The position numbers and the translations under genes were made by a program. The notes below the pieces were generated by a model. The model did not search any database. It was not told the origin of the DNA and worked only from the letters and a program-made list of their open reading frames with translations. From assembly GCA_049519415.1 (NCBI GenBank), contig JBEKQU010000005.1, positions 37,504 to 101,503 on the forward strand: a stretch of DNA of 64,000 nt, given 5' to 3'. This document shows positions 1-64,000 of this stretch, in pieces; the stretch's first letter is position 1, and the number at the start of each line of letters is the position of its first letter. This stretch comes from Spirochaetia bacterium. Its GTDB lineage: Bacteria > Spirochaetota > Spirochaetia > SZUA-6 > Fen-1364.

Positions 1-882
1 CACTACCCGCTCATCATGGGCCACGAGTTTTCCGGCACGGTTGAGGAGCCTGCCAAGGGAGGAACTCACCCCAGCGGCGCCCGGGTTGCGGTCTTTCCCC
101 TCATTCCCTGCAGGAGATGCATCCCCTGCCAGACCGGAGACTTCGCCCAGTGCGTGGACTACGACTACCTGGGGTCCAGACGTGATGGAGCGTTTGCTGA
201 GCGCGTGTGGGCGCCGGACGCGAACCTGGTGACTGTCCCTGACGGAGTGAGCATGCAGGACGCCGCGCTCACGGAACCCTGCGCCGTTGCCCTGCATGGA
301 GTGGGCAGGCTGTCCATCGGGCCCGGCCTCACCGGCGCCGTGTTCGGGGCGGGGCCCATCGGGTGCATGGCGGCGCAGTGGATGCGGCTTCGCGGATGCG
401 ACGCTGTTCTGGTAGTCGACATTGATGAGCGCAAGCTCTCACTTGCCGCTGGCATGGGCTTCATCCCCATTGATGCCCGGGCCGGAGATCCCGTTCAATT
501 GATCAAGGACACAACGCATGGGGCAGGCGCTGACAGGGTGGTGGAAGCCGTTGGTTTGCCCGGCACATTTCTGCAGGCCGTACAGTGCGCCGCGCGCATG
601 GGTGAAGTCGTTTTCCTCGGCAACATTCGGGGGACCCTGGAAATCCCGGAGAAGGACGTTTCCTCCCTGTTGAGGCGCGAGCTGTCCATCAAGGGCACGT
701 GGAACTCCCGCATCGTCCCTGTTGAAAGGAACGAATGGACCACGGTCGTGTCGAGCCTTGGCAAACGGATGGAGGTTGCACGGCTGGTGAGCCACACCCC
801 CCGGCTCTCCGAGGGCGCAGATATATTCCGCCGCATGCTGGCCCGCAGGGAGTTTTTCAACAAGGTGGTGTTCGTGCCATGA
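1..882 (+). CDS. Zn-dependent medium-chain dehydrogenase (sorbitol/threonine DH-like), 5' end truncated by window edge
   Basis: The reading frame is open from nt 1 (HYPLIMGHEFSG, the GHE zinc-ligand motif). There is a GxGxxG Rossmann stretch (VFGAGPIG). The stop overlaps the next start as ATGA. Confidence 0.75.
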   Translation, partial: HYPLIMGHEFSGTVEEPAKGGTHPSGARVAVFPLIPCRRCIPCQTGDFAQCVDYDYLGSRRDGAFAERVWAPDANLVTVPDGVSMQDAALTEPCAVALHGVGRLSIGPGLTGAVFGAGPIGCMAAQWMRLRGCDAVLVVDIDERKLSLAAGMGFIPIDARAGDPVQLIKDTTHGAGADRVVEAVGLPGTFLQAVQCAARMGEVVFLGNIRGTLEIPEKDVSSLLRRELSIKGTWNSRIVPVERNEWTTVVSSLGKRMEVARLVSHTPRLSEGADIFRRMLARREFFNKVVFVP

Positions 883-1790
883 CGGTGCATCTAGGCGTGA
901 AGAGCGATCCCATCGAAAGCAGGTACAGCTTCGATTGGCTGTTCGACATCATGAAGGCGCGCGGCGCGCATCATCTGCAGCTCGGAAGCTCCTTTCCCGT
1001 GTTTTTCGCGGATGACCAGTATTTCCACGGACTGCGGCGCTCGGCTGAGGCGAAAGGGATCCGCATTAAGAGCCTGTTTTCCTCCCACCGCGAGCTTGGC
1101 GGATTCTCCAGCGGCGACCCGCTTCTGGAAGATGCCACGCGAAGGGGGTGGGAAAGGCTCATCCACGTGGCAGCGCTCGTTGGCGCGGATTCCGCCGGTT
1201 CCAATGCCGGCATCGTTTTGCGCGACCAGCCCCACTTGCGGGAGCCGGGCAACCGCTGTTTTTTCCAGAAGATGAAATCCATCCTTCGCACGGCCCGAGC
1301 CGCGGGCCTGAAAGCACTTACCGTCGAGCCCATGTCTTCCGTGTACGAGATGCCTTCCACGCCTGATGAGGTGCGAATGATCGCGGCCGAGCTGGGCCCG
1401 TACCATGCCGCACACCCGGATACCACGGTCCCGCTTCTCCTATGCGGCGACATCTCCCACGGCGTGGCGGATGAAGAGGGCAGAGTGGTGCACGACAATT
1501 GGAGTCTTTTCGAAATGGAGATCCCGTGGATGTGGGAGTTTCATTTCAAGAACACGGATGCGATCTTCAACACCACATTCGGCTTTAGCCCCGAGGAGCG
1601 GGAGAGGGGCATCGTGGACCTCCCGCGATTGAAGAGGCTTATTGATGGCAATGCTGATCGATTCCCTGTCCGCGAAATCACCGGCTACCTGGAAATTGCA
1701 GGCCCGAAAACCGGCCGGGAATACGCTGACAGGCGCCTTGAGCGCATGCTCGTGGATTCACTGGAAGCGCTGAAAGCAGTTTTCCGGTAA
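879..1790 (+). CDS. sugar phosphate isomerase/epimerase (xylose-isomerase-like TIM barrel) family protein
   Basis: 303 aa with the composition and length of a TIM-barrel AP-endonuclease/xylose-isomerase-like fold. It is translationally coupled to the upstream dehydrogenase. Confidence 0.5.
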   Translation: MTVHLGVKSDPIESRYSFDWLFDIMKARGAHHLQLGSSFPVFFADDQYFHGLRRSAEAKGIRIKSLFSSHRELGGFSSGDPLLEDATRRGWERLIHVAALVGADSAGSNAGIVLRDQPHLREPGNRCFFQKMKSILRTARAAGLKALTVEPMSSVYEMPSTPDEVRMIAAELGPYHAAHPDTTVPLLLCGDISHGVADEEGRVVHDNWSLFEMEIPWMWEFHFKNTDAIFNTTFGFSPEERERGIVDLPRLKRLIDGNADRFPVREITGYLEIAGPKTGREYADRRLERMLVDSLEALKAVFR

Positions 1791-1832
1791 AAAAGGGGGG
1801 CAAAGAAAACGGCCGCCTCGCAAGAGGCGGCC
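1789..1832. terminator. bidirectional rho-independent terminator between convergent genes
   Basis: GGCCGCCTC-gcaa-GAGGCGGCC hairpin flanked by A6/G6 on the plus strand, which gives a T-tract for the minus-strand transcript. Confidence 0.6.
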
Positions 1833-1857
1833 GCAGTAATGCGGGAAGATTCCTGAC

Positions 1858-3258
1858 CTAGATGTAAGGATAGCCCGGGCCACCATTCTTAAAGAAGCGG
1901 GCAAAATAGGGATATGCATTGTTGGTCCAATCGCCGAAGGTCAGTGTTCCATCCAGCAAACCCGGGAAAGTCAGGATGTAATAGTTATGAGGAGTGTAGG
2001 TAATAACACCAGTAGGACTAGTATGCTTATCCCATTTCTGCTGATACGCTGGATCCAGCACAAGCTGGATGGTATCGTTGGCAGCAGACGTTGCATAGAC
2101 CGAGCTTGTTGTCCAGGGCACAAATTTTTCTGCGGTCATGTCCCAGATCTTGATATTGTCAGCAGTCACGGTTGTTGAATCGATTCCTGCTGCTGAAAGA
2201 CTACTGTTGAATATGATTGTGACGGATCCGTGGTAGCCGTTGTCATCAAATTGCGTGTAGCTGCTAAGGACTGTGGCCAGGGTTTCAGTGGCGGCCGGGG
2301 ACGGTCCGACGGGCTCATTTGCGTCAACCACTTCCAGATTCAATTTTTGATCGTAGGAAGCCCTGTGTTGGTATCCGTTGACGCTCTTTGTCTCCTGCAA
2401 ATTGTAGGGGTTGTTAAGGATCAGGCGGTAGATCTCACTGGCCTTCATGGCGGTGGCAAGTGTCATTGTATACGTCGGGGCGCTAAACGTGCCGGTAAAA
2501 GACACATTGTCCCACCCCTTGCTCGTGGCATTGAACTTCTGAAGACCTACGCATGCATTGATCAAAGCTGCGGTGAAATTCGCATCCATCATATTCACGG
2601 TCAGCTCGGTTGCCCCGACTGCAAATCCCCCCCCCCCTGAAAGCACTCCAGCCTGGTGATTCCTCTCGTTTCCTGCCGCAGCTACGGTTACGGGAGCGCC
2701 ACTGACATTAACATAACAGATAACGTCGTCGTCCAGCGCTTCGCCAGGCGTCGCATCGCCATCCGTATTCAGCTTGAGCGTGCCGCCCGCACCGGTAAGC
2801 GCGGACCCATCGATGTAGATCTCAAGTAAATTTGATATGCTGGTCTCGCTCAGGTCGAGGGTGTATTGCAGGTTGCTTCCAGTACCGTTCGAGAGAATGG
2901 CGGGGGTGACACCTGCCGCAATGTCGGTGTTCCTTGTATACGCACCGTCAGTATCCGCGGTGTTTTTCAGAGTGTAGATGTGTATGGCACCCATACTTGA
3001 GCTGTCGACCGGATAGCTGAAGCTGAGCGTGAGGACCTGCTTCGTGGCTGCGGCGAGTGTGGTACGCGAGGGGATAGGGCTGTTGATAGGGCTAGTAAGC
3101 TTAAACCCGCCATTTGCGCTCACGACCGCGTTTGTGTTGGTTTGCGAAGCAGTTTTGTTCGCGTCCGAGACCTGAGTACTGGTCAGGCTCGGAAATGGGC
3201 AGCCGCACAGCGCAATGGCGATGAACGCGGCCGCTAGTAGTGCAAGATATCTTCTCAT
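1858..3258 (-). CDS. putative lipoprotein, Thr/Ser/Gly-rich exported protein
   Basis: N-terminal signal with lipobox-like LCGC. There are no enzymatic motifs. The gene is tandem with the upstream outer-membrane-like gene. Confidence 0.5.
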   Translation of the reverse strand: MRRYLALLAAAFIAIALCGCPFPSLTSTQVSDANKTASQTNTNAVVSANGGFKLTSPINSPIPSRTTLAAATKQVLTLSFSYPVDSSSMGAIHIYTLKNTADTDGAYTRNTDIAAGVTPAILSNGTGSNLQYTLDLSETSISNLLEIYIDGSALTGAGGTLKLNTDGDATPGEALDDDVICYVNVSGAPVTVAAAGNERNHQAGVLSGGGGFAVGATELTVNMMDANFTAALINACVGLQKFNATSKGWDNVSFTGTFSAPTYTMTLATAMKASEIYRLILNNPYNLQETKSVNGYQHRASYDQKLNLEVVDANEPVGPSPAATETLATVLSSYTQFDDNGYHGSVTIIFNSSLSAAGIDSTTVTADNIKIWDMTAEKFVPWTTSSVYATSAANDTIQLVLDPAYQQKWDKHTSPTGVITYTPHNYYILTFPGLLDGTLTFGDWTNNAYPYFARFFKNGGPGYPYI

Positions 3259-3277
3259 CGTTATTCTCCTTTCCTTC

Positions 3278-5032
3278 CTACAATTTCACGTTGAGCTGCA
3301 CGGTGAATTCATAGATGGGGATGTATTGGACAGCGTTGGCGGCAAAGAGAAGATCGAGGGTCACTGCCGGTGTGATGAACCAGGTGCCACCCAAAGAAAC
3401 ATCCAGGGTGGCATTGTCGAATATTGAGCTGCCGTTCTGAGACGTCCAGCCGCCCCTCCAGCTAAGGCTGTCAGAATAATTCGTGTCTATAGTTCCGTCC
3501 GCATAGGTTTTAACACTCTGGTCCGTGTTGAGACCCGAGTTCGTGGTCGTAGTGAGAGAGTATGTGTATGTAGGCAGATCTACCGTGACTCCGCCGTTCA
3601 GCCTAAGGATGGAAGGAATCATGTAGTACTGCAGCCCTGCGTTGAGAGGCAGTTTGACCGTGAGTTTTGAAACACTGACCGTATTTCCTACAAGGGTTTT
3701 ATTCTCGACCTCCGTGTAATCGCCACTGAGGCCGTAGGTCACGGTATCAGGATTATAGCGATAGGCTGTCGTCTGTCGTTCGCTTTCAGTGGTGGCCAGG
3801 GTCGAATTGCTGAACTGAACCGTCGGCAGGAAGGAGAAGCCGAAGCTGAAGGCTTCGGAAACCTTGGTCCTCATAAGGAAGCCCGGTGACACCATCTGCT
3901 GTGAGTAAGAATGCGTCGTGATCTCGATGGCATCAGTGGTGGTGGTTGTAGTCGACAGGTTCAATGGATCGGCTGTGTAGTTCGTTTCCGAATAGGTCCA
4001 AACCTCTCCTGCCGCGGTTGCCGCATTTCCATCAAGGTCTGTATAGGCATTGTTGTAGAGGGGCAATGACTGGAGGACGTAGCCAATCGAAAACTCCATC
4101 TGGCTCGGGCTGCTTGAACCAAGAATGAGCGTTGCCCCGACGCCGCCGTTCAAATCCGTGTAGCCGCCTGAGTAAGTTGCGGATTTTTGGTGATAACTCT
4201 TGACGTCGTTAATGCTTTGATAGGCGGGAAGGTTATTTCCAATCTGTGTAGTGTATGTGGTGACGCCTGCAGAGGCCGTGCCATTGACGAATCGAGCAGA
4301 GAAGCCAAGGGATGGCTTGAGCACGAGGCTTCCCAAGGAGAGATCCATTCCTACGTTTATCCAAGGCGAGATGACATTTTGGAGATCACCACTGCCATTC
4401 ACCACGGGGACCCATGTCCCATTATCATACGTTGTGGATGTTTCAGCGATCACGTTTCCGCTCGCGTCAGTGGTTTGCGACACGGAATTATTTCCGGTAG
4501 TACCAGGATCGATGACACTGGTTACATCGTCCCAACCCGATCCGCTTGTGAAGGTAAAAGAAGGAACGTATGTATCAGATTGCGTATTTGTGGTTTCCCA
4601 AATACCTGGGTTGATGCCGATTGTCCCGAATCCAACAAGCAGGCTGAACCAATTCCAATGTCCCGAGCTATCGCTAGGTTCCGATCCGGTATTTTGCGTG
4701 GTTCCGACGATCGCTTGTGTAGCGTCCAGGATATACTGGGTATCGGTTGACTGAGAATTCCAGGCCCAATTCCCGAAGATATTGCCCTTATAGCCCGCTG
4801 CAAGGTACAGACCGCCAAAGTGGTCGCCGAAGCCCAAATTGAGATAACTGTTGTCTAGCATCCCATAGGCTATTCCTCCTTGAATTTCACTGAAGTCAAT
4901 GACACTCAGCGATTTGTCCACGTCCGATTTGAAGATGCCGGCCGTGGAAATGAAGGTGTTCGACTGTGCGAACAGTCCGATTGGCGCGATCACCATGATC
5001 GCAAGGAAGACAACGCATAGAAACCTTCGCAT
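3278..5032 (-). CDS. putative outer membrane (beta-rich) exported protein
   Basis: Signal peptide ending LFAQ and Gly/aromatic-rich alternating composition typical of beta-barrel/surface proteins. 584 aa. Confidence 0.5.
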
Positions 5033-5201
5033 GGAGACCTCCTCACTGGAACTGATAGAAATAAGTCCTCTTGATAGGACATCAGATTATACTCCCACTG
5101 TCTTAGAAACGCAACAAATTTTTTTCGGGGTACGCAGGCGTCGGGTTGCCCCTCGACATTCCACGGTTTATACTTCCCCCCACAGCGCAAGGAGGAAAGC
5201 C

Positions 5202-6707
5202 GTGATCGACCTTTCGAAGCTCGAAGCCTGGTTCGTCACCGGAAGCCAGCACCTGTATGGCAAGGAAACGCTGGATAAAGTAGAAGAGCATGCGCGAGAG
5301 ATGATCAAGGGATTGTCTGATTCAGCCGCCATGCCGGTCGCCGTGGTTTTCAAGCCGGTAGTGACAACTCCGGACGCGATCCTCCAGGTGTGCCGGGAGG
5401 CGAATGCCGCGAAGAATTGCATTGGCATAGTCGCATGGATGCACACTTTCTCCCCCGCTAAGATGTGGATCGCGGGACTTGCGGCACTGAAAAAGCCGCT
5501 CGCGCACTTACATACCCAATACAACCGGGACATCCCCTGGTCCGGGATCGACATGGACTTCATGAACCTCAACCAGTCCGCGCACGGTGACCGCGAGTTC
5601 GGCTTTATCGGCGCCCGGATGCGCAGGGAGCGCGCGGTCATAGTCGGGCATTGGAAGGAAAAGGACGTGCAGGAGGAGCTTGCCGTCTGGATGCGCGCTG
5701 CCTGCGCCTGGCACGACTGGCAGGGGCTGCGCGTTGCCCGGTTCGGGGACAACATGCGCGAGGTCGCGGTCACCGAAGGGGACAAGGTGGAGGCACAGAT
5801 CCGGTTCGGCTACTCGGTGAATGGGTTCGGCGTGGGCGACCTTGCGGCCCGGGTCAGGGAGGTGAGCGACTCCGAGGTCGATAAACTGGTGATTGAATAC
5901 GATCAACGTTATGCCGTGGCAAAGGACCTGCGCGCCGGCGGAGCAAGCCGTCAGGCGCTGAAGGAAGCGGCCCGCATCGAGCTAGGCCTGCGCCATTTCC
6001 TGGAAGCAGGCGGCTTCAATGCATTCACCACGACCTTCGAGGACCTGCACGGCCTCGCGCAGCTACCGGGGCTCGCCGTGCAGAGGCTCATGGCCGACGG
6101 GTACGGGTTCGGGGCTGAAGGAGACTGGAAAACAGCGGCGCTTGTCCGCGCCATGAAGGTCATGGCGTCAGGCCTTCCGGGCGGCACCTCTTTCATGGAG
6201 GACTACACGTACCACCTGGATGCCGCGGGAATGAAGGTGCTCGGCGCCCACATGCTGGAGGTGTGCCCCACCATCGCTGAGGGAAAGCCCTTGCTGGAGA
6301 CGCACCCCCTGGGGATCGGCGGAAAAGACGATCCTGCCCGGCTGGTGTTCACCGCGGCCAAGGGCCCTGCCCTGAACGCGTCGATCATCGACATGGGCAC
6401 AAGGTTCCGGCTGGTGGTGAACGAGGTCGACGTCGTGGAGCCGGATGCGCCGCTGCCGAAGCTTCCCGTGGCCCGTGCGCTCTGGATTCCTCGACCCAAC
6501 CTGAAGGTTGCCGCTGCCGCCTGGATCCTTGCCGGCGCAGCGCATCATTCGGGATTCAGCCAGGCGGTCACGGCGCGTCACATGGAGGACTTCGCGGAGA
6601 TGGCCGATATTGAGTGCCTGCTTATTGACGCCAAAACCGACGTCTCGCAGTTCAAGAAGGAGCTGCGGTGGAACTCCGCCTACTGGCACCTTGCAGGCGG
6701 GGTGTAG
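5202..6707 (+). CDS. araA: L-arabinose isomerase
   Basis: Strong full-length similarity to AraA. Matching stretches include [60 protein letters not shown] and [38 protein letters not shown] start preceded by AGGAGG. Confidence 0.92.
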
Positions 6708-8092
6708 AGGCGCGCGGGCCCGGACGCGGCGCCGAACACCGCGCGCACAGCGTCCTTGATGAGAAGCACACCGGTGAAAGACGCTCCTTCCGGCTTTTCT
6801 CCTTCGGAATTGGCCGGGCCGATCAACGTCTCAAACCCCATCTCCCGGCAGGCGCGGAATCGCTTTTCCAGCGATGGCACTGGCCTCACCTCGCCCGTGA
6901 GGCTCACCTCCCCGATCACCGCGGTGCGGACAGGGAGGGGCGCGTTGACGCGCGCCGAATACAGCGCCAGCGCAAGCGGCAGCTCGACCCCCACCTCGGC
7001 AATGCGGATCCCTCCTGCCACGTTCACGTAGATGTCGTGCTCAGCCAGGTGAAGGCCCAGGTGCTTTTCCAGGACCGCTGCCATGCGCGCCACCCTGCCG
7101 GAGTCGATCCTGTCCGAATAGATCCTGCTGATTCCGCTTTTTGCTGGCACGGTAAGCGCCTGTATCTCAATGAGCAGAGCCCGGGATCCTTCGAACACGG
7201 GCGCCACAGCCACCCCGGCCGGGATCTCCCCCTCCCGCCGGGTCAGGAAAAGGCTGGACGCGTCATCCACCTCAGCCAGTCCATTTTCTGTCATGCGGAA
7301 AAACCCGATCTCGTCGACTGACCCGAACCTGTTTTTCACGGCCTGGAGCGTCCGCACCTCGGCGCTCGCCTGCTCAAAGGCGAGCACGGTGTCCACGAGG
7401 TGCTCCACAAGCTTCGGCCCCGCGATGGCGCCCTCCTTGGTCACGTGCGCCACAAGGAAAATTCCCGCGCCGCGCGATCTGGCCCATTCCACCATTTCCT
7501 GCGTGCACACCTTGATCTGGTTCACCGTCCCGGGCAGCGCATTGACCTCCCGGGTGTAAAGGGTCTGGAGGGAATCAACAATGATCAGGACGGGCTTGAC
7601 CTGCTCCAGCACCTGCATGATCGCGGTCAGCTCCGTTTCCGCGAGCACCTCGATGCGCTGTGAGGAGACGGCCAGCCTGTCCGCGCGCATGCGAAGCTGC
7701 CCCGGGGACTCCTCGCCTGATACGTAGAGGCTCCTTCCCGGCGTTGCGATGCGCGCTGCCACCTGGAGCATCAGCGTGGACTTGCCGATGCCCGGCTCTC
7801 CGCCCACGAGCACAGAGGACCCGCGCATGAGACCGCCGCCGAGCACCCGGTTCATCTCCGCGATCCCCGTATCCATCCTCATTCCGTCACGCGTTTCGAT
7901 GGAGGAGAGGGGGATCGGCAGGGCTGTTTTCTTCCCCTTTGAGGAGGCGCTCCGGGACGCCGGCGCTTCAGCCGGAACCTCGGCGAAGCTGTTCCACGTG
8001 CCGCATTCCGGACACCGCCCGAGCCATCGCGGCTCCTGGTGCCCGCAGCCCGAACACTCGAAGAGGCTCTTCGATTTCGACACTGGGCTCAT
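6680..8092 (-). CDS. radA: DNA repair protein RadA/Sms
   Basis: N-terminal C4 zinc finger ([23 protein letters not shown]), Walker [15 protein letters not shown] motif and C-terminal Lon-like domain. 470 aa. Confidence 0.92.
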
Positions 8093-8146
8093 CCTCCCCC
8101 TGCGAGGATAGGGGGCGCCTCCCGCGCTGTCAACGGCGCGATGGGA

Positions 8147-8629
8147 TTACGGTTCTATGGCGCGGAGGAACGCGATGAATCGCGTCAGGTCTTGCTTGAC
8201 AACGGGATGGGCCGTGGTGAGCTTCTTGACGAGGAGGTCGAGCCTGTCCCAGTCGTACCCTGTTTCGAAGTAGTAACGCCGAAAGTGACGGAACTTCAGG
8301 AGCTCCCATAGGTTTCCATGATTCCCCTCGGAAACCGCTGGTATCCGCACCCCCTCGATGTGTATGGTCATTTTTTCAAGCAGCTCTGCGTGCCATCTTT
8401 GCCCAGAAAGGCTGTTTTCGAAGAACTGCGAGATGCGAAGAAACACGGTCTCCAGGCAGGTGTAGTAATTTTCCAGCAGGCCGGCGATGATGAGGGCTGC
8501 GTTCTCGGTTCTTCCCAGAACCTGAACATCATGTTTGAGCGCGGTGGCGAGGGACGCCTGGAGCTTATCCAAAGTTCGCTCGTTTTTCTCGATACCGGCT
8601 ATCAGCTCAGCGATCTTCGCTTCGTTCAT
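8147..8629 (-). CDS. HEPN-domain / nucleotidyltransferase substrate-binding family protein, putative toxin of an MNT-HEPN TA pair
   Basis: 160-aa helical protein immediately downstream of the minimal nucleotidyltransferase, overlapping it by 23 nt. It has an R/H-rich motif region (KFRHFRRYY). The call rests mainly on gene pairing. Confidence 0.5.
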   Translation of the reverse strand: MNEAKIAELIAGIEKNERTLDKLQASLATALKHDVQVLGRTENAALIIAGLLENYYTCLETVFLRISQFFENSLSGQRWHAELLEKMTIHIEGVRIPAVSEGNHGNLWELLKFRHFRRYYFETGYDWDRLDLLVKKLTTAHPVVKQDLTRFIAFLRAIEP

Positions 8630-8999
8630 GAACGAGCCTCCCTCGGCGCCTGATCCCGTCTGCCGTGTCAGGATCGACCCTTTCCAGCTCGATGATATCG
8701 ATGGGGAACGAGGTCATGCCCATGGCCTCACCGATTATAGCAAACCAATCCTCGACACGCGCGAGACCCTCGATGGCGATATCGATGTCCGAGATCTCCG
8801 AGAAGTGATCCGTGTCCACGAGCGATCCCCATTGCCAGATGCGGCGAGGATTGTATGTCGCCGCGATGTGAGTGATGATCATGTGCGCGTCCCTCTGGGC
8901 GGCTATGAGGCGGGTCGCCACTTTCACGTTTCTTTTCTCCGTCTTTTTCCTGAGGAAATCCCTGACTTTCACAAGATCGATCGTTTGTTCAGCACCCAC
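8607..8999 (-). CDS. minimal nucleotidyltransferase (MNT/MntA-like) antitoxin
   Basis: GS-x(n)-D-x-D nucleotidyltransferase signature (WGSLVDTDHFSEISDIDIAIEG). 130 aa, overlapping the HEPN partner. Confidence 0.65.
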   Translation of the reverse strand: MGAEQTIDLVKVRDFLRKKTEKRNVKVATRLIAAQRDAHMIITHIAATYNPRRIWQWGSLVDTDHFSEISDIDIAIEGLARVEDWFAIIGEAMGMTSFPIDIIELERVDPDTADGIRRRGRLVHERSEDR

Positions 9000-9062
9000 G
9001 TCTCAAGTGTATGAGATTGTGTACTCAAGGACAAGACTTGCCCCGTCCAACCGGTCTGTACT

Positions 9063-11048
9063 ATGATCCCCACGCAGGCAAACCCCGGTATGACGGTCAT
9101 CCAACCCAGCTCCCGCAGCATCAGCGTTCATTCGGATTCCGGAGTTGTTTTCCACGTTCCCTACCTGTTTTTCTGGAACGGCCATGAGCGGCAGGCGGAG
9201 AGCATCGTGCTGTCGGCGCCTGCCCGAAGTGCACGTGCAGCCCGGGGCGCCTATGAGGTGCGGGGCACCTATGAGGTGCGCGCCTTTTTCCTGTTCGGCG
9301 AGGTCAGGGACAGGATTTCTGCCGATGCTTGGGGGATCACGTTGGAGCGAACCTGGTCGGTGAAAACCCCCGGCGCCGTGCACCTGTCCATCGACATGGA
9401 GTTCGACGCTCCAAAGGACGTGCGGCTTCTTTTCCCCGGCGTGCATGCGGCCCGGGGATTGCCGGCAACCCCCCTCTCTTTTCTCGGAGAAAAAACCAGC
9501 TACCCTTTAAGCCTCATCCTCTCCCTGGGGAAAAGAGGCGCGCTGCTGTTCTCACGGTCCGCCCTCTGCGAGGGAGAGGCGGCGGGGATCGGCATCAGCC
9601 GGACGGAAGGCGATGACGAGCCTTCCCGATTGCGCGTGCAGATGCGGTTTCCCGGCATCGAGGAGCCCGCGGGGCGCACAGGACCCCGGCCGCAGGACAT
9701 ACAGGCGCCAGAGGATGCGGCGATCGAATCGCCGGGGAGCCTGGAGCGGACGCACAAGGTGTTCCTTGCTTTTTCCTCAAGCGATGAGATTCTCGTGAAG
9801 GGAGCCGCAGCCGTGCTGGCAAGGCTCATGCCGCGGCCTGGTCGCAAGGCTCCCCCCAAAAGGTCGATCGATCAGGGATTCCTTGCGGAAGCCTTGCATG
9901 CCTCTCTTTCCACTCACCTGTATGAGCGCGGGGGCGTGGTCGGGCTGCGGGAGGCGCCCGGCAGTCCGTGGCTTTCCTCCACGGCCGGGCTGGGGTGCGC
10001 CATCGCGGCGCGCAGGCTCTTTCCCTCTGACGGCCGCCTGCACGAGCTGGCGCTTCGACTGGCTGATTTCACCCTCAAGGGCCAGATCCCCTCGGGATTC
10101 TTCCACGAGAGCTACCACGTCGACTCGGGGCAGTGGCGGGGCGTCCATGGCCAGGCCGCGCGCACGCATCTCTCCGTTCCGCAATCATCGCGCATAGCGG
10201 AGCTTCTCCTCATGTTTTCAGATGACCTTGCCCGGGACGGCCATCCGCACGAGAAGTACTTCCTGGCCGGGCTTCGGTTCGTCGAGTTTTTCCTTGATGA
10301 AAAGGGCAGGCTCAGCATGCCGGGAACCCTCCACCTCCCGGCGGACCGGGTCCCGGTTCCCGAATCCGGCTCGGCGCTCGGAGGGTTGGAGCTTTTTTTC
10401 CCCGCGGCGGCGATCCTCGAGCGAACGGGACGCGACAGGTACAGGAAGGCGCTCGACCTGCTGGTGAAGCGTTTTTCCCAACTTCCGTGGGACGCATTCC
10501 AGCCGCCGTGCTCCCGTGAAGGCCGCGGTTCCGATGCTGCCGGCGCGCTTCTAGCGGCGCGGCTTTTCGTGCGCATGCGCGCAAGAGGATACAAGCCCGT
10601 TGAGCCGCCGGTCAGCACCGCCGCGGCAGCCGCGGCGCGCGCGGCCGAGAGCGTGCGGTTGTTTGCGTCGCTCCTGGTTCCCTGGATCCGCGTGCACACG
10701 GAGACGGGGGATCAGCGGCGGGCCCCGGCGCTGCCCGGCAGCCTTGTGGACTCCTTCGCGCGCCAGCGGCTCATTTTTGCTGGATACCAGACCAGCCTTC
10801 TTCTCCTGGAGCTGGCCGCGCTCACGCCAGATGCTTCTCTTAAAACTCTGTTGAAATCCCTGGTCGGTCTCTGCCTGGATGCGGCGCGCGCCGCGCCGCT
10901 GGGAACGGCCTTTCTCCAGCACACAGTGTGGGACGGCGAGGGCAGGATCGCGGAAGCTCGGGGCAGGCGCGGGCCCGTGGACGCGCGGCGCCTTGCCGGC
11001 GAACTCCTTGCGGGCATTGCCATCGCCGAAAAGTTCCCGAAGGTTTGA
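9063..11048 (+). CDS. large uncharacterized cytoplasmic protein (661 aa)
   Basis: Long ORF with protein-like composition. No Walker, nuclease or signal-peptide motifs were recognised. It contains an in-frame 15-bp tandem duplication (YEVRGTYEVR) at 9250-9279. Confidence 0.5.
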   Translation: MIPTQANPGMTVIQPSSRSISVHSDSGVVFHVPYLFFWNGHERQAESIVLSAPARSARAARGAYEVRGTYEVRAFFLFGEVRDRISADAWGITLERTWSVKTPGAVHLSIDMEFDAPKDVRLLFPGVHAARGLPATPLSFLGEKTSYPLSLILSLGKRGALLFSRSALCEGEAAGIGISRTEGDDEPSRLRVQMRFPGIEEPAGRTGPRPQDIQAPEDAAIESPGSLERTHKVFLAFSSSDEILVKGAAAVLARLMPRPGRKAPPKRSIDQGFLAEALHASLSTHLYERGGVVGLREAPGSPWLSSTAGLGCAIAARRLFPSDGRLHELALRLADFTLKGQIPSGFFHESYHVDSGQWRGVHGQAARTHLSVPQSSRIAELLLMFSDDLARDGHPHEKYFLAGLRFVEFFLDEKGRLSMPGTLHLPADRVPVPESGSALGGLELFFPAAAILERTGRDRYRKALDLLVKRFSQLPWDAFQPPCSREGRGSDAAGALLAARLFVRMRARGYKPVEPPVSTAAAAAARAAESVRLFASLLVPWIRVHTETGDQRRAPALPGSLVDSFARQRLIFAGYQTSLLLLELAALTPDASLKTLLKSLVGLCLDAARAAPLGTAFLQHTVWDGEGRIAEARGRRGPVDARRLAGELLAGIAIAEKFPKV

Positions 11049-11076
11049 TTCGCGCGCGGGAGCGGGGCGCGCCGCG

Positions 11077-12711
11077 CTAGAACAGCTTTCGCGCGATCGG
11101 AATCCGCCGGCCCGTGCCGAACGCCTTGGGTGACACCTTGAGCACGGGCGGCGCCTGCCTGCGCTTGTATTCCGCCTTTTCCACCATGGTGATGATGGAC
11201 CGCACCAGCGCTGGATCGAAACCGCTTGCCGCTATCTGGGCGGCTGACAGGTTCTGGACAAGGTATTTTTCCAGTATCGCGTCGAGGGTCTCGTACGGTG
11301 GGAGGGAGTCCTGGTCCGTCTGGTCCGGACGCAGCTCTGCGGAGGGCGCCTTTTCAATGATCGCCTTGGGGATGAGGGGTTTCCTCGCGTTAATTGCCCG
11401 GGCCAGGGCATACACCTGCATCTTCAGCAAATCACCGATGACTGCGAGGCCGCCGCTCATGTCGCCGTACAGCGTGCAGTACCCGGTGGCCAGCTCCGAC
11501 TTGTTTCCCGTGGTGAGGAGGAGGGAGTTGAACTTGTTGGAATACGCCATGAGGAGCGTCCCTCGGATCCGGGCCTGGATGTTCTCCTCGGCGATGTCGG
11601 GTTTTCGCCCGGCGAACACCGGCGCGAGGGTGCTCAGGTACGACCCGAAGATGTCCTCTATGGACAGAAGGTTCAGAGGCAGGCCCAGTGCGTCGGCCAG
11701 CGCGCGCGCGTCGGACACGCTGCCGTCGGAGGAATAGCGCGAGGGCAGGCCGAACACCTGTACACGCTCTGGCCCCAGGGCCTCGACCGCGAGCACGGCA
11801 ACAAGCGCGGAGTCGATCCCGCCGGACAGCCCCAGGTGCACTCGGGTGAAGCCGCACTTGCGCACGTAGTCCCTGATGCCCAGCACCAGCGCCCCCTCGA
11901 TCTGGGCAACCGGATCGGATGGCAGCGTGATCTCGGGCCCGCGCGCCGCCGTATCCACGAAGCCAAGCTCCTCCTCGAACGCCCTGCCCAGGAACACGAG
12001 CCTGCCCTCCGCCGAGGTGACCATGGACTGGCCGTCGAAGACGATATTGTCGTTGGCGCCGACCGTGTTGACGTAGACCACCGGCACCCCCGAAGTGGTG
12101 CCGATGCGCGATAGGAGGTCCAGGCGGAGCCGAGGCTTGCCAGCGTAGAAGGGCGACGCCGAGGGGGAGACGATGAGCGTGGCGCCCGCGTCCAGCAGCT
12201 CGGCCACGGGGTCCACCGGGTAGCGCAGCCCGGGGGCGGGCTCTCCCTCCCACCAGATGTCCTCGCAGATCGCTATGCCCAGCCGCTCCCCCTCGAAGGG
12301 GACGACGGCGCGGGCTTCCGCGCTTTCAAACCAACGGGCTTCGTCAAACACGTCGTAGGTGGGGAGGAGGGTCTTCGCCTGCGTATGAAGAATTTTTCCG
12401 TCCTTGATCAGGGACGCCACGTTTTGGAGCGCTTTGCCGGGGCGCGAGCGGTTCCTGTCCACGTATCCCACGATGATGCCGATTCCCGTTGGCGCGCTGG
12501 CCTGCAGGCGGCGCAGCGTTTTCAGGTTCTCCTCCACGAACAGGTCGTAATCCAGGAGGTCCATCGGGGGATAACCGCAGAGGCACAGCTCGGGAAAGAC
12601 GATGAGCCGGCACCCTGCCGCGCGCGCCTCGGAAGAGAGCGCCACGATCCGCGCGCGGGTGCCTTCGAAATCCCCGATCGTGGGATTGATCTGCGCGCAG
12701 GCCACCTTCAT
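11077..12711 (-). CDS. nadE: glutamine-dependent NAD(+) synthetase
   Basis: N-terminal CN-hydrolase domain (VFPELCLCGYP) plus a C-terminal NAD synthetase domain with the SGGIDS PP-loop. 544 aa. Confidence 0.9.
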   Translation of the reverse strand: MKVACAQINPTIGDFEGTRARIVALSSEARAAGCRLIVFPELCLCGYPPMDLLDYDLFVEENLKTLRRLQASAPTGIGIIVGYVDRNRSRPGKALQNVASLIKDGKILHTQAKTLLPTYDVFDEARWFESAEARAVVPFEGERLGIAICEDIWWEGEPAPGLRYPVDPVAELLDAGATLIVSPSASPFYAGKPRLRLDLLSRIGTTSGVPVVYVNTVGANDNIVFDGQSMVTSAEGRLVFLGRAFEEELGFVDTAARGPEITLPSDPVAQIEGALVLGIRDYVRKCGFTRVHLGLSGGIDSALVAVLAVEALGPERVQVFGLPSRYSSDGSVSDARALADALGLPLNLLSIEDIFGSYLSTLAPVFAGRKPDIAEENIQARIRGTLLMAYSNKFNSLLLTTGNKSELATGYCTLYGDMSGGLAVIGDLLKMQVYALARAINARKPLIPKAIIEKAPSAELRPDQTDQDSLPPYETLDAILEKYLVQNLSAAQIAASGFDPALVRSIITMVEKAEYKRRQAPPVLKVSPKAFGTGRRIPIARKLF

Positions 12712-12824
12712 GCCATGTTCCTCATGGCCGTGAGCTTACCAGGGAAGGGAAGGCGCGGCAATCGGGTCAGCGGCCGGGCGATGCGCGGCAATAGGTCGGG
12801 TCGGCAGCCGGGCGATGCGCGGCG

Positions 12825-12853
12825 TTGACCGCGCCCATACCCCGCGATAGTAT
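12825..12853 (+). promoter_or_regulatory. sigma70-like promoter (TTGACC-N17-TAGTAT) ending 6 nt before the ATG, giving a leaderless transcript
   Basis: Spacing and hexamers are near consensus. They are preceded by a roughly 2.3-copy, 31-34-bp tandem repeat at 12752-12824. Confidence 0.45.
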
Positions 12854-12859
12854 GGGGCG

Positions 12860-13555
12860 ATGCCGCGCACCATGCTCATCACCGAAGGATCCTCTCCATT
12901 GGGAGGAGCGCTCATCCGCCTGTTCGTCGCCCGCGGCTGCACGGTGGCCGCGACTCGTGAAGCCGCGCGGGAGGGCGCGCCCCACGAACAGACGCCCAAC
13001 ACCGGGGCGGCTCCCGGAGCTTCCGGCCGCTCAATTCTCAACGTGCCATGGAACCGGCGCTCCCCCGCATCGGCGCGAACGGTGCTCCTCACGGTGCTGA
13101 ACAGCCTTGAAAACATCGACGAGGCGGTCATCCTGGAGCCTCCCTCTCCTACGGCCGCGCCGCTGCACGAGGCGTCGAGCTCTGACATCGAGCGCGCGTT
13201 CGATGACGCAAAGGGCCCCGCGTTCATTGCTCGGGAGGTCCTCTCCTGGTTTTTACGCAGCGGCGCCGGAGTGCTCTGCATGGTGAGCGGGGGCCCCCCG
13301 GCGGGGCCCCTGGAGAGCGGGGCGCGTGAATGCTTCCGCGGCTTCGCCTCCTCCCTTCTCGCGGGTCCCGGAGGCGCGGGGATCGTGGCGAACGGATTCC
13401 AAAACGGAGGCGGAGTGGACGTGGAGGAGTACGCCGCCTTCATCGACAGGACTCTAGAGGAGAAGGCGCGAAAGATTTCCGGACGGTGGTTCACCTGCCA
13501 GCCAAGGACAGGATTCTTCCAGGGCGTGCTTGCCGGCCAGCCGCGCAGGGGATAA
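12860..13555 (+). CDS. NAD(P)-binding Rossmann-fold (SDR-like) protein, divergent
   Basis: N-terminal TEGSSPLGGALI glycine-rich motif. No clear YxxxK catalytic motif. Confidence 0.35.
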   Translation: MPRTMLITEGSSPLGGALIRLFVARGCTVAATREAAREGAPHEQTPNTGAAPGASGRSILNVPWNRRSPASARTVLLTVLNSLENIDEAVILEPPSPTAAPLHEASSSDIERAFDDAKGPAFIAREVLSWFLRSGAGVLCMVSGGPPAGPLESGARECFRGFASSLLAGPGGAGIVANGFQNGGGVDVEEYAAFIDRTLEEKARKISGRWFTCQPRTGFFQGVLAGQPRRG

Positions 13556-13562
13556 AGGCGGC

Positions 13563-15356
13563 TTAGAACATCATCGATTCCATGAAGCGCTCCTGGAACT
13601 CAGGTTTCCCTCCCAACTCCACGAAACGGGCATGCCGCGCGGCGCTCTCCGCTTTCCGCCAGCACTCCCGGGAAAGCAGAACCATAACGGCGCCCCGCAG
13701 GGCGGCGTTTCCCACGACCTGCACCTTGCCGAGGTCCATTTCCGGAATCAGTCCGATGCGCATGGCGGCGCGGGCATCCAGCCCTGCGCCGAAGTTGCCT
13801 GCCAGGCGGAGCGAATCGAGGCGATCCTTCGATGTGCCGGTTGCTTCCAGGAGGGTCTCGATGCCGGTGCGCACCGCGCCCTTGGCAAGCTGCAGCTTGC
13901 GGATGTCGTTCTGGGAGATGAAGACGCTCCCGTCGTCGGACAGCGCAAAGACGGACTCCCCACCCCGGGAGAGCATGCGGGCACGGAGCGCGGGAAGGGG
14001 CACCTCCGCGGAATCGACTATCCGGCCCGTGGCGTCAACCACGCCGCGCTCCAGAAGCTGCGCGATTCCCGCGATGAGCCCCGTGCCGCAGATGCCCTTG
14101 GGCGCCGTGTCCCCCACGACTTGCAGCCACAGCTCGCCGTTGTCTGAAATCGTGGCATCGTAAATGGCCCCCTCCAGCGCGCGCATGCCGCAGGAGATCT
14201 GCGCGCCCTCAAAGGCCGGTCCTGCCGCGGTGGAGGTCGCGACCAGCTCCCCTTGCCGGGCGAGAACAATTTCGCCGTTGGTGCCGATGTCGATTGAAAG
14301 GGTGGTGCGGCGTTCCTTCTCCAGATCGAGCGCCACGATCATGCCGATGGTGTCCGCCCCGACGTAGGCCGACACGAGCGGGAGAGTCTCCACATAGCCG
14401 TTCTCCTGGAAGGTCCACCCGAAGTCGCGGGGCGACGAGCGCAGGAAGCCAGCCGTCACGGGGATGTAGGGAACGTGCGTGAGCTGATAGGGATCGATCC
14501 CGTTGAGGATGTGGATCATGATGGGATTGCCCACCACCACGGTCTTCACGATGTGGGCTGCGGAGATGCCGGTCTCTGAAAGGATCTCGCAGGCGCCTTC
14601 CAGGATGGTGCGCAGAGCGGCCGCGCGCACGGGATCCCGGTCCTCGTGGAAGCTCTGCGCGCGGCTGATCACGTCCGCGCCAAAGGCCACCTGGCCGTTG
14701 AGGAATGCCTTGCGCGCCAGCCGTTCACCGGATTCCAGGTCGAAAAGCGCGATGTCCACCGTGGTGGTTCCCAGGTCCACGGCGAAGCCATAGCAGCGGC
14801 CTCTCTCACTGGCGTCCAGCCAAAGGAAATCGTTCTCTTCGCACAGGGCTTCAGCTCTCCATTCGTTGCCGCGGAGGATTCGCGAGAGCCGCTCAAGGGA
14901 GAGGGAATCGGGCCGCGCCGCGCTGATGCCGTGCCTTGCCAGTCCCTCGGAAAGCCTCTCCCAATCGGCGCGCTGGTCCTCCAGGGAGGGTGGTGAGAGT
15001 TGAATCTCCACCCGGCGCATGGTGCCGCTGCCGATCGAGGTGCTGATATCCTCGTCACGCAGGCCCTGCGTCCAGGACTTGCGGGACAATCGACTTTCGG
15101 GAATCGTTACGGTGCAGTCCTCGGTGAGAGGAAGCTGGCAGGCCAGACGAACGCCGTCGGACGCCTCAGTCTCCTTCAAGCCTCCCTTTCCTGCCGCGGG
15201 AGCCGGATCGACGTGGACCCTGCACTGCCGGCATCTTCCCTTGCCGCCGCAGGGGTAGTCCAGCAGGATTCCCGCCGTGTGCAGCGCGTCGCGAAGGAGA
15301 GTGCCTTCAGCCGCTGTGATGACACTGTCGAAGGGGTGCACTCTGATCCTGGGCAT
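13563..15356 (-). CDS. ASKHA-domain protein with N-terminal 2Fe-2S ferredoxin domain (RACo-like corrinoid activation family)
   Basis: Ferredoxin Cys cluster (CGGKGRCRQCRV) and ASKHA phosphate-1 motif (YGFAVDLGTTTV). The ORF extends to 15428, but the conserved N-terminus begins at the ATG at 15356. Confidence 0.75.
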   Translation of the reverse strand: MPRIRVHPFDSVITAAEGTLLRDALHTAGILLDYPCGGKGRCRQCRVHVDPAPAAGKGGLKETEASDGVRLACQLPLTEDCTVTIPESRLSRKSWTQGLRDEDISTSIGSGTMRRVEIQLSPPSLEDQRADWERLSEGLARHGISAARPDSLSLERLSRILRGNEWRAEALCEENDFLWLDASERGRCYGFAVDLGTTTVDIALFDLESGERLARKAFLNGQVAFGADVISRAQSFHEDRDPVRAAALRTILEGACEILSETGISAAHIVKTVVVGNPIMIHILNGIDPYQLTHVPYIPVTAGFLRSSPRDFGWTFQENGYVETLPLVSAYVGADTIGMIVALDLEKERRTTLSIDIGTNGEIVLARQGELVATSTAAGPAFEGAQISCGMRALEGAIYDATISDNGELWLQVVGDTAPKGICGTGLIAGIAQLLERGVVDATGRIVDSAEVPLPALRARMLSRGGESVFALSDDGSVFISQNDIRKLQLAKGAVRTGIETLLEATGTSKDRLDSLRLAGNFGAGLDARAAMRIGLIPEMDLGKVQVVGNAALRGAVMVLLSRECWRKAESAARHARFVELGGKPEFQERFMESMMF

Positions 15357-15452
15357 CGGCACGGATACTAAACGGATTGGAGCGTTCCGGGCAAGGGGCT
15401 GGCGCGGATGGGAAACTTGACGCTCCACACGGTACAGGCTACCTTGTGGCCC

Positions 15453-16190
15453 ATGCCATACACCATTCGGACGGGCGCGCGCGCAAGCCTCGCCGTTCTG
15501 TTCAGCCTTTTCATTATTGTCTCCTGCACCATGAACCAGACCATCGCGATCAAGAATGACGGATCAGGCACCCTTGTGATGCACGCCGAAGTTTCCAAGC
15601 TCCTCCACGATTACATCGCGAGCCTCGCCGAAGTGTCGGGGAAGACCGATGTGATGAAAGGCGGCAAGGTCTTTGACGCCGCATCGATCAGGAAGGACTT
15701 CGAATCCCGGCCAGGCATCACCGTGAAGAAGGCGGTAACGCCGACGCCTGATTCTCTGGACCTGGAGCTTGCCTTCACCTCCCTGCAGGACGTTTTTGCG
15801 CGGGATGCGAAGTTGAAGAGCACGGGCGCGTTCGTGTACAGCGAATCCGGCGGAGTAAAGTCCGTGAAGCTGCACCTGGATCGCACCAACTACACCCAGC
15901 TCTCGTCCCTGTTCCCCCTGTTGAATGATCCCGTATTCGCGGAGCTCGGGCCCCAGGTGAACGATACGATCACGGACGACGAATACCTTGAGATGATACG
16001 CTTCTCCATCGGCGATGACGGCCCCGGACTTCTCAAGAAATCCTTCATAACGCTGACCATCGATCCCGAGGGGGAGATCGTGTCCCAATCCGGCGGCACG
16101 ATAAGCGGCGGCGCCGTGGCGTTCCGCATCCCCCTGCTCCGGCTTCTCGTGCTGGACAAGCCGCTGGATTATTTGGTGACGTTCAAATGA
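15453..16190 (+). CDS. hypothetical lipoprotein
   Basis: Signal peptide with lipobox-like IIVSC. No known domain recognised. Confidence 0.45.
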   Translation: MPYTIRTGARASLAVLFSLFIIVSCTMNQTIAIKNDGSGTLVMHAEVSKLLHDYIASLAEVSGKTDVMKGGKVFDAASIRKDFESRPGITVKKAVTPTPDSLDLELAFTSLQDVFARDAKLKSTGAFVYSESGGVKSVKLHLDRTNYTQLSSLFPLLNDPVFAELGPQVNDTITDDEYLEMIRFSIGDDGPGLLKKSFITLTIDPEGEIVSQSGGTISGGAVAFRIPLLRLLVLDKPLDYLVTFK

Positions 16191-16237
16191 GAAGGGGGCG
16201 GCGTGACGGCAGGTCCGAATATGGCTAGAATAGCCAA

Positions 16238-16519
16238 GTGAAAAAGGCTAGTGTATCAGAAACTAAGAACCACTTGAGCAGATTTTTACAGGCGGTGAAA
16301 AAAGGAGAGACGATTCTCATCCAAGACCGCAAAAAGATAGTCGCCAAGACTGTGCCTTATCTCGATTCGGACGTGCGTGATCTGGCAAGAGAGGGGATCG
16401 CCTCGCCTCCTCAGGAACATCTGGATGTGGAGGCATTCTTAAGTCAGACCGGCCCAAAGCTGCCTGCCGGGATCAGCGCATCGTTGGCCGTCAGCGCCGA
16501 GCGCGAAGAGGGACCGTGA
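16238..16519 (+). CDS. type II antitoxin, Phd/YefM family
   Basis: The N-terminus (SETKNHLSRFLQAVKKGETILI) is typical of Phd/YefM. 93 aa. Confidence 0.7.
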   Translation: MKKASVSETKNHLSRFLQAVKKGETILIQDRKKIVAKTVPYLDSDVRDLAREGIASPPQEHLDVEAFLSQTGPKLPAGISASLAVSAEREEGP

Positions 16520-16602
16520 GGTACTGGGATTCATCGGCTCTGGCTGCTTGCGGTGATGAGCCGGCTGCGATGCCGATGGTATACAGCGACGCGCGTTAAG
16601 CG
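16516..16602 (+). pseudogene. truncated vapC (PIN-domain toxin) remnant, only 28 codons before stop
   Basis: A GTG overlapping the phd stop encodes VRYWDSSALAACGDEP, the canonical PIN N-terminus (xxYLDTSALVxxxxxEP), and is then terminated. Confidence 0.45.
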
Positions 16603-16668
16603 AGGCGGCAACAATAGAAGGCTTCGTGATTTTCTGACTTGCCCGGGGGCGGGGAATCGCAGCAGCCT

Positions 16669-17565
16669 TTATCCCTTGACCGCGCCGATGGTCAGCCCGG
16701 TGACAAAATACCTCTGCACGAAGGGATAGAGAAGAAGGATGGGACCCGTTACGATCAGTGCGGTCGCCATCTTGAAGGATTCCTGCGGAAGCGACGCCGT
16801 GGAGTTGGCGCTCATGGCCACGCTGGCCATCTCTCGCATCGCCTGGGCGCTCATGAGGAGGTTGTAGAGGTAGAACTGCAACGGATACTTGCTCGTGGTG
16901 CGGATGTAGAGGCTGCCCTGGAACCAGTCGTTCCAGTAGCCCAGGGCGGTGAAGAGGCCGATGGTGGCCAATGCTGCCGTGGACAGCGGAAGGATGAGCT
17001 TGCGGTAGATGAGGAAGTCGCTCGCCCCGTCGATCTTGGCTGATTCCACTATGGAATCCGGAACCGCCGTGCGGATGAAGGTCCGCATGAGGATGATCAG
17101 GAAGGGGCTCAGGAGCGGTGGAAGGATCAGGGCAAGGAGGCTATCGGTGAGACCGAGAAAGCGGGTCACCAGGATGTACTGCGGGATGATCCCAACGGAG
17201 AAGAGCTGCGTGAAGTAGATGATGAACGAGAGACGGTTGCGGTACTTGAAGTCCCTTCTCTGCAAGACGTATCCCGCCATGGAAACGAAGAACAGCGAGA
17301 AGAAGGTTCCTACGGCCGTCACGGTAACGGTGACCATGTAGGCGGATAGGATCCTCCCCGGGATCTGAAACGTGAACGTGTAGGCCTCCAGGGAGAACTT
17401 CAGCGGCAGAAACGAGAAACCGTGTTTGACGATCTCGGACTCCTGCGTGAACGACGAGGAGATCAGCATGAGAAAGGGGAGGACGCAGGCGACCGCAGCC
17501 AGGGTCACGACGAAATAGGCGATGATCCTGAGAGCCGTATAGTCGGGACCCTTCTTCACCGCCAT
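16669..17565 (-). CDS. carbohydrate ABC transporter permease (MalG-like)
   Basis: Six TM segments and the EAA-loop region (IDGASDFLIYRKLILPL). Confidence 0.85.
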   Translation of the reverse strand: MAVKKGPDYTALRIIAYFVVTLAAVACVLPFLMLISSSFTQESEIVKHGFSFLPLKFSLEAYTFTFQIPGRILSAYMVTVTVTAVGTFFSLFFVSMAGYVLQRRDFKYRNRLSFIIYFTQLFSVGIIPQYILVTRFLGLTDSLLALILPPLLSPFLIILMRTFIRTAVPDSIVESAKIDGASDFLIYRKLILPLSTAALATIGLFTALGYWNDWFQGSLYIRTTSKYPLQFYLYNLLMSAQAMREMASVAMSANSTASLPQESFKMATALIVTGPILLLYPFVQRYFVTGLTIGAVKG

Positions 17566-17574
17566 GGCATACCT

Positions 17575-18549
17575 CTAGAACAGCGCATACTCGGGATCGA
17601 TCTGCTTGATGATGAAGTTCGTCACGAGGATCACCGCGAGACCGAACACGGACTGGAAGAGGCCGGCCGCCGTCCCGAGCTGGATCTCCGCCGTCACCGT
17701 CAGGGCCCGATAGACATAGGTATCAATGATGTCGGTGGCGTTGTAGAGCTGTCCGTTCCGACCCACCATCTGGTAGAACAACTCGAACTGGCCTCGGAGG
17801 ATCCCACCGATGCTAAAGAGCAGCAGGATGATGATGGTGGGCTTGAGCATGGGGAGCGTGACGGCGGTGATCTGTCGGAACGCGTTGGCTCCGTCGATGG
17901 CTGCCACGTCGTACAGCTCGTTGTTGATGGACATGATGGCAGCCAGGTAGATGACCGATCCGTACCCCAGCCACTTCCAGACGTGCGCGATGGTGAGGAT
18001 GTACTTCCAGTACCCCGGCGTTGTGTAGAAGCTGACCGCCTTGAACCCCAGCGCCTCCAGGCCGTGGTTGATGATGCCGTAGTCGAAGTTCAGAAGCCCG
18101 TAAGCGAACAGACCTACCAGGACAAAGGAGATGAAGTAGGGGAGGAAGATGAAGGTCTGCGCCAGCCGCTTGTAGAACGGGCTGGTGATCTGGCTGATCA
18201 GGATTGCCACCATGATCTGGAAGAAGTTCCCGACGATGATGAACGCCACGTTGTACAGCAGCGTGTTGATGGTCAGCTTGGTGATGATGTTGCCGAGGAA
18301 GAGGAACCGGAAGTACCGGAATCCGACGAAGGGGCTGCGGAAGAGCCCCAACGCGTACTTGTAGTCGACGAACGCGTAGTACGCGCCGACAAAGGGAATG
18401 TAGAAGAACAGGAGGAAGTACAGGAACGTCGGCAGGAGCATCACGAACAGAACCTTGTTCTTCTTGAGCTCGAAGAAAAAACCCCGGTTTGGAGGCAAGC
18501 GGAGCGGTTCCACAGGCACACTTCCTGACGAGTTCACATTTGCAGCCAT
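17575..18549 (-). CDS. sugar ABC transporter permease (LplB/MalF-like)
   Basis: LplB-type N-terminus (FELKKNKVLFVMLLPTF) and an EAA region (IDGANAFRQITAVTLPMLKP). Confidence 0.85.
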   Translation of the reverse strand: MAANVNSSGSVPVEPLRLPPNRGFFFELKKNKVLFVMLLPTFLYFLLFFYIPFVGAYYAFVDYKYALGLFRSPFVGFRYFRFLFLGNIITKLTINTLLYNVAFIIVGNFFQIMVAILISQITSPFYKRLAQTFIFLPYFISFVLVGLFAYGLLNFDYGIINHGLEALGFKAVSFYTTPGYWKYILTIAHVWKWLGYGSVIYLAAIMSINNELYDVAAIDGANAFRQITAVTLPMLKPTIIILLLFSIGGILRGQFELFYQMVGRNGQLYNATDIIDTYVYRALTVTAEIQLGTAAGLFQSVFGLAVILVTNFIIKQIDPEYALF

Positions 18550-18656
18550 CAGCGCTTCCGTGTGGGCCGCACTATAAGTCACGCACGGACTAGTGTCAAG
18601 CAATTCCTTGCGCCGGGGCGGGCCCGCGGCTCACGCCGGGGTCATGCGGGGCGCAT

Positions 18657-20108
18657 CTACTCCACGACCACCGGCTTGATGTCCAGGAACTTGCAGGCGA
18701 GGCTCAGCTCGCGGGTCTGGTCTCCGTGGATCATGCTCGCGTGATGCACGAACCCTTCCTCCACGAGAGTCCGATACAGCCTGGCGTGGTCCCGCACCCG
18801 CACCCACGCCCAGGTTCCAGCCAGCGTCTCCTCGGAGGGCACGATCTCTCCGGAGGCGATCAGCATCTTCCACTGGTTGTCGTACTCCACCAGGCGGTTA
18901 AAGGTAACTCGCCCTGGTTTGATCTGGAACTGTGCCAGGCCAGCCTGGGCATCGTCCTCTACGACGGGAAGCGTACCGGTCATGTCCATGCGGGAGCGGA
19001 GCGCCGTCTGCGCTGGATCCCGGGCCAGGCAGCTTGGCGCATTCCCGCAGTGCCACGCCAGGAGCCGGTTGGGATCCTGACGATGCTGGATGGTCCAGTC
19101 GATGAAGTGCGGGACCGTCTCGCCCAGGACCGACTGGTAGCTTACGAGCATTCCCACGGCACCCAGGACATCCGCCTCGCACGACGTGAGCATGCTCTCC
19201 GCGGTCAACCGTCCCTGCACCGCGCACATGGAGATTCCTATCTCGGACTGGAGCGAGGGCCAGCACTGCACGGCGAGCGCGGAGAGCCGGGATCCTGTCC
19301 AGAAGTCCGCGAGGGCCGCCTCCAGGCGGGCGGTCTTGACCATCGACGACTGGGAGATAGTGATCTGCGCGGCGCTGGCCTTGAGCCGCTGCATTGCCGC
19401 CAGGACTCGGGGGTCGTCCTCCCGAAGCCCCTGCGCGGCGCGCACGACGTCCGCCAGCTCCGTGTAGATCACCGACTGCCCGAACTTCTGGATGAGCGCC
19501 GCCTCGTTATAGCCCACCGTCTCGAAGGTGACCGGCCGGACCCCCACCTGGCCGAGGCGCGCGCCGCGCAGGCCCTTGACCACCGCCACGGCCGCCGCAA
19601 ATGTGCTGACCTCCTCCTGAAACGCCGGCTCGTCTGGGAAGAAGATGCCCGCGAAGTGGAACGGGATCTTTCGGCGATAGAGGGCGGAGGCCATGGAGAG
19701 ATTGCCGCAGTACGAGTCTGAGACGCGTCCCATGAGCGGGCTATCCGGCGCAGGCGGCTCCTTGGTGGCGTACAGGAGGACCGGCACTCGCAGCCTCTCC
19801 GCTACTTTGGCCGCGGACCGCTCGTCTCCGAAGTCCAGCGGGCACAGGATCAGGGCATCGACCTTCTCCGCGAAAAAGTATTCCGCCATGGCGTCCGCCT
19901 GATCGAGGCTGGCCACCATGCCATGCGGGGACCATCCCTTCTGCGCGTCCAGCTCCGTCCCCTGCGGTCCTGGCTGGGGGACCACTACCTCCAGTCCGCG
20001 GACCCGAGAGAAAGCGGCCAGACTGTCGCTCCTCATCTTCTCGCACCACGGCGTGCAGCGGAAACGGAACGACGGCACGAACCCGACCTTGACGGTGACC
20101 TTGCGCAT
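18657..20108 (-). CDS. L-fucose/L-arabinose isomerase family protein
   Basis: 483 aa. The N-terminus (VKVGFVPSFRFRCTPW) and the overall pattern are characteristic of the short FucI-like isomerase family. First gene of the minus-strand operon with the two permeases. Confidence 0.55.
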   Translation of the reverse strand: MRKVTVKVGFVPSFRFRCTPWCEKMRSDSLAAFSRVRGLEVVVPQPGPQGTELDAQKGWSPHGMVASLDQADAMAEYFFAEKVDALILCPLDFGDERSAAKVAERLRVPVLLYATKEPPAPDSPLMGRVSDSYCGNLSMASALYRRKIPFHFAGIFFPDEPAFQEEVSTFAAAVAVVKGLRGARLGQVGVRPVTFETVGYNEAALIQKFGQSVIYTELADVVRAAQGLREDDPRVLAAMQRLKASAAQITISQSSMVKTARLEAALADFWTGSRLSALAVQCWPSLQSEIGISMCAVQGRLTAESMLTSCEADVLGAVGMLVSYQSVLGETVPHFIDWTIQHRQDPNRLLAWHCGNAPSCLARDPAQTALRSRMDMTGTLPVVEDDAQAGLAQFQIKPGRVTFNRLVEYDNQWKMLIASGEIVPSEETLAGTWAWVRVRDHARLYRTLVEEGFVHHASMIHGDQTRELSLACKFLDIKPVVVE

Positions 20109-20189
20109 GAAGCTCCCCTTGATAAAAGGATCCGAACGGCCCCTGCAGGCTGTGTCGTGATGACGCAGTATAGGGCGATATTAAAAAAC

Positions 20190-20219
20190 TTGACAGATCC
20201 GGGAGCCAGGGCTTATAGT
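20190..20219 (+). promoter_or_regulatory. sigma70-like promoter TTGACA-N17-TTATAGT for the substrate-binding protein gene
   Basis: Consensus -35 and a good -10 in the divergent intergenic region. Confidence 0.5.
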
Positions 20220-20322
20220 TCTGCGGAACCAAGCCCATCCAAGGAGAGGCTCCGTGTATTCACATCACGTCTAGCGAAGGGGCCGGATGGCCCAGGAGCG
20301 CTGGGCAAGAAAGGAGTCAGGA

Positions 20323-21870
20323 ATGAAGAGACAGGTCCTCGTGTTCTGCGTCGTCCTTCTCGCCTGCGGCGGCATGCTGTTCGCCTCCGGCAAGACGGAA
20401 GGCGCCGCCTCGTCGGGAGGCCCGGCACCACAGCTCATCGTGCAGCTCATGGACAACGAGCAGCCGGACGTTCCCGCGGTCACGGCGGAGATCAACAAGA
20501 TCCTGTTGAAGAACCTCAACGTCACGGTGAAGTTCCAGCACTTTACCTGGACGGACTGGCAGCAGAAGTACAAGCTGCTGGTGACGTCCGGTGAGCCGGC
20601 CGACCTTCTCTACGCCGCCAACTGGAACAACTACGCCCAGTACGCGCGAGACGGAGCCTACAAGCAGCTCGACGATATGCTCCCCAAGGTTGCGCCGGAG
20701 CTTATCAAGGCCATCCCCAAGACGAGCTGGGACGGCGTGAAGATCCAGGGCAAGATCTGGGCGGTTCCTCCGCTCCGCTACGGCTACTCGGGAACGGGCC
20801 ACCTCCTGTATCGCGCGGACCTGCAGAAGAAGTGGGGCGTGGCGCCGGTGACCGATTGGAACTCGTTCTACGCGTACCTGGATGCGGTCAAGAAGAACGC
20901 GCCGGACATGGTCCCGTGCGAGGACTTTGGCAACACCTCTGAGTGGGTCAGCTCGCTACTGCTCAACACCATTGCCAAAGACAATCCCCAAAACGCGTGG
21001 TTCACCGCCTTCCTCACCCAGAGCCAGCTCTTATGGTTCGACTTCCGCAACCAGAAGCCGGACAACATCAAGGCTATCTACGAGTTCCCGGAGTACAAGC
21101 CTTTCCTCCAGACCATGCATGACCTTGCCGGACGGGGTTACTGGTCTCCCGATGTCCTGGCGGAGAAGAGCATCGGCTCCGAGATTTTCGAGGCCGGAAA
21201 GTCTGCTGCCACCGCCGGCGGCGCCGGAACGCAGAACATCGACAAGACCCAGGAGCTGATTCAGCGCGTTGCAAAGAACAATCCCACCTGGGAGGTCGGT
21301 GAGCTGAGCTGGGACAAGGTCCGCGGGTGGGCCATCCCTGCGGCAGCACAGCAGGACCTGACCACGGTTCCCATCCAGTCCAAGTATCCCGAGCTGGCCC
21401 TCAAGGTCACCTCGGCCATGCTCCTGGACAAGGACCTGCAGTTCCTCATCGACTACGGCATCAAGGGAGTCCATTACGACATCGGCACCAAGGGTGAGTA
21501 CGTCCAGCTCCCCGGCGCCAAGAACTACATGCTGTTCGGCATGGCCGCATGGGCCTGGAAGAACCAGAGCATGTTCCTGGCGGACGGGAGCGTGTGGGGA
21601 CCCCAGCACGACGCTTACCTGAAGTACTACGACACCATTGCGGTGCCCAACACCGGCTTCGCGCTGGACACGAGCCCCATCAACGCGGAGCTCACGGCGT
21701 GCATCCAGGTGGAGCAGCAGTACGGCTGGCCGCTCTGGTTCGGTCTTGTCCCCAACATCGACGACGCGGAGAAGACCTTCGAGCAGCAGCTTCAGGCCGC
21801 AGGCATCGAGAAGGTCCGCGCGGAGATCAAGAAGCAGCTCGCCCAGTACCAGAAGGAGATCGGGCAGTAG
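20323..21870 (+). CDS. extracellular solute-binding lipoprotein (LplA-like) of oligosaccharide ABC transporter
   Basis: Lipoprotein signal (LLACGG). About 515 aa, the size typical of LplA-type binding proteins. It is divergent from the permease operon. Confidence 0.8.
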   Translation: MKRQVLVFCVVLLACGGMLFASGKTEGAASSGGPAPQLIVQLMDNEQPDVPAVTAEINKILLKNLNVTVKFQHFTWTDWQQKYKLLVTSGEPADLLYAANWNNYAQYARDGAYKQLDDMLPKVAPELIKAIPKTSWDGVKIQGKIWAVPPLRYGYSGTGHLLYRADLQKKWGVAPVTDWNSFYAYLDAVKKNAPDMVPCEDFGNTSEWVSSLLLNTIAKDNPQNAWFTAFLTQSQLLWFDFRNQKPDNIKAIYEFPEYKPFLQTMHDLAGRGYWSPDVLAEKSIGSEIFEAGKSAATAGGAGTQNIDKTQELIQRVAKNNPTWEVGELSWDKVRGWAIPAAAQQDLTTVPIQSKYPELALKVTSAMLLDKDLQFLIDYGIKGVHYDIGTKGEYVQLPGAKNYMLFGMAAWAWKNQSMFLADGSVWGPQHDAYLKYYDTIAVPNTGFALDTSPINAELTACIQVEQQYGWPLWFGLVPNIDDAEKTFEQQLQAAGIEKVRAEIKKQLAQYQKEIGQ

Positions 21871-21891
21871 GGATCGTTTCGTGTGGATGAG

Positions 21892-21916
21892 GGGGCTGCT
21901 CGGCGTGGGCAGCCCC
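21892..21916. terminator. hairpin terminator between convergent genes
   Basis: GGGGCTGC-N8-GCAGCCCC stem-loop. Confidence 0.45.
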
Positions 21917-21919
21917 TAT

Positions 21920-23023
21920 TCATTTCCGGATCAATCCGATCAGTGGATTGCATCCACGCTCGCCACCCAGAGCGATGATGTCACGGTCCTGGATCTGGGC
22001 CCGTCGAAGTGGTTCGATGATATCTCGGACGAGATCCGGGACGTACGCCTTGAGCAAGGAGCAAGGACCGTTGGGGGCAACTGCGACGTTCCCAAGGCTC
22101 GCAGGCAGGAGGCAGGATTGGCCTGGGCCCAGGTTCTCCGAGCCGGTTCCGCCCTCCACCGAGGAATTGCCTTCGATCTGGGTGAGAACATAGAACCTTT
22201 CGCCCGCGCAGGCTATGTCGTGGGGTGAAACCAGGTCGAGGCGCTCCAGCGCGAAAAAGCGGCACGCGAAGATATAGGAGATGCGATTCATCCCTAAAGC
22301 GACGATCACGGGCTGAACTCTACATTCACTGCCCGGCGCCAATCGTACCGCACGGATCGTCTTCTCAGCCCACTTTTTCCGTCCCTCCGTCCCGGGGAGG
22401 AACTCATGGCTCCGCAGCATCATTATGACATCCGAGTTCTGCATGATCTCGTAAAAGAGAACTCCGCCATGGCTATAGTGCATGGTGCCGGCGTGGAGGA
22501 GAAACGCATCCCCGGAACGCGCCTGCTGCTCCTCCATGACGTCACGGATCGTGCCGTCAACCAAAGCCTTCAATACCTCGTCGCGGCCGATCCCTTCACG
22601 CGTTCCGCAATGGATGGTGGCCCCGGGCCGGGTCCTGAGCATGTACCAGGCTTCGGTCTTCCCTGGATCCTTCAGTCCCTGTTCCTTGGCAAGGGAATTG
22701 TCCTGATGCACCTGTTCTCCAAGGGGATTGGTAGCGTCCAGGAGTTTGATCAGAAGAGGGAACCGGGAGCCGGATTCGGCGGTTACGGCATGTCCGAGAA
22801 GCTCCTCACCGTACGTTTCTATCAGGTCGTGAAGGCTGCTGCCGGCAAGCGCTCCATTCTTCACCACGCTGGATTCCCCGGGCCTGTCGCAGACCTCCCA
22901 TGTTTCCGAGAGCCTGTGCTCCTCGGGAAGTCCCTGCTTGTCGAACTCCTCCGCGATCCATCTGCCGCCGAAGTCGTAGTTCCTGAGAATCTCCTTGAAC
23001 CGAAGCGGATAAAGACCGGGCAT
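21920..23023 (-). CDS. manA: mannose-6-phosphate isomerase, class I
   Basis: FPLLIKLLDA motif and the QVHQD region match the type I PMI cupin signature. Confidence 0.75.
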   Translation of the reverse strand: MPGLYPLRFKEILRNYDFGGRWIAEEFDKQGLPEEHRLSETWEVCDRPGESSVVKNGALAGSSLHDLIETYGEELLGHAVTAESGSRFPLLIKLLDATNPLGEQVHQDNSLAKEQGLKDPGKTEAWYMLRTRPGATIHCGTREGIGRDEVLKALVDGTIRDVMEEQQARSGDAFLLHAGTMHYSHGGVLFYEIMQNSDVIMMLRSHEFLPGTEGRKKWAEKTIRAVRLAPGSECRVQPVIVALGMNRISYIFACRFFALERLDLVSPHDIACAGERFYVLTQIEGNSSVEGGTGSENLGPGQSCLLPASLGNVAVAPNGPCSLLKAYVPDLVRDIIEPLRRAQIQDRDIIALGGERGCNPLIGLIRK

Positions 23024-23032
23024 CGTTATCGG

Positions 23033-24688
23033 CTATCTCCATGACTCGACGAGCCTTTTCAGCCGACGGTAGCCTTCCTTGGGCCGGAGCTGCTCGTCCA
23101 CGAGACCCCCGTGCGGAATAAAAGCGGGGTCGGCGAAGTCCCACCACGTCAGGGCTTCAACCTCGGGCTTGGCGTAGCAGATCGTGTAGAACCCTTCGAT
23201 CCAGTCCGCCTGCTCCTGCTCGGACCAGGGGCGTCCGTGCCAGCGCATGCGGTTGGGGACGTAGACCTGAGTCGGCGTGACAATGGGATCTTCCGCTGAG
23301 CTTATTCCTGCCTCGGTGATGTGCACCTTCTTGCCGAGCCGGCAGAAGGTCTCTATGTGTCGATCGATCTCGAAGAGGTCCCGGGAAGGATCGTACATCT
23401 GGAGCCCTATGGCCTCGAACTGGACGCCGGCGGCAAGAAGGTCCCGACAGTATTCAAGAGTGCTCCTGGCACGATCGTCGGAGATATTGCTCCACCCCCA
23501 CCCGGTGGCAGCGTACTCGCTCCAGGTAAAGCATAAGTTGACGACACGCTGGGCCTTGGAGTTGCGGGCCTTGACTGCTTTGGACGCGAGATCGGTGATT
23601 TCCACGAGCCGGGCGTAGGGCCACCGGTGGATGTTGTTCCAGCTATGCGCCTCGTTGATGATGTCCCACCGGTCGATCCTGCCAGCGAACCTCCCCACGG
23701 CGTCGCTCACGTAGTCGAGGTGCGATGCGAGTATCTCCTCGTAGCTCTTGCCCCGCAGCCAGTCCGGCGTGCCCGCGTCGAACAGCCAGATCAGGGGATG
23801 GCCCTTCACCTGCATCCCCGCGCGCGCCGCCCATGCCACGATGGTCTCGGCCGCGGAGTAGTCGCGAACGCCCTGCACCGGCTCTACCGTGATTTTCCTG
23901 TAGAACGGCGCCGTTACATAATTGAGCACGCCCTGGAAGAGCTCCGCGTAGCGCTCGCCAAGCTTGGCGTAGTTGAAGCCGTTGCAGCCGAAGAGGAAGT
24001 CCTTCCGGTGCCCTCGTGAAGCGATGAGAGACCGCGCGTGCTCGAGCGCGAGCATTTCGCCCGCCTGCATGGACCGGGCCAGGGAAGACACGGCCCGCCG
24101 CGCTTGCTTGATGGGATCGCTCGCCCGTTCCGCGTCTTCGAGAAGCATCGCGGACTCGGCAACCGCCTCGCTGCATGCAAGAGAGGGCTTGAAGGTCTTG
24201 GCGCCCCATTGGACGGCTGCCGTCTTCACCGCGGAGAGCCGGGAACGGGCGAACTCGAGGTTCAGGTTCAGCCGCTTTCCCCCGACTTCCCGACGGTCGT
24301 ATCCCCTGCCTTCGTTGTCCGCGTAGACGTGGACATGCCCGAAGCCGTCGACGTTCAGGGGCATGCCGATGGAGAAGGGCGCATCCGCACAGGGCAGCCG
24401 GACGCAGCCAAAGCCGATGGTCATGATCATGGGCCGCTGCTCGAATGCCGGCATGTGCTCCATGTCGAGGACCATTATTTCGTTCTGCGGCGCCCAGTCC
24501 AGAGGAGACCCGTCGCTGGAAAAAACTACGGCTTCAAAATAATCGTCTGTCCGCTGCATGACACGCCACTCCTTTCCTTCAAGAGATAGCACATACCATA
24601 GCTCTCCTTCAGCCCGGCGCCAAGGCCGCGCATTTGGGGAAGATTCTTGATGAGGGCACGCGTCCTCTGGATTACTGATCGCGCTCAC
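23033..24688 (-). CDS. glycoside hydrolase family 10 (xylanase-like) protein with ~200-aa N-terminal extension, no signal peptide
   Basis: GH10 catalytic motifs WDIINEA (acid/base Glu) and HITEAG (nucleophile Glu), plus GHPLIW. The start is uncertain; an internal Met is at 24559. Confidence 0.65.
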   Translation of the reverse strand: MSAISNPEDACPHQESSPNARPWRRAEGELWYVLSLEGKEWRVMQRTDDYFEAVVFSSDGSPLDWAPQNEIMVLDMEHMPAFEQRPMIMTIGFGCVRLPCADAPFSIGMPLNVDGFGHVHVYADNEGRGYDRREVGGKRLNLNLEFARSRLSAVKTAAVQWGAKTFKPSLACSEAVAESAMLLEDAERASDPIKQARRAVSSLARSMQAGEMLALEHARSLIASRGHRKDFLFGCNGFNYAKLGERYAELFQGVLNYVTAPFYRKITVEPVQGVRDYSAAETIVAWAARAGMQVKGHPLIWLFDAGTPDWLRGKSYEEILASHLDYVSDAVGRFAGRIDRWDIINEAHSWNNIHRWPYARLVEITDLASKAVKARNSKAQRVVNLCFTWSEYAATGWGWSNISDDRARSTLEYCRDLLAAGVQFEAIGLQMYDPSRDLFEIDRHIETFCRLGKKVHITEAGISSAEDPIVTPTQVYVPNRMRWHGRPWSEQEQADWIEGFYTICYAKPEVEALTWWDFADPAFIPHGGLVDEQLRPKEGYRRLKRLVESWR

Positions 24689-24724
24689 TATATACTCATT
24701 CAGGCAACAATCGAGAGGCTATCG

Positions 24725-27112
24725 ATGAGTGAAAGAACCGGACAGCTGCAGCAAACCATCAAGGCCATGCTGAATGCGGGCGTGCGTCGGACCACTTTCT
24801 ATCCTCTGGTAAGCGAATCGCTGGATCAAACCCAGGGAAAACCTAGGCCACTACGGCGTGCCATGGCTTTTGCCTACTTGCTGGATCACGTTGAGCAGGT
24901 TGTTCTGCCCCATGAGCTCTTGGCCGGCTCCATCACCGGGATGTGGCCGTTGGCGGAAGATCATGCCACCATCGAACAGCAGTTGATGGAAGGACGCCAG
25001 GCGATTGAAGAGTACCTGCGGCAGCGCCAGCACAACCCTCCCGCCCAAGCGGTGGAGCGCTGGGCGCTGATGGCGCGCGACCACTACGATGCCCGAATTC
25101 GCTTCTCCGATCTGCAGCAGGTCGCTCAAACACTTTCGCACGAGTTCAACGGCAGCCACCAGCTCCCCTATGCCGAGCTGTACCGGGTTTTGGAAAATCA
25201 TTTTGTATTCGATTACGGGGAGCGGGTGCGTAAGAACTTTGCGGAGCTGCCATGGTTCACCGCCAATCATCTCTCTCTGAGCTTCAAGAAAGCACTGGAG
25301 CGCGGCCTGGGAGACATCAGGCAGGAAATCCTTTCCCGTCGATCGCAGGCCGGAGAACCCGCTCAACAAGAGTTCTATGACTCGACCCTCATCGCCATGG
25401 ATGCCGCCATGCGCTTCATTCACCGCTACGCTGGCACCCTGCAGCAAGCGGCCAGCCAGGTTCACACGGTGCGGGCACAAGAGTTGCTTGAGATGGCCGG
25501 CCTCTGCGATCGGATCGCGGAAAACGCGCCGCGGACCTTCCGCGAGGCAATCCAACTGGTCTGGATGATCCACCTGATCAGCAACATCGGCGGCGGGGCG
25601 GCCATGTCCTTTGCCCGATTCGACCAGTACTTGGGGCCTTTCTATCAACGTGACCTGGCCGCGGGAATAGTCACGCCCGAACAAGCCAAAGAGCTGATCG
25701 CCCACCTGTGGCTGAAGACCAACGAAGCAAAGATGCGCACGGTGCAGAGCCTGGCGCTCTCCGGGATCGACCGCAGCGGCCGGGATGGCACCAATGACCT
25801 GACGTACCTCTGTCTTGATGTCATTGCCGAGGTCCGCGAGCCCTATCCCAATACCTGCGTGAGGATGCACAAGGACAGCCCTGCCAAGCTGTGGGAGAAG
25901 GTGATCGACACGCTGCTGATCGGCATAGGGCAGCCGCAGATCTTCAATGATGACGCCATGCTGCGCGGCATGGCGCGGGCGGGTCTCCCGGTGGAGGACG
26001 CGCGCGACTATTACCCGATGGGCTGTGTTGAGGTGATGCTGGAGGGGGTGCAGCCCACCTACCAGGGCATTGGCGGTGTGGTCTTTGCGGGGCTGCTTGA
26101 GGCGGTCTTCAACAACGGCGGCGCGAATACCGCCGGCGAAACCGGCTGCCCCACGGGCGAGCTTTCCTCCTTCCCGACTTTTGATGCTTTCCTCAACGCC
26201 TACCTGACCCAGGTCCGCTGGCGGCTCACCAATTCGATCCATGAGGCCGAAGAGCGCAGCCTGCATGGGGCCAGGGAGCTGTACGATCCTTTCGCGTCGA
26301 TCTTCGTGGAAGACTGCCTGAAAAAAGGCAAGGATGTCTGTCAGGGCGGAGCGCGCTACCCGGCGTGCTTCACAATGAACGGGTTAGGATTCGGAACGGC
26401 GATCGACTCTCTGGCTGCCATCAAGACGGTCGTCTATGGACGCAAGCAGTACTCCCTGCAGCAGGTCAAGGCGATGCTGGATAAGGACTTTGCCGGCGAT
26501 GAGTCGGCCCGGGTGCTGCTTGTCAGCCACCCCGCGGCCTACGGGAATGATCTGGAGGAAGCGGATTCCATCGCGCGCCAGGTGTACAGCGCCTTTGTCG
26601 ATACCGTCCTGGATTACCGTTCTCCCATCGGCGCATTCTTTTTCCCGCAGATGTTCAGCTATAACTCGCACGTCAATCGCGGTGAAATCACCGCCGCCAC
26701 TCCCAACGGGCGGCGGCGCGCTGAGGCGCTCAGCGACGGCCCTGGGCCGACGCAAGGCCGGGACGTGAGCGGGCCGACGTGCCTGATCAACTCGGTGACG
26801 GGCATGGATGGGAGCAAATTGATCGGCGGCTGCGGCTTCAACATGAAGATCAGCCCGGATTTCGTCCGCGGTCCAGAGGGCAGGAAAATATTGAAATCAT
26901 TGCTCCTTACATACTTGCGGAAAAATGGGATGCAGATCCAGGTCAACCTGATTGACCAGGAGACCTTGCGCAAAGCCCAGCAGTTCCCCGAGCAGTACCG
27001 CAACATCATCGTGCGGGTGGCAGGGTATTGCGAATATTTTGGCAACTTGGATCGCAAGCTGCAGGACGAGATCATCCGCCGCACGGCCCAGCTTGCCCCC
27101 GCCGCGACGTGA
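24725..27112 (+). CDS. glycyl radical enzyme (PFL2/glycerol-dehydratase clade)
   Basis: C-terminal glycyl radical motif RVAGYCEYF and active-site GCVE. About 795 aa. Confidence 0.85.
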   Translation: MSERTGQLQQTIKAMLNAGVRRTTFYPLVSESLDQTQGKPRPLRRAMAFAYLLDHVEQVVLPHELLAGSITGMWPLAEDHATIEQQLMEGRQAIEEYLRQRQHNPPAQAVERWALMARDHYDARIRFSDLQQVAQTLSHEFNGSHQLPYAELYRVLENHFVFDYGERVRKNFAELPWFTANHLSLSFKKALERGLGDIRQEILSRRSQAGEPAQQEFYDSTLIAMDAAMRFIHRYAGTLQQAASQVHTVRAQELLEMAGLCDRIAENAPRTFREAIQLVWMIHLISNIGGGAAMSFARFDQYLGPFYQRDLAAGIVTPEQAKELIAHLWLKTNEAKMRTVQSLALSGIDRSGRDGTNDLTYLCLDVIAEVREPYPNTCVRMHKDSPAKLWEKVIDTLLIGIGQPQIFNDDAMLRGMARAGLPVEDARDYYPMGCVEVMLEGVQPTYQGIGGVVFAGLLEAVFNNGGANTAGETGCPTGELSSFPTFDAFLNAYLTQVRWRLTNSIHEAEERSLHGARELYDPFASIFVEDCLKKGKDVCQGGARYPACFTMNGLGFGTAIDSLAAIKTVVYGRKQYSLQQVKAMLDKDFAGDESARVLLVSHPAAYGNDLEEADSIARQVYSAFVDTVLDYRSPIGAFFFPQMFSYNSHVNRGEITAATPNGRRRAEALSDGPGPTQGRDVSGPTCLINSVTGMDGSKLIGGCGFNMKISPDFVRGPEGRKILKSLLLTYLRKNGMQIQVNLIDQETLRKAQQFPEQYRNIIVRVAGYCEYFGNLDRKLQDEIIRRTAQLAPAAT

Positions 27113-27146
27113 GCCGCACGATGCTCCCAGAGGAGACGCGAATCTC

Positions 27147-28160
27147 ATGAAAGCCGTTGCCGCTACCGCCCGGGGAAAAGTCGAAGTCGTTGAAATCCCA
27201 ATGCCTGAAATACAGGACTACGAGTGCCTGGTCAAAGTAAGAGCCTGCGGGTTTTGCAATGGCACCGACATGAAGATCATTGACGATGAGGTGAGCACTA
27301 CTCCGGTCGAATTCCCAGTCATCCTGGGCCATGAAGGGGTCGGAGAGGTGGTCCAGGTGGGGAAAAAGGTCAAGAACATCCATGTGGGGGAGGTCTACCT
27401 CAATCCTCATGGCCGGATCATGCCCGGCACGCCATTCAAAGGCATGTGGACCAACATGGTGGAGTATGGCTTCCTGCCCGATTACCAGGTCATGGACGAA
27501 CTGGGCATTGGCGGCCCGCGCTGGGGAGCCAATCTCTCCATCCCGCCGGAGATTGACCCGCTGGATGGCGGGGTCATCCTGACGCTCAAAGAGTGCTTCA
27601 GCGGCGTCCGCAATTTTGGCGTCCAGCAAGGCCAGTCCGTCCTGGTCTACGGGGACGGCCCGGTGGGCCTGGCGCTGGTAAATTTCCTGCGCATGGCAGG
27701 CGCGGCGTGGGTCGGTTGCGTGGGGCACCAGCCCCAGCGCATGGAGTGGATCGCCAGCCATTCCCAGCCGGACCTGCTGCTCAATTCGCATGTGGAGTCC
27801 GTCCCGGAACGTATAGGAGAGCGGCGCCTGGACTTGGTGATTGACGCGGTGGGCTCAACCGCCATCATCCGGCAGGCTTCTCGCCTGCTCAAGCCAGGCG
27901 GCAAGGTGGGCGTTTTGGGCGTGATCAAAAACAAGGACGCATCCCTGTCGCTGCTGGACCTCGCCAACCACACTTCGCTGCACATGCTCAATTGGCCCTA
28001 TCGGGAACACGCGTCTCATGATGAAATTGTTGGCTTGATTCTGCAGGGCAAGATCAAACCCAAAGATTATTACAGTCACGTCATATCGATAGATGAGGCT
28101 CCCCGAGCGATGGAGATGATCAGGACGCGGCAGGCTTTCAAGGTAGTGCTGAAAATGTGA
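27147..28160 (+). CDS. zinc-dependent alcohol dehydrogenase (MDR family)
   Basis: GHEGVGEV zinc site, CGFCNGTD structural zinc region and a GxGxxG motif (VYGDGPVGLA). Confidence 0.85.
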   Translation: MKAVAATARGKVEVVEIPMPEIQDYECLVKVRACGFCNGTDMKIIDDEVSTTPVEFPVILGHEGVGEVVQVGKKVKNIHVGEVYLNPHGRIMPGTPFKGMWTNMVEYGFLPDYQVMDELGIGGPRWGANLSIPPEIDPLDGGVILTLKECFSGVRNFGVQQGQSVLVYGDGPVGLALVNFLRMAGAAWVGCVGHQPQRMEWIASHSQPDLLLNSHVESVPERIGERRLDLVIDAVGSTAIIRQASRLLKPGGKVGVLGVIKNKDASLSLLDLANHTSLHMLNWPYREHASHDEIVGLILQGKIKPKDYYSHVISIDEAPRAMEMIRTRQAFKVVLKM

Positions 28161-28246
28161 TTGCCGGTCAGCGCTAGGGGCTCGCTCACGCGGCACGCGG
28201 CCTGTCGATTGACAAGGCGGGATCCTGCAGCTACGCTCGAATCGGC

Positions 28247-28597
28247 ATGATGCAGGCGAAGACCGAGCTGGCAAGAGATCCCGTTCTCCTCTCGTTGTTG
28301 GAGCGGATCAGGAGCACCCTCGATCCCGAGCGTGTCTACCTGTTCGGTTCGAGGGCACGGGGTCAGGCAACTCCGGACAGCGACTACGATTTTCTCGTCG
28401 TCGTCCCGCATTCGGACAAGCCCCGCTATCGACGGGATCAGGAGGCGTACCTGGCGCTGTGCGGAAGTGGCGTCGCAAAGGACATCATTGTGCTCACCCG
28501 AGCAGAGTTCGAGTCGTCTCGTCGGGCTGTCTCATCGTTGACCTCCGCGGTCCTCAGCGAGGGGATCCTTCTGCATGAATCAGGAAACGCGAGCTGA
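28247..28597 (+). CDS. nucleotidyltransferase-domain protein (MNT-type antitoxin)
   Basis: LFGSRARGQATPDSDYDFLVVV is the GS...DxD nucleotidyltransferase motif. Confidence 0.7.
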   Translation: MMQAKTELARDPVLLSLLERIRSTLDPERVYLFGSRARGQATPDSDYDFLVVVPHSDKPRYRRDQEAYLALCGSGVAKDIIVLTRAEFESSRRAVSSLTSAVLSEGILLHESGNAS

Positions 28598-28745
28598 AGC
28601 TGCAGCGTGGCTCGCCAAGGCGCGGACGGATTTACGCGCAGCCCTGGCTGATCTGAACGCATCTCCGCCGATCACCAGCGATGCGCTGTTTCACTGCCAG
28701 CAGGCGGTTCGCCGGAACCCGATCTGGCCACGGCAGAGGCGGGCA
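28575..28745 (+). pseudogene. HEPN-domain toxin gene, disrupted (frameshift into Arg-rich nonsense)
   Basis: The N-terminus (AAAWLAKARTDLRAALADL...ALFHCQQAV) matches HEPN. It loses the expected EKALKA continuation. Confidence 0.5.
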
Positions 28746-29022
28746 TGGGAACCGAGGTCCGCCTCCCTGTTCCGCTCGCGCCGATCGCCTCGACGGTCCC
28801 GGCGGCGTCGGCCCCGAGTATCCGCATCTTGGGCCGGAAGAGCCCGCCTGCCATGAAGCGGATGAAGAAGGGATTCGCCCTCATCCTGCGATCATCGCTT
28901 GAGTTGATCGAGGAGGCGCGGACCTTGATCAGGATCTCGTCCTCCGCCGGGGCGGGTTTCTCGACGTCCCTCAAAATGAGGACTGACGGCGATCCGTAGC
29001 TGTCATACACTATTGCTCTCAC
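28672..29022 (-). pseudogene. quinone oxidoreductase/Zn-ADH family N-terminal fragment
   Basis: RAIVYDSYGSPSVLILRDVEKPAPAEDEILIKVRASSIN...ILGADAAGTVEAIG is a classic QOR N-terminus. It breaks down after about 110 aa and overlaps the HEPN fragment. Confidence 0.5.
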
Positions 29023-29129
29023 GCTCGCTGCCTCGCTTGGAAAAACCCATGCCTTGGAATATAGGGCAAGCCGCGCGCTCGGACGCACACACTTAAGTGT
29101 GGTTTCGAGTGTGTTCTTTCGATCGGTTG

Positions 29130-29291
29130 CGGGTCAGGTGCGCGGAAGGGCTCTCCAATCAGGAAATAGGCAAGCGCCTCTTCCTCGCCCTGGACACGAT
29201 CAAGGGCTACAACCGGAGAATCTTCGAGAAGCTTGAGGTCAAGCGGCGCACGGAAGCCATCGCCCGCGGCCGCGAGCTGGGCATGCTGTAG
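29130..29291 (+). pseudogene. C-terminal LuxR-type HTH fragment of a MalT-like regulator
   Basis: LSNQEIGKRLFLALDTIKGYNRRIFEKLEVKRRTEAIARGRELGML is very similar to the C-terminus of the intact regulator at 35817-38540. Confidence 0.6.
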
Positions 29292-29400
29292 CAACCTTCC
29301 CGCCTGTACCGATCTCCCGCATCCCTGAAAACAACACTCAGAACGACACTTTCGTGTCTGCGCGCCGCGGGGCGGAATGGGCATGCTTGCACTATCAAAG
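29235..29400 (+). repeat. left copy of inverted repeat (LuxR 3' end plus downstream leader)
   Basis: About 95% identical to the reverse complement of 35406-35561. Confidence 0.8.
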
Positions 29401-29401
29401 G
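29379..29401 (+). promoter_or_regulatory. conserved 23-bp element GGGCATGCTTGCACTATCAAAGG, copy 1, about 15 nt upstream of the start codon
   Basis: One of three identical copies, each upstream of an RBS and start codon. Confidence 0.45.
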
Positions 29402-29416
29402 TGAAAGGAGAAAATC

Positions 29417-30106
29417 ATGGGAACAACAGAGAAAAAATCGCGGATCCTCGGGCTGGCTTTTCTGATCCAGTTCGTCACATCGTTCACGGGCGGTGTGCTC
29501 GTGCTCCCCATGGCGACCGGGGTGGGGGGCTTCGGTCGGATGGAGAACATCGGCCAGACCATGGCCACCATTGCGAAAAACGCAGGGCTTGTCCGTTTCG
29601 ACATCCTCCTGGAGCTGGTCACCGCGGCCGCCATCATCTTCCTCGGCGGGATGCTGTACGCGGCGGTGAAAAAACAGAACAAGGGACTGGCTTTGACCGC
29701 TTTTGGTCTCTACGTCATGGAAGGCGTCATGATCGCGGTCACAAAACTCGTGCTCTTTGCACTCCTGGCAATCAGCCAGCAGTACATGGCCGCGGGCAAC
29801 CCCGTCTCGCTGGAGCCGACAGCCAGGATGGCATACGAAGTGATGTCGTACTCCTCCAAGATGTTCAATTTCGCCGCCTGCCTGGGCATCACGATCTTCT
29901 ACGCCCTGCTTTACAAGGCCCGCACAGTGGCGCGGCCCTTGACGCTGTGGGGACTGGTGAGCATCCAGGGCGTTTTCGCGGGATTACTGATGGGTCTCTT
30001 CGGCCTCGAGGCACCCATCTACCTCTACGTCCTCTACATCCCCTTCGAGCTCGTGATTGGCGTCTGGATTCTCATCAGAGGCGTGAACAGGGAAGCGGTG
30101 AACTAG
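29417..30106 (+). CDS. DUF4386-family membrane protein
   Basis: 229 aa, multi-TM. N-terminus SRILGLAFLIQFVTSF. RBS AAAGGAG. Confidence 0.6.
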   Translation: MGTTEKKSRILGLAFLIQFVTSFTGGVLVLPMATGVGGFGRMENIGQTMATIAKNAGLVRFDILLELVTAAAIIFLGGMLYAAVKKQNKGLALTAFGLYVMEGVMIAVTKLVLFALLAISQQYMAAGNPVSLEPTARMAYEVMSYSSKMFNFAACLGITIFYALLYKARTVARPLTLWGLVSIQGVFAGLLMGLFGLEAPIYLYVLYIPFELVIGVWILIRGVNREAVN

Positions 30107-30112
30107 CGCAAT

Positions 30113-30135
30113 GGGCATGCTTGCACTATCAAAGG
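30113..30135 (+). promoter_or_regulatory. conserved 23-bp element copy 2
   Basis: Identical 23-mer upstream of the second DUF4386 gene. Confidence 0.45.
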
Positions 30136-30152
30136 ATCACAGGAGGCATTTC

Positions 30153-30845
30153 ATGGACACCTATCGACGATCAGGAATTGTGACGGGGATCTTGTTCATC
30201 GCAGCGGACGCAGCCGGTTTCCTGTCATTGTTCGCGCAACCGCTTCTCAACGCCCCGGACTACCTGACAAAAATCTCCGCGAATGAACTGACGGTCCTCG
30301 CGGGGGCGTTGCTTGTCTTCATCATGGGCTGGGCCGATGCCGGCATCGGGATTTCGATGTATCCGATTCTGCGGAGGCACAACGAAGGCCTCGCCCTGGG
30401 CGCTGCCGGATTCAGGATCATCGACGGGGTCTTCCATTGCATCGGCGCCGTTCTCATCCTCCTGTTGGCGACCTTAAGCCGGGAGTTCATCACGGCGGGA
30501 CCTGCCGATCTGGCGCAGTTCCAGAACCTCGGCGCGCTGCTGAGGGAAGGGCGCACTTGGGTGGGCGATGTGGCGGCTCTGCCCGCCTGGTGCATCGGCG
30601 CGTTCCTGTACTATTCGCTGTTCTTCAAGACGCGGCTGGTCCCTCGCTGGCTGTCCCTGTGGGGGCTCGTCGGGATCACCCTGACTCTAGCCGGCAGCAT
30701 CCTGGTCTTGTTCCGCCAGATCGCCTCCCTGTCGTCCATCCAGATGCTGATGTACCTGCCCGCCGCTCTGCAGGAAATAGTGCTGGCGATCTGGCTCATC
30801 GTGAAGGGATTCAATCCCTCCGCAATCGCCTCGCCGCAGCGCTGA
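30153..30845 (+). CDS. DUF4386-family membrane protein (tandem paralog)
   Basis: Same architecture as the upstream gene. AGGAGG RBS. Confidence 0.6.
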   Translation: MDTYRRSGIVTGILFIAADAAGFLSLFAQPLLNAPDYLTKISANELTVLAGALLVFIMGWADAGIGISMYPILRRHNEGLALGAAGFRIIDGVFHCIGAVLILLLATLSREFITAGPADLAQFQNLGALLREGRTWVGDVAALPAWCIGAFLYYSLFFKTRLVPRWLSLWGLVGITLTLAGSILVLFRQIASLSSIQMLMYLPAALQEIVLAIWLIVKGFNPSAIASPQR

Positions 30846-30875
30846 TGGCTGCGCGGTGCGGCGACGAAGAGCCTC

Positions 30876-31109
30876 ATGAAGTATCAGATAAGGATCGAGG
30901 GCGAGTTGGGGCAGGAATGGGCAGACTGGTTCGGAGGCCCTGCCATCTCTCGAGAGGGAGACGGCATCACGCTCCTGACCTGCGCCGTGGCCGACCAGGC
31001 TGCGCTGCATGGCCTGCTCAGGAAACTGCGCGATCTGGGCCTGCCCTTGCTTTCGGTCAATCGCATCGACGACTACCCCGAGGGGAAGCCCGAGGGAAAG
31101 TCAAAATAA
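30876..31109 (+). CDS. small hypothetical protein (77 aa)
   Basis: ORF with protein-like composition. No motif recognised. Confidence 0.35.
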   Translation: MKYQIRIEGELGQEWADWFGGPAISREGDGITLLTCAVADQAALHGLLRKLRDLGLPLLSVNRIDDYPEGKPEGKSK

Positions 31110-31152
31110 CCATCGCGGCATGGCGAGACCACCGCGACAACAGGAGGTTGCA

Positions 31153-31611
31153 ATGAAATCCAGGGATGTTCTCAGGGTGGCAGGGCCGGCGGCCGTGCTC
31201 TTCGCCGTCGCGCTGCTGATCTCGTGCACCACGACCAATCTGGCGAGCAACAGGACCGGGTGGTCGGATTACGCGACCATCGCGATCAAAGACTACACCC
31301 CCGTCGGAATCGTAAGCGTCGTGAGCGAGGAGGTCACCCAGCGCGGCTTTCTTGGCATCGCCAATTCCCACACGGGTTCGCAGATCACGTACGACTTGCT
31401 CATCAGTGAGGCGAAGAAGCTCGGGGCCGACGACATCATCAACGTCAGGATCGATCGCACGGACGCGAGCCTTCACGGAATCTTCGATTGGCTCATCGGG
31501 TACACCGAGAGGTACGCGTACAACGGCAACGCGCTGGCGATCAAGTACACACAGGCCGCTGCGGGATACATCGCCGACGGTGCCAGCGGTCCCTCCGGCA
31601 TGGGACTGTAG
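31153..31611 (+). CDS. hypothetical lipoprotein
   Basis: Signal peptide with lipobox LLISC. RBS CAGGAGG. Confidence 0.5.
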   Translation: MKSRDVLRVAGPAAVLFAVALLISCTTTNLASNRTGWSDYATIAIKDYTPVGIVSVVSEEVTQRGFLGIANSHTGSQITYDLLISEAKKLGADDIINVRIDRTDASLHGIFDWLIGYTERYAYNGNALAIKYTQAAAGYIADGASGPSGMGL

Positions 31612-31708
31612 CACCAGAGCAGGGACGGCTAGAACAGGATGGCGAATAATCAACATTGAGAGCACGGGTGGCGTGCCTCGGAGGGCGACCTTGGAAAGCA
31701 GAATTGCG

Positions 31709-32557
31709 ATGAAACGGGCGACCACTGGCGAACAGGACAGCATGGGTCTTTACCTGCGGGAGCTGCGCGGGATCCCCCGACTGAACGCCGAGGAGGAACA
31801 GGGCTGCGCGCGGCTCGCGGCCCAGGGTGACCAGAAGGCACGGGAGCGGCTGATCCGGGCGAACCTTCGGTTCGTGATCCTGGTGGCCAAGCGGTACCGC
31901 AACCGCGGCGTTCCGCTGGAAGACCTCATCAACGAGGGCAACATCGGGCTCATCCAGGCGGCGAAACGGTTCGACCCCGAGCGGGGCATCCGGTTCGTAA
32001 CCTACGCGGTCTGGTGGATCCGTCAGGCGATCCTGAAGGCGATTCCAGAGAACAGCCGCCTGGTCCGCGTGCCCAGGAGCCGCGCGGGAGAGCTCGCGCG
32101 TATCGAGACGCTGCGTCACGACGGGCTGATGGAAAGCGGCAGCGAGCCTCGCCTGGCGGAGATCGCCCGGTCCCTGATGGTCGAGGAAGGGGAACTGGTG
32201 GCGCTGATTCGGGCTGGCCAAAGGACGCTCTCGCTGGACAGCCCGGTCACGAACGTGGAGGACTCCGAGTCCATCGGCTCCTGCCTTGAGGACCGGAATG
32301 CTCCGAATCCGGAGGAGGTCCTGGTCGGCGCACTGCTGAAGGACGAGCTCGGTTCGGCCCTGGCCGGGCTTTCAGACCGCGAAGCGGTCATCCTCCAGGA
32401 CCTCTTCGGGCTCGCCGGCCGCGAACGGACCTCGCTGCTGGAGGCCGGCAGGAAGCACGGGTTGAGCAAGGAGCGCGTGCGCCAGATCGAGATGAAGGCC
32501 TTGCGCAGGATCCGCGCCTCGGACAGCGCGTGGCAGCTCGAGGCATACGCGAACTGA
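31709..32557 (+). CDS. sigma-70 family RNA polymerase sigma factor (regions 1.2-4)
   Basis: Region 1.2 (LYLRELRGIPRLNAEEE), region 2 (LIRANLRFVILVAKRY...DLINEGNIGLIQAAKRFD...FVTYAVWWIRQAI) and region 4 (LSDREAVILQDLFGL...LEAGRKHGLSKERVRQIEMKALRRI). Confidence 0.8.
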   Translation: MKRATTGEQDSMGLYLRELRGIPRLNAEEEQGCARLAAQGDQKARERLIRANLRFVILVAKRYRNRGVPLEDLINEGNIGLIQAAKRFDPERGIRFVTYAVWWIRQAILKAIPENSRLVRVPRSRAGELARIETLRHDGLMESGSEPRLAEIARSLMVEEGELVALIRAGQRTLSLDSPVTNVEDSESIGSCLEDRNAPNPEEVLVGALLKDELGSALAGLSDREAVILQDLFGLAGRERTSLLEAGRKHGLSKERVRQIEMKALRRIRASDSAWQLEAYAN

Positions 32558-32758
32558 TGGAGGGCGAAGTCATGATTCGAGTGCTGGGCGTTCATGTTTG
32601 AGCAAACCTTGATGATTCCTGTCGGTGATCCGAAAGGGGTGACGCTTTCGTGGGTTATCAACTGCGAAGGTCATCAGGGAAAGGAGGACTATGGACAGAA
32701 CCTATCTCGTTGCTTGGTCATGGGTGTTTCTTTCAGCATCTCGTAGAGGAGGAAAAAG

Positions 32759-33100
32759 ATGAACGGTATGTTGAAACGGGTGATATTGCTTTTGATCCTT
32801 GTCTTGGCTGTAGTAGCTTGCGCAAGCACCCCTCCTGTCGTTGATTCCGCGCTCATAGGAAAGTGGGGGATACCTGACCCAACAACCGGCAAGGCTTTGA
32901 GACCCATGCTGGAATTTCAGGCAGACGGTACCTATATCATTGGTACCATGGCTTACCGGTTTGAAGCACGTCAAAAACAGGGGTCGTACTGGAATCCGAG
33001 CATTCCATTCATGAAAACGAAGTTCACCTACACGATCACCGGTTCGGATATGAGGATAATTACTGGCGTTGTAGTCTCCGACGTAACCAAGATGGAGTAG
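32759..33100 (+). CDS. small hypothetical lipoprotein
   Basis: Signal and lipobox (VVACAS). 113 aa. Lies in the lower-GC patch. Confidence 0.45.
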   Translation: MNGMLKRVILLLILVLAVVACASTPPVVDSALIGKWGIPDPTTGKALRPMLEFQADGTYIIGTMAYRFEARQKQGSYWNPSIPFMKTKFTYTITGSDMRIITGVVVSDVTKME

Positions 33101-33674
33101 CCATCCAAACATCTGTTTAACAAGGAGAGTCTATGAGAAGCCTTTTGAGCAGAAAGAGGTTGTTGCCTGCCAGGGTCCGTTTCGTAATCCCGCCCGCTGA
33201 GGCTGCGCATCGCTCGCCAGGCTGAGATGCGCTGATCCGCCAGGCAGGTGGCGCATGCTCGTGACAGCTATACGTTCCCTGCGCGGGATTGTGCGTGGTA
33301 GTGGATGGGAATGCCCCGGCCCGGAGCATTCCGACCCATCCGTCCGGCTATCGGAGCCCCTGCCGTTGGGAAAGCCGGCGCCAGGAGGGGTGATCGTGCA
33401 ATCGGGCGTCTCGGAGGGAGCCGGATAATGTGACCTACGTGTTCAAGGACTTGGGGAATGGCCAGGTGGAAACGGCCGTAAGCTCGAAGATGACTCCCGC
33501 GATCACGGTACCTCTCTGGATGATAGAGGCGGCCTTTCCTGGCGCGGGAGCCAATGTCATCCGGAGAATCGTGAAGCTCGCCAAAAACAATCAGCACAAT
33601 GGTTCAAATAGTGTACTTGATATTTTGTCCGAACGATTGCGCGGATATCGCAGAGAACCGGAAGGGAGGAAGCC

Positions 33675-34430
33675 ATGGGCAAGATGGTAAGAATTGGGGA
33701 GGATGTCGAGGGATATGCCGTCCCCGTCCTGAATGAAAGGGAGATACGGGCATCGGCAGGAATGCTGTTTTTAGCCATGCTGCTATCTTATTTGCTGATC
33801 ATATTCAAGGGGAATTTCTTGCTGATCAAGTACGTGATAACCATCTTTCTCGCGGATATGACCATACGCGTATGCGTCAACCCCGGATTTTCTCCATCGC
33901 TAATAATCGGTCGTTTGATAGTAAGGAATCAGACCCCCGAATATGTCGGGGCAAGACAAAAGAGGTTCGCATGGACAATATGCATGGCTTTGTCCGCCAC
34001 CATGTTCGCTTTGATGGTTGTGGCAAACACATATAGCCCGATAACGGGAATCACCTGCTTGATTTGCCTAACTTTCCTTTTCTTCGAGTCGGCTTTTGGC
34101 ATCTGTCTGGGATGCAAGTTCTATCCCTTGTTTTTCAAGAATAAGGCTCACTACTGTCCTGGCGAAGCGTGTGAGGCGAAATCAAGGAAGGGCATTCAAA
34201 AAACATCCAAAGCCCAGATGCTTGTCGTTCTCGGATCCATCGCCTTCATTTTCCTTGCGGTCTTCCTGTTCAATGGAAGCTTCAGCAAGAAGCCCCATGC
34301 CTTGTTTGGAATGGGCAGTTCTATAGGGTCCGATTTGCCCCCTTATGGGCAACCAGCGCTCCGGCTGCCCCCAGGTGCTGCATTGCCCGGTCCGCATAAT
34401 GAATCAACGCGGCGAGGAGAGGCGCTTTGA
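33675..34430 (+). CDS. integral membrane protein, possibly DUF4395 family
   Basis: N-terminus with AVPVLNEREIRASAG followed by 4-5 TM segments. Cys-rich C-terminus. Confidence 0.4.
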   Translation: MGKMVRIGEDVEGYAVPVLNEREIRASAGMLFLAMLLSYLLIIFKGNFLLIKYVITIFLADMTIRVCVNPGFSPSLIIGRLIVRNQTPEYVGARQKRFAWTICMALSATMFALMVVANTYSPITGITCLICLTFLFFESAFGICLGCKFYPLFFKNKAHYCPGEACEAKSRKGIQKTSKAQMLVVLGSIAFIFLAVFLFNGSFSKKPHALFGMGSSIGSDLPPYGQPALRLPPGAALPGPHNESTRRGEAL

Positions 34431-34616
34431 TCACCGGCCGCCGCGGCCATTGCCGCACTACAGCTCGATAATGCTAACATGCAAAATCTCCTGCCTGTTT
34501 CGCGACTCCCCCGGCCTTGCCGCCCAGGGGCTCTACAATGCCGCGCGTATAGCGCGCGCTCGGGGAGAGAAGGACCGGGCTGCCAGGATGGAGCGGAGCT
34601 TCCGCAAGCTCGATGC

Positions 34617-35345
34617 TCAGAGCTCTCCGCAGTAGCGCGCCGAAGTCAGGTCATTCTCAAGCTGGCGCGCCACGGAGCGCGCGGACCTGAGGGCGAGTTC
34701 TGTGAATCCGCGCGCAAGGTCCTCCTCCGACATTTCCGAAAGTATGGTCGCCGTCACCATGTTGCCGACGATCCGTCCCAGGCCGAACATGGCGGGGCTG
34801 GCGGGATCGTTCACGATAATGTCGCGACGCCATATAAGTTCACCGCCGGCGCTGCGAGCCAGACCTGCAGTCAGGTGGATGCGCAGGGACACCGCACTCC
34901 CGAAAGAGTGCGCCCGGATGCCCCAATCCTGGATCGAAAGCACGAGCACATAGTCGGCCCGCATTCCCTCCGGTTCCTGCTCTGCATCGAGTGCCGCTGC
35001 GCACGCTGCGTAGGATTCCCTTAAAAGAATCTCCGGCACGTCGACAGACGCCAGGGCGCTGCGCATCGTCCCCGCGGCTTTTTCCGCCTGCCCCGCCTTT
35101 GCAAGATTGGTCATCACGCTGAGTGCGCTGTAGACCGGCGTGTGTTTGTCCAGCGCCACGTAATAGGAGACATCCACCCGCGGCTCGGGAGGGGTCTGCA
35201 TGTCGGCGGCAAGTGTCGCGCCCTTGAAATCGTACCTTTCAAGCCTGTTGACCGTTGAGCATGAGGCGAGCAGGGCTGCCAAAGTCGCACACGCGGCAGC
35301 GGCCAGGATTTTTTTTACGGCGTTCATGATACGCTTCTTTTCCAT
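34617..35345 (-). CDS. hypothetical lipoprotein
   Basis: Signal and lipobox LLASCS after MEKKRIMNAVKK. The ORF extension upstream (to 35453) covers a duplicated leader remnant. Confidence 0.5.
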   Translation of the reverse strand: MEKKRIMNAVKKILAAAACATLAALLASCSTVNRLERYDFKGATLAADMQTPPEPRVDVSYYVALDKHTPVYSALSVMTNLAKAGQAEKAAGTMRSALASVDVPEILLRESYAACAAALDAEQEPEGMRADYVLVLSIQDWGIRAHSFGSAVSLRIHLTAGLARSAGGELIWRRDIIVNDPASPAMFGLGRIVGNMVTATILSEMSEEDLARGFTELALRSARSVARQLENDLTSARYCGEL

Positions 35346-35561
35346 TTCACAATCCCCGATCGTCGATAGGTGTCCATGACATGCCTCCTGTGATTCTTTG
35401 ATAGTGCAAGCATGCCCATTCCGCCCCACGGCGCGCAGACACGAAAGTGTCATTCGGAGTGTTGTTTTCAGGGATGCGGGAGATCGGTACAGGCGGGACG
35501 GCCGCTACAGCAAGCCCAGCTCGCGGCCGCGGGCGATGGTTTCCGTGCGCCGCTTGACCTC
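35343..35561 (-). repeat. right (inverted) copy of LuxR-3'/leader repeat, extended by a duplicated 5' end of the second DUF4386 gene
   Basis: The reverse complement matches 29235-29400 and then 30113-30185. It includes the remnant start MDTYRRSGIV. Confidence 0.8.
35405..35427 (-). promoter_or_regulatory. conserved 23-bp element copy 3 (minus strand)
   Basis: Reverse complement of GGGCATGCTTGCACTATCAAAGA. Confidence 0.45.
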
Positions 35562-35726
35562 GAGTTCGCGCCGGCTCAACGGATCGGTGAGCGATGGCGA
35601 GAGAGAGGAAGCGGATTCGGTGATGGCGCGCTTGCGCGTCTGCTTCTCCGCCGCGAAGGCCGTCAGCAGCTTGCCCGCATAGGCCGGCATTATTTCCGTT
35701 GGAGCCACGGAGAGGAGCCTGGCCAT
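35505..35726 (-). pseudogene. LuxR-type HTH C-terminal fragment with internal deletion
   Basis: ...PLSRRELEV|KRRTETIARGRELGLL. The core HTH between the two 'LEV' repeats is deleted relative to the intact gene. Confidence 0.55.
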
Positions 35727-35816
35727 CGGGGCTCCCTCAGATTGTCCGGGAGATACTGGCCGACAAAGGCGTAGGGATCAGCGATCCGAGCGGCAGGGGA
35801 AGTGAATCGTTAGGTT

Positions 35817-38540
35817 TTGCCGCTTTATAAATTCTGGGGCGTGTCTTATAATGGATTTGTGCCTGCGCCAATTTTGGCCACGAAACTATATATCCCACCA
35901 CTGCGACCTAAAATTGTCCTCCGTCCCCGCCTGATCGAGCGGCTGAACGAGGGTCTCTCTTCGAATCGCAAGCTGACGCTCATCTCTGCCTCCGCTGGCT
36001 TCAGCAAAACCACGCTGGTCAGCGAATGGATTGCTGATTCCAAGCGACCAACTGCCTGGCTATCGCTGGATGAAGGGGATAACGATCCAGCATGCTTCCT
36101 GACGTACCTCGCCGCTGCCTTGCAGACGATTGCACCGAATATTGGAGCAGGGGCGATTGCTGTGTTCCAATCCCCTCAGCCACCCTCCACCGAGTCGATT
36201 TTGACAGCCCTGCTCAATGAAATCACCACCATCCCGGACACTTTCATCCTCGTCCTTGACGACTACCACGTGATTGACGCCAAACCTGTTGACCAGGCCC
36301 TCACTTTTCTGCTCGAGCACCTGCCGCCGCAAATGCACCTGGTCATCGCCACCCGTGAAGACCCGCCACTGCCCCTGGCCCGCCTGCGTGCCCGAGGCCA
36401 ACTCACCGAGCTGCGCGCCGCCGACCTGCGTTTTACCCCCACTGAAGCCGGCGATTTTCTCAACCAGGTGATGGAGCTGAACCTCACGGTGGAAGACATT
36501 GCCGCACTCGAAGCCCGCACAGAAGGCTGGATCGCCGGTCTGCAATTGGCTGCGCTTTCAATGCAGGGATGTCAGGATGCCGCCAGTTTCATCAAATCGT
36601 TCACCGGCAACCACCATTTCGTGCTGGACTATCTGGTAGAAGAAGTCCTGCAACGCCAGTCCCAAAGCATCCAGACTTTTCTGCTGCGCACTTCAATCCT
36701 CGACCGCCTGTGCGGCCCGCTGTGTGATGCTGTTCTGCGTTCTCCTTCCGCTTCCGGGCAGGAGACCTTGGAAAATCTCGAACGCGCCAACCTGTTCATT
36801 GTCCCTTTGGATAATGAGCGGCGTTGGTACCGCTATCACCATCTTTTTGCCGAATTGCTGCGGCAGCGGTTGCAGCAAAGCGCATCTTCAGGGAATGAAG
36901 ACATGGCCGAATACCACATCCGTGCCAGCCGGTGGTATGAAGACCATGGCCTGGAGATTGAAGCGTTTCAGCATGCGGCTGCGGGCAACGATATTGTGCA
37001 CGCCGCGCGGATCATTGAAGGAAACGGCATCCCTCTGCACTTTCGTGGTGCGGTGGCCTCCATGCTGGACTGGCTGGCGTCGTTGCCGACAACGGTGCTG
37101 GATGCGAAACCCTCGTTGAGGGTGAGGTTTGCCACGTTGTCGCTGGTTGCCGGACAACCGACCGGTATCGAAGAAAAACTGCAAGCGGCTGAGGCGTCCT
37201 TGGCTGCCGTTCTGCAAGGCGCCGAGCCAGACAACAAGACCCGCGATCTGATTGGACAAATTGCTGCCTCAAGGGCTACCCTGGCGCTCACCCGCTACCA
37301 GCCGGCAGCCATGATCACCCAGGCTCGCCGTGCCCTGGAGTATCTGCCCCCCGACAACCAGCTTTCCCGTTTCAGGGCAAGTTGGACGATGGGGATGGCC
37401 TACCAATTCCGGGGAGAACGCACGGCAGCCAGCCAGGTCTATGCAGAAGCATTGTCCATCGCCCAGGCCGCCGGGAATGTTCTCAACACCAGTTTGGCTA
37501 CACTCTGCCTGGGCCAACTGCAGGAACTGGACAACCAGCTCCATCCGGCGGCCGAGACCTACCAGCGTTCCCTGCAGCTGCTTGGCGATCATTATTTACC
37601 CCCCAGCGCCAGCGAAGCCTATCTTGGCATGGCCCGCATATTCTACGAATGGAACGACCTGGAGGCCGCTGAGCAGCACGGGCAGCAGGCCTTGCAGTTG
37701 GCGCGACAGTATGACCGCGTGATTGACAGATATATTCTCTCTGAGGTGTTTCTGGCCCGCCTGAAACTGGCCTGTGGCGATGTGGCCGGCGCGGCCGCCA
37801 TGTTGGCGGAGACCGCGCAGTCCGTGCGACAGAATAACTTTGTGCATCGGATACATGAGGTGGCTGCCGCGCAGGTGCTTGTCCTGCTTCGACAGGGCGA
37901 TCTGGCGACGGCCGCTCAGTTGGCCAAGACCCACGAACTCCCCAGCAGCCAGGCCAGGGTACATCTGGCCCTGGGAGACCCGTCCGCAGCGTTGGCTTTG
38001 CTTTCGCCATTGCGCCAGCAGATGGAAGCCAAGGATTGGCAGGATGAACGGCTCAAGGTGATGGTTCTACAGGCGGTCGCGCTCCATGCGCGTGGAGAAA
38101 AGGAAAAGGCAATTCAACTGCTGGGTGAGGCCCTGGCACTGGCAGAGCCGGGCGGCTTTATCCGCCTCTTTGTTGACGAAGGCGAGCCAATGCGAATGAC
38201 GATTTCTGATTTTCGATTGTCGATTGAAAAGCAACCGCACGGCCAGGAGCATAATCTGCTCGGTTACGTAGATAAGCTCCTGGCTGCTTTTGCACAACCG
38301 GCGGCCTTGCCGCAATCGAAAATCGAAAATCAAAAATCCAAAATGCTTGAGCCATTGAGCCAACGCGAGTTGGAAGTACTGCAGCTTATTGCCCAGGGAC
38401 TCTCGAATCATGAGATTGGTGAGCGGCTTTTCCTTGCCCTGGACACGGTCAAAGGGCACAACCGCAATATTTATAGCAAACTACAGGTTCAAAGACGTAC
38501 CGAAGCCATAGCCCGAGCCCGCGAGCTGGGTTTGCTGTAA
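35817..38540 (+). CDS. MalT-like STAND NTPase / LuxR-family transcriptional regulator
   Basis: The N-terminus (ATKLYIPPLRPKIVLRPRLIERL) and Walker A (SASAGFSKTTL) are followed by TPR-like repeats and a C-terminal LuxR HTH. The start is ambiguous (TTG 35817, GTG 35859 or TTG 35874). Confidence 0.85.
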   Translation: MPLYKFWGVSYNGFVPAPILATKLYIPPLRPKIVLRPRLIERLNEGLSSNRKLTLISASAGFSKTTLVSEWIADSKRPTAWLSLDEGDNDPACFLTYLAAALQTIAPNIGAGAIAVFQSPQPPSTESILTALLNEITTIPDTFILVLDDYHVIDAKPVDQALTFLLEHLPPQMHLVIATREDPPLPLARLRARGQLTELRAADLRFTPTEAGDFLNQVMELNLTVEDIAALEARTEGWIAGLQLAALSMQGCQDAASFIKSFTGNHHFVLDYLVEEVLQRQSQSIQTFLLRTSILDRLCGPLCDAVLRSPSASGQETLENLERANLFIVPLDNERRWYRYHHLFAELLRQRLQQSASSGNEDMAEYHIRASRWYEDHGLEIEAFQHAAAGNDIVHAARIIEGNGIPLHFRGAVASMLDWLASLPTTVLDAKPSLRVRFATLSLVAGQPTGIEEKLQAAEASLAAVLQGAEPDNKTRDLIGQIAASRATLALTRYQPAAMITQARRALEYLPPDNQLSRFRASWTMGMAYQFRGERTAASQVYAEALSIAQAAGNVLNTSLATLCLGQLQELDNQLHPAAETYQRSLQLLGDHYLPPSASEAYLGMARIFYEWNDLEAAEQHGQQALQLARQYDRVIDRYILSEVFLARLKLACGDVAGAAAMLAETAQSVRQNNFVHRIHEVAAAQVLVLLRQGDLATAAQLAKTHELPSSQARVHLALGDPSAALALLSPLRQQMEAKDWQDERLKVMVLQAVALHARGEKEKAIQLLGEALALAEPGGFIRLFVDEGEPMRMTISDFRLSIEKQPHGQEHNLLGYVDKLLAAFAQPAALPQSKIENQKSKMLEPLSQRELEVLQLIAQGLSNHEIGERLFLALDTVKGHNRNIYSKLQVQRRTEAIARARELGLL
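38201..38347 (+). repeat. intragenic inverted repeat (~20 bp arms) with 4x heptamer TCNAAAA tandem array
   Basis: tgattttcgattgtcgattg matches the reverse complement of caatcgaaaatcgaaaatca. It lies in the linker before the HTH domain. Confidence 0.5.
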
Positions 38541-38762
38541 GCGCGATGATAGAGGGTGCGGGCGTACGAATGGGCAGGCAGGCCGACTGCGGTTGCCACA
38601 CGTAGGGACAATGCGGCGAATGGCAGGGCCGCTTGAAAAGTAGCGGGATTCCGTCCCGTGGTAGACGCCAACCTGGCCTCTATCCTCCATCCCTGGGCCG
38701 CCCTGGGCGGCTGGCGGGCTTCCACTCCCCTTGAGGAGATGGGGAACTTCTGCCTGAGACCT

Positions 38763-38791
38763 TTGACCCTTGCCGGCGCCCATGGTAGAAT
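38763..38791 (+). promoter_or_regulatory. sigma70-like promoter TTGACC-N17-TAGAAT upstream of giant OmpA-family gene
   Basis: Good hexamers and spacing, about 65 nt upstream of the ATG at 38855. Confidence 0.45.
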
Positions 38792-38854
38792 TTCAATGCC
38801 CCGGGTGCGACCTTCCTGGCCATCCGTGGTACATTGACGGAATCGAGGTGCAAG

Positions 38855-41800
38855 ATGAAGAACGCCCGAGTTTGCATGGGGCCGCGGTATGCCGCGGCAT
38901 GCCTGTTCGCCCTTCTTGCGGCGGCTGCAGTTCCAGCCTTCTCGCAGAACGCGTCCATGGACCTTTATGATCCCGGAACGCTCGCCTCCCTTGGCAGTGG
39001 CGCCGCAGCCGGTGCCCTTGGGGGAATCCCTGGCTTGCCAGGCGCGTCCGTGTTCTCCCTTGCCGTATCTCCGGGCGCTAGCGCGCTCAACCCGGCCGCT
39101 GCCGGCTGGCTGGAGCGCATCACGATCGACGCCAGCTACCTCGGTCTGGCCGGCCTCGGGCCCAGCACGGGGTGGGGCAACCTGGCCAACCTGGGCGCCA
39201 GCTTCCCCACACCGTACGGCGTGATCACGGCGAGCGGGCGCTACCTCGGCTCCACCTTCCCCACCCTGAACGTGGGATCGATGGGGTCATTCAACCTTTC
39301 CTTTGCGAAGGACGTCTATCGCGATCTTTCCGTAGGCGCCGGCCTTGGCTTCCAGATCGGCCAGGACTGGGGACTCGGGCTGGACCTCGGGTTCGTTCAT
39401 GCTCCGGGTGACCTCGGCTTCCTGCGGAACTTCCGCTGGGGAGCCGCGATACGGGGGATCGGGAAGGGCTACAACACCACCAGCATCACCGACGGAGAAG
39501 GCACCGTTCCGCCGTGGTTCACCCCGGACATCGGCACCAGCTTCGACCTGGTCTCCACGGTCCCCTTCTCCCTCTCCGTTGCATCGGACCTGAGCTTCCC
39601 GGCTTTCAGCGACGTGCGCTTCGCCCTGGGTCTGGGGATCGGCATTCTCAACACGGTCAGCGTCCAGGCGTCCTATGCCTTTGACCTGAACGACACGCTG
39701 GCGGGTACCGCCAACTCGTTCCCATTCGGCTTTGGGCTGTTTGCCACCATCCCCATTCAGGGTGCCGGCGACATGGCTGTCACTTCGGCCGGGGCGCCGC
39801 TCTCGGGCGGGGTCTGGGGCTTTGGGCTCGGGACAACCTTCAGCTTGGGAAAGATCGATCGCTCAGCGCCGGCCATCACCCTGGCGAGCACGGAGGATGC
39901 GTACATCTCGCCGGGAACGCAGAGCGCTGACCAGATGCTCTCCGTTCCCCTGACCATCACGGACAGCCGATACCTCAAAGGGTACCGCCTGATCATCTAC
40001 GACAGCACCAGCAAGGTGGTGCGAACCATCGAGACGGTGGATCAGGGACCCACCAGCTCTGGCATCCGCAACTTTTTTGACCGGCTGTTCAGCGCAAAGA
40101 AGAGCATCCCCGTGCCTCAGGCGCTCACCTGGGACGGCAAGGATGACTCAGGCCAGCAGGTTCCGGATGGGACGTACACCTACGCGGTTGAGGCCTGGGA
40201 CGACAACGGGAACCAAGCCCGCATCGACCCCAAGGTCATTGTAAAGACGGTGCCTCCGCAGGTCAGCGTGAGCGCGCCGTACCTGGAGTTCTCCCCAACC
40301 GGCGAAGGAACCAGAGGAAGCCTCACCATCGAGCAATCGGGTACCTCGGAAGACCTCTGGGTTGGGACCATCTACGATTCTTCCGGCAACGAGGTCCGCC
40401 AGTTCCGCTGGACCAACGAACCGCCGCAGACCTTCACTTGGCAGGGCAAGGATACCAACGGCAAGCTCCTTCCGGACGGGACCTACACCTACAAGATCAC
40501 CAGCACGGACCGGGCCGGTAACACGGGAACCGCTACCCTTGAAGGGATCGTCATCAACACCCAGGCGACCCCCATAGATCTCACGACCGATCTGCCGGCG
40601 TTCTCTCCCGGTGGGCAGAGTCCCAAACAAGTCATCCATCTGATACCCACCGTCAAGGTAAAGGACGGCATCGACCACTGGTCCCTGGTGGTGACGGATC
40701 TAGCAGGCTCGGTGAAGCGGACGTACACCGGAACCACGCTGGCGCCCGAGACCATTGCCTTCGATGGCAAGGATAACGAGGGTACGGTGCTGCCGGAGGG
40801 CATGTACCGCGCAACGCTGAACGTCAACTATCGCAATGGGCACAACCCCACGTTGGATTCTCCCGATTTCCTGCTCCGCGTCACTCCTCCCTCGGCAACG
40901 GTCAAAGCGCAGTACCTGGAGTTCTCGCCGGATGGGGTAGGTACGCAGACAAAGCTGCCCCTGGAGCAGAACGGCTCCACGGAGATCCTCTGGCAGGGCT
41001 CCATGGCGGACAGCACAGGCAATACCGTCCGGTCCTACCAATGGAATGAGAGCGCGCCGAAGAGCTTCTCCTGGGACGGCCGGGACGACAACGGAAAGCT
41101 CGTGCCGGATGGCGCCTATACCTATCAGCTCACCAGCACGGACCCCGCGGGCAATACGGGCGGCGCGGAGGTTGCGGGCATCGTGGTGAACACGGTCCCC
41201 ACGCCCGTATCCTTGGCGGTGGATTACTCCGCTTTCTCTCCGACCGGCAATAGCTCCAAGAACATGTTGACCTTCTCTTTGACCGCGCCGGTCAGCCGCG
41301 GCATGACGCGCTGGACTTTGGCAGTCCGGGATCGAACCGGCAAGACCCGGCGCAACTTCTCGGGCACCAGCCCCCTGCCGGCCACGCAGGTCTTTGACGG
41401 CAAGGACGACGACGGCGTTGTCCTTCCCGAGGGGCCTTACAGCGCCACGCTTGCCGTGGTGTACGCGAACGGGCACGCTCCATCTGGAGACTCGCCGCAG
41501 TTCGTCATCGACGTGACTCAGCCGACCGCAACGGTCAGCTCTGACTACGCGGTGTTCTCCCCGATCGGGCAGGGCACCCGGAACCTGGTCACCTTCACCC
41601 AGAGCGCGACAAAGGACGCGGCCTGGACCGGCGTCGTCAAGGATGCGAAGGGGACACCGGTGCGCACGGCAAGCTGGAAGGGCAGGCCGGACGTGAAGTT
41701 CGTTTTCGATGGCCACGGGGATGACGGGAAGCTCTTGCCGGACGGGAAGTATACCTACACGCTCGCCGGGATCGACAACGCCGGCAACATAGGCGGCGCA

Positions 41801-43507
41801 CCCCCCCTGGCCCTGGAGATCGACACCACGGCTACTCCGGCGATCGTTTCCACGGACCTCACCGCGTTCTCACCGAACGGCGACGGCGTGAAGGACACCA
41901 TCAAGATCATTCCCTCCCTCAAGGTCACGACGGGGATCGATTCCTGGGAGCTTCGAGTCAAGGATTCCAAGAGCACGGTGATCCGGCGCGTTTCGGGCAC
42001 CAACTCGGCGCCCGGCGAGTTCACCTGGGATGGCCTGGATGACTCGAAGATCAAGGCGCCGGACGGCACCTACACTTCGGAGCTGGAGGTGCTGTACCGA
42101 AACGGCAACCGCCCGATAGCCCGGACCAACCCGTTCGTCATCGACACGCACTATCCGGCGATCACCGTGACGGCGGACACGCTCCTGTTTGCCCCGACTC
42201 CTGACAGCGCGGTCCAGTCCATCACGATCCACCAGGACTCCAGCGTCGAAGATCAGTGGACCGGGCAGATCCAGGACTCCTCCGGAAAGCCGGTCCGCGC
42301 GTTCTCCTGGAAGGGCAAGGCAGCAGACTTATCCTGGGACGGCACGGATGACAACGGCAATATCATGGCCGACGGCGTGTACCAATACGTGGTCACCTCG
42401 ACCACCCTGGCCGGCAGCAAGACCGAGAAGACGCTGACCGGTCTCACAATCGATACCCGTCCCACCCCGATCTCCATCCAGGCCGCCTCGGAGGGGCTGT
42501 CGCCCAACGGCAACGGAATCCGCGATACCATCGGGCTGAACCTGTCGGTGGGGCTCGCCGACGGGATCAAGAGCTGGAAGCTGTCGATGGTGGAGGCTTC
42601 CAAGGGGGTGCAGAAGACGTTCAACGGACTTCCTCCGGTGCCTGCCTCTATTGTCTGGGACGGCAAGACCGATAGGGGAACCGTGGTCGAAGGGACGTAC
42701 ACGGCCCAGTTCGAAGTACGGTACAGCAAGGGCAGCCACCCCACGGCATCCTCGCAGTCCTTCCTGCTCTCCGTGAGTCCCCCGAAGATCGACCTGCAGG
42801 CCGCGCCACTTCCGTTCTCCCCTGATGGAGACGGCTCCAATGATACGATCACCCTTACGCTGAACGTCACCGACCCGTCGCCCGTGGATTCCTGGGATAT
42901 CACGGTGAACGACCCGGAGGGACACTTCTTCTCCGACTTCTCGGGCAAGGGCGCTCCGACTCCGATCACCTGGGACGGAATGTCGTCGAACGGCGAGCTG
43001 GTGCAGGCCGCGTCGGACTACACGATGAAGGTCACGGTCAGGGACGCGCTGGGCAACGTGGGCACGCTCACCCAGACGCTCCCCGTCGACGTGCTGGTAT
43101 TCCGTGAAGGAGACAAGCTGAGAGTCCGCGTGAGCAGCATCATCTTCAAGGCGGATACCGCGGACTACGTGAACGTACCCGCGGACCAGGCCCAGAAGAA
43201 CATGCAGACCCTGGCCCGGCTGGCCCAGATCTTCCAGAAGTACGGCCAGTACAAGATCCGCATCGAGGGCCACGCCGTCATGGTGAACTGGGACAAGCCC
43301 GAGGCAGGGAAGAAGGAGCAGGACGCCGTCCTGATCCCGCTCTCCAAGGCTCGCGCCGAAGCCGTCAAGGCGGCGCTGGTCAAGCTGGGGATTGACGCAA
43401 GCCGAATGACCACCGACGGTCTGGGCGGGGCTGTACCGATCGTGCCCTTCAGCGATCTGGAGAACCGGTGGAAGGACCGACGCGTGGAGTTTATCCTGGT
43501 GCGATAG
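38855..43507 (+). CDS. giant exported OmpA-family protein with Gly-rich N-terminal domain and ~10 FlgD-Ig-like repeats
   Basis: Signal peptide (AAAAVPAFSQ). The repeats are FSP(N/T/D)GDG...WDGKDDxGxxLPDGTYTY...TDxAGN. The C-terminal OmpA-like peptidoglycan-binding domain ends RRVEFILVR. Confidence 0.75.
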   Translation: MKNARVCMGPRYAAACLFALLAAAAVPAFSQNASMDLYDPGTLASLGSGAAAGALGGIPGLPGASVFSLAVSPGASALNPAAAGWLERITIDASYLGLAGLGPSTGWGNLANLGASFPTPYGVITASGRYLGSTFPTLNVGSMGSFNLSFAKDVYRDLSVGAGLGFQIGQDWGLGLDLGFVHAPGDLGFLRNFRWGAAIRGIGKGYNTTSITDGEGTVPPWFTPDIGTSFDLVSTVPFSLSVASDLSFPAFSDVRFALGLGIGILNTVSVQASYAFDLNDTLAGTANSFPFGFGLFATIPIQGAGDMAVTSAGAPLSGGVWGFGLGTTFSLGKIDRSAPAITLASTEDAYISPGTQSADQMLSVPLTITDSRYLKGYRLIIYDSTSKVVRTIETVDQGPTSSGIRNFFDRLFSAKKSIPVPQALTWDGKDDSGQQVPDGTYTYAVEAWDDNGNQARIDPKVIVKTVPPQVSVSAPYLEFSPTGEGTRGSLTIEQSGTSEDLWVGTIYDSSGNEVRQFRWTNEPPQTFTWQGKDTNGKLLPDGTYTYKITSTDRAGNTGTATLEGIVINTQATPIDLTTDLPAFSPGGQSPKQVIHLIPTVKVKDGIDHWSLVVTDLAGSVKRTYTGTTLAPETIAFDGKDNEGTVLPEGMYRATLNVNYRNGHNPTLDSPDFLLRVTPPSATVKAQYLEFSPDGVGTQTKLPLEQNGSTEILWQGSMADSTGNTVRSYQWNESAPKSFSWDGRDDNGKLVPDGAYTYQLTSTDPAGNTGGAEVAGIVVNTVPTPVSLAVDYSAFSPTGNSSKNMLTFSLTAPVSRGMTRWTLAVRDRTGKTRRNFSGTSPLPATQVFDGKDDDGVVLPEGPYSATLAVVYANGHAPSGDSPQFVIDVTQPTATVSSDYAVFSPIGQGTRNLVTFTQSATKDAAWTGVVKDAKGTPVRTASWKGRPDVKFVFDGHGDDGKLLPDGKYTYTLAGIDNAGNIGGAPPLALEIDTTATPAIVSTDLTAFSPNGDGVKDTIKIIPSLKVTTGIDSWELRVKDSKSTVIRRVSGTNSAPGEFTWDGLDDSKIKAPDGTYTSELEVLYRNGNRPIARTNPFVIDTHYPAITVTADTLLFAPTPDSAVQSITIHQDSSVEDQWTGQIQDSSGKPVRAFSWKGKAADLSWDGTDDNGNIMADGVYQYVVTSTTLAGSKTEKTLTGLTIDTRPTPISIQAASEGLSPNGNGIRDTIGLNLSVGLADGIKSWKLSMVEASKGVQKTFNGLPPVPASIVWDGKTDRGTVVEGTYTAQFEVRYSKGSHPTASSQSFLLSVSPPKIDLQAAPLPFSPDGDGSNDTITLTLNVTDPSPVDSWDITVNDPEGHFFSDFSGKGAPTPITWDGMSSNGELVQAASDYTMKVTVRDALGNVGTLTQTLPVDVLVFREGDKLRVRVSSIIFKADTADYVNVPADQAQKNMQTLARLAQIFQKYGQYKIRIEGHAVMVNWDKPEAGKKEQDAVLIPLSKARAEAVKAALVKLGIDASRMTTDGLGGAVPIVPFSDLENRWKDRRVEFILVR
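39935..43060 (+). repeat. diverged tandem array of ~330-bp coding repeats (alternating A/B FlgD-Ig subtypes)
   Basis: Ten protein-level repeats in an A-B-A-B pattern. The DNA is not identical. Confidence 0.65.
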
Positions 43508-43809
43508 TGGATCCGGACGGCCGGGCGTTCTGCAGGCCGTGAGGGGCAACGCCGGTCTTGATGAGGTGCAGGAGGATCCCTCGGAGCTCGGGTGAACGTG
43601 CATTCTGACGCAGGTGCCCATCGGCGTGTCCTCTCTGCTCGTCATACTCGTGTGCCGCACGAACCGAGAGGGGAAGCGCCGCGGTTCCGCGTGTCCCAAC
43701 GGCAGCGCGCGCGATGGGAAAAACGCCATCGTCCCAGCGCCCGGAACGGATGATCAGCGTATTCATCACGCTCAAAAGTGAGTGGTGCTTCTCCGGCGCG
43801 CTTTTTTTC

Positions 43810-43838
43810 TTGACGGCTGAAAATGAATGATATATGAT
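43810..43838 (+). promoter_or_regulatory. sigma70-like promoter TTGACG-N17-TATGAT for ABC transporter operon
   Basis: Upstream of the GAGGAGG RBS and the ATG at 43886. Confidence 0.5.
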
Positions 43839-43885
43839 GACCCGATATTCAATCATTCCTTTATTATTTAAGAGGAGGTTTCTGC

Positions 43886-45214
43886 ATGAAGCGAAAATGG
43901 GGTATTGGAATTGCTCTTCTGGTGTTGTTCAGCTTCAGCATGCCGCTGTTCGCACAGAAGAAGGTAATCAATCTTTGGAGCTTCACTAACGAAGTTCCCC
44001 AGATGCTCGTGAAGTACATGCAGATGAATCCGAAGGTCGATGCGGCGTATGAGATCAAGACGACCATCGTCGCCACGACGAACGGCGCCTACCAGCCCGC
44101 CCTTGACCAGGCGCTGATGGGCGGCGGCAAGGACGCACCTGATATCTACACCGCTGAGTCCGCGTTCGTGCTCAAGTACACACAGGGCGACGCTGGCCAG
44201 TTCGCCGCTCCCTACAAGGATCTCGGCATCGACGTGGCCACCCTTCTGAAGAAGGCCGACATCGCCCAGTATACGATCGACATCGGCAGCAACAAGGCGG
44301 GACAGCTCGTCGGTCTGGGCTACCAGGCCACGGGCGGTGCGTTCATCTACCGCCGCTCCATTGCGAAGGACGTCTTTGGCACGGACAATCCGGCCGTGAT
44401 CAAAACAAAGGTCGGACCGGGGTGGGACAAGTTCTTCCAGGCGGCTGCCGCGCTGAAGGCCAAGGGCTACGGCATCGTTTCCGGCGACGGAGACATCTGG
44501 CACGCCATCGAAGGCGGCTCCAAGCAGGGCTGGATCGTCAACGGCAAGCTCTTCATCGACAAGGACCGCGAGGCCTTCCTGGATCTTTCCAAGAAGCTGA
44601 AGGACAACGGCTACCACAACGACACGCAGGACTGGACTGACGCCTGGTTCGCCGACATGAAGGATGCCAGTCCCAAGAAGATCTTCGGTTTCTTCGGCCC
44701 CGCGTGGCTCATCAACTACGTCATGGCGGGAAACTCCGGCGGCAAGCAGCCTGGGGAAGGCACCTACGGTGACTGGGCCGTGTGCGAACCGCCGGTTGGC
44801 TTCTTCTGGGGCGGCACGTGGGTCATCGCCAACAAGAACAGCAAGCTGAAGAGCGTCATCGGCGACATCATCGAGTGGATCACCCTCGACAGCTCCGAGA
44901 CCGGTCTGCAATACTACTGGGCGAACGGCACTCTGAGCGGGCCCGGTGGCACCAAGGACACCGTCGCTTCCGGAACCGTTATGAAGATCTCCAACGGCAC
45001 GCTGCCGTTCCTGGGCGGACAGAACATGTTCGACGTGTTCGTTCCCGCGGGCAAGTTCGCCACGGGGAAGAACAAGACCCAGTATGATGAGACCATCAAC
45101 AACATCTGGCGCGGTCAGGTGCGCGAGTACACCGCTGGCAACAAGACCCGCGACCAAGCCATCGCTGACTTCAAGCAGCAGGTCAAGGACCAGCTCGACC
45201 TCGACTCCAATTGA
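43886..45214 (+). CDS. sugar ABC transporter substrate-binding protein (CUT1 family)
   Basis: Signal peptide ending LFAQ. 442 aa with the typical composition of a family-1 solute-binding protein. Confidence 0.85.
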   Translation: MKRKWGIGIALLVLFSFSMPLFAQKKVINLWSFTNEVPQMLVKYMQMNPKVDAAYEIKTTIVATTNGAYQPALDQALMGGGKDAPDIYTAESAFVLKYTQGDAGQFAAPYKDLGIDVATLLKKADIAQYTIDIGSNKAGQLVGLGYQATGGAFIYRRSIAKDVFGTDNPAVIKTKVGPGWDKFFQAAAALKAKGYGIVSGDGDIWHAIEGGSKQGWIVNGKLFIDKDREAFLDLSKKLKDNGYHNDTQDWTDAWFADMKDASPKKIFGFFGPAWLINYVMAGNSGGKQPGEGTYGDWAVCEPPVGFFWGGTWVIANKNSKLKSVIGDIIEWITLDSSETGLQYYWANGTLSGPGGTKDTVASGTVMKISNGTLPFLGGQNMFDVFVPAGKFATGKNKTQYDETINNIWRGQVREYTAGNKTRDQAIADFKQQVKDQLDLDSN

Positions 45215-45225
45215 CCTGATTTCCG

Positions 45226-45257
45226 CTGTGGGCGGACACTGTCCGCCCACAGCTTTT
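45226..45257 (+). terminator. intra-operon hairpin (attenuating terminator) after binding-protein gene
   Basis: CTGTGGGCGGA-cactg-TCCGCCCACAG, an 11-bp perfect stem followed by CTTTT. Confidence 0.65.
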
Positions 45258-45452
45258 CAATACGCTCGGAAAAGACGGTCATCCTTGCTTCTCAATCTTT
45301 CGCAATAAGATGAAACATTGCCGATATTCGATGGAGCCTGAGTTTCGCGGCGAATTGCAAGCCATGGAACGGAAGGCATGCCGGATGGGAAAAAGTCGGC
45401 ACGGGAGTGTCGAGGATGGAAACGCTCGCTCTGTGACGGGAGGTGCACGCTC

Positions 45453-46436
45453 ATGCGGCACAAAAGCGTAAGCTACGCAAAGTACGGCTACTTGTTTTCC
45501 CTACCCTTTGTACTGGCTTTTTTGGTCTTCTCTCTCTACCCCTTGATCTATACACTTGTGATCGGCTTCACGGACCTTCGCGGCCTTGCAAAGACGACCT
45601 TCACGTTCCTGGCAGATCCCTTTCTGAATTACAAAACAATGCTTCAGACGGCAGCGTTCAGGCTCTCCTTGTCCAATACGGCCATTATTTGGGGTGTCAA
45701 CTTCATTCCACAAGTCCTTCTCGCACTTCTGCTCGCTGCCTGGTTCACGAACCGGCGCCTCAAAGTAAGGGGTCAAGGTGCTTTCAAGGTCCTGATCTAT
45801 ATGCCCAACATCATAACGGCAGCAACGATCGCCGTCTTGTTCAACACACTGTTTGGCTACCCCAAAGGGCCGGTGAATGACATTCTCCAGAGCCTGGGCT
45901 GGATCCACGCTCCGCTCAATTTCACCCTCCAAAAATGGACGTCTCGCAATGTCGTGTCCTTCATCCAATTCTGGCTCTGGTACGGGAACACCATGATTGT
46001 GCTGATCGCGGGTATCCTGGGGATCAGTCCGACGCTCTTTGAAAGCGCTGAAATAGACGGTGCGAGCTCGTTCCAGACGTTTTTCAGAATAACGCTGCCG
46101 CGCATACGGACCATAATTCTGTATACCCTGGTGACGAGCCTCATCGGCGGCCTGCAGATGTTCGACATTCCCTGGCTCTACCAATTCGGCGGCCCCGACC
46201 AGGCGACCATGACGGCCGCCGTGTTCATCTACCGACAGGCTTTCAGCGGCAGCTACCTGTACAACCGCGCGGCCGCCGCGAGCATGATCCTGTTTGTTAT
46301 CATCGCAATTCTCTCAAGCATCATCTTCTACATTCTGCGTGACAGGGACGCCATTTTGTTGAAGAAACAGAAGAAAGCCCTGCTCAAGGAAGCAAAATCT
46401 GCGGCGAGACTGGCCGGGGAAGGCGCAGCGATATGA
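45453..46436 (+). CDS. sugar ABC transporter permease (MalF-like)
   Basis: Six TM segments and the EAA region IDGASSFQTFFRITLPRIR. Confidence 0.85.
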   Translation: MRHKSVSYAKYGYLFSLPFVLAFLVFSLYPLIYTLVIGFTDLRGLAKTTFTFLADPFLNYKTMLQTAAFRLSLSNTAIIWGVNFIPQVLLALLLAAWFTNRRLKVRGQGAFKVLIYMPNIITAATIAVLFNTLFGYPKGPVNDILQSLGWIHAPLNFTLQKWTSRNVVSFIQFWLWYGNTMIVLIAGILGISPTLFESAEIDGASSFQTFFRITLPRIRTIILYTLVTSLIGGLQMFDIPWLYQFGGPDQATMTAAVFIYRQAFSGSYLYNRAAAASMILFVIIAILSSIIFYILRDRDAILLKKQKKALLKEAKSAARLAGEGAAI

Positions 46437-47281
46437 GAAGGAATACCGGCATCTCCCGGAACGCTGCGAAGACCGTCATCTTTGTGGTCTGCATTTTTCT
46501 GTCGCTCCTGAGCATCTTCCCATTCTGGGTCATGTTCATAAACGCGACCCGGGGAACCTACGAGATCCAGCAGAGCTCCATCGCTTTGCTCCCCTCGTCA
46601 CATTTCATAGACAATATCAGGATCCTCCTGGGCAAGAGCTTCAACCCTTTGACCGGGTTGGTGAACTCCTTGATAATTTCCTGCAGCGCGACCCTCCTCG
46701 CGGTCTATTTTTCCTCCCTCACCGCCTATGGCCTGGTGGCTTATAGCTGGAAATTGCGCCAGCCTTTTTTCACTTTCATCATGGCGGTTCTCATGATTCC
46801 TGCCCAGGTTGCAGCCATCGGTTTCTATAAATTCATCTATGCGATCCATTTGACGAACACCTTCTGGCCGTTGATATTGCCCGCCATAGCCTCTCCGGCG
46901 ATGGTTTTCTTCATGCGGCAATATCTGCTGGGGACATTGTCTCTCGACATCGTCAATTCGGCAAGAATTGACGGCGCGAGGGAACTCTATACATTCAACC
47001 GGATCATTTTACCCATCATGAAACCGGCCCTGGCAACGCAGGCCATTTTTTCATTCGTATTCAGTTGGAACAATTTTTTCATACCCCTGATCCTCCTTAC
47101 CGACAGCAGGAAATACACGATGCCGATCATGGTGAGTCTTCTCAGGGGAGATATCTACAGGACCGAATATGGTTCCGTGTACCTGGCATTGTCTCTTACC
47201 GTTCTGCCCCTTTTCATCTTCTACTTCGCCCTGTCAAAATACATCATTGGCGGCGTCGCGCTTGGAGCATTGAAGGAATGA
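46433..47281 (+). CDS. sugar ABC transporter permease (MalG-like)
   Basis: EAA region IDGARELYTFNRIILPIMKPAL. Start overlaps the upstream stop. Confidence 0.85.
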   Translation: MRRNTGISRNAAKTVIFVVCIFLSLLSIFPFWVMFINATRGTYEIQQSSIALLPSSHFIDNIRILLGKSFNPLTGLVNSLIISCSATLLAVYFSSLTAYGLVAYSWKLRQPFFTFIMAVLMIPAQVAAIGFYKFIYAIHLTNTFWPLILPAIASPAMVFFMRQYLLGTLSLDIVNSARIDGARELYTFNRIILPIMKPALATQAIFSFVFSWNNFFIPLILLTDSRKYTMPIMVSLLRGDIYRTEYGSVYLALSLTVLPLFIFYFALSKYIIGGVALGALKE

Positions 47282-47531
47282 AATGATAGGCGAAGTTATA
47301 GCCCCCTGCTTCGTCGCCGACCCCCATCCCTCGACGATCTGCTGCGGTACTTCGGGGCACACGCGACACCAACCGGGGATCGAACAATCGGGATCGAACG
47401 GCTGATCGCTGCCTCCGAGCGTCGTTTTCGCCCCATGTTCCCAGAACCCGCGAACTTCTGAGCATGCTCGTCCCCCTCAGAGTGCACCCACCGACTCCGC
47501 CGGCACGTGAGAACCGTGGTTGTCTGCCCGC

Positions 47532-48576
47532 TCAGCCCAGAAGAGGCGGTCCCCTCCGGTGACGCTCCAGGCAGGCGATGATCTTGCAGATCTGAGTCGG
47601 ATCGACGATGACGGCGAGCACCGCCATTCTGCTTCCGCACCTTGGGCAGGCCATCATGTGCAGCTTGTGAACCTTGGCCGGCAGCCGCGCCCAGGCCTTA
47701 CTGCGCGAGAGCACGCCGAGCTGGCGGTGCAGTGGCCCGCCCTGGGCCTGGTCCTTCGGGGCATCGGGGAGCAGGGGATCTTCGGCCGCCTTCCTGCCGT
47801 AGCAGTTGGCGGGCGCGTGCGATCGGAGGGCAGGCCGGTCCTTCCAAGTTCCGCGACCCCAAGCCTCCCGCCGTTTGCTTCGCAACCGAAATGTCGCCAG
47901 GAGCGACGGCGCTGCCGGCCCAGGGAGGAATACAACCCGTAGCGGCGCACGAGGTGCTTTCCCCGAGGAGGGACGTGGAGGGTCAGCTGGGCGATGAAGC
48001 CCAGCGAGGAGTACCTGCGCTGCCTGCCCTTTTGAAGTACCCCGAGGGGGAGGAGGACCAGGTGACGGCGTCCTGCTGCTCGTCCCAGCGGATGCGCTGC
48101 AGGGAAAGCGGGGCACGCACGATGTACTGACACAGCGCCTCGCGCGGTTCCTGGTCCCAGATGCGAGCACCGCTCTCGATGGAGAACCCGGAGTGCTCCC
48201 GGCCGAGGAGCTTGCGGGCGAAGTCGGGATTCAGAAAGCCCTTCTGGAGGAATAGGGCGACCACGCTGCGGCGCCAGATCTCGGAGAGGCCATCGGTGGC
48301 CCCCAGGGGGATGAAGAAGAATCGGTCGTGGCGGTCGAAGCCGCCTTCCAGGACGATGCAGTGCCAGTGGGGATGCCACACGCCGAACTCGCCGAAGCTC
48401 TGGTGGCTGGAGACCATGGCGCAGCGCAGCGTCCTGCCGGCGGCCTGGCTGTAGACGCCCTGCATCATGCGGTAGACGAGCCTGCTTAACGGATGTAAAC
48501 GAAACGCACGTGACCGCCGAATGCAAGGAGGGAATGCTTTACCTGCATGTGCCAAAGGCAGAAAAGGCCAAGGCAA
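47532..48576 (-). mobile_element. IS91-family (rolling-circle, Y2) transposase relic, frameshifted
   Basis: Three consecutive minus-strand frames carry WHPHWHCIVLEGGF...RIRWDEQQDAVTW, then an Arg-rich bridge, then the C-terminal CPRCGSRMAVLAVIVDPTQICKIIACLERH. The N-terminal roughly 100 aa are absent. Confidence 0.6.
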
Positions 48577-48932
48577 AAGCGATAGACGTGAAGGTTGGCT
48601 GATGAAGGTTCAAGATTCAATTGGTGACGCTTTTTCATCCGATTGTGGCAGTCTCGTAAAATGGGCCCTTGAAACCGCTCCCGTGGGTCCGCTGTACTTT
48701 CTGGAACCTTTTCGATCATAGCAGAAGAGGGTGCAGGTCGATCCCGCCCCGGGGGATCTTCACACGCGCTGGACCAAAACTCTGTTTCACGCAATAATTG
48801 CGGCATGGCAAAGATGCGGAGAGGCGCAACAAAAGAGAAAGCCACGATGTCGCCAGCGCGTAGACGGAATTGCGGAAATGCGATGAGGACAGCCGCGGCC
48901 AGCAGGACGCACGGAAAGGAGCGGGCTCCAAA

Positions 48933-49478
48933 ATGAAAACAAATCTGCCGATTCTCGTCTCTTCCCTTGCCGCCCTGGCGCTGTTCGGCTGCGCGGGCGT
49001 TCCCCGAGGCCTAGGACCGCTGCCGCTCGTGGAGAGTGTTGATACCCAGAGGTATCTCGGCCGCTGGTACGAGATCGCCCGGTACACGCACAGCTTTGAG
49101 AGGTCCCTCGTCGGGGTCACCGCAGAATACAGCGTTCGCGGTGACGGCAGGATTCAGGTGATCAACAGCGGTTTCAGAAACAGCCTGGACGGACGGTACA
49201 CAGACGCGAAGGGTGTCGCATGGATTCCCGATCCGCGTCGGCCCGCGGCGCTGAAGGTGAGCTTCTTCTGGCCGTTCGCTGCGGACTACCTCATTTTTGG
49301 CCTCGACCGGGAGAACTACTCCTGGGCCCTGGTCGGCGACAACTCACGGGGCTATCTCTGGTTTCTGGCCCGGACGCCCGAGATCAGCGACGAGCTGTTT
49401 CAGAAAATGCAGCAGATAGCGCGGGACCAGGGCTACGACCTGTCGAAGCTGGACAAGGTTCCGCAGAAACCGAGGTAG
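48933..49478 (+). CDS. blc: bacterial lipocalin Blc (outer-membrane lipoprotein)
   Basis: Lipobox LFGCAG, the YLGRWYEIAR lipocalin motif and YLWFLARTP. Confidence 0.8.
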   Translation: MKTNLPILVSSLAALALFGCAGVPRGLGPLPLVESVDTQRYLGRWYEIARYTHSFERSLVGVTAEYSVRGDGRIQVINSGFRNSLDGRYTDAKGVAWIPDPRRPAALKVSFFWPFAADYLIFGLDRENYSWALVGDNSRGYLWFLARTPEISDELFQKMQQIARDQGYDLSKLDKVPQKPR

Positions 49479-49808
49479 ACGAGGCCGTTCGGGATACAAA
49501 GTGCTGGAACCTTCGAGATAATGCACGGAAGATCGCGACACGGCATGTCACGCGCGAGTCTTATTGCGCAGGATCAAGACTCGGCAGACGGCGCCAGTGG
49601 CGTAGAATTAGCACGCGCTATTCGATGAGATAGAGCATGTGCGCCGGTGCAGGTTGAACTCGGGGCAGGCAAATGAAGACCAAGTATCAGCCTGACTTCC
49701 CCAGCCGCCTGCGGACACCAGCAATGAGGACTTGGAGCTAATCGCCAACAACCTCAAGCGGCTCATTCCTTAACTCTTCGATGGCAAATAGTGCGCGGGA
49801 AAAGACAC

Positions 49809-49950
49809 GATGATGGAGGGCTTTCCTGCCATCGCGGGGGTCCTTATGATGGTCCTCCTCTGCTTCTATCGCCTCGACCGGTGGTTGTTCCGGAAGATCA
49901 TGGGCGAGTTCGAGGAGCGGAAGAAGCCTTTCGTGGCGGTGACGGAATGA
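49809..49950 (+). CDS. possible small membrane protein (~46 aa)
   Basis: ATG-initiated short ORF with a hydrophobic core (IAGVLMMVLLCFY). Below the ORF-track size cut-off. Confidence 0.2.
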
Positions 49951-49984
49951 TAGTGGAACAGCACTACTGAACGAAGGAGATGCA

Positions 49985-50959
49985 ATGGAAATAGAGATTC
50001 GTCCGGGCCCGAATGGCCTCGAGGGCGGCCAGCCCTGGCCAGCCGTGGCAGCCTTGCTGAAGAACGTGGAGAAGGCGAACTTCCCTACGGTGAAAGCACT
50101 GAAGCTCCTGCCGAGGCGCATGCTGGCGCGCATCATCCGCCCGATGATGGGTTCCGGGAACCGGGATATCGCCCGCGGTGTCCTCGTGACGGAGCGCTTC
50201 CACGTGGCGGGCCCGAATGGCCCAGTGCCTGTCCGCAGCTACCGTCCTGAGGGTCTGGTTTCTGGCCTGCCGGTCTTCGTCTATTACCACGGAGGTGGCT
50301 GGCTCGGTGGAACGGTGGATGTCGTCGAGAACGTCTGCAGGGCGGTGGCTGACTGCGCCCACTGTGTGGCCCTCAACGTCGACTACCGCCTGGCCCCCGA
50401 GCATCCCTTCCCTGCGGGTCTCGAGGACTGCCGGGCAGTGGCCGAATGGGCAGTCGCGCACGCGAAGAAGCTCGGCGGCGATCCCTCGAAAGTCTTCCTT
50501 GCAGGGGACTCTGCGGGGGGCAACCTGGCCACTGTCTGCACCCTGCTCGCGAAGGAGGCGAAGAGGCCGAAGTACAGGGGACAAGTTCTCCTGTATGCCG
50601 CGGTCGACCTTGGCCCCCCTGTCGGCGGACAAGGCGTGTCATGCAGCCCTCTCGGAGACATTGCTCCCAAATGGTACCTGAATGGGGACGAGAGGCTTGT
50701 GGACGACCCGCGGGTATCACCCGCCCGGGCCAAAGACCTTTCGGGTCTCCCTGCGGCCCTTGTCATCACCGCCGAGTTCTGCTTCGTCAGGGATCAGGGC
50801 GAGACCTACGCAAAGAAGCTTGCCGCGGCGGGTGTGCCCGTCAAGGCCATACGCTACAACGGGATGTGCCACGGCTTCCTCGACAATGTCGGCCTCTGGC
50901 CCGAGACCGACGCCATCATCGAGGACGTCGCGGCCTGGATCGGGGAGACCTGCAGATAG
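49985..50959 (+). CDS. alpha/beta hydrolase, HSL-family esterase/lipase
   Basis: HGGGW oxyanion motif, GDSAGG nucleophile elbow, and a DPxxD...HGF catalytic His region. Confidence 0.8.
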   Translation: MEIEIRPGPNGLEGGQPWPAVAALLKNVEKANFPTVKALKLLPRRMLARIIRPMMGSGNRDIARGVLVTERFHVAGPNGPVPVRSYRPEGLVSGLPVFVYYHGGGWLGGTVDVVENVCRAVADCAHCVALNVDYRLAPEHPFPAGLEDCRAVAEWAVAHAKKLGGDPSKVFLAGDSAGGNLATVCTLLAKEAKRPKYRGQVLLYAAVDLGPPVGGQGVSCSPLGDIAPKWYLNGDERLVDDPRVSPARAKDLSGLPAALVITAEFCFVRDQGETYAKKLAAAGVPVKAIRYNGMCHGFLDNVGLWPETDAIIEDVAAWIGETCR

Positions 50960-51235
50960 GCGGAACGGCTCACGGGTGTTGAGGGTCCTCAGGCCCTCCG
51001 CAAGGCCGGCCAGCCACGTCCCTGGGAAGCATCTTCGTCTCCATGAGCTGGATCCCCGCGATCGGCTGCGTTTTCTCCCTCACCCGCATCGCCTTTGTGG
51101 CTTGACGGTTCGAGGTTCCTATCGCATCCGATGGAAAATACTGACTAAATACGACCCCCGCTTCCGACAAAGGCGAATTCTCTTCGCGGCAGCCGACTAT
51201 CTCCAGCCACGCGGTCACGTCCTTTCGGGCGGACC

Positions 51236-51672
51236 TCACGTTTCGGCCCTGACTGCAAGATCGTCCACGATGATAAACTTCGGGCAGAGATCGCTGATAT
51301 CCCTGACGCTTCGCCACAATCCACTGCCCTCGTGCGTGCAGAAGGGCACGACCTTCATTCCTGAAAGATCGTGATTTTCCAGGAACGCGAATACTGCCAT
51401 CGGCATCGTCGCCCACCAGATAGGACAGCCGATAGAGATGACCATGTACGATACAAGGTCCGTGACGTCCTCCGCCAGCCGCGGCCGGACGTTTGCCCTC
51501 AGTTCCGTCCTCGCAACCTCGACCGCGGCATCGTAATCCTGTGGGTACGAGTCTACGGTCTCGATCCGAAAGAGGTCGCCGCCCGTGACAGCACGGATGT
51601 GCTCGGCGATAACCCTGGTGTTGCCGGAATGCGTGAAGTAACCAACGAGTGTGGACTCCTTCGCTATCCGCT
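51236..51672 (-). pseudogene. flavodoxin-family (Flavodoxin_4-like) gene lacking a canonical start codon
   Basis: The in-frame translation (ESTLVGYFTHSGNTRVIAEHI...VVPFCTHEGSGLWRS) is flavodoxin-like. There is no ATG/GTG/TTG between the upstream stop and the internal Met at 51445. Confidence 0.5.
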
Positions 51673-51710
51673 TTGTTTTCCCTCAGTTCCCTTGACGACC
51701 GGGCCACTGT

Positions 51711-52034
51711 TCAACGACCGGTCAGCCCATTCATCTGCGGCCGGCCGTTGTCGTCATAGTTGAAGCCGAACTTGGTGGCGATGACGACCCGGCCTCGGAA
51801 CGGCTGCAGGACTTCGCCCACCAGCTCTTCGTTGACGAATGGGCCATAGAGCTCCGCGGTGTCGAAAAGCGTCACGCCGCGATCCACTGCGGACCAGATC
51901 AGGGAGATCATCTCCTGCTTTTGCGCGGGCTGATCATGGCCCGGGATCAGGCCCATGCAGCCAAGGCATATGGCGCCACTTCCCATACTTCCAAGGTAAA
52001 AACCAGATCTGACATACCACGAGAAAGCAGCCAA
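51711..52034 (-). pseudogene. aldo/keto reductase N-terminal fragment
   Basis: GCMGL...AVDRGVTLFDTAELYGPFVNEELVGEVL...VVIATKFG is an AKR N-terminus that terminates after about 107 aa. Confidence 0.5.
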
Positions 52035-52131
52035 TCAGGAACCTCGGCCACGGCGCACCTCTATTCGGAATCTGCCCACATAGGCCATACTCTCTATTCA
52101 CCTGCGGAAATCCAAACCAAGGATAGGGACT

Positions 52132-53034
52132 ATGAAATCCATCAATAGCGAAGACTTTCTCAACGTCCGCATCTTGGACAACTTCTACCAGACCTCTTCG
52201 TTCTTCCCCATGCCTGTCGTTTTAATCTGCACGATCGCGGAGACGGGTCAAATGAATCTCGGACCGTACTCACTCTGCTTCCCCTACACCGTGGCCGGGG
52301 GGAGCTACCAGATGGTCTTCAACTGCCGTGATAACAGCAACACTGGAATCAATTTGCGCCGTACTGGGTTCTGCACGCTGAACTTCATCCCCGACAATCG
52401 CCGCTACATGCGCAATTGCGTGATGCTGGGCTATCCCGGAGAGACGACGGAGGAGAAGATGCGGAACTCGATTTTCACGCTCCTGCCGTCCCGCCGCACC
52501 CAGGAAGAGCGGACAGTCGGGGTCGTCTACCCCGACGTTGTGGGGCAAGCACTTCAAGTCTTCGAGTGCCATCTGGATTCCTTCGAGATCAAAGAAGAGA
52601 TTCACTCCATGCGCTCCGTTCTCACGATTGACAAGGTGTTGCTCAAGGAACGTTGGCACAGGGTTCTCCTCGAGGGCCGCAAGCCCCGGTGGGCACGACG
52701 GGCAGAGTTCCCTCCGCTGCCCGTGGACTACGGCTTTCGCAACAACGCCCATTTCTGGTTCACGAAGCACAGGCCGCCCTACCGCGAGCCGATCCCGAAG
52801 AGCAAGGCGGTTTCCGTGGATTCGGTGATGTGGGGGATCACCCGCGGAGGCTTCGCAGAGGATTTCGAGTGGAAGCCCGAGGCAGCGGCCAGGCTGGTCA
52901 ACGTGCCTCGTGTCTTCCTGGGCATGGTGCTCAAGGGCATTGCCGAAGAAGCACGGCGGGAAGGGATAACGACAATCACGCCTGAGTTCCTGGATGCGGT
53001 TCGAGACAAACGCTCTCTGGAAAAGGGGCGGTAA
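52132..53034 (+). CDS. flavin reductase-like (FMN-binding) domain protein with C-terminal extension
   Basis: N-terminal FFPMPVVLICT...motif of flavin-reductase-like domain family. The C-terminal roughly 140 aa are uncharacterized. Confidence 0.5.
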   Translation: MKSINSEDFLNVRILDNFYQTSSFFPMPVVLICTIAETGQMNLGPYSLCFPYTVAGGSYQMVFNCRDNSNTGINLRRTGFCTLNFIPDNRRYMRNCVMLGYPGETTEEKMRNSIFTLLPSRRTQEERTVGVVYPDVVGQALQVFECHLDSFEIKEEIHSMRSVLTIDKVLLKERWHRVLLEGRKPRWARRAEFPPLPVDYGFRNNAHFWFTKHRPPYREPIPKSKAVSVDSVMWGITRGGFAEDFEWKPEAAARLVNVPRVFLGMVLKGIAEEARREGITTITPEFLDAVRDKRSLEKGR

Positions 53035-53168
53035 ATCTCACACGTTAATGGCGAAAGCCACAAAGCGCGAAGCGGAAATGCTCCGAGTATCGCCAATAGC
53101 TTTCTCTGATGGGCGAAGAAGCTGCGAGCTGCGGTCGTGAGAGCCTGGTCGAGGGAAAAGTGAGTATC

Positions 53169-54407
53169 TCACTGTTCAAAATGAGTCTCATTTTTCGCAG
53201 CGTCGTCTTTGGGAAGTAGGCAATGGCTGCCTTGTCGAAGTGACCGCTGCCCTGACTTTAAGCGGAAGGATTTGTTGCGCACATCGATCCGCCGGCCACG
53301 CCACATAGCGCTGCCGCGGACCTTCGCCAGCCAAACAGAATGCGCGAAGATCGTATGGAAGAACGCAAGCGGCAGGGGGAAGAAAAGCGCAGTAAGAGGT
53401 CCAAAGCCCCCAATTCTTCGGAACATCCACCAGAGCTGGGCGGCGTACAGCGCATAGAGGCCGATTGCAGCTTTGCCGAACGCCACACGAGCCCCGCCTT
53501 CGGTCAGAGAAACGATTCCCAGGCAGCCGGTGATGACGCTCGTGGTGGCGCCCGTGAGCCACGCGCCCATCAGCGCCCGCGGCAGCGGCGGTGAGTACCC
53601 CGCCCCGGTTGCAATGTTTTTGTTCCAGCCCTCGACCATGCTTCGGATGCCGTCGGGATACATGCGGAAGTGCACAGCGCTCCGGCCGCCGAGGCACGCA
53701 ACGGGCAGGCCACGGTGGCGGGCCACTTCTCCAAGGGCGAAGTCCTCAACCACCTGGTCGCGCACTGTGGCGTGGCCGCCGCAGGAGAAGTAATCGTCCC
53801 GAGCCACGGCGATACAGGGGCCAAAGGTGCCGGCCGCGCGAAGCCGGTCGCCCAGAGGAGTAAAGGCGCCGAGGCTGCCCATCATCACGACATTGCAGAA
53901 AGCGGACAACCGTTCATATGCCCGGGGCACCTCATGGTATGGCTGCACGGACACCAGACCACCCATCTCCGCATGCGCGGCCAGCAGGCGCGCTATGGCT
54001 CCATCCTCCAGACGAACGTCGGCATCCAGGAATACCAGCAGGTCGCCCGTCGCCTCCCGCGCGCCGGTCCAGCAGGCCCAGGTCTTGCCGACCCAGCCCT
54101 CGGGCCTTGCCGGGGCCGAGATGACCCGTGCTCCGAGCCTGCGGGCCAGGGCTGCGGTGCCGTCCGTGGAGTCGTCATCCACCACGAGAATCTCGTCGGC
54201 GCGCCGGCTCTGCCGTGCCAGCGACTCCATCAGCGGAGTGAGACGCCGCTCTTCGTCACGGGCAGGAACGATCACCGAGACTCGGCGCGACTGGCACATG
54301 GTATTGATGCGCACGGCCGGACACCGCGGCACCCGCCAGAGGCAGAATATCCCCGGCAGCCATAACGCGCCGGTGTACGCAAGCAGTGCAATCTCGAGCG
54401 CGGTCAT
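53169..54407 (-). CDS. crtQ: family-2 glycosyltransferase, CrtQ-like (diaponeurosporenoate glycosyltransferase family)
   Basis: VSVIVPARDEE...DDDSTDGT...DAD...SVQPYH matches the CrtQ pattern. C-terminal TM segments. Confidence 0.7.
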   Translation of the reverse strand: MTALEIALLAYTGALWLPGIFCLWRVPRCPAVRINTMCQSRRVSVIVPARDEERRLTPLMESLARQSRRADEILVVDDDSTDGTAALARRLGARVISAPARPEGWVGKTWACWTGAREATGDLLVFLDADVRLEDGAIARLLAAHAEMGGLVSVQPYHEVPRAYERLSAFCNVVMMGSLGAFTPLGDRLRAAGTFGPCIAVARDDYFSCGGHATVRDQVVEDFALGEVARHRGLPVACLGGRSAVHFRMYPDGIRSMVEGWNKNIATGAGYSPPLPRALMGAWLTGATTSVITGCLGIVSLTEGGARVAFGKAAIGLYALYAAQLWWMFRRIGGFGPLTALFFPLPLAFFHTIFAHSVWLAKVRGSAMWRGRRIDVRNKSFRLKSGQRSLRQGSHCLLPKDDAAKNETHFEQ

Positions 54408-55504
54408 CGCGTCCTCTCATAGCGGAATGTCAGCACCGTGAGGAGAAGAAAGCCGCCGAAAAAGGCCGCCAGGGCACCAAGGTCCGTGCTCATTTCAAGC
54501 GGCCCCCGACCGAGCACCATAGAAGAGAAGACAGCGCGAGAAAAGTACAGCACTGGATTGACGACCGCAAGATCGACGAATGGAGGGGGAATGAGCTCCA
54601 CTGGCACGAACAGCCCCGAGGTGAACAGGAACAGCATGGCGAGAATCTGCGCAACCGCGACAGCCGCTTCCACCGTGGACAGCACCCCCGCGAGAAAGAA
54701 ACCTGCCGCGGCAAAGGCCGCAGTGCCCAGAAGGAAGACGGGCAGGAATGATAGGGGCGCGGCGGCGAAGCGCAGGCCAAAAACCAGCGCCCCGGTTGCC
54801 GCGAGCAGTCCGATCTGCACGAGACCGATCACAACGCGCTGCAGCACGAGACCCAGCGTGAAATGCACCCGCCGCAGGGGCGTACAGGCGAAGCGCTTCA
54901 GGAATCCTTGCCGCCGGTATCCGATGATGATCTGAGGAATGGCGAAAAAGCAGTTCAGCATCACCGAAAGGCCGAGGGTTCCGGCAAAGAGAAAGTAGAG
55001 GTACGTGAGCCGACGGCCGCCGACCGCCAGCACCTCCAGACGGTAGTCAAAGAGCGACGGACCAGCGATGAATCGCCGCACAGCCTCCACGCTCGCCTGA
55101 TCAAGGACCGAGGAGAGCACCATGCCGAAAGGCTTGTCCTTTTCCGTAACCAGGACTGTATACGCTCCCTCGCCCGTAGCGCGAGTGACAAATGCGTACA
55201 GCTTGCCCTCGGCGAGCAGCCGGCGGCCCGAGGCTTCGTCCATCCAGGCGATCTGAATGATGGAGCTCGCTTCCAGCGCGTGACGCATGACTCCCGCGGA
55301 GGTCTCGTTGGAGAATTCCAAGGCTTGTTCAATGCCGACGCGGAAGGAGCGGGGACGGAACTCGCTCTCGCCGAACAGAAAACCGAAAAGCACGAACAGG
55401 AACGCCGGAAAAAGCAGCATCCAGAACAGCCCCGCCGGCGAGCGGGCCTCCTCCAGCAGCAGTGACCCCGTCATCTTCCCGACGACCCGCCACCCGCCCG
55501 CCAT
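54404..55504 (-). CDS. ABC-2 family transporter permease
   Basis: N-terminal periplasmic segment followed by 6 TM segments. Directly downstream of an ABC ATPase on the same strand. Confidence 0.7.
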   Translation of the reverse strand: MAGGWRVVGKMTGSLLLEEARSPAGLFWMLLFPAFLFVLFGFLFGESEFRPRSFRVGIEQALEFSNETSAGVMRHALEASSIIQIAWMDEASGRRLLAEGKLYAFVTRATGEGAYTVLVTEKDKPFGMVLSSVLDQASVEAVRRFIAGPSLFDYRLEVLAVGGRRLTYLYFLFAGTLGLSVMLNCFFAIPQIIIGYRRQGFLKRFACTPLRRVHFTLGLVLQRVVIGLVQIGLLAATGALVFGLRFAAAPLSFLPVFLLGTAAFAAAGFFLAGVLSTVEAAVAVAQILAMLFLFTSGLFVPVELIPPPFVDLAVVNPVLYFSRAVFSSMVLGRGPLEMSTDLGALAAFFGGFLLLTVLTFRYERTR

Positions 55505-56451
55505 CAGCGCGCCTCCGTCGCGGGCTCTTCGCTGGGCCACGCGCGACCCGTGCGAAAAAGGTACACGTCTTCGAGGGTCGGTGCGTGCACATCAAGCTCG
55601 CGCACCGATGTGCCGGCAGCCCGGGCAATCTCGAAGATCTGGTGGAGGTCGTCCTCGAACCGGACGCTTGCCACGCGCGCGCTGGCCCCGCTGACCACGG
55701 CGTTCGGAAATGTTGCCGCGATCCTTTCCGTCAAGCCGGGTGGCTCGGCTTCGAAGGTGAAAATGATCAGACCGGCAAGGCCTGAGGCCCCCACCAAGGC
55801 GGCAGGCGAGTCAAGAGCGGCGATCGTTCCCCGGTAGAGGATGGCCACCCGATCGGACAAACGCTCCGCTTCCTCCAGGTAGTGGGTGGTGAGCACCACC
55901 GTCTTGCCCCGGGCGCGCAGGTCCTGAATGATGCCCCACACCTCCCGGCGCACGGCAGGGTCAAGACCCGTGGTCGGCTCGTCGAGGAACACGAGATCGG
56001 GGTCGTTGACGATCGCCAGGGCAACGAGAAGGCGCTTGCGCTGCCCGCCGGACAGTTCGCGCACCAGCGCACGGCGGGGCGGGTCCAGGGATACACGGTC
56101 GAGCGCCTCCCGAGGTTCCAGGCCCCGGGAGTAGAATGATCTGAAGAGGGCAAGCACCTCCATGGGCCTAAGGTTCTGCATTACCTCGGCCTCCTGAAGC
56201 TGCACGCCGATTGATTCGCGCACGCGCAGGTCGCTCGGTCGGCCGCCCAGCACCCGAAAGGTGCCGCCATCGTGCCTCCGGATTCCTTCAAGAATCTCCA
56301 TGATTGTCGTCTTTCCGGACCCATTGGGTCCGACGATCGTGAAGATCTCCCCCCGGGGGACCGTGAAACTCACACCGCGCAGCGCCGGCAGGCCCTTGTA
56401 GGACTTCCGAAGGTCGTGTACCTCAAGGGCGAAGCTGTTCGAGCTATCCAT
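55504..56451 (-). CDS. ABC transporter ATP-binding protein
   Basis: Walker A GPNGSGKTT, ABC signature LSGGQRKR, Walker B LVFLDEPTTGLD and H-loop TTHYLEE. Confidence 0.85.
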   Translation of the reverse strand: MDSSNSFALEVHDLRKSYKGLPALRGVSFTVPRGEIFTIVGPNGSGKTTIMEILEGIRRHDGGTFRVLGGRPSDLRVRESIGVQLQEAEVMQNLRPMEVLALFRSFYSRGLEPREALDRVSLDPPRRALVRELSGGQRKRLLVALAIVNDPDLVFLDEPTTGLDPAVRREVWGIIQDLRARGKTVVLTTHYLEEAERLSDRVAILYRGTIAALDSPAALVGASGLAGLIIFTFEAEPPGLTERIAATFPNAVVSGASARVASVRFEDDLHQIFEIARAAGTSVRELDVHAPTLEDVYLFRTGRAWPSEEPATEAR

Positions 56452-56520
56452 GGCCGGGGAGCATACAATAGAGCGCCGATGGCGTACAGACTTGACCCGG
56501 CGACGGGCCCGGAGTAATTT

Positions 56521-58401
56521 TTGCGAATGCAGCGCGGCGACTATGACGTCATCGTCGTTGGAGCGGGGGTCGGCGGCCTGACTGCGGCGAGCCTGCTTGC
56601 GAAAAGCGGCCTTGCCGTCCTGGTTGTCGACAGGAACTACATGCCCGGCGGCGCCCTCGGCTCCTTTCGGCGCGACGGGATAACTCACGACCTGGGCGCA
56701 GCCATGCTCTTCGGCTTTGGAGAGCACGGGTTCAGCCCGCACCGGTTCCTCATGAACGAGTTGGAGGAGCCGGTGACCGTGATCCGTCACCGTGCCCTGT
56801 ACCGGCTCAACTACGGCGAGGACCCCATTGTGTTCTGGCCGGAGATGGATCGCTACCTCGGCGAGCTTGCCCGGGTCTTTCCAGCCGAACGGGCCGAGCT
56901 GGCCGCTTTCTATCAAGCAATTGCCGAGCTTTTCGAGAACGTCATCCGGGCCGACCCCGTGTACGTGTCTCCCTCGGAGATGCGGCCTCAGGATCTTCGC
57001 GGGCAGTTCTTCTCCCGGCCGCTGCAGCAGCTGGCCACCCTCCGGTTGCTCTCCACCTCTGCGGAGCGCCTTATCCGCCGGCACGTACGTTCCGAGCGGG
57101 CGATCAGGTTCTTCGACAAGCTTACCTCAACCTACTGCTACACCACCATGGCCGAGACGCCGGCAATACTTGCGGCAACGATGTTCGTCGACAATCACGC
57201 CGGCGGCAGCTATTATCCCGTCGGGTCGCCTGCCATCCTGGCGGGCAGGCTCGAGCGCTCAATCGAGCGCCACGGCGGGACCTTCCGCTATGAGACTGAA
57301 GTGACAGGCATACTCTTCGACGACGGCGGCCGGGTCAGGGGCGTATACACCGCAGGCGGAGAGGAAATCACTGCCCCCCAGGTCGTGTATGCGGGGGCGA
57401 TCCATCCACTCTTCCGTAAGCTGCTGCCTGCGGCGCGCGTGAGGGCCCGGGAGCGCGCCCGGATCGAATCGCTGGTCCTGACGCACCCCAGCATCGTGCT
57501 CTACGGTCAAGTGAAAGCGGACGCCGTGCCCAACGGCACCTTTCCTGTGGAGATGTTCGTAGACAACAAGACGACCCTCGATGAGAGCGAGGTCACGCTG
57601 TACCTGTCGTCGCTGGAGGAGCCGAACCTTGCCCCCGAGGGCACATACGTCTTTACGCTTATTGGCCCCTCGTTCTCCAACTGGCCCGCCCCGGGCGACA
57701 CCGCCTACCAGGGTCCGGCCTACCTCGAGCGCAAAGAGGCCGAGGCCCGGCGGATGCTCGCCATTCTCGAGCGTCGTATGCCGGGGTTTTCCAGAGGGAT
57801 CGTGCGCTGGGAGATCGGAACCCCTTCCACTATTGAGCGCTACCTCGGCAAGCCGGGAGGCACAGTGGCTGGGCCCAAGCAGGCAATCGGACAGGAGCTG
57901 CTGCGCCGTCCCCATGCCAGGACCCGGTGGCCGGGGCTGTACCTTGCAGGAGAATCGACGGTGATGGGCACGGGCACGCCGGCGGTGACTGTCTCAGGCA
58001 TCAGCGCTGCCGATGTTGCGCTGCGCGACCGGGGAATGCCGGAATACCGGTGGCGCCCGGGGCAACGCGATTTTGTCACCGTGGTTGAAGGACCGGTGCC
58101 ACGCCTGCCTGCGCCAAAAACGGCACCGGGCACCGCCTCATTCTGCGGGTGGTGCGAGATCGCAACGTGCCGGGCTGCGTGCCCCTCCCGCATCGATATC
58201 CGAGGCGTGCTCCGGCGCATCGAAATGGAGAACTTCGAAGGTGCTCGGCGCAGGCTCGCTGAAACAGGTGGCAGGCCGCTGCCCTGTCCCGGCTGTGCGG
58301 GACACCCATGCGAGCAGGCCTGCCAGCGCACCAGGTGGGCAGGAAATCCGGTTCCCATCGTGGAAAACCTTGTCTGGGCGGACAGGCAGACTCCACCGTG
58401 A
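56521..58401 (+). CDS. phytoene-desaturase-family FAD oxidoreductase (CrtI/CrtN/CrtP-like) with Cys-rich C-terminal extension
   Basis: N-terminal YDVIVVGAGVGGLTAA FAD site and a CrtI-family body. The C-terminal roughly 100 aa carry CxxCx4Cx3CP and CPGCx3PCx3C motifs. Confidence 0.75.
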   Translation: MRMQRGDYDVIVVGAGVGGLTAASLLAKSGLAVLVVDRNYMPGGALGSFRRDGITHDLGAAMLFGFGEHGFSPHRFLMNELEEPVTVIRHRALYRLNYGEDPIVFWPEMDRYLGELARVFPAERAELAAFYQAIAELFENVIRADPVYVSPSEMRPQDLRGQFFSRPLQQLATLRLLSTSAERLIRRHVRSERAIRFFDKLTSTYCYTTMAETPAILAATMFVDNHAGGSYYPVGSPAILAGRLERSIERHGGTFRYETEVTGILFDDGGRVRGVYTAGGEEITAPQVVYAGAIHPLFRKLLPAARVRARERARIESLVLTHPSIVLYGQVKADAVPNGTFPVEMFVDNKTTLDESEVTLYLSSLEEPNLAPEGTYVFTLIGPSFSNWPAPGDTAYQGPAYLERKEAEARRMLAILERRMPGFSRGIVRWEIGTPSTIERYLGKPGGTVAGPKQAIGQELLRRPHARTRWPGLYLAGESTVMGTGTPAVTVSGISAADVALRDRGMPEYRWRPGQRDFVTVVEGPVPRLPAPKTAPGTASFCGWCEIATCRAACPSRIDIRGVLRRIEMENFEGARRRLAETGGRPLPCPGCAGHPCEQACQRTRWAGNPVPIVENLVWADRQTPP

Positions 58402-58883
58402 CCACCGCTCAATTCCCCGTCGGCTGGAACATCCTGCTTAACGCTGGAGCCTGGTTTGTGATACACGTCGGAGCCTCATTCTTCACGAGCCGGCTTCCCC
58501 TGGACTCGTTTGATACAGCGGGCTGGCTCTACCGTACTAGGAGCTGGGAGCTCGGCGGCAGGCTCTATGAACGGGTCTTCTTCATCCGTGGATGGAAATG
58601 GATGCTGCCGGACGGTGCGGCGGCTTTCCGATCAGGGTTTCGCAAACGGCATATGACCGGGCGTTCACCGGAGTACTGTCGGACCTTTGCGAGGGAGACC
58701 TGCCGGGCGGAACTCTCTCACTGGCTCGTATTCATGCTCGTGCCGCTGTTCTTTCTCTGGGATCCATGGTGGGTGGCCTGGCCGATGGTGCCCTACGCAG
58801 TTGCAGTGAACGCTCCCTGCATCATGGCACAGCGATACAATCGGCCACGCCTCGCTGCGCTGGCTGCGCGCGGCGCTATCTGA
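58399..58883 (+). CDS. crtO: glycosyl-4,4'-diaponeurosporenoate acyltransferase
   Basis: Strong match to CrtO conserved blocks: FIRGWKWMLPDG, RAELSHW and QRYNRPRL. GTG start overlapping the upstream stop. Confidence 0.8.
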
Positions 58884-58930
58884 AAAAGAGAGTTACCCTC
58901 CATGTACCGTTGTAAACGGGGGAAGAAGAC

Positions 58931-59458
58931 ATGAAGTCCTGGATTGCATCGGTGGGAATCTTGGCTATGGCCGCTCACGCCATGGGTCAAGGCGACGCGC
59001 TCCCAATTTTCCCGAAATCGTTGGGAAAGAACCTGAATGGCCGCGCACTGTCACTGCCGGACGATTTCGCAGGCCGTGCGAACCTCGTATTCATCGCCTT
59101 CGAGATGCGCCAACAACAGGAAGTCGACACCTGTAAGTCATTCACACAGGGGATGCGTCAGGCCCATGAATGGCTGCACGCCTATGAGCTTCCCACGATC
59201 GGCAGAGGCTACGGCCTCATACGCGGTTTCATCGACGGCGGGATGAGATCCGGCATTCCGGACAGCGAGACCCGGGCGTCCACTATTACCCTCTATCTCG
59301 ACGTCGATGCGTTTGCACGCGCGCTCGGAATCGAATCCACCGGTACCATCACCATCCTGCTGGTGAAATCCTCGGGAGAGATCATGGCCCATGCTTCCGG
59401 ACCCTATTCCAAGACAGCGGCAGCTCCACTGATCTCCGCGCTGGATGCCATGAAATGA
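58931..59458 (+). CDS. secreted hypothetical protein
   Basis: Signal peptide (ILAMAAHAMGQG). No catalytic motif. Confidence 0.45.
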   Translation: MKSWIASVGILAMAAHAMGQGDALPIFPKSLGKNLNGRALSLPDDFAGRANLVFIAFEMRQQQEVDTCKSFTQGMRQAHEWLHAYELPTIGRGYGLIRGFIDGGMRSGIPDSETRASTITLYLDVDAFARALGIESTGTITILLVKSSGEIMAHASGPYSKTAAAPLISALDAMK

Positions 59459-59556
59459 AGCATTGCAGAGGCAGTAATGGATTCATCCGCTCAGCCACCT
59501 TGGCACTTCCACCGGAGCGTCGCCCACTAACGTAGACGTGCAGCCGCCGGTATCTC

Positions 59557-60650
59557 TCAGCGCAAGTCCTTGATCACTTTATCGGCGGCCAGTTTGCCCG
59601 TCAGAATCGAGACTGGCAGACCAGAGGGACTGAATGACCACTGCCCTGCCTGGCAGACGTCGGGTATCGGCGTAAGGATCGACTTCGCGACCGAAGGAAG
59701 GTCGGAAATCGCCGGCAGGGGCTTGTTTGTCAAGGCCCAACTGGTGATTGCGCCGTCGGAATTGCCTGTTCTCTCTTCCAGCGTAAGGGGGCCCGAAGTG
59801 AAAGCGTCGATGGTCGATCCCCTGGGTCCGGGGAAAATGGTGGAGCCCAGCACCTCGATGATGCAGTTGCTGCACAGCTGCTGGTACTCCTCGTGCCAAC
59901 CCATCTCCCGGATATGCCTGTGGAGCGAATGCTCCATCAGCGTGCTGATGGCAAAACCCGTTTTCCCCGGGGGGCCAAGGCGGGATCATGCAAGGCCGGG
60001 CAGGAGATTTCATAGCTCGTAAGCTCGAAGAACCGCCTCGTCCAGGCTAGATGAGCCGGGCCTTGTCCTGTGTGTACCCGCCCTTCGCGGGATCGTCGCC
60101 GGTGAGCTCGCGAAGGTCAAGGGCTGACAGCCCAATTGTGTAAGTCGTGCAGAAAAGATGCGCGGTGGCTCTTTCCGAGAAGCAGCTTTTGTCGATGTCC
60201 AGCGCAAGGTACAGTGTGAAAACCGAGTCTCCTCCCCTTTTGTCGAGAAGCGCAGCCTGCCTCTCTTCCGCGCTCCTCCGCACCTTCCCGTTCGGAATCG
60301 ATCCTGCATCGAGGATGCGGTAGAACGTCTTCTGGTCCGCTGCCCAGACGAGCTTCCGCCAGGAGCACTCCCGGCCACGCGCGTCGAGATGCGTCCGTCT
60401 TCCCGGGGCGACGCCGACGATGCCGCCCCTCGGGTAGCGGTAGTCGAGATAGAGGCCGAAATAGCTTAACGCAAAATGGGCCGGGGTCTTCTTGAAGAAA
60501 TGCTGGTCGATGATGTCGATCAGCGCCTGACTGCCGGATAGTTTCGCAAGGTGCTCGTCGACGGGGAGAAGCAGCTTGCGGACCTTCGGCATGGTGAGGA
60601 TGTAGCGCAGCAGCCATGGCAGCATCGTCCTGATGATATCGTGGGGATCC
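59557..60650 (-). pseudogene. second phytoene-desaturase-family oxidoreductase, frameshifted and N-terminally truncated
   Basis: The C-terminal CrtI-like part is split between two frames (59557-59937 and 60047-60650). No FAD-binding N-terminus. Confidence 0.5.
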
Positions 60651-60758
60651 TTCCTGGGCTCTAGGAAGAGCGGATTGTCGATCCCATAGAATACATCCAT
60701 GTAGCCGATGACCCGGCGCACCTCGTCGATCTGTCGTCCAGAGCTATCGAGGGACTGG

Positions 60759-61412
60759 TTACCTCGTCCGCCGCGTGAGGAGCAGGGAACGCAGCGCCGC
60801 CACCGCGATACCGACGACGACGACCGCAGCGGCGACCACGGCAACGGTCCATACCTTGGGTGCAACGCCAAACCGGTTCCACCCAGCTTTCACGAGCAGC
60901 GCCGTCACGTTGGCGATCATGGCGACGGTGATCCATCCCAGGTAAACGCTGAAGGGAATGCGGGCGAACCACCTCTCTGCGGGACTCGCAGAAGCCCTTC
61001 CCATGCCCAGCCGAAGGTAGATGCCGATGAGGCAGGTGAGCAGGGCGAGCATGGCAAGGAGGGAGAAGCCGACCTGCCGCCAGTGCCAGAGTAGCAGCCA
61101 TCCGATGTTCGCCGCGGAGGAGAGGACCATCAGCCACCCGATCCTCTCCACGGACGCCGGCGCTTCCCTCCGGGTGGAAAACAACCCTCGCGACTGGGCC
61201 ACGGTGAAAAGAAGCAGGAAGATGTAGATCACCCCCCAGATGGAGAAAGTAAGGCCTGATGGAACGAAAAGATTTGGAATGGCATCTGAGAGAACTCCGG
61301 TCTGGCTGCCGTTGAGCCCGATGGTTGAGGCGAAGGTGTTCACGACGAGAGTGGCCAGGAAGACCACGATGTTGACGGCCTGCAGGACTCGCGCCGATTG
61401 CCTGGTCTCCAT
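60759..61412 (-). CDS. tspO: TspO/MBR (CrtK-like) tryptophan-rich membrane protein
   Basis: LNGSQTGVLSDAIPNLFVPSGLTFSIWGVIYIFLL matches the TspO signature. Five TM segments. Confidence 0.65.
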   Translation of the reverse strand: METRQSARVLQAVNIVVFLATLVVNTFASTIGLNGSQTGVLSDAIPNLFVPSGLTFSIWGVIYIFLLLFTVAQSRGLFSTRREAPASVERIGWLMVLSSAANIGWLLLWHWRQVGFSLLAMLALLTCLIGIYLRLGMGRASASPAERWFARIPFSVYLGWITVAMIANVTALLVKAGWNRFGVAPKVWTVAVVAAAVVVVGIAVAALRSLLLTRRTR

Positions 61413-61548
61413 GCGAGCACACTATCACCTGGGCGGCCGCACTGCCACCCCACTTCGTCCGCGCGCTCGAGCCGATGCGGCCGGATGTTTGCAATAAGGC
61501 GCCATTCACGTTAATCTCGTTCATCGGGCCGCCGGGCAGACTGTCCCA

Positions 61549-62616
61549 ATGGCACACGCGCTACGAAAGCTCACCCACCCACTCCTCTTTCAGGGCAGCA
61601 CAGCGAAAAAGCGATATTTCGAAGGGTGGTACTTTAAACAGGTGTCGGCGGATGGCAGATCTGTTTTTGCGCTCATACCCGGAATCTCCCTGTCCCCACG
61701 GGGTTCGCATTCGTTCGTGCAGGTGATCGACGGAACCACGGGTGCCACACGCTGGTTCTCCTACCCGCTCGACGCGTTTCGCTGGTCACGGAACCGGTTC
61801 GAGATCCAGGTGGGCGAGAACCGGTTCAGCGATACGTCGGCGGATGTCCAGCTCACTGACGGTGCAGGTTCGATCGAGGCCCACCTGCGCTACCATGGCC
61901 TGACCCCCCTGCCGTTTTCCCTTGGAAGTCCCGGCGTCATGGGGCGCTACACGTATGCGCCCTTTATGGAATGCTACCATGCAATTGGCAGCCTGGATCA
62001 CCGGGTTGAGGGCAGCGTCACGGTTGACGGAAGCAGGTTCGACTTCTCGGATGGTCGTGGATATATCGAGAAAGACTGGGGGACTTCTTTTCCTCGCGCC
62101 TGGATCTGGGCGCAGTCAAACAGCTTCGAAGAGCCGGGCACGTCGTTCGTGTTCTCACTTGCGCGAATCCCATGGCTCGGGCGTTTCTTTCCGGGATTCT
62201 TCTCCCTGCTTCTCGAGCGAGGACGGCTTCATCGAATGGCAACGTACACAGGGGCGCGCATCGTGGCAGCGCGGTTGAGCGGACGGGAGCTGGCGCTGGA
62301 CATCAGCGACCGCGAATCGGTCATCTTGCTGAGGGCAGAGCGCTCACACGAAGGAGTGCTCCTGGCACCAGAGCAGGGAGCCATGGATCGACGCATTGGG
62401 GAGAGCATCGACGCGCGCCTGCATGTCACCATGACAGACCTATCCGGGAAGGTGCTCTTCAACGGGTCGGGATCGGCGGCAGGCTTGGAGGTCGTCGGGG
62501 ACATGTCTATACTCGGAGTGCTGACAGAGGGCGCTCTCAATTCGCAGGCGCAGAATCCGGACTCTGCTCCCACCTCGGGCATGCCAGGCAAGACAAGCGA
62601 GCCGCCGTTTCCATGA
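61549..62616 (+). CDS. tocopherol-cyclase-family protein
   Basis: RYFEGWYFKQV motif and 'IEKDWG...WIWAQSN' resemble the VTE1/SXD1 cyclase family. Confidence 0.6.
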   Translation: MAHALRKLTHPLLFQGSTAKKRYFEGWYFKQVSADGRSVFALIPGISLSPRGSHSFVQVIDGTTGATRWFSYPLDAFRWSRNRFEIQVGENRFSDTSADVQLTDGAGSIEAHLRYHGLTPLPFSLGSPGVMGRYTYAPFMECYHAIGSLDHRVEGSVTVDGSRFDFSDGRGYIEKDWGTSFPRAWIWAQSNSFEEPGTSFVFSLARIPWLGRFFPGFFSLLLERGRLHRMATYTGARIVAARLSGRELALDISDRESVILLRAERSHEGVLLAPEQGAMDRRIGESIDARLHVTMTDLSGKVLFNGSGSAAGLEVVGDMSILGVLTEGALNSQAQNPDSAPTSGMPGKTSEPPFP

Positions 62617-63172
62617 GAACGGATATCTGGAAGCGGGTACCGACGGCCGAACATTCGAACGCTGATGCACTTGCACTTCTAGGCGTGGGACACTAGATTT
62701 TCAATATGAATGCCATATACGAATTTAAAGGCTAGCCGCAGCAGTTGCGACCTCATAGCGCGCGATGGTGTTGGGACGGCGGTGGGGTGCCCCTACTGGA
62801 GTGGCAATTGCGCGGAGTTGTTTTCCGCTGGCCGTTGTGGTTGAATAATGGACAAGGGCACGAAAACCTTGGTGGTCATCAATCTCTGCCTGGCGTTCTA
62901 CAACGTCGGAACAATATGAGCGAACGAGGTCGACATCTTCCGCTCGTGGAAGCTCCTCGACAACGTTACGTTCCATAAGGTGCACGCGGTCCACTGGCAC
63001 AAGATCCCGTTCTGGATCTTCATCCCCTACGGACTATTCTTCGCTCTCTCGACTCTCTTGATTTGGTGCCACCCGGCGGGCTCGCCGACATGGGCCATCT
63101 GTCGTGCTCGTTAACGCTTCCGCCGGCTTCCATCCGGATCCATGTGGGGCCTACGAGGGGCACGATCGGAGA

Positions 63173-63804
63173 ATGGAGGATTCCATGGAAACTGTCGAGC
63201 TCCCTAAACCAAGGTTTGGCCGAGGCCGCACCACCCAGTCGGTCTTTCTGAAGCGAAGAACGGTCCGCGAAATCGGCAACAAGAAGCTCTCTCTGCAGAT
63301 GTTGTCGAATCTTCTGTGGTCCGCCTGCGGGGTAAACCGGAAGCAAGTTCCCTTCGGCCTTCCGGGAATAGCGGCTGCTTCGGCCAGCAATTCGCAGGAA
63401 ATCGATCTCTATGTTGCCTTGGAGTCTGGCGTCTACTTCTCCGAGAGGGCGGATCATCGTCTGGCGCTGGTGGCTGGGGGGATTTTCGCTTGTTCGCGCT
63501 CGGACAGGCTCAGGGGAAGACTGGGTCAAAGGCTCCCGTACGCCTGATCTACGTCGTGGACATCGACAAATTCAGCAAGACCTGCTATCAGGAGCCGGGG
63601 CTGAAGACCCCCGAGACGCAGAAGGCTTATTACTATGTGGATACAGGCTTGATCGCGGGAAATATTTATCTTTTCGCGGCTTCGCACGGCCTAGCGGCAT
63701 GGTTTCACAACTGTAACAAGGCGGAGCTTTCGAAAATCCTGAAACTCAGGTCCGATCAGCATGTGCTCTTCGGTCAGACCGTCGGCTATCAAGAAAAGAA
63801 CTAG
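63173..63804 (+). pseudogene. nitroreductase-family protein with apparent frameshift near 63470-63530
   Basis: The N-terminal part (63173-63460) and the C-terminal part (63540-63804; YYYVDTGLIAGNIYLFAASHGLAA) are in different frames. Confidence 0.5.
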
Positions 63805-63841
63805 CCCTACAGCGCCCCTCATCCCGGCGATGTAGGAGAAG

Positions 63842-64000
63842 ATGGCGATCGAAGCAGCACTGGCTCGAGCGCTGCCGCTATTTCTGGCCCTGACTTTTTC
63901 GCAGCCTCGAAAAGGCTACTCTGCAATTTACTCCTCTCAAATGGAGGACTTCCACGCCATTTTTGGTGTCACCATGAGTGTCACCCTGAGAGGATACAAG
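63842..64000 (+). CDS. start of an unidentified gene running off the window
   Basis: ATG-initiated ORF (MAIEAALARALPLF...) that continues to the window end. Confidence 0.25.
   Translation, partial: MAIEAALARALPLFLALTFSQPRKGYSAIYSSQMEDFHAIFGVTMSVTLRGYK

Follow-up and report, generated by a model that had tools for sequence, protein, structure and literature searches.

The locus described here encodes, with a probability that we put at about 0.65, a functional, activase-dependent glycyl radical C–O lyase that belongs to an uncharacterised clade of CxE-type enzymes and serves a plant-sugar catabolic module in an anaerobic Spirochaetia bacterium. For the glycyl radical enzyme (GRE) we established the integrity of domains and motifs, the placement in a clade, the conserved partners, the presence of an activase in relatives and the action of purifying selection. 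Table 1 lists the features of the window, i.e. the complete 64-kb stretch of DNA that was analysed.

Table 1 Features of the GRE locus with their positions in the window
Feature	Position	Strand	Evidence
Glycyl radical enzyme (GRE), 795 aa	24725–27112	+	Pfam PFL-like + Gly_radical
GRE His182	25268–25270	+	
GRE Cys loop, G433-C434-V435-E436 (GCVE)	26021–26032	+	Translation check
GRE Gly loop, R764-V-A-G767-Y (RVAGY)	27014–27028	+	Translation check
Zn-dependent medium-chain dehydrogenase (MDR ADH), 337 aa	27147–28160	+	Pfam ADH_N + ADH_zinc_N
GH10 glycoside hydrolase, upstream of GRE, divergent	23033–24592 (or to 24688)	−	Pfam Glyco_hydro_10
Phosphomannose-isomerase (PMI)-like cupin protein	21920–23023	−	Pfam PMI_typeI_cat + MPI_cupin_dom
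ABC transporter solute-binding protein	20287–21870	+	Pfam SBP_bac_1 + DUF3502
L-Fucose-isomerase (FucI)-like aldose-ketose isomerase, 483 aa	18657–20108	−	Pfam Fucose_iso_C
ABC transporter permease	17575–18549	−	BPD_transp_1 on identical JGI contig L001
ABC transporter permease	16669–17565	−	BPD_transp_1

Domains and motifs of the GRE

Both Pfam domains of the GRE are complete (PF02901 PFL-like, E 1.6e-124; PF01228 Gly_radical, E 2.6e-24), and the barrel domain, the RVxG[FWY] glycine loop and the catalytic Cys that define the superfamily are all present. The GCVE and RVAGY motifs, which an earlier note on this DNA had read from the sequence, were recovered on translation, and the former places on the Cys loop the Cys-x-Glu that marks a CxE-type enzyme. 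CxE-type GREs include 1,2-eliminases and ring-opening isomerases. In the alignment of the GRE family, H182, C434, E436 and G767 are invariant among 71–72 members, where C434, which aligns with C433 of the dehydratase GDH, and E436 are each retained in 72/72. Judged by these motifs, the GRE is an intact CxE-type (eliminase/isomerase) glycyl radical enzyme. The role of the Cys-x-Glu motif in enzymes of this type, with the Glu acting as the base, has been described (PMC13450708). An identical GRE protein is found on 7 contigs from several metagenomes.

Family placement and pocket residues

The earlier note had placed the GRE in a clade resembling glycerol/propanediol dehydratases, an assignment that neither the tree nor the curated family scores bear out. 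In a neighbour-joining (NJ) tree, which is based on simple distances and carries no support values, GDH, PD, PflD and YbiW (32–33% identical to the window GRE) fall outside its family, the members of which are 37–100% identical to it over residues 180–789. According to this tree the GRE sits in a separate, large and uncharacterised clade that spans several phyla and comprises Spirochaetes, Planctomycetota/Brocadiia, Kiritimatiellota, Lentisphaerota, Sumerlaeota and many Firmicutes and Treponema of gut and termite origin. The GRE reaches no NCBIfam equivalog or subfamily threshold: it scores 482.8 bits against a cut-off of 678.2 for TIGR01774 (the PFL2-3 subfamily, used here as the test for a glycerol/propanediol dehydratase), 389 against 1109 for NF007437 (the YbiW/PflD equivalog) and 94.7 against 994.2 for TIGR01255 (the PFL equivalog). 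HypD, CutC, HpfG, HpsG and the decarboxylases were likewise rejected as identities of the GRE, all scores being far below the equivalog cut-offs. Among PDB sequences the best match is GDH (4e-106), followed by PflD (8yjo), and 1h16 matches in the C-terminal region only (4e-22). A position within the classical PFL clade, which the earlier note had named as evidence against its proposal, is ruled out by the TIGR01255 score, the NJ tree and the absence of a Cys-Cys dyad, since the residue preceding C434 is Gly in the GRE and Cys in PflB.

With GDH (Clostridium butyricum DhaB1, PDB 1r8w/1r9d) and PD (Roseburia inulinivorans, PDB 5i2a; 4e-101) the GRE has in common the fold, the RVAGY loop, the Cys-x-Glu motif and the equivalent of GDH His164, but at ~33% identity and with a different pocket. 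We assigned pocket residues by alignment to GDH and by reference to the GDH structure. Of the diol-binding residues His164, Ser282 and Asp447 (GDH numbering), only the His is kept, as H182. Ser282, which is retained in GDH, PD, PflD and YbiW, aligns with Ala293 of the GRE and is Ala in 67/72 family members; at the position of Asp447, an Asp that GDH and PD share with PflD, the majority of family members have a gap, or else Gly. Furthermore, His281 is exchanged for Ala/Ser and Tyr339 for Val. The family carries residues of its own (Ala293, Arg338, Val340 and Tyr646 in the alignment), of which Arg338 is invariant and lies beside the residue of the pocket loop that is aligned with GDH Tyr339. The Gly loop reads GYCE in the GRE versus GYSA in GDH/PD, its Glu770 being invariant in 71/71 family members and replaced by Ala in GDH, PD, PflD and YbiW. 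The role of GDH His164 has been described previously (PMC13450708).

These residues bear directly on the reading in which the GRE is a B12-independent dehydratase of glycerol or 1,2-propanediol whose aldehyde product is then reduced by the ADH to an alcohol, for example after fucose or rhamnose breakdown. Such an enzyme would explain the CxE motif and the conserved His164 equivalent, the hydrophobic residues at the positions of GDH Tyr339 and Tyr640 (Val340 and Phe644), the top rank of GDH among PDB matches and the ADH directly 3′ of the GRE, and the FucI-like isomerase and FGGY kinase of related clusters do resemble the propanediol-yielding fucose pathway. We nevertheless consider this reading quite improbable: GDH and PD group apart from the GRE, the TIGR01774 cut-off is missed by a score of 483 versus 678 bits, the Ser and Asp are lost, and the clusters examined contain no fuculose-phosphate aldolase, no FucO-type lactaldehyde reductase, no CoA-acylating aldehyde dehydrogenase and no microcompartment shell genes. 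We rejected orthology to GDH or PD on the family cut-offs and the pocket residues.

The partner dehydrogenase

The Zn-dependent ADH that the earlier note had reported after the GRE follows it at a distance of 34 bp and in the same orientation. No terminator-like site was detected between the two genes or after the ADH, and the genes are probably co-transcribed. Of 73 related loci, many of them truncated, 28 encode an orthologue of the ADH (E < 1e-60) at most 4 kb from the GRE; counted in the broader sense, an MDR dehydrogenase is present in 38 GRE loci. The orthologue adjoins the GRE across phyla, and this conserved gene order identifies the ADH as a genuine functional partner of the GRE. The pairing suggested in the earlier note therefore stands as a partnership, without the route from diol via aldehyde to alcohol that had been read into it.

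In 31 orthologues of the ADH, C34, C37, H62, E63 and E149 are invariant, so that the catalytic-zinc Cys, His and Glu positions of the MDR family (C34, H62, E63) are in place. These positions as well as the GroES-like and Rossmann domains are common to the MDR polyol, threonine and secondary-alcohol dehydrogenases (e.g. PDB 4cpd, 1e3j, 1jqb), although the ADH reaches at most ~99 bits to any solved structure. Unlike those dehydrogenases, it lacks the four-Cys structural-zinc lobe (five Cys in total, none of them clustered, and residues 85–110 free of Cys), and the alignments leave its fourth zinc ligand ambiguous. Many Zn-dependent MDR members have a structural-zinc lobe, but not all. The position that is Asp in NAD-dependent relatives is occupied by Gly193-His194 in the alignment, which suggests NADP(H) as the cofactor.

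Genomic context in the window and in related loci

The partners that recur with the GRE clade are the ADH, a FucI-like isomerase, an FGGY kinase (in 20 GRE loci), sugar transporters and the activating enzyme (AE), joined in some loci by an aldose 1-epimerase. In the Anaerostipes subclade a mannose-type PTS replaces the ABC transporter. The cultured Laedolimicola ammoniilytica (L053) has a complete cluster. Neither an aldolase nor any other enzyme that would obviously act downstream is encoded in the conserved clusters. The GRE has as its partner an MDR Zn-dehydrogenase amid sugar isomerase, kinase and transporters, not the diol-utilisation operon of GDH/PD. Neither these conserved partners (FucI-like isomerase, FGGY kinase, ABC/PTS sugar transporters) nor an ADH that keeps Cys-His-Glu without the structural-zinc lobe agree with the simple diol route of the earlier note.

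In the window, the FucI-like isomerase has its best NCBIfam match, over the full length, in the sulfoquinovose isomerase SftI (152 bits versus a cut-off of 700), and isomerases of this kind recur beside homologous GREs. L093 and the Oscillospiraceae locus L077 each have a homologue of the solute-binding protein in this module (79% identical in L093), and homologues of both permeases are present in L093, L077, L056 and L058. The 64 kb contain no FGGY kinase, and the sugar module is therefore incomplete here.

The GRE clade occurs in plant-polysaccharide utilisation loci, where the glycoside hydrolases beside the GRE vary by lineage (GH10, GH30, GH5, GH78, GH4, GH28) and so indicate no single sugar; our attempt to derive the identity of the sugar from them failed for this reason. 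The divergent GH10 gene, correctly named as the upstream neighbour in the earlier note, is shared with the 96%-identical strain L105 and absent from L092, L093, L100 and L187, which carry GH78, GH30, or GH4 + GH28 instead. It is a lineage-specific neighbour and no conserved partner of the GRE. We class the PMI-like gene as accessory; it recurs in a subset of the related clusters, with homologues near the GRE in L022, L041, L078 and L105.

The sugar context raises a more specific version of the C–O lyase reading, in which the GRE is a ring-opening isomerase of an anhydro-sugar or its phosphate, as are YbiW and PflD of E. coli ('anhydroglycolysis'). These GRE isomerases of 1,5-anhydroglucitol-6-P and 1,5-anhydromannitol-6-P, the CxE chemistry of which has been described (PMC13450708), resemble the GRE clade in being CxE-type, in lying amid genes for sugar uptake and catabolism and in having a dedicated activase: pflD and ybiW adjoin PTS, aldolase and activase genes, just as the GRE is accompanied by a PTS in the Anaerostipes subclade and by an ABC transporter and FGGY kinase elsewhere. 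PflD ranks second among PDB matches and has His649 in common with the GRE, and the invariant Arg338 offers a possible binding site for an anionic group. We regard this version as unlikely, if less so than the diol dehydratase, as identity to YbiW and PflD is only 32–33%, the NF007437 score is far below its cut-off, the pocket residues differ, including Ala in place of their Ser, and the E. coli partners (PTS and FSA aldolase) are not those of the GRE clade (ADH, FucI-like isomerase and FGGY kinase); conserved clusters contain no FSA-type aldolase, and the FucI-like isomerase would be left without a role.

The activating enzyme and selection on the GRE

The earlier note had called the GRE an orphan and reported no activase within 10 kb on either side, a statement that proved conservative. 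Across the window, CxxxCxxC is missing from every ORF of 100 aa or more, and the two matches to this motif in a six-frame search lie in implausible frames. We trained an activase HMM on >40 GRE activases adjoining homologous GREs, and it yielded no match to the window even at E ≤ 10. The activase-free span around the GRE extends over at least 24.7 kb upstream and ~45 kb downstream. The possibility of an activase immediately outside the window, raised in the earlier note, is answered at the downstream side by metagenome contig L085, which reaches ~8.6 kb beyond the window end and contains no radical SAM gene.

Relatives of the GRE differ in this respect. In four related lineages with a GRE 78–83% identical to that of the window, an AE is encoded directly upstream of the GRE (L092, L094–L098, L100, L101), and in two others no AE is present. 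At L187, a radical SAM gene lies upstream of the GRE at a distance of 4 kb, but it was not counted as an activase, because it scores only 49 bits on the activase HMM, for which full-length activases reach at least 360 bits. Of the 22 Firmicutes/Spirochaete loci whose flanks extend for 5 kb or more to both sides, 19 have an AE within 3 kb of the GRE. In 8 related loci the AE gene adjoins that of the FGGY kinase. The place of the activase upstream of the GRE is taken by the GH10 and PMI genes in the window and the 96%-identical strain only. Since the AE gene lies directly upstream in roughly half of the closest relatives found, its absence here represents a local change of gene order, and the lack of a local activase is a matter of gene arrangement in this lineage rather than of enzyme biology. 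The orphan status emphasised in the earlier note is accordingly unimportant in itself, and the locus is a lead for function discovery, no anomaly.

We infer that the activase of this organism is encoded elsewhere in the genome. Close homologues of the L092 activase (75–88% identical) all lie beside GREs of other lineages from other samples, and a metagenome scan with the activase alignment returned, among the matches listed, only activases of at most 53% identity. Activation in trans has a precedent in PFL-AE, which activates TdcE (PMC13450708).

At least 73 kb around the GRE without an activase might also be expected of a decaying, non-radical relic that lost its activase and no longer works as a radical enzyme. 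This is hardly credible in view of the substitution rates: dN/dS of the GRE is 0.17 against the 96%-identical strain L105, where the activase-less arrangement is likewise found and thus stable, and 0.19 against L093, i.e. the GRE is under purifying selection in activase-less lineages. The partner ADH is constrained still more strongly (dN/dS 0.08 against L105), and the catalytic residues of the GRE are all intact. Unlinked activases are, moreover, common in related loci; in PVC/Sumerlaeota, 8 of the 9 loci whose flanks likewise extend for 5 kb or more to both sides lack an activase within 10 kb. We rejected a degenerate relic on the dN/dS values.

Proposed mechanism and significance

For the preferred reading of the GRE as a C–O lyase, we propose a scheme in which the GRE, the ADH, the adjacent ABC importer and the FucI-like isomerase would be parts of a module for the catabolism of plant-derived sugars. 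A radical-SAM activase from elsewhere in the genome would install the radical on Gly767, from where it would move to Cys434, and the Cys434 thiyl radical would abstract a hydrogen from a carbon that carries a hydroxyl in a substrate derived from a sugar. Glu436 would deprotonate that hydroxyl, His182 would help the oxygen substituent of the neighbouring carbon to leave, and return of the hydrogen would yield a deoxy-carbonyl product. The ADH would interconvert carbonyl and hydroxyl groups, either to supply the GRE with a substrate made from a keto-sugar or to reduce the product of the GRE. The chemistry and the order of steps are modelled on characterised CxE GREs. The substrate may be phosphorylated, because related clusters contain either an ABC transporter together with an FGGY kinase or a PTS, and because the invariant Arg338 adjoins the position aligned with GDH Tyr339.

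GREs perform chemically hard steps for anaerobes, and to our knowledge every newly assigned GRE clade has revealed a new pathway, as for the conversion of choline to trimethylamine, hydroxyproline, sulfonates and anhydro-sugars. In the literature we found no characterised pathway for this gene combination and none that explains the conserved partner set of the clade. Given a widespread clade, an unexplained partner set and its occurrence in plant-polysaccharide loci, identification of the substrate could expose an unrecognised anaerobic plant-sugar route in peat and gut carbon turnover. It is conceivable, at somewhat less than even odds, that the family performs radical C–O cleavage of a sugar or sugar phosphate handled by no characterised GRE and constitutes, with the MDR dehydrogenase, the FucI-like isomerase and the FGGY kinase, a new radical-dependent route of sugar catabolism. 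Its users would be anaerobes from six or more groups of phylum rank that live in peat, sediments and animal guts.

As regards the organism, RadA matches that of an NCBI Spirochaetia MAG at 100% identity, and the window contains a gene for a RACo-type corrinoid activase, which fits an anaerobe.

The gene pair and the class of its radical enzyme

The glycyl radical enzyme (GRE) gene is followed on the same strand, after a gap of 34 bp, by the gene of a zinc-type medium-chain (MDR) dehydrogenase (ADH), and no terminator-like site was found between the two genes or just past the ADH gene. The earlier note described a GRE with GCVE and RVAGY motifs, a Zn-ADH and an upstream GH10 gene; all are present, and the GH10 gene is oriented divergently from the GRE gene. 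Seven metagenome contigs carry a GRE identical to that of the window, and the window RadA matches at 100% identity a protein listed by NCBI under a Spirochaetia MAG, from a 167.5-kb contig.

Features of the window and their coordinates
Feature	Coordinates	Strand	Remarks
GRE	24725-27112	+	795 aa; PFL-like domain (E 1.6e-124), glycine-radical domain (E 2.6e-24)
GCVE motif of GRE	26021-26032	+	checked by translation
RVAGY motif of GRE	27014-27028	+	checked by translation
ADH	27147-28160	+	337 aa; ADH_N and ADH_zinc_N domains
MNT-like nucleotidyltransferase/HepT-like toxin-antitoxin type gene	28247-28597	+	directly 3' of ADH; kept in the 96%-identical strain
MNT-like nucleotidyltransferase/HepT-like toxin-antitoxin type gene	8147-8629	-
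ORF with ADH_N fragment only	28672-29088	-	just 3' of the GRE-ADH pair
Inverted repeats	29232-29400 / 35396-35564		169 nt, 95% complementary
Inverted repeats	30106-30183 / 35347-35424		78 nt
L-arabinose isomerase (AraA)	about 4899-6707	+	adjoins radA, via identical contig L106
RACo-type reductive activator of corrinoid proteins	13563-15428	-	Fer2 and RACo domains
Surface protein	38834-43507	+	1557 aa; six FlgD_ig repeats, CHU_C and OmpA domains
Carotenoid-type set	56521-62616		FAD-dependent desaturase-like, CrtO-like and tocopherol-cyclase-like proteins; also on contig L085

In an NCBIfam search, the window GRE reached no equivalog cut-off, scoring 483 against a cut-off of 678 for TIGR01774 (PFL2/glycerol dehydratase subfamily) and 95 against 994 for pyruvate formate-lyase (PFL). 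Its top PDB sequence matches (glycerol dehydratase, PflD, propanediol dehydratase, CutC and HypD) score alike at roughly 300–360 bits. We built a neighbour-joining tree over residues 180–789 from 72 family GREs and five outgroup GREs from related loci, and added the characterised B12-independent glycerol dehydratase (GDH), propanediol dehydratase (PD) and E. coli PflD, YbiW and PflB. The large family, with members 37–100% identical to the window GRE, excludes the characterised enzymes; over the same residues, GDH, PD, PflD and YbiW are 32–33% and PflB is 23% identical to it. The phylogenetic placement called for in the earlier note, together with the PFL score, thus separates the window GRE from classical PFL.

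Equivalents of GDH active-site residues in the window GRE and its family
GDH	Window	Family
His164	H182	invariant, 72/72
Cys433	C434	invariant, 72/72
Glu435	E436	invariant, 72/72
Gly763	G767	71/72
Ser282 (Ser also in PD, PflD, YbiW)	A293	Ala 67/72
Asp447 (Asp also in PD, PflD)	gap	gap in most
Tyr339	V340	Val 72/72

The suggested active-site comparison gives a divided result: the equivalents of His164, Cys433 and Glu435, whose roles are described in a 2026 review (PMC13450708), are kept, whereas those of Ser282, Asp447 and Tyr339 are changed or gapped. Arg338 and Tyr646 are invariant and specific to the family in the alignment to GDH; the family Gly loop reads RV[AG]G[YF][CS]E[YF]F, and its Glu770 is invariant in the family and Ala in the four reference enzymes. 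Ser282 and Asp447 are the diol-binding positions of GDH. On these residues, the window GRE is of the Cys-x-Glu type, with predicted eliminase or isomerase chemistry and a different substrate pocket. The subthreshold TIGR01774 score, the low identity, the tree position and the loss of Ser282 and Asp447 rule out an orthologue of glycerol or propanediol dehydratase. Assignment to the clade of these enzymes, as made earlier, fails on the tree and the pocket residues, and the proposed route from diol through aldehyde to alcohol appears improbable.

Linkage to an activase

None of the window ORFs of at least 100 aa, across all 64 kb, contains CxxxCxxC, the two matches of a six-frame scan lying in implausible frames. 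An HMM trained on over 40 GRE activases (radical-SAM activating enzymes, AE) adjoining homologous GREs gave zero matches to window stop-to-stop ORFs at E ≤ 10, and contig L085 encodes no radical SAM gene over about 8.6 kb beyond the window end. The absence noted earlier within 10 kb therefore extends over the whole window and this distance past it.

When only loci flanked on each side by 5 kb or more are counted, an activase lies within 3 kb of the GRE in 19/22 from Firmicutes and Spirochaetes and within 10 kb in only 1/9 from PVC and Sumerlaeota. The closest relatives show activase-linked and activase-less arrangements in about equal number. Four lineages with GREs 78–83% identical (L092, a frameshifted long-read contig of 205 kb, L094–L098, L100 and L101) share the order FucI-like (-), AE (+), GRE (+), ADH (+), in which the activase gene directly precedes that of the GRE. 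The activase-less group comprises the window, L105 (a strain 96% identical to it), L093 (72%) and L187 (80%); different genes lie upstream of the GRE, and no canonical activase was found in flanks of about 4.8 to 10 kb. L187 encodes, 4 kb upstream of its GRE, a 371-aa radical SAM protein with CxxxCxxC (4863-5978, +); its score with the activase HMM is just 49 bits, and it is presumably AmmeMemoRadiSam-like rather than a GRE activase.

Since our view of this uncultured genome is limited to a portion of a single contig, "orphan" can only mean that the activase is not nearby. The local absence is real, but as a headline feature it is ordinary, given relatives with both gene orders: it reflects local gene order in part of the GRE clade, seen on a partial contig. 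Unlinked activation has a precedent in E. coli, where PFL-AE activates TdcE (PMC13450708). The distinctive Gly loop argues that the family would have a dedicated, co-evolved activase.

Within the activase-less lineages the GRE is under purifying selection, with dN/dS of 0.17 against L105 and 0.19 against L093 (ADH, 0.08 and 0.11). These GRE values speak against a dead relic, which we regard as highly improbable.

Conserved partners and proposed function

We surveyed 78 related loci, obtained by scanning a single genome per species, by means of orthologue searches and all-against-all clustering of flanking ORFs with Pfam checks. In 28/73 loci, many loci being truncated, the GRE has an ADH orthologue (E < 1e-60) no more than 4 kb away; these 28 span Brocadiia/Planctomycetota, Kiritimatiellota, Lentisphaerae, Sumerlaeota, Spirochaetes and several Firmicutes families; in further Firmicutes loci the GRE is followed by a more distant MDR dehydrogenase. 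Recurring partners are an FGGY carbohydrate kinase (20 loci), a fucose-isomerase-like isomerase and ABC transporters homologous to those of the window; some loci add aldose 1-epimerase, a phosphomannose-isomerase-like cupin and regulators of the DeoR or ROK type. Four Anaerostipes loci (L025, L027, L029, L064) carry GRE and activase followed by a mannose-type PTS (IIA, IIB, IIC/IID), a SorC-type regulator and an esterase, and neither ABC transporter nor FGGY kinase was found there; such alternation between PTS and ABC transporter plus kinase is expected if a later enzyme acts on a phosphorylated sugar. The family is well conserved and set in sugar-catabolic clusters. Some Lachnospiraceae and Treponema loci (L039, L040, L051) hold two paralogous family GREs in one cluster.

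The window module retains transporter, isomerase, GRE and ADH; neither FGGY kinase nor activase was found in it. Because these two genes directly adjoin each other in eight loci (L007, L030, L035, L044, L050, L063, L068, L078), they may lie together elsewhere in the genome of the window organism. GH10 is no conserved partner, since the neighbouring glycoside hydrolases differ between lineages (GH10 in the window, GH30 in L093, GH30 and GH5 in L077, GH78 in L092, GH4 and GH28 in L187). In L187 there is a 4-bp overlap between the GH4 gene (8616-10004, +) and the GRE start codon, an arrangement suggesting that in that lineage a glycosidase and the GRE-ADH pair are translationally coupled.

In 31 ADH orthologues, Cys34, Cys37, His62, Glu63 and Glu149 are invariant and no structural-zinc Cys cluster was found; the fourth zinc ligand is ambiguous in the alignments. 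The nearest solved structures, at no more than 99 bits, include Thermus ADH, NADP(H)-dependent ketose reductase, iditol dehydrogenase and clostridial secondary ADHs. Gly193-His194 stands in place of the Asp of NAD-dependent relatives, which suggests possible use of NADP(H). These features would suit a dehydrogenase of secondary hydroxyls or ketones in sugar-like molecules no less well than they suit a simple aldehyde reductase.

We consider it probable (about 0.65) that the GRE is an activase-dependent, C–O-cleaving radical enzyme that works with the ADH on a sugar-derived, possibly phosphorylated substrate. A YbiW/PflD-like ring-opening reaction, a specific version of this model, is conceivable but rather unlikely. 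The 2026 review lists six C–O-cleaving eliminases and three GRE isomerases (PMC13450708), none of which matches the partner set of the family. A full-text literature search for the gene combination returned nothing; a recent characterisation may lie outside the texts searched.

Further features of the window

The ADH_N fragment ORF looks like a remnant of a second MDR dehydrogenase. Between the inverted repeats lies a block of some 6 kb that encodes an RpoD-like sigma factor, two DUF4386 proteins and one DUF4395 protein; this block may be invertible or duplicated. The RACo-type gene suggests that the organism has an anaerobic corrinoid methyltransferase system. The surface protein has a similar counterpart downstream of the GRE in L092, so some synteny is retained. 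The carotenoid-type set has a glycosyltransferase and an ABC-2 exporter as neighbours.

Follow-up and report, generated by a model that had tools for sequence, protein, structure and literature searches.

The window analysed here (64,000 nucleotides of a contig from a Spirochaetia bacterium) carries a segment of about 6 kb that is bounded by two inverted copies of the 3' end of a LuxR-type gene with its downstream leader, and the question that this locus raises is what these copies are and whether, as the preliminary description proposed, they mediate inversion of the DNA between them. A repeat search returned two inverted arms (Table 1) of 169 nt, 95% complementary, with 5995 nt between them, and a second inverted pair (30106-30183 and 35347-35424; 78 nt, 94%). 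The longest exact inverted match was 42 nt, whereas none of 30 dinucleotide shuffles exceeded 18 nt. The second pair means that the right copy reaches as far as codon 10 of DUF4386 #2. The inverted copies at about 95% identity, the LuxR 3' end with leader in both arms, and the repeated start of a DUF4386 gene in the right copy were all recognised correctly in the preliminary description; the roughly 60 LuxR codons that it assigned to each copy were not recovered, since the shared repeat comprises the last 20 codons only. A collapsed or chimeric repeat might be suspected in a short-read metagenome assembly with a repeat of 169 nt. However, both junctions of both arms were seen again in other samples (L002, L010 (99.9% identical), and L079), in the 1.04-Mb contig L004, which belongs to a MAG from long reads, and in L100. 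Because five independent assemblies show the same junctions, the repeat is not an assembly artefact, and we regard the probability of such an artefact as practically negligible.

Table 1. Positions of the features of the segment and its flanks in the window
Feature	Position	Strand	Remarks
Zn-alcohol-dehydrogenase (ADH) pseudogene, truncated	28672-29088	-	ADH_N only; downstream of the putative variant promoter
Variant third putative promoter	29050-29113	-	Same design, leftward; palindrome CACACTTAAGTGTG at 29088-29101, 24 nt, TATATT at 29063-29058
Left LuxR2 pseudogene remnant	29141-29291	+	GerE HTH, profile positions 14-54 of 57
Left arm	29232-29400	+	Last 20 LuxR2 codons and leader, reaching the ribosome-binding site of DUF4386 #1
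27-nt motif, left	29333-29359	+	Candidate LuxR operator; palindrome GACACTTTCGTGTC at 29345-29358
-10-like hexamer CATGCT, left	29382-29387	+	23 nt past the palindrome
DUF4386 #1	29417-30106	+	Pfam
Third leader-tail copy	30106-30135	+	Hexamer region only, without operator; before DUF4386 #2; weak motif-model match at 30106-30123
DUF4386 #2	30153-30845	+	Ancestral first gene behind the leader; Pfam, comparison with relatives
77-aa protein	30876-31109	+	Large uncharacterised family; commonest gene behind the motif elsewhere
152-aa lipoprotein	31153-31611	+	Own leader copy in L009, L017, and L088
Block of ~2 kb absent from L004	31605-33651	+	Sigma factor, 50-aa ORF, and 113-aa lipoprotein; partly low GC
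RpoS/RpoD-like sigma factor (sigma-70 family)	31709-32557	+	Pfam
113-aa lipoprotein	32759-33100	+	Within the ~2-kb block missing in L004
DUF4395 membrane protein	33675-34430	+	Low GC; Pfam; common to L004 and L100
242-aa lipoprotein	34617-35345	-	Behind the right leader copy; comparison with relatives
17-codon ORF	35324-35377	-	First 10 DUF4386 #2 codons, out of frame across the lipoprotein start codon
Right arm	35396-35564	-	Last 20 LuxR2 codons and leader
-10-like hexamer CATGCT, right arm	35409-35414	-	Putative start near 35402
27-nt motif, right arm	35437-35463	-	Palindrome at 35438-35451
Right LuxR2 pseudogene remnant	35505-35738	-	Linker region and last 17 codons, without HTH core
LuxR1	35817-38540	+	Sole intact MalT-like regulator in the window; Pfam, NCBIfam

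Each arm joins the last codons of LuxR2, as we call a MalT-like LuxR paralogue that is now dead, to the leader that comes after this gene wherever it is intact; the order intact LuxR2, leader, DUF4386 occurs in L003, L005, L006, L012, L022, L030, L035, L036, and L078. The left remnant retains about 50 C-terminal codons with the HTH (Pfam GerE fragment at 29097-29291; 92-94% amino acid identity with the C-terminal end of the complete LuxR2 proteins of L003, L005, and L006), and its upstream part has gone via a deletion between GCGGAAGG and GCAGAAGG. The right remnant combines the last 17 codons with about 55 codons from farther upstream, the HTH core having been deleted between two copies of CTCGAGGTC. 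The left-arm breakpoint is common to the window, L004, L081, and L013, and the outer breakpoint of the right arm, beside the LuxR1 start, to the window, L004, L100, and L099; the internal deletions of the LuxR2 remnant differ among the right arms of the latter four, and in L100 the LuxR2 stop codon is lost. With the gene intact in L003 and L006 and with lineage-specific lesions in the window, L004, L100, and L099, LuxR2 is a pseudogene in both copies, eroding through lineage-specific deletions.

The core of the leader is an invariant 27-nt motif, AACACTCAGAACGACACTTTCGTGTCT, which contains the 14-bp palindrome GACACTTTCGTGTC and an additional upstream AACAC half-site. A cATgCT hexamer follows the motif at a spacing of 23 or 24 nt in 53/53 distinct leaders, with A2 invariant and T3, C5, and T6 conserved in at least 90%. 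If this hexamer is taken as a -10 element, the palindrome centres fall at -42.5 and -43.5 of the putative start sites, and transcription from the left copy would start near 29394 (palindrome centre at about -42.5); the assignment is based on the position of the hexamer together with the invariant A2 and the conserved T6 only. The C at hexamer position 5 is unusual for sigma-70. No promoter was called at the leader by a sigma-70 consensus scan, the expected outcome because a -35 element is absent. Among the four right arms (window, L004, L100, and L099), identity is 88-96% between motif and ATG, 65-86% between stop codon and motif, and 72-93% in the spacer before LuxR1. A motif-model scan also detected the variant copy that points leftward (10.1 bits, E 0.036), and this divergent variant is present in L008 (22.9 bits), L007, L081, and L013 with the block conserved. 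We interpret the leader as a LuxR-dependent, activator-dependent promoter and operator; promoter function, LuxR binding, and the transcription start sites are predictions from the sequence. The preliminary description had noticed the leader, and its presence stands; that it is a copy of a conserved putative promoter/operator had been overlooked.

The distribution of the motif was surveyed by an exact-pattern scan of metagenome contigs. The pattern fixed 22 of the 26 bases of the motif, so that the invariance within it arises partly by construction, and the true motif family may be more variable than the scan shows. The motif was present in 90 contigs from soil, sediment, and peat, in which the neighbouring proteins are just 35-60% identical to those of the window. 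Of the 81 loci whose upstream sequence was long enough, 63 have a same-strand LuxR C-terminus that ends at most 200 nt upstream of the motif; the other 18 have no recognisable LuxR end directly upstream. The first gene after the motif (n = 76) belongs to the 77-aa family in 38 cases and to DUF4386 in 24, and encodes a lipoprotein in three and an ADH in one; further genes found after it elsewhere are nitroreductase-like and SDR-like, and distant contigs have a complete ADH gene behind the motif and the 77-aa gene. A literature search found neither the motif nor DUF4386 in the searchable literature. The motif is a putative control sequence that is conserved across many contigs and had not been described before.

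As for the genes of the segment, both DUF4386 proteins match PF14329 over profile positions 1-210 of 210 (74.2 and 141.6 bits; cut-off, 27.6). They are 28% identical to each other, so that the adjacent paralogues of the preliminary description are confirmed as old ones, and a recent tandem duplication is rejected. The 77-aa family comprises more than 1600 sequence clusters. The sigma-70-family factor and the low-GC patch with the DUF4395 protein were likewise recovered by Pfam and by the GC profile, in which GC drops to 0.47-0.50 at 32600-33200 and 33600-34300.

The intact regulator adjoining the segment, LuxR1, is a MalT/LAL-type STAND activator by its MalT-like TPR region (PF17874, 1.6e-81), its C-terminal GerE HTH (PF00196, 3.3e-18), and its full-length similarity to the NCBIfam MalT model (residues 20-904 align to positions 3-896 of 903), with PF25873 (WHD_MalT) also on record. 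Its score of 461.7 bits versus the equivalog cut-off of 537 led us to reject it as a true MalT orthologue. LuxR2 and LuxR1 share 62% amino acid identity. Because in L064 and L068 the motif comes directly after LuxR1-type genes and the HTH regions are 76% identical, we infer that LuxR1 is the likely candidate activator of all three putative promoters; in the window itself, no motif follows LuxR1.

The gene behind the right arm differs among relatives. Homologues of the 242-aa lipoprotein (57-63% identity) are flanked by housekeeping genes and have no LuxR gene in their vicinity, and the lipoprotein gene thus appears to have been captured behind the right leader copy, a point that the preliminary description had overlooked. 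The lipoprotein retains its own start in the window and in L004. In L100, by contrast, an in-frame fusion at the lipobox joins the lipoprotein to the first ~21 DUF4386 #2 codons, so that the capture reached a chimeric signal peptide there, and in L099 the right arm sits before a different membrane protein. Relatives order their LuxR genes, leaders, and cargo genes in at least five different ways, which, together with the lineage-specific deletions, agrees with the recombination-prone site that had been proposed.

Whether the arms still act on the segment was considered with these data. A stretch of 169 nt at 95% identity with 42 nt of exact match would suffice for occasional homologous recombination, and RecA-dependent inversion, with both orientations present in the population, would also accord with the higher identity of the arms in the window (94.6%, versus 74.5% for those of L004). 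The right arm of the window has the 'left-type' hexamer allele GGGCATGC, where the right arms of L004, L100, and L099 have GGACATAC, which suggests exchange between the arms, probably as gene conversion in one patch. The HTH-deletion allele likewise occupies opposite arms, the right one in the window and the left one in L004, L081, and L013; this deletion, however, could recur independently because it is flanked by 10-nt direct repeats. Against inversion, the orientation is the same in every assembly that spans an arm and its two flanks, namely the window contig, L002, L010, L079, L004, and L100 (consensus assemblies, in which a minority form is possible), no recombinant junction was found among the 90 motif contigs, and inversion would be regulatorily silent because both arms carry the same inward-pointing putative promoter. 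We therefore consider inversion of the segment unlikely, and the role that the preliminary description gave to the repeats was not borne out. A programmed invertible switch is rejected: no recombinase, integrase, or transposase was present in the Pfam families of the called genes at 20153-40845 of the window, the ORFs within the segment have no recombinase domain, the link between gene and promoter would not change, and a single orientation was seen in the consensus assemblies. Invertible switches such as fimS, hin, shufflons, and the invertible promoters of Bacteroides also have inverted repeats that bound a promoter-containing segment of a few kb; they differ in that the present repeats lack a site-specific recombinase, are themselves inward putative promoters, derive from a decaying pseudogene, and occur in one orientation.

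The leader might function at the RNA level, as a structured 5' UTR element of riboswitch-like or processing type, and not as a DNA operator, given its very high conservation across about 60 nt, its invariant hairpin GACAC-UUUC-GUGUC, and a pyrimidine stretch after the hexamer that, in a by-eye reading of the alignment without statistics, can pair with the ribosome-binding site in some distant leaders. RNAalifold, however, gave only an invariant 4-bp hairpin with a covariation term of 0, a hand-picked stem was 65% paired versus 61% in shuffled and 58% in slid controls, and no Rfam family matched at E ≤ 1. Neither the two stem halves nor the loop vary, as expected for a protein-bound palindrome, and the spacing to the -10-like hexamer is fixed, length varying only beyond it; an RNA element is very unlikely on these grounds. 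The variety of genes after the motif (77-aa, DUF4386, ADH, lipoproteins, nitroreductase-like, and SDR-like) and the clustering of breakpoints near the leader could also indicate a site-specific recombination site that swaps downstream cassettes. This is highly improbable, as no recombinase lies beside any examined locus (only an IS transposase fragment in L099) and the junctions are lineage-specific microhomology deletions with no fixed crossover point. A broader proposal, in which the core is a new conserved cis-element (an RNA leader, or a recombination-prone 'portable promoter' at the 3' ends of MalT-like regulator genes) that would actively spread by placing copies of itself before further genes, and the arms are still exchanging and occasionally flip the segment, is in our view doubtful.

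The explanation that we consider reasonably probable is an inverted duplication of old date, now in decay, that was accompanied by promoter capture and in which the leader is a LuxR-dependent promoter and inversion is not programmed. The segment would be what an old inverted duplication has left behind, or else the juxtaposition of two paralogous modules, as L073 suggests for the latter; the duplicated unit would comprise the LuxR2 3' end, the leader, and the first DUF4386 #2 codons. LuxR2 would then have died in both copies, with deletions whittling the remnants while the leader was retained. The left copy would drive DUF4386 #1, DUF4386 #2, the 77-aa protein, and the lipoprotein; the right copy would have been recruited to drive the lipoprotein gene, whose surroundings in more distant relatives are unrelated; and the third, variant copy faces the dead ADH gene, with LuxR1 as the likely activator.

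Known systems offer partial parallels. In class II promoters of LuxR-type activators, the lux box is centred at -42.5, and the tra box of TraR is comparable. The putative promoters described here would resemble them in a palindrome centre about 42-43 bp before the predicted start, no recognisable -35, and an adjacent gene for a GerE-HTH regulator, but a MalT-like STAND protein of 900 aa takes the place of the acyl-homoserine-lactone receptor, and the predicted site is a 14-bp palindrome with an AACAC half-site directly behind the regulator stop codon. LuxR1 matches the MalT model over its whole length and has MalT-like TPR and GerE domains, and multiple sites per promoter would be expected for an oligomerising activator, as for MalT of E. 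coli. The MalT boxes of E. coli are GGGGA(T/G)GAGG; the present motif is unlike them, and the cargo genes have no relation to the use of maltose. The locus also follows the general process of promoter capture via segmental duplication and pseudogene decay, in that a regulatory copy lies before an unrelated gene and the flanking remnants erode; it differs in the inverted orientation of the copy and in the short distance to its source, only about 6 kb.

The repeat itself is structurally ordinary, and its value is as a pointer to an undescribed motif with a fixed-spacing hexamer. The putative element precedes genes of no known function (DUF4386, the 77-aa family, and several lipoproteins) and provides a testable candidate regulator-operator pair for an uncharacterised regulon, and the locus would be an example of regulon growth through promoter copying.

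The repeat search of the window recovered both arms of the inverted repeat claimed in the preliminary description, with a second inverted pair and a direct repeat (see the table); the longest exact inverted match spans 42 nt, and none of 30 dinucleotide shuffles gave one longer than 18 nt. Each arm consists of the 3' end of LuxR2, a paralogue of the intact gene LuxR1 of which only remnants are left in the window, and of the leader that follows its stop codon, with a 27-nt motif and a -10-like hexamer (cATgCT). The second inverted pair shows the right copy to extend into the 5' end of the gene DUF4386 #2, and by the direct repeat the leader tail occurs a third time, upstream of the same gene. 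The common repeat contains only the last 20 LuxR codons, not about 60 per copy as first described; the left LuxR2 fragment retains the HTH, and in the right fragment the HTH was lost between two copies of CTCGAGGTC, with approximately 55 codons from further upstream retained. Pfam agreed with the described gene content (a GerE fragment, two DUF4386 genes, a sigma-70 family protein, DUF4395 and the intact MalT-like LuxR), the GC profile reproduced the lower-GC patches, and the two DUF4386 paralogs are present, with the correction that their mutual identity is only 28%. LuxR1 scored 461.7 bits against the NCBIfam MalT equivalog, under the cut-off of 537; the small ORFs and lipoproteins had no match above threshold in Pfam and NCBIfam, and no paper on DUF4386 was found in the searchable literature. 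Taken alone, the repeat is an ordinary scar. The locus is probably an inverted duplication in decay, comprising the LuxR2 3' end and a LuxR-dependent promoter, one copy of which has captured a lipoprotein gene; our confidence is higher for the anatomy and history, and lower for the function of the promoter.

Positions in the window of the repeats, genes and variant element discussed in the text
Feature	Position	Strand	Remarks
Left arm	29232-29400	+	169 nt, 95% complementary to right arm; separation 5995 nt
Right arm	35396-35564	-
27-nt motif	29333-29359	+	left leader
27-nt motif	35437-35463	-	right leader
Second inverted pair	30106-30183 / 35347-35424		78 nt, 94%
Direct repeat	29372-29401 = 30106-30135		30 nt
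Variant element copy	29050-29113 (model match 29113-29072)	-	CACACTTAAGTGTG, 24 nt, TATATT
Nucleotidyltransferase gene and overlapping ORF	28247-28856		NTP_transf_2/Polbeta; ORF with only first ~35 HEPN residues
DUF4386 #1	29417-30106	+
DUF4386 #2	30153-30845	+
77-aa ORF	30876-31109	+
Segment missing from L004	31605-33651		~2 kb; RpoS/RpoD-like sigma factor, 50-aa ORF, 113-aa lipoprotein; partly low GC (0.50)
242-aa lipoprotein gene	34617-35345	-
LuxR1	35817-38540	+
Inverted repeat in LuxR1 linker-coding part	38201-38226 / 38313-38338		26 nt (92%), GATTTTCGATT-like units; local GC 0.53
Surface protein gene	38876-43507		1543 aa, directly 3' of LuxR1; FlgD-Ig repeats, C-terminal OmpA domain; resembles Leptospira adhesin Lsa66, score below cut-off

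The window lies on a 71-kb JGI metagenome contig, and its source is an uncultured peat or soil member of the Spirochaetota. An assembly artefact, which the preliminary description had considered, is ruled out, as independent assemblies reproduced the junctions: a second sample contains the left one (L002, 99.96% identity), a third contains both (L010, 99.9%; L079, 97%), a 1.04-Mb long-read MAG contig (L004, approximately 89%) has the entire architecture, and L100 (approximately 86%) the right side. In relatives (L003, L005, L006, L012, L022, L030, L035, L036 and L078), an intact LuxR2 of 900 aa is followed by the leader on the same strand and then by DUF4386 #2. This LuxR2 shares 62% identity with LuxR1 of the window, and its C-terminus 92-94% with the left window fragment. 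The right arm is colinear with this simple order, and the left arm has the same order with DUF4386 #1 inserted; L003 preserves an intermediate, with 26 codons of DUF4386 #2 ahead of #1. The outer breakpoint of the right arm (...CGGACAATCTGAGGGAGCCCCGATGGCC) adjoins the divergent LuxR1 start, and L004, L100 and L099 have it in common with the window; the LuxR2 remnant of each has its own internal deletions, and in L100 even the stop codon is gone. Similarly, the outer breakpoint of the left arm, beside an ADH fragment, is common to the window, L004, L081 and L013, with internal differences between them; in the window, the stretch between GCGGAAGG and GCAGAAGG has been deleted. Truncated relative to the intact LuxR2 genes and carrying lineage-specific lesions, the LuxR2 remnants are pseudogenes under no constraint. 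The leader contrasts with them: among the four right arms, the identity was 88-96% from the motif to the ATG, 65-86% from the LuxR2 stop to the motif, and 72-93% in the spacer before LuxR1.

The gene that follows the right leader encodes the 242-aa lipoprotein. Its own start is overlapped, both in the window and in L004, by an out-of-frame stretch of ten DUF4386 #2 codons, with a common junction after GATTGTG; in L100 (3915-4726), approximately 21 codons of DUF4386 #2 are joined in frame to the lipoprotein at the lipobox, yielding a chimeric lipoprotein signal peptide (MDTYRRSRIVTGILLIAATAALLSSC). In L099, the equivalent arm heads a different membrane protein, and a fragment of an IS-type transposase (1-693) adjoins the right-arm homologue. 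Lipoprotein homologues with 57-63% identity sit among housekeeping genes in LuxR-free surroundings, and an 81%-identical relative on a short contig (L101) has the lipoprotein without the leader, which fits capture. A copy of the leader would thus have landed in front of the lipoprotein gene, and the intervening junk would then have been trimmed separately in each lineage.

Repeated recombination at the site was borne out by the several arrangements in relatives. LuxR1 is upstream of the cluster in L007, L008 and L013, downstream of it in the window, L004, L009, L017 and L088, divergent from a leader heading a full DUF4386 #2 in L073, and convergent with LuxR2 in L064. In L009, L017 and L088, the leader is duplicated ahead of a 152-aa lipoprotein. 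The sigma factor of the segment missing from L004 scored below all NCBIfam equivalog cut-offs. In L079, equivalent to window 28933-31040, the DUF4386 #1 protein was identical to that of the window and #2 only 93%, which suggests that recombination between strains may have occurred inside the operon. The variant copy of the element faces a truncated Zn-ADH gene, and the same divergent copy was found in L008, L007, L081 and L013; in L013 and L081 it lies ahead of a second 77-aa gene and the ADH fragment, a gene order that matches distant soil contigs. The nucleotidyltransferase gene with its overlapping ORF appears to be a decayed MNT-HEPN toxin-antitoxin pair.

The preliminary description was thus right as to the recombination history, and the proposed inversion of the segment by the repeats was not upheld. 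No recombinase domain was on record among the called genes of 20153-40845, the orientation was identical in all assemblies, and no recombinant junctions were found among 90 motif contigs; since both arms bear the same inward-pointing putative promoter, a flipped segment would keep every gene behind the same promoter type. Nothing favours a programmed switch, and the locus has none of the defining features of an invertible DNA switch. The arms may, however, still exchange sequence. Their mutual identity was 94.6% in the window versus 74.5% in L004, with 83-85% between positional orthologues. The hexamer allele GGGCATGC was found in the right arm of the window and in all left arms, and GGACATAC in the right arms of L004, L100 and L099 and in single-copy LuxR2 loci. 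The HTH deletion is in the right arm in the window versus the left arm in L004, L081 and L013; it is flanked by 10-nt direct repeats and could have recurred independently. Taken together, these patterns probably reflect gene conversion, and they are not evidence for inversion. The identity matrix for the left-versus-right arm phylogeny did not separate positional orthologues, so the two copies may have arisen by local duplication or by the juxtaposition of two modules, and either conversion or slow divergence may account for how alike they are.

All relatives' leaders have in common an invariant block, AACACTCCGAAnGACACTTTCGTGTCT. That the leader acts as a structured RNA is very improbable: RNAalifold on 72 leaders gave only an invariant 4-bp hairpin with zero covariation, a stem chosen by eye paired in 65% of cells versus 61% after shuffling and 58% after a shift of three columns, and neither the leader nor the motif matched Rfam at E ≤ 1. 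A protein-bound operator with a promoter is preferred, because the palindrome is invariant including its loop, the spacing to the hexamer is fixed, and the length thereafter is variable. In 53 distinct leaders, the hexamer lies exactly 23 or 24 nt after the palindrome GACACTTTCGTGTC, with A2 invariant and T3, C5 and T6 conserved at 90% or more, and alignment gaps were required only 3' of the hexamer. If the hexamer is the -10 element, the palindrome of the left arm, with a predicted start near 29394, would be centred at -42.5, where class II activators of the LuxR type characteristically bind (lux box). The sequence model of the element found both arms at 64-65 bits; a sigma-70 consensus scan called no site at the leaders, with a site count no higher than in shuffles. 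A sigma-54 promoter in TGGGCATGCTTGCA was rejected for its GG-to-GC spacing of 10, not 12, and TTGCAC as the -35 element for its position immediately ahead of the ribosome-binding region.

The motif scan of metagenome contigs, with an exact pattern of 22 specified bases, matched 90 contigs of soil, sediment and peat origin, and the proteins in many of these share only 35-60% identity with those of the window. Of the 81 contigs with sufficient upstream sequence, 63 have a MalT-like LuxR gene on the motif's strand whose C-terminus ends no more than 200 nt ahead of the motif, the gap often being just 12 nt. The first gene 3' of the motif was a homologue of the 77-aa ORF (38/76), DUF4386 (24/76), a lipoprotein (3/76) or Zn-ADH (1/76). 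The 77-aa family comprises 1669 sequence clusters, whose named listed members are all 'hypothetical protein'; only close Spirochaetota relatives were among the matches listed in the protein search, and the cluster look-up for distant motif contigs gave 'hypothetical protein' only, without organism. In the distant contigs L044, L037, L065 and L057, the motif and 77-aa ORF are followed by enzymes assigned, by reading of N-terminal sequences only, as NmrA/SDR-like, nitroreductase-like and quinone-oxidoreductase-like, which hints at a possible redox or detoxification regulon. The motif string was without match in the searchable literature. The element would resemble a LuxR-type activator-dependent promoter with a MalT-like regulator; its motif is unlike MalT boxes. 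The putative conserved operator-promoter, and the regulon that it would mark, are undescribed, yet of a familiar kind.

Follow-up and report, generated by a model that had tools for sequence, protein, structure and literature searches.

Promoters controlled by regulators with a LuxR-type DNA-binding domain provide the closest described systems. Activators of class II bind over the -35 region, at sites centred from about -41.5 to -43.5. Lux boxes, the sites of class II activation by LuxR, are centred at -42.5 (PMC4471428). They are palindromes of 20 bp to which an acyl-homoserine-lactone receptor binds as a dimer, and the -35 at such promoters is weak or missing. In Actinoplanes sp. SE50/110, the palindromic site of the MalT-like activator ends 34.4 +/- 1 nt before the transcription start and overlaps the -35 (PMC7567727). 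The MalT-dependent promoters and the Actinoplanes regulon (PMC7567727, PMC4381067) are controlled by STAND/LAL proteins with a MalT-type TPR and a C-terminal LuxR (GerE) helix-turn-helix, which recognise GGA(T/G)GA and TCATCC-N5-GGATGA at mal genes. Regulators of the same LAL family, which was defined in PMC3282765, are encoded beside their presumed targets in actinomycete biosynthetic clusters.

The window, by which we refer to the whole stretch of 64,000 nt analysed here, contains promoter modules of a similar layout together with a gene for a 907-aa ATPase-type regulator with the same domains. As in the Actinoplanes regulon, a motif of several half-sites takes the place of the -35, with its 3' end about 35 to 37 nt before the putative start, and the palindrome would be centred near -42.5, as in a lux box, if transcription starts about 7 nt past the -10-like hexamer. 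The presence of several half-sites suggests cooperative binding by a multimer. However, the sequence differs from that of the MalT and Actinoplanes sites (AACAC and ACACnnnnGTGT), and the targets, predicted here from sequence, are DUF4386 membrane proteins, a 77-aa protein and alcohol dehydrogenases rather than mal genes. Unlike a lux box, the module combines a palindrome of 12 bp with one or two direct half-sites. The motif also differs from those of the actinomycete LAL regulators, as does the context, namely peat Spirochaetota, Chloroflexota, and Actinomycetota MAGs in which a biosynthetic cluster is lacking. The features of the locus are given below; related loci are referred to by L numbers.

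29055-29122, minus strand: P2, a third full promoter module, facing leftward, with GAACAC, palindrome ACACTTAAGTGT at 29089-29100 and -10 TATATT at 29063-29058 (45.2 bits)
29127-29291, plus strand: 3' remnant of a MalT-like regulator gene, LuxR helix-turn-helix only (GerE, 54 aa), matching regulator residues 859-907 at 75.5%
29332-29359, plus strand: operator-like module of P1, with CAACAC at 29332-29337 and palindrome ACACTTTCGTGT at 29346-29357, then CT
29379-29401, plus strand: copy 1 of the 23-mer, core of P1, with hexamer CATGCT at 29382-29387, putative start near A29394 and the first leader bases
29417-30106, plus strand: DUF4386 gene 1 (Pfam DUF4386, E 1.7e-20), which in this lineage separates the promoter from gene 2
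30106-30135, plus strand: 30-nt direct repeat with copy 2 (30113-30135; hexamer 30116-30121), a promoter fragment without operator in the 46-nt spacer between genes 1 and 2
30153-30845, plus strand: DUF4386 gene 2 (Pfam DUF4386, E 4.3e-41)
34617-35345, minus strand: lipoprotein gene with lipobox LLASC, now downstream of promoter copy 3
35324-35377, minus strand: 17-codon leader ORF MDTYRRSGIVKWKRSVS*, its first 31 nt equal to the start of gene 2
35395-35417, minus strand: copy 3 of the 23-mer, core of P3, with hexamer CATGCT at 35414-35409 and putative start near 35402
35437-35464, minus strand: operator-like module of P3, with CAACAC at 35464-35459 and palindrome ACACTTTCGTGT at 35450-35439, then CT
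35505-35690, minus strand: second 3' remnant of a regulator gene, its helix-turn-helix deleted internally; the deleted piece is retained in L016
35817-38540, plus strand: intact gene for the 907-aa MalT-like (LAL/STAND) regulator (TPR_MalT 1.6e-81, GerE 3.3e-18), divergent from copy 3

The initial annotation had reported a 23-bp element repeated upstream of three start sites, and the repeats are real. Copies 1 and 2 match exactly, and copy 3 differs only in the last position (G to A), leaving all three identical over 22 nt; no match to the 23-mer was obtained in 100 dinucleotide-preserving shuffles. Copy 1 ends 15 nt before the ATG of DUF4386 gene 1 and copy 2 ends 17 nt before that of gene 2, while copy 3 is located upstream of the lipoprotein ORF and 17 nt 5' of an ATG that repeats codons 1 to 10 of gene 2. 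The remnant of a DUF4386 start previously noted below copy 3 is thus present, but it does not end after 10 codons and continues as the 17-codon ORF; in the sequence ATGA, the stop codon of this leader ORF shares bases with Met7 of the lipoprotein ORF, an in-frame codon.

The repeat units extend beyond the 23-mer. A stretch of 30 nt is common to copies 1 and 2 (29372-29401 and 30106-30135, 29 of 30 identical), and copy 3 is a composite, in which the upstream flank matches that of copy 1 (29232-29400 and 35396-35564; 169 nt, 95%) and the downstream flank matches that of copy 2 (30106-30183 and 35347-35424; 78 nt, 94%). Outside the lineage, the 20-mer core was found only as two chance-like matches inside a coding region of low-GC contigs, and copies of the element were confined to this locus and its orthologues. 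It had been considered that the element might occur only here, as part of a larger duplicated block with no conservation elsewhere; copy 3 does lie within a larger duplicated block, but other genomes have conserved the element at the orthologous site.

To place the 23-mer in its context, about 80 related loci were compared. The comparison revealed a module that consists of the half-site AACAC, N7-8, the palindrome ACACnnnnGTGTCT, a spacer of 22 to 23 nt and a -10-like hexamer. The palindromic motif ACACTTTCGTGTCT and the AACAC half-site, located 22 nt upstream of the hexamer, are conserved and co-vary between regulator subtypes. We aligned 25 modules from Spirochaetota, Chloroflexota, and Actinomycetota MAGs, many of which come from related genomes and are non-independent. 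The invariant columns were limited to the ACAC half-site, the palindrome arms and positions A2 and T6 of the hexamer, and past the palindrome no base other than these two is invariant. The spacer is fixed in length and variable in sequence, and it is GC-rich where a -35 would sit.

The hexamer is CATGCT here, matching the consensus TATAAT at 3 of 6 positions, and TATAAT, TATACT, TATAGT, TATGAT or TAGATT elsewhere. Similarity to a -10 peaked sharply 22 to 23 nt after ...GTGTCT, the distance being fixed at 22 nt in P1, and A2 and T6 occurred together in 24 of 28 modules at these offsets versus 0 to 8 of 28 at other offsets; we infer from this that the hexamer serves as the -10. No canonical -35/-10 pair was detected in the vicinity of P1 or copy 2 or on the promoter strand at P3, where the nearby matches were unrelated ones on the plus strand, and this fits dependence on an activator. 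Among close Spirochaetota relatives, CTTGC just after the hexamer and the following TATCAAAGG were better conserved than the upstream spacer, and this stretch may have a further role, for instance as a repressor site or in the leader.

The three copies are not equivalent sites but represent two full promoters (copies 1 and 3) and one fragment (copy 2). A promoter model recovered the full module at P3 (35406-35472, 62.2 bits), whereas only its last 19 positions matched at copy 2 (2.2 bits, E 9.5). Furthermore, the separate module P2 faces a truncated alcohol-dehydrogenase remnant; orthologous modules were identified in L016, L019 and L020, and the one in L019 precedes an ORF beginning MKAIVCDRYG.

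The module was associated with genes for MalT-like (LAL) regulators. A strict module pattern was matched at 20 of the 30 loci with a regulator homolog and at none of the 52 loci without one, and 8 of the 10 misses showed variant forms by eye. In otherwise unrelated neighbourhoods, the regulator gene either ended about 50 to 130 nt upstream of the module or was divergent from it. With other regulator subtypes, all of the half-sites read ATAC in place of ACAC, such that an upstream ATAC half-site was accompanied by a palindrome of the form ATAC/GTAC...GTAT and by ATAC also at the spacer site (L022, L026, L046, L049, L066, and L070). In L020, L021 and L058, the same ACAC-type module lies beside regulator homologs with 76% to 80% identity. 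The upstream ACAC module is therefore likely to be the operator of the MalT-like regulator. The suggested link to a LuxR-type regulator was borne out insofar as the promoter region adjoins such homologs in many relatives, but the 23-mer itself is not the likely operator.

The regulator genes once located upstream of P1 and P3 are now remnants, so that control would fall to the paralogous intact regulator at 35817-38540, a candidate activator of all three modules; its 49 C-terminal residues, covering the helix-turn-helix region, are 75.5% identical to the remnant at 29142-29288.

Taken together, we consider it probable (about 0.7) that the 23-mer forms the core of a promoter of the sigma-70 type with class II activator dependence, which has been copied by local rearrangements, with the regulator site just upstream. 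Counting against this reading are the weak match of the hexamer to the consensus, the conservation just after the hexamer, the near-intact state of copy 2 in several lineages, the reduction of the original regulator genes to remnants and the relatedness of many of the aligned modules. The 23-mer would hold a weak -10 hexamer, then the start some 7 nt beyond it, and after that the 5' bases of a short leader with the ribosome-binding site at its end. A usable -35 is lacking, and in its position are the half-sites, which the MalT-like STAND regulator would most likely bind through its LuxR-type domain to recruit RNA polymerase. The start site, the binding of the regulator and activation rather than repression are what we infer for this promoter. 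Copy 1 would be the working promoter, with P1 predicted to drive gene 1, gene 2 and the downstream genes; there is no terminator between genes 1 and 2. Copy 2 would be a leftover in the spacer without an activator site, probably a mere part of the polycistronic RNA that carries the ribosome-binding site of gene 2. The promoter at copy 3 now probably drives the lipoprotein gene.

The related loci suggest how the copies arose. In L017 to L021 and L058, the promoter is followed by gene 2, and gene 1 is absent from this position; this comparison points to gene 2 as the ancestral first gene of the operon. The two DUF4386 genes are 28% identical. On either side of gene 1 in L015 lies a direct repeat of 117 nt (96%) that is made up of the core promoter, the ribosome-binding site and the first 26 codons of gene 2, and the right-hand junction is the same in the window, L012, L016, and L004. 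Copy 2 is nearly intact in three of four lineages, which leaves some room for a weak internal promoter. The orthologous copy 2 of L016 differs at 6 of 26 nt, one change being A to G in the hexamer, next to an unchanged ribosome-binding region. The fusion of copy 3 to the lipoprotein gene is shared with L016, the lipoprotein of which is 88% identical. From these patterns, the ancestral layout would have been regulator, promoter and DUF4386 gene 2. Insertion of gene 1 just behind the promoter would then have duplicated the core promoter and the start of gene 2, and a subsequent deletion would have cut the duplicate down to 30 nt. Copy 3 would represent a second, inverted copy of the whole promoter and 31 nt of gene 2, joined to the lipoprotein gene.

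The initial annotation had named the 23-mer as a candidate operator, and a related possibility is that the 23-mer or its downstream half TTGCACTATCAAAGG is, for example, a repressor site over the -10 and start, through which one factor would control gene 1, gene 2 and the lipoprotein gene. The identity of the three copies, the conservation of the post-hexamer stretch among close relatives and the retention of copy 2 in L012 and L015 agree with such a role. However, the GCATGC of the 23-mer is specific to the lineage, being replaced by ACATAC(T) or GCGTGC in relatives, and the stretch has no other internal symmetry. Beyond the close relatives, in L020, L021, L058, and Chloroflexota, only A2 and T6 of the hexamer persist, copy 2 has diverged in L016, and the conserved palindromic motif is the one 22 nt upstream, which is missing from copy 2. 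We regard an operator within the 23-mer as unlikely, and to the same degree we doubt that copy 2 is a working internal promoter, which would make the duplication functional and gene 2 expressed independently of gene 1. The window, L012 and L004 preserve the hexamer and the bases downstream of it exactly, and L015 almost does, but a recent common origin or gene conversion can account for this identity to copy 1. Moreover, copy 2 is preceded by gene 1 coding sequence rather than by activator half-sites or a -35, its weak hexamer has no TG extension, and the key A is lost in L016.

It is very improbable that the element is a recombination or mobile-element site, such as an attC-like site, a MITE or IS end or a target duplication, with the repeats around gene 1 marking a cassette insertion. 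Gene 1 is indeed flanked by direct repeats, of 30 nt here and 117 nt in L015, but the latter consists of the host promoter and the start of gene 2 and is far longer than typical transposase target duplications. No terminal inverted repeats, recombinase or transposase were identified nearby, and the 20-mer core has only the two chance-like matches outside the lineage. Hardly any weight is given to an action as RNA, in which a leader structure or riboswitch-like element would control downstream translation. In the fold of copy 3, GCAUGCUU within the leader of gene-2 type is able to base-pair with the ribosome-binding region GGAGGCAU(G), but the pairing partner differs between the leaders of genes 1 and 2, and the GCAUGC is not conserved in relatives. 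A search for cis-regulatory RNAs gave no Rfam match at E up to 1, folding energies were no better than those of shuffled sequences (z -0.30 to +0.27), and with the start placed as above most of the element would be untranscribed from P1 and P3.

Other sigma factors were also considered. The proposed alternative-sigma promoter, possibly read by the product of the local sigma gene, was not upheld: the hexamer retained is of the sigma-70 type, and the sigma gene (31709-32557), which encodes regions 1.2, 2, 3 and 4, is absent from all of the related loci fetched, including the syntenic L016. Sigma-54 promoters have GG and GC exactly 10 nt apart (TGGCAC-N5-TTGC), whereas the gap in aatGGGCATGCTTGCa is 8 nt at most, and the regulator is not an enhancer-binding protein. 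ECF-sigma promoters have a conserved -35 (GGAAC-like) and -10 (CGTC or TC-like) at a spacing of 16 to 17 nt. In place of the GGAAT that precedes the 23-mer, copy 2 has GCAAT, and L019, L020, and L021 have CTGAAT, GCGCAG, and GTGTTA, respectively; the local sigma gene is of a non-ECF type.

The 23-mer is a real yet ordinary feature, most likely a duplicated promoter of class II type, and its triplication alone is routine, one promoter core having probably been copied via rearrangements. For annotation, copy 2 should not be counted as an independent regulatory site. The locus nevertheless can serve as a clear case from nature in which inserting a gene leaves behind a scar of promoter sequence and in which a further gene can come under the control of a duplicated promoter. 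It also provides a testable operator and promoter model, with half-sites, spacing and a likely -10, for an uncharacterised branch of the MalT-like (LAL) regulators, and a first regulatory handle on the DUF4386 proteins, a term for which a full-text literature search returned no paper. The regulators are 55% to 80% identical across the Spirochaetota, Chloroflexota, and Actinomycetota MAGs. We tentatively raise the possibility, which we hold to be less than even, that the regulator gene, the promoter with its operator of several half-sites, DUF4386, the 77-aa protein and, in many cases, an alcohol dehydrogenase make up one self-contained sensing-and-response cassette that has moved between phyla with its own promoter, and that the module has here been copied, held uniform through gene conversion and rewired onto a lipoprotein gene. 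If so, the locus would make visible the growth of a regulon by promoter duplication, in a regulon that, like its operator, is apparently undescribed.

The 23-mer GGGCATGCTTGCACTATCAAAGG was identified in two exact copies, at 29379-29401 (+) and 30113-30135 (+), and in a third copy with one mismatch at 35395-35417 (-). The triplication described in the initial annotation was thereby confirmed, and 100 shuffled sequences gave no match. The open reading frames 3' of copies 1 and 2 (29417-30106 and 30153-30845, here called gene 1 and gene 2) both matched Pfam DUF4386, and the encoded proteins were only 28% identical. In a repeat analysis, copies 1 and 2 had a common repeat of 30 nt (29/30 identical), while copy 3 resembled copy 1 in the left flank (169 nt, 95%) and copy 2 in the right flank (78 nt, 94%). 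It is thus a composite of the two, without gene 1.

The window derives from a contig of a JGI peat or soil metagenome. The genomes closest to it were those of Spirochaetota MAGs, and diverged copies of the 23-mer were found at the orthologous position in five of the loci fetched for comparison (L012, L015, L016, L018, and L019). In a search for further copies elsewhere, the exact 20-mer core had no match in 185,579 species-representative genomes, and in metagenomes it was confined to the lineage of the window, except for two matches (L010, 6762-6781; L011, 6838-6857) inside coding regions of low-GC contigs with unrelated context, which look like chance.

In relatives, a recurring layout was observed 3' of the stop codon of a MalT-like regulator gene: an AACAC half-site is separated by 7-8 nt from the palindrome ACACnnnnGTGTCT, which is followed by a spacer and a hexamer. 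This arrangement is here referred to as the module. The length of the spacer was fixed at 22-23 nt and its sequence was free, and the hexamer was CATGCT in the window and CATACT, TATACT, TATAAT, TATAGT, TATGAT or TAGATT elsewhere. In an alignment of 25 modules, the only invariant columns 3' of the palindrome were base 2 (A) and base 6 (T) of the hexamer, which are the two most important bases for sigma-70 -10 recognition, and the -10-likeness score had a sharp maximum at offsets 22-23. From these two observations, the 23-mer would begin with three spacer bases, continue with the -10 hexamer (29382-29387) and run through a probable start region into the first part of the leader. Assuming a transcription start about 7 nt past the hexamer, the palindrome would be centred near -42.5, with its 3' end about 35-37 nt before the start, a geometry like that of lux boxes (PMC4471428) and of a MalT-like activator in Actinoplanes (PMC7567727). 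A scan for consensus sigma-70 promoters found no -35/-10 pair at copy 2 or at the module around copy 1 (P1), and only unrelated plus-strand matches near the module around copy 3 (P3); the missing canonical pair is as expected of an activator-dependent promoter. Judged from the sequence, the 23-mer is most likely the portion of a class-II-type promoter at which the polymerase binds and transcription starts, with a predicted start site, putative regulator binding and a putative direction of regulation. In kind, the triplicated 23-mer is ordinary.

The alternative-sigma promoter considered in the initial annotation was rejected, since the GG-N8-GC spacing is wrong for sigma-54 and the -35-like bases of an ECF-type promoter were not conserved. 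TTGCAC was rejected as a -35 with a downstream -10, since transcription would then begin at the ATG and the conserved ribosome-binding site would be left out of the transcript; ATGACA (in ccgaATGACActtt) was also rejected as a -35, since nothing -10-like was conserved 17 nt downstream. The proposed partnership with the local sigma factor was abandoned because the gene (31709-32557) was missing from all related loci fetched, including the syntenic L016. An RNA element found no support, as an Rfam scan of 26000-39000 (E up to 1) gave no match and the three leaders and the P1 region did not fold better than shuffles, nor did a mobile-element origin of the 23-mer. It is still conceivable that another protein binds over the start region.

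The neighbouring sigma gene encodes a sigma-70-family protein of 282 aa with regions 1.2, 2, 3, and 4. The segment absent from L016 was about 2 kb in size (about 31605-33651) and also included small ORFs. Downstream of the operon, L004 contained different genes, including an ECF sigma, and the gene content here is variable.

The pattern ACACTNNNGTGT occurred at three places in the window, compared to 0.15 expected, and all three belonged to the DUF4386/regulator system. One of these, in a leftward module called P2, had previously gone unnoticed.

Promoter modules and regulator remnants in the window
29346-29357, +, P1 palindrome, ACACTNNNGTGT match
35439-35450, -, P3 palindrome, ACACTNNNGTGT match
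29089-29100, -, P2 palindrome, ACACTNNNGTGT match
29055-29122, -, P2 module: GAACAC, palindrome ACACTTAAGTGT, 23-nt spacer, TATATT
29127-29291, +, 3'-end remnant of a paralogous MalT-like regulator
35505-35690, -, 3'-end remnant of a paralogous MalT-like regulator

A sequence-only model of the full module retrieved nothing besides P1, P2, and P3 in the 64-kb window. P2 points left toward a truncated alcohol-dehydrogenase remnant (about 28672-29010, -), and P2-orthologous modules were present in the same orientation in L016, L019, and L020, the one in L019 preceding an ORF that begins with MKAIVCDRYG. The strict module pattern was identified in 20 of 30 loci encoding a homologue of the regulator versus 0 of 52 loci without it, and 8 of the 10 loci missed by the strict pattern showed variant forms by eye. 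In several of these variants (L022, L026, L046, L049, L066, and L070), every half-site contained ATAC or GTAC in place of ACAC, while a -10 (TATAAT or TATACT) was kept at unchanged spacing. The joint change from ACAC to ATAC has the appearance of a switch in specificity, evolved together with the regulator; co-evolution with a DNA-binding domain predicts that all half-sites change at once. In the 23-mer, which had been proposed as a candidate operator, the GCATGC palindrome gave way to ACATAC in most relatives, and it is the upstream module that tracks the regulator loci. The likely operator is therefore the module and not the 23-mer.

The initial interpretation was right in part: the suggested connection to the LuxR-type regulator was upheld. 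In the relatives, a full-length MalT-like regulator was encoded directly 5' of, or divergently from, the gene 2 orthologue, in neighbourhoods that were otherwise unrelated. These regulators were 55% to 80% identical to the 907-aa protein in the window (35817-38540), which contains TPR_MalT and GerE domains. The remnant at 35505-35690 (-) has an internal deletion between two ELEV/KLEV-coding repeats, by which most of the helix-turn-helix is gone; L016 retains the deleted piece.

It was also noted that the coding sequence for the intact regulator contains, just before the helix-turn-helix, a 26-nt AT-rich inverted repeat (38201-38226 and 38313-38338; 92% complementary, 86 nt apart). A 77-aa protein without a Pfam match, encoded at 30876-31109 (+) and in about 40 related loci, accompanies the regulator and the DUF4386 genes in Spirochaetota, Chloroflexota, and Actinomycetota MAGs, being encoded by the first gene past the promoter in Chloroflexota. 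Just left of the rearranged region are genes for a glycyl-radical enzyme (PFL-like, 821-aa ORF) and a zinc alcohol dehydrogenase (24647-28160), followed by a nucleotidyltransferase (28247-28597) named in the JGI gene call only; as far as seen, these are unrelated to the 23-mer.

The simple order of promoter followed by gene 2 was found in L017-L021 and L058. In L015, a direct repeat of 117 nt (96%) lay on either side of gene 1 and was made up of the core promoter, the ribosome-binding site and the start of gene 2 (26 codons). The window, L004, L012, and L016 had the same right-hand junction, and all four have lost the gene-2 fragment on the left, with the 30-nt repeat remaining. Taken together, the simple order, the L015 repeat and the 30-nt remainder indicate that copy 2 is a scar left when gene 1 was inserted. 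An old tandem duplication was rejected as the origin of copies 1 and 2, given the 28% identity of the genes versus 29/30 in the repeat. Copy 2 lacked any activator half-site, and its match to the full-module model was restricted to the last 19 positions (2.2 bits, E 9.5). In L016, copy 2 carried 6 changes over 26 nt, one of them at the A of the hexamer, next to an unchanged ribosome-binding region. The three-copy element is in this sense a promoter piece of which copy 2 is a remnant, although copy 2 might act as a weak internal promoter. Since a terminator scan found none between genes 1 and 2, the two are likely to be co-transcribed from P1.

Copy 3 is a complete module (62.2 bits) plus 31 nt of gene 2. 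It continues into a 17-codon leader ORF (35324-35377, -) that is built from the start of gene 2 and ends in an ATGA. This ATGA overlaps the in-frame codon for Met7 in the lipoprotein ORF, an overlap suggestive of translational coupling and of a lipoprotein that starts at MNAVKK. The fusion of copy 3 to the lipoprotein gene was also present in L016, and it therefore arose before the two lineages separated and has persisted in each of them. Copies 1 and 3 of the window were identical at 102 of 107 positions, compared to 90-91 of 107 for each versus its own positional orthologue in L016; this is compatible with gene conversion between the two copies, but suggestive only.

In a full-text literature search, DUF4386 returned no paper. 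For this branch of regulators, the operator model with DUF4386, 77-aa-protein and alcohol-dehydrogenase targets appears to be undescribed, and it is this model of the regulator branch and its targets that constitutes the added value, which is modest.

What the first reader, a model, noticed from the sequence alone, without database searches (positions are those of the whole stretch)
38855..43507. Giant OmpA-anchored protein with about ten alternating FlgD-Ig-like repeats
1550 aa in total. There is a Gly-rich N-terminal domain of about 320 aa. Then come roughly 10 Ig-like repeats of the FlgD_ig type (FSPNGDG...WDGKDD...PDGTYTY...AGN) in a strict A/B alternation. The protein ends in an OmpA peptidoglycan-binding domain. 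It is probably a surface or periplasmic scaffold or adhesin. The alternating di-repeat architecture is unusual.
Basis: partly seen in the sequence, partly recalled or inferred. Interest (0 to 1): 0.6.

Follow-up and report, generated by a model that had tools for sequence, protein, structure and literature searches.

The report
Long-spacer outer-membrane-to-cell-wall tether of spirochaetes
This gene from an uncultured spirochaete encodes one 1550-residue protein made of an outer-membrane barrel, a rod of ten immunoglobulin-like domains and a cell-wall-binding OmpA domain, and it most likely ties the outer membrane to the distant cell wall across the wide periplasm.

Summary
ORF 38855..43507 (+) encodes 1550 aa with 10 Ig-like domains and a C-terminal OmpA domain. 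Eight of the ten Ig-like domains alternate strictly between two types, A and B.

A 14-stranded barrel places its C-terminus in the periplasm. In other lineages the same protein is split into two adjacent genes, and the Ig-OmpA half there has its own Sec signal peptide. The Ig chain is therefore most likely periplasmic, not a surface adhesin.

The family is confined to Spirochaetota: 388 clusters at 50% identity. The number of A-B pairs per protein is 3, 4, 5, 6, 7 or at least 16, and the alternation has no exceptions. Pairs duplicate as units.

Relatives lie next to mltG-dnaG-rpoD or in an exbB-exbD-tonB/tolA-like operon. The window's own copy has neither context.

Best reading: an extended OmpA-type tether between the outer membrane and peptidoglycan, with a quantised spacer length. 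This is a new variant of a known kind. Function, peptidoglycan binding and rod length are inferred, not shown.

The parts
38763..38791 (+). Promoter-like site TTGACC-17-TAGAAT with an extended -10 TG, about 64 nt upstream of the ATG
   Evidence: Consensus scan only; not evidence of function.
38855..43507 (+). Whole CDS, 1550 aa plus stop codon
   Evidence: An identical protein (called from Met8) is on two JGI contigs.
38855..38947 (+). Sec signal peptide (aa 1-31, no lipobox Cys, AFS/Q cleavage-like site)
   Evidence: Read from the sequence. A helix is modelled at aa 10-23. The mature part contains no Cys.
38948..39118 (+). N-terminal hatch segment (aa 32-88) with conserved YSP..L and LNPA motifs (N79-P80 invariant)
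   Evidence: Alignments. Short helices precede strand 1 in the AF2 model. The NPA hatch motif of FadL is described in PMC8407342.
39119..39847 (+). 14-stranded outer-membrane beta-barrel (aa 89-331), FadL/TodX/PorV fold
39848..39865 (+). Barrel-to-D0 junction (aa 332-337; the conserved D-x-x-A-P-x-I segment runs on into D0). Split-gene relatives end their barrel gene just after this segment
39866..40279 (+). D0: first Ig-like domain (aa 338-475), atypical, with a conserved ~30-aa insert
40280..40591 (+). A1 (aa 476-579), FlgD_ig type A
   Evidence: AF2 of A1-B1 gives pLDDT 94.8.
40592..40912 (+). B1 (aa 580-686), FlgD_ig type B
40913..41224 (+). A2 (aa 687-790). A2-B2 is an old duplicate of A1-B1
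   Evidence: A1-A2 identity is 56%. Both pairs best-match A1-B1 of the n=3 homologues.
41225..41545 (+). B2 (aa 791-897)
41546..41857 (+). A3 (aa 898-1001)
41858..42178 (+). B3 (aa 1002-1108)
42179..42487 (+). A4 (aa 1109-1211)
42488..42805 (+). B4 (aa 1212-1317)
42806..43099 (+). D9: last Ig-like domain (aa 1318-1415), a distinct conserved type
43100..43504 (+). OmpA-like domain (aa 1416-1550). It is divergent: the Arg of LSxxRA is kept, but the canonical Asp and Asn are missing and there is a 7-residue insert after GHA
   Evidence: Pfam OmpA 36.5 bits. PDB sequence hits 5wtp 4.5e-9, MotB and Tp0624 5jir 1.2e-5. The canonical motif is given in PMC5104382. It is the most conserved region, at 72% identity.
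43785..43799 (+). Terminator-like hairpin plus T-run downstream of the stop codon
   Evidence: Consensus scan only.

Best explanation
The gene encodes a periplasm-spanning tether between the outer membrane and peptidoglycan, of the OmpA type but much extended.

After Sec export and signal-peptide cleavage, aa 89-331 insert into the outer membrane as a 14-stranded FadL/PorV-fold barrel. The lumen is occupied by an N-terminal hatch that carries an NPA motif. The barrel's C-terminus emerges in the periplasm. From there the chain continues as ten Ig-like beta-sandwich domains, arranged D0-(A-B)4-D9, which form an elongated spacer. It ends in an OmpA-like domain that binds the peptidoglycan layer non-covalently. 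In most spirochaetes that layer is ornithine-type, lies far from the outer membrane, and is separated from it by the periplasmic flagella.

Spacer length is set in quanta of one A-B pair. Alternating two domain types keeps neighbouring domains only about 25% identical.

What is shown: the domain anatomy, the barrel fold, the family-wide alternation and pair-wise copy-number classes, the fused and split gene forms, and the envelope-related gene neighbourhoods of relatives.

What is inferred: periplasmic location of the chain, peptidoglycan binding, rod-like extension (about 35-40 nm if each domain spans about 3.5-4 nm, a general-knowledge estimate), and the tethering or spacing function.

For: 2. 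Split-gene relatives exist in three lineages. A stand-alone barrel gene of 344-358 aa is followed at -8, +4 or +20 nt by a 1018-1085-aa protein. That protein has its own Sec signal peptide followed by D0-(AB)3-D9-OmpA. Of the best 147 representative clusters, 26 are such stand-alone barrels. The Ig-OmpA chain therefore reaches the periplasm on its own and is functionally coupled to the barrel.

3. The OmpA-like domain passes the Pfam cutoff and is the most conserved part, at 72% identity.

4. The Ig domains are evenly conserved (54-66%) and keep positional orthology. There is no hypervariable region and no DNA-level repeat. This is the pattern of a structural spacer, not of a surface adhesin with variable repeats.

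5. The A-B model is confident as a unit (pLDDT 94.8, pTM 0.79).

6. Copy number changes only by whole A-B pairs: n = 3, 4, 5, 6, 7 or at least 16. The n=4 form arose by duplication of the first pair.

7. Relatives sit in envelope contexts: MBL-GIANT-mltG-dnaG-rpoD in about 17 loci, GIANT-exbB-exbD, and exbB-exbD-tonB/tolA-like-GIANT with overlapping stop and start codons.

8. Literature. OmpA is the only known outer-membrane tether system in Spirochaetes (bioRxiv 10.1101/2021.05.31.446380). Treponemal peptidoglycan is distal to the outer membrane, with flagella lying between them (PMC5104382). Three T. pallidum FadL-like OMPs already have periplasmic C-terminal extensions (PMC8407342).
Against: - No experiment exists on any member of the family.
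- The OmpA domain lacks the canonical Asp and Asn of the TD(x)7NxxLSxxRA motif, so peptidoglycan binding is unproven. The analogous divergent Tp0624 domain did not bind DAP.
- Model coordinates and PAE were not available, so rod rigidity and length are estimates.
- The window's own copy sits between a MalT-type regulator and a sugar ABC transporter. There is no exbBD or mltG within the 64 kb, so the envelope-context argument comes from relatives only.
- The conserved NPA hatch suggests that the barrel may also keep a FadL-like transport function.
- Lsa66, the nearest named relative, has been reported as a surface adhesin (PMC3130794).
Confidence: 0.6

Rival explanations
1. It is a surface adhesin. 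The Ig-like chain would be displayed outside the cell, like an inverse autotransporter or like the reported Lsa66 adhesin, and would bind substrates or host matrix.
Against: - The Lsa66 score of 377 bits is far below the 700-bit cutoff, and the Lsa66 profile (581 positions) has nothing aligned to the barrel region.
- A peptidoglycan-binding OmpA domain at the far end of the chain makes no sense outside the cell.
- In split forms the Ig-OmpA half is a separate Sec-exported protein.
- The repeats are old, positionally orthologous and evenly conserved.
- The host is a free-living, environmental spirochaete lineage.
Confidence: 0.08
2. It is primarily a FadL-like uptake channel for hydrophobic molecules. 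The Ig-OmpA chain would only dock the channel to the wall or hand substrate across the periplasm. Channel and tether could also be a dual function, as in OmpM.
For: The fold is FadL/TodX. The NP of the hatch NPA motif is invariant, and in FadL that motif is needed for gating. OmpM of diderm Firmicutes is both a tether and a channel (PMC10628300, title and abstract listed).
Against: - There is no sequence-level match to FadL/Toluene_X profiles.
- PorV and BamG share the fold and match as well or better, without being lipid channels.
- Three quarters of the protein, and its best-conserved part, lie outside the barrel.
- No lipid or aromatic catabolic genes are linked to it in the neighbour families identified.
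Confidence: 0.17
3. It is the outer-membrane partner of a Tol-Pal-like or TonB-like proton-motive-force machine. An ExbB/ExbD motor with a TolA/TonB-like transducer would pull on or reposition the barrel-Ig-OmpA protein, for example during division. This would make it a functional Pal/TolB replacement rather than a passive tether.
For: exbB-exbD-[TM + Pro/Glu-rich + TonB_C-like]-GIANT operons with a 4-nt overlap occur in L005 and L020. GIANT-exbB-exbD occurs in L009, L010, L018 and L032. One MAG holds both this version and an mltG-linked version (L005 and L026).
Against: - The link is present in only about 8 of 33 loci and is absent from the whole 64-kb window.
- The TonB_C and TolA matches are below the curated cutoffs (19-20.5 bits against 24.6; 24.6 against 27.1).
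- No TolB or Pal was seen.
- No TonB box has been identified.
Confidence: 0.1
4. It is a flagellar accessory protein, either FlgD-like or a guide or fence for the periplasmic flagellar ribbon.
For: Profile matches to FlgD_ig and to FlgD equivalog models. Database names read 'flagellar hook assembly protein FlgD'. In treponemes the flagella share the compartment between the outer membrane and peptidoglycan.
Against: - All FlgD equivalog scores are below their cutoffs.
- Only the Ig-like module matches; the N-terminal FlgD domain is absent.
- No flagellar genes were identified among the neighbours in the window or in the 32 loci.
Confidence: 0.05

Closest known systems
OmpA (E. coli) and OmpA-family tethers between outer membrane and peptidoglycan
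   Same: The order of parts is the same: signal peptide, N-terminal outer-membrane beta-barrel, periplasmic linker, C-terminal OmpA_C-like domain (PF00691 hit above cutoff). OmpA is the only known tether type in Spirochaetes.
   Different: The barrel has 14 strands and a FadL/PorV fold with a hatch, not 8 strands. The short Pro-rich linker is replaced by about 1080 aa of ten Ig-like domains. The peptidoglycan-binding motif lacks the canonical Asp and Asn.
FadL/TodX transporters, T9SS PorV, and BamG of Bacteroidota
   Different: No sequence-profile membership; only sub-threshold DUF5723 hits in 4 of 15 members. The barrel is compact, about 300 aa. The C-terminal extension is an Ig rod plus OmpA, not a helical or TPR bundle.
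Leptospira Lsa66 (LIC10258; NCBIfam NF053608)
   Same: Tandem FlgD_ig-like domains followed by an OmpA-like domain. It aligns to aa 994-1548. It resembles the Ig-OmpA half of the split-gene form.
   Different: The score is 377 bits against a cutoff of 700. The 581-position Lsa66 profile aligns only to aa 994-1548, so it has no counterpart of the barrel, and roughly 4 Ig domains fit in that span. It is reported as a host-matrix adhesin of a pathogen.
Treponema pallidum Tp0624 and Neisseria RmpM
   Same: Both are periplasmic proteins with an OmpA-like domain, proposed to bridge peptidoglycan to outer-membrane proteins. Tp0624 shares the spirochaete-type divergent motif in which the Asp is lost and the Arg is kept.
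   Different: Their other domains are unrelated, and they have neither a barrel nor Ig repeats.
Rod-like proteins built from alternating domains (SasG E-G5 repeats, titin super-repeats); recalled from memory, not tested here
   Same: Strict alternation of two related domain types that form an elongated spacer. Neighbouring domains share low identity.
   Different: The domain families, the cellular location (cell wall or sarcomere) and the anchoring are all different.
T9SS type B C-terminal domains (CHU_C / TIGR04131) with PorP/SprF barrels and the OmpA-like PorE
   Same: The Ig repeats match CHU_C (2.5e-29) and TIGR04131 (49.9 bits against a cutoff of 35) and resemble the PorU Ig domains. The theme is the same: a barrel, an Ig-like module and an OmpA-like anchor.
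   Different: The matching domains are internal repeats, not a C-terminal sorting signal. No T9SS genes were seen. The organism is a spirochaete. The resemblance may only reflect a shared FSPNGDG-type Ig module.

Membership tests
OmpA family (barrel + OmpA_C tether) | C-terminal OmpA_C-like domain (PF00691) above the gathering score | tested here: met
   36.5 bits against a cutoff of 27.2, covering aa 1447-1532. PDB OmpA and MotB domain hits down to 4.5e-9.
OmpA family (barrel + OmpA_C tether) | 8-stranded OmpA-type N-terminal barrel | tested here: not met
   The AF2 model has 14 strands. The best folds are PorV, TodX and FadL. No OmpA-barrel Pfam hit.
OmpA family (barrel + OmpA_C tether) | Canonical peptidoglycan-binding motif TD(x)7NxxLSxxRA | tested here: not met
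   The sequence is GHAVMVNWDKPEAGKKEQDAVLIPLSKARA. Only LSxxRA, with its Arg, is kept. The motif definition comes from PMC5104382.
OmpA family (barrel + OmpA_C tether) | Non-covalent binding to peptidoglycan | not testable with these tools
   Needs a sacculus pull-down using ornithine-type peptidoglycan.
FadL/TodX/PorV-fold outer-membrane barrels | 14-stranded barrel | tested here: met
FadL/TodX/PorV-fold outer-membrane barrels | N-terminal hatch with an NPA motif | tested here: met
   N79-P80 are invariant in the 48-, 15- and 5-sequence alignments. Ala follows in most sequences and Ser in a few.
FadL/TodX/PorV-fold outer-membrane barrels | Sequence-profile membership (Pfam or NCBIfam model for FadL/Toluene_X or PorV) | tested here: not met
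   No hit at E<=1 for the query. Only DUF5723 appears, sub-threshold, in 4 of 15 members. The N-domain profile found no PDB sequence at E<=10.
FadL/TodX/PorV-fold outer-membrane barrels | Transport of hydrophobic substrates (FadL) or binding of T9SS cargo (PorV) | not testable with these tools
   Needs a biochemical assay.
FlgD hook-cap protein | FlgD_ig Ig-like module | tested here: met
FlgD hook-cap protein | Full-length FlgD equivalog score, N-terminal FlgD domain and flagellar operon context | tested here: not met
   All FlgD equivalog models score below their cutoffs (166 against 230, and so on). No flagellar genes were identified among the neighbours.
Lsa66 (NF053608) | Equivalog score of at least 700 bits over the full length | tested here: not met
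   377 bits, covering aa 994-1548 only.
T9SS type B sorting domain proteins (TIGR04131 / CHU_C) | Domain-model score above the cutoff | tested here: met
   TIGR04131 at 49.9 bits against a cutoff of 35; CHU_C at 101.7 against 27.
T9SS type B sorting domain proteins (TIGR04131 / CHU_C) | The domain lies at the extreme C-terminus of a T9SS cargo, in a T9SS-bearing organism | tested here: not met
   The matches are internal (aa 479-562 and other repeats) and the C-terminus is an OmpA domain. No T9SS genes were identified among the genes scanned in the window or in relatives' loci.
Inverse autotransporters (intimin/invasin) | 12-stranded barrel of the intimin type that exports a C-terminal Ig passenger | tested here: not met
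Tol-Pal system partner (Pal-like) | Genetic linkage to tolQ/tolR/tolA-type genes | tested here: inconclusive
   Linkage is absent from the 64-kb window and present in about 8 of 33 relatives' loci. The TonB/TolA-like matches are sub-threshold.
Tol-Pal system partner (Pal-like) | Lipoprotein anchor (lipobox Cys) | tested here: not met
   There is no Cys at the signal-peptide cleavage region, and the mature part has no Cys at all. The anchor is a barrel instead.

The most novel reading that the evidence does not exclude
The barrel-Ig-OmpA protein could be the spirochaetal periplasmic strut or ruler. The number of A-B pairs (3 to at least 16) would set the distance between outer membrane and peptidoglycan, leaving room for the periplasmic flagella. 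In lineages with the exbB-exbD-tolA/tonB-like operon the protein would be actively repositioned by a proton-motive-force motor. That would make it a previously unrecognised functional replacement of Tol-Pal/Lpp in a phylum where the outer-membrane tether is essentially unknown.
Probability: 0.2. Interest if true: 0.8.

Novelty: new variant of a known kind. Interest (0 to 1): 0.55.

Why it matters
How spirochaetes keep a fragile outer membrane attached to a thin, distant, ornithine-type peptidoglycan, while flagella rotate in between, is an open question. The only tether type known for the phylum is 'OmpA', and candidates such as Tp0624 lack a membrane anchor.

This family supplies a complete, conserved candidate: a membrane anchor, a spacer of defined and evolvable length, and a wall-binding end. 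It exists in both fused and split forms. It makes the question directly testable by changing the number of A-B pairs and measuring envelope geometry.

It also corrects database names. These proteins are annotated as 'flagellar hook assembly protein FlgD' or 'gliding motility C-terminal domain protein'.

Finally, it defines an unannotated FadL/PorV-fold barrel family (388 clusters at 50% identity) that no Pfam or NCBIfam model covers.

Tried and rejected
- tRNA and Rfam scans of the window found nothing.
- TRF found no DNA-level repeat in the gene, which rules out a recent expansion or an assembly artefact.
- The search for related loci with the 15-sequence N-domain alignment failed because the alignment was too diverse. 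A 5-sequence alignment worked.
- The N-domain profile against PDB sequences gave no hit at E<=10. Only the fold comparison identified the barrel.
- The word-indexed homologue search with the N-domain profile gave only 14 mostly unnamed hits.
- The afdb50 fold library was unavailable, so no annotated AlphaFold-DB neighbours of the barrel were obtained.
- Literature searches found no paper describing this architecture.
- I looked for exbB/exbD, further barrel copies and further Ig copies in all six frames of the window and found none.
- I considered and rejected a FlgD function, T9SS cargo and an inverse autotransporter (see the membership tests).
- The window's own neighbours are a MalT/LuxR regulator upstream and a sugar-binding protein plus two ABC permeases downstream. 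They are not conserved next to homologues, so I treat them as unrelated.
Full report
**1. Observation.**
The window carries an ORF on the + strand from 38834 (TTG) to 43507. The ATG at 38855 gives 1550 aa. It is preceded by GAGGT 5 nt upstream and opens with a typical Sec signal peptide, MKNARVCMGPRYAAACLFALLAAAAVPAFS/Q. The identical protein occurs on two JGI metagenome contigs, called there from Met8 as 1543 aa.

Pfam finds FlgD_ig (1.1e-72, 9 stretches) and OmpA (aa 1447-1532, 36.5 bits against a cutoff of 27.2). Weaker overlapping Ig-type families also match: CHU_C, Big_13 and K319L-like PKD.

I cut the protein at the F/L-S/A-P anchors and aligned the pieces. This gives ten domains:
- D0 (aa 338-475), which carries a ~30-aa insert;
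- eight internal domains (aa 476-1317);
- D9 (aa 1318-1415).

The eight internal domains fall into two classes.
- Type A is 103-104 aa and contains '...PDGxYTY...AGN(T)G...'.
- Type B is 106-107 aa, has a 3-residue insertion, and contains '...EGxY...Y.NGh.P...'.

TRF finds no DNA-level tandem repeat, so the repeats are ancient.

**2. The N-terminal Gly-rich domain is an outer-membrane barrel.**
Residues 32-337 are 17% Gly and match no Pfam or NCBIfam family. Across 15 family members the only signal is a sub-threshold DUF5723 hit in 4 of them.

- PorV 26.8
- TodX 24.6
- F. johnsoniae BamG 23.9
- the B. thetaiotaomicron BAM-complex OMP 22.4
- FadL 17.7
- intimin barrel 10.0

The pre-barrel segment carries a family-invariant N79-P80, in the motif 'LNPA'. 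This corresponds to the NPA hatch motif that gates FadL (PMC8407342). The same paper reports that three T. pallidum FadL-like OMPs carry periplasmic C-terminal extensions. That is a precedent for this bipartite topology.

**3. Topology.**
An even-stranded OMP barrel has both termini in the periplasm (established knowledge). The Ig chain and OmpA domain should therefore be periplasmic.

Independent support comes from a search of 1.84 billion representative proteins with the N-domain profile. It found 388 clusters at E<=1e-3. Of the best 147, 65 are complete fused proteins. Another 26 are stand-alone barrels of 337-381 aa that end in a conserved 'GLKDTxAPxIxLWxEE' tail.

In three divergent lineages (L035, L038, L039) the stand-alone barrel gene is followed at -8, +4 or +20 nt by a 1018-1085-aa gene. 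The product of that gene begins with its own Sec signal peptide, for example MNKKQYTALLALVLVTASIFA/QD. It then runs D0-(A-B)3-D9-OmpA. Fusion and fission of the two halves tie the barrel functionally to the Ig-OmpA chain. They also show that the chain reaches the periplasm by itself.

**4. Family-wide repeat rules.**
All 120 listed homologues come from Spirochaetia MAGs plus Salinispira pacifica. I built HMMs of the A and B types from the query and used them to classify every domain in every homologue.

The internal domains alternate A, B without a single exception. The architecture is always N-D0-(A-B)n-D9-OmpA, with these length classes:
- n = 3, about 1330 aa (the majority);
- n = 4, about 1540 aa (the query);
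- n = 5, about 1760 aa;
- n = 7, about 2250 aa.

The representative set adds n = 6 and an incomplete 4065-aa protein with at least 16 pairs.

Positional orthology holds across the family. Query pairs 1 and 2 both best-match pair 1 of the n=3 proteins, pair 3 matches pair 2, and pair 4 matches pair 3. The n=4 form therefore arose by duplication of the first A-B pair as a unit.

Conservation against eight n=4 homologues is even along the chain:
- barrel 52%
- Ig domains 54-66%
- OmpA 72%

There is no hypervariable segment, and the mature protein contains no Cys.

**5. The OmpA-like end.**
The best PDB sequence matches are OmpA-family, YiaD and MotB peptidoglycan-binding domains, together with T. 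pallidum Tp0624 (5jir, 1.2e-5).

The canonical peptidoglycan motif is TD(x)7NxxLSxxRA. Spirochaetal Tp0624 homologues have lost the Asp, do not bind DAP, and live with ornithine-type peptidoglycan (PMC5104382). The query reads GHAVMVNWDKPEAGKKEQDAVLIPLSKARA. The Arg is kept, the Asp and Asn are absent, and there is a 7-residue insert. Peptidoglycan binding is plausible but unproven.

**6. Genomic context.**
Thirty-two loci from GTDB species genomes were recovered. All are Spirochaetota MAGs apart from one short contig labelled Deferribacteres, and all encode the barrel followed by the same alternating Ig chain; complete genes end in OmpA.

Three situations occur.
- (i) About 17 loci with n=3 have CxxCxxCC-MBL-GIANT-MltG(YceG, 7e-77)-DnaG-RpoD, all on one strand.
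- (ii) GIANT-ExbB-ExbD occurs in L009, L010, L018 and L032, and probably also in L012.
- (iii) In L005 and L020 the order is ExbB-ExbD-[253-255-aa protein]-GIANT, with a 4-nt stop/start overlap. That small protein has a TM helix, a Pro/Glu-rich linker and a sub-threshold TonB_C/TolA match.

The remaining loci have other, non-conserved neighbours. One MAG holds both an mltG-linked n=3 copy (L026) and an exbBD-linked n=5 copy (L005).

The window's copy has non-conserved neighbours. It has its own promoter-like and terminator-like sites. A MalT/LuxR regulator lies upstream. Downstream are a sugar-binding protein (8bfy-like, 2.6e-10) and two ABC permeases. There is no exbB or exbD anywhere in the 64 kb.

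**7. Interpretation.**
The best-supported mechanism is an extended OmpA-type tether. A FadL/PorV-fold barrel sits in the outer membrane. A rod of Ig-like domains crosses the periplasm. A divergent OmpA-like domain holds the peptidoglycan.

This fits three points from the literature:
- OmpA is the only tether class known in Spirochaetes.
- Treponemal peptidoglycan lies far from the outer membrane, with flagella in between.
- The linked genes in relatives are envelope-related: MltG, and TolQR/ExbBD with a TonB/TolA-like protein.

Assuming 3.5-4 nm per Ig-like domain (general knowledge, not measured here), ten domains would span about 35-40 nm, and each A-B pair would add about 7-8 nm.

The alternation keeps neighbouring domains at about 25% identity. 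By analogy with other multidomain rods (from memory: titin, SasG), that would limit inter-domain misfolding.

Several things remain inferred: peptidoglycan binding, rod stiffness, any ruler function, any residual channel function of the barrel, and any coupling to a Tol-like motor.

**8. Rivals.**
- *Surface adhesin.* This rests on the nearest named relative, Lsa66. It is disfavoured by the barrel type, the terminal OmpA domain, the separately exported split form, and the conservation pattern. The Lsa66 model scores 377 bits against a cutoff of 700, and its profile has no counterpart of the barrel.
- *Primary FadL-like transporter role.* This cannot be excluded and could coexist with tethering.
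- *FlgD, flagellar or T9SS roles.* These names reflect only the shared Ig module.

**9. Novelty.**
The family is present in databases under misleading automatic names, and I found no description in the literature. It is a new variant of a known kind, the OmpA-type tether.

Its new elements are the unannotated FadL/PorV-fold anchor, the strictly alternating pair-quantised Ig spacer, the fused and split forms, and the Tol/TonB-like linkage seen in some lineages.

Interest is moderate to high for spirochaete envelope biology. For the window's gene specifically, it is one ordinary member (n=4) of that family.

Noticed in passing
window 43886-45214 (+), followed by 45378-46436 and 46433-47281 (+): A 442-aa ORF with no Pfam hit resembles a cellobiose-binding ABC solute-binding protein (PDB 8bfy, 2.6e-10). 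Two BPD_transp_1 permeases follow it. With the MalT/LuxR-type regulator at 35817-38540, this looks like a sugar-uptake regulon into which the giant gene is wedged.
   Followed up: partly
window 29417-30106 and 30111-30845 (+): Two tandem DUF4386 paralogues. A sigma-70 family gene (31352-32557) and a DUF4395 gene (33675-34430) lie nearby.
   Followed up: no
window 47654-48526 (-): An ORF with a weak match to the Y2_Tnp transposase family (5.5e-5) over 35 residues only. It is possibly a transposase remnant beside the ABC operon.
   Followed up: no
P0181 (representative-library protein, 4065 aa, incomplete): A family member with at least 16 strictly alternating A-B pairs after the barrel. If extended, it would be several times longer than any plausible periplasm width. 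The simple tether or ruler model does not easily explain this.
   Followed up: partly
L005 2395-3156 and L020 1159-1926: A 253-255-aa protein with an N-terminal TM helix containing His, a Pro/Glu/Lys-rich linker, and a C-domain with sub-threshold TonB_C and TolA matches. It is translationally coupled to the giant gene and lies downstream of exbB-exbD.
   Followed up: partly
L005 + L026 (MAG CAZLRN01); L023 + L027 (MAG CAVYIU01): Some genomes carry two paralogues of the giant gene. In one MAG these are an mltG-dnaG-linked n=3 copy and an exbBD-tonB-linked n=5 copy.
   Followed up: partly
L009 6793-9771 (-): A 991-aa TPR protein rich in TPR_6/YfiO-type repeats, the repeat type found in CpoB/YbgF of Tol-Pal, lies divergently upstream of the giant gene in the exbBD-linked loci.
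   Followed up: no
L018, L024, L027 (long-read MAGs): In these assemblies the giant gene is broken into 2-5 ORFs. These are probably frameshift errors in homopolymers rather than pseudogenes.
   Followed up: no
L039 1342-1815 (-): A Borrelia_P13-family gene lies next to a split barrel / Ig-OmpA pair, which supports a spirochaetal origin for that unbinned contig.
   Followed up: no
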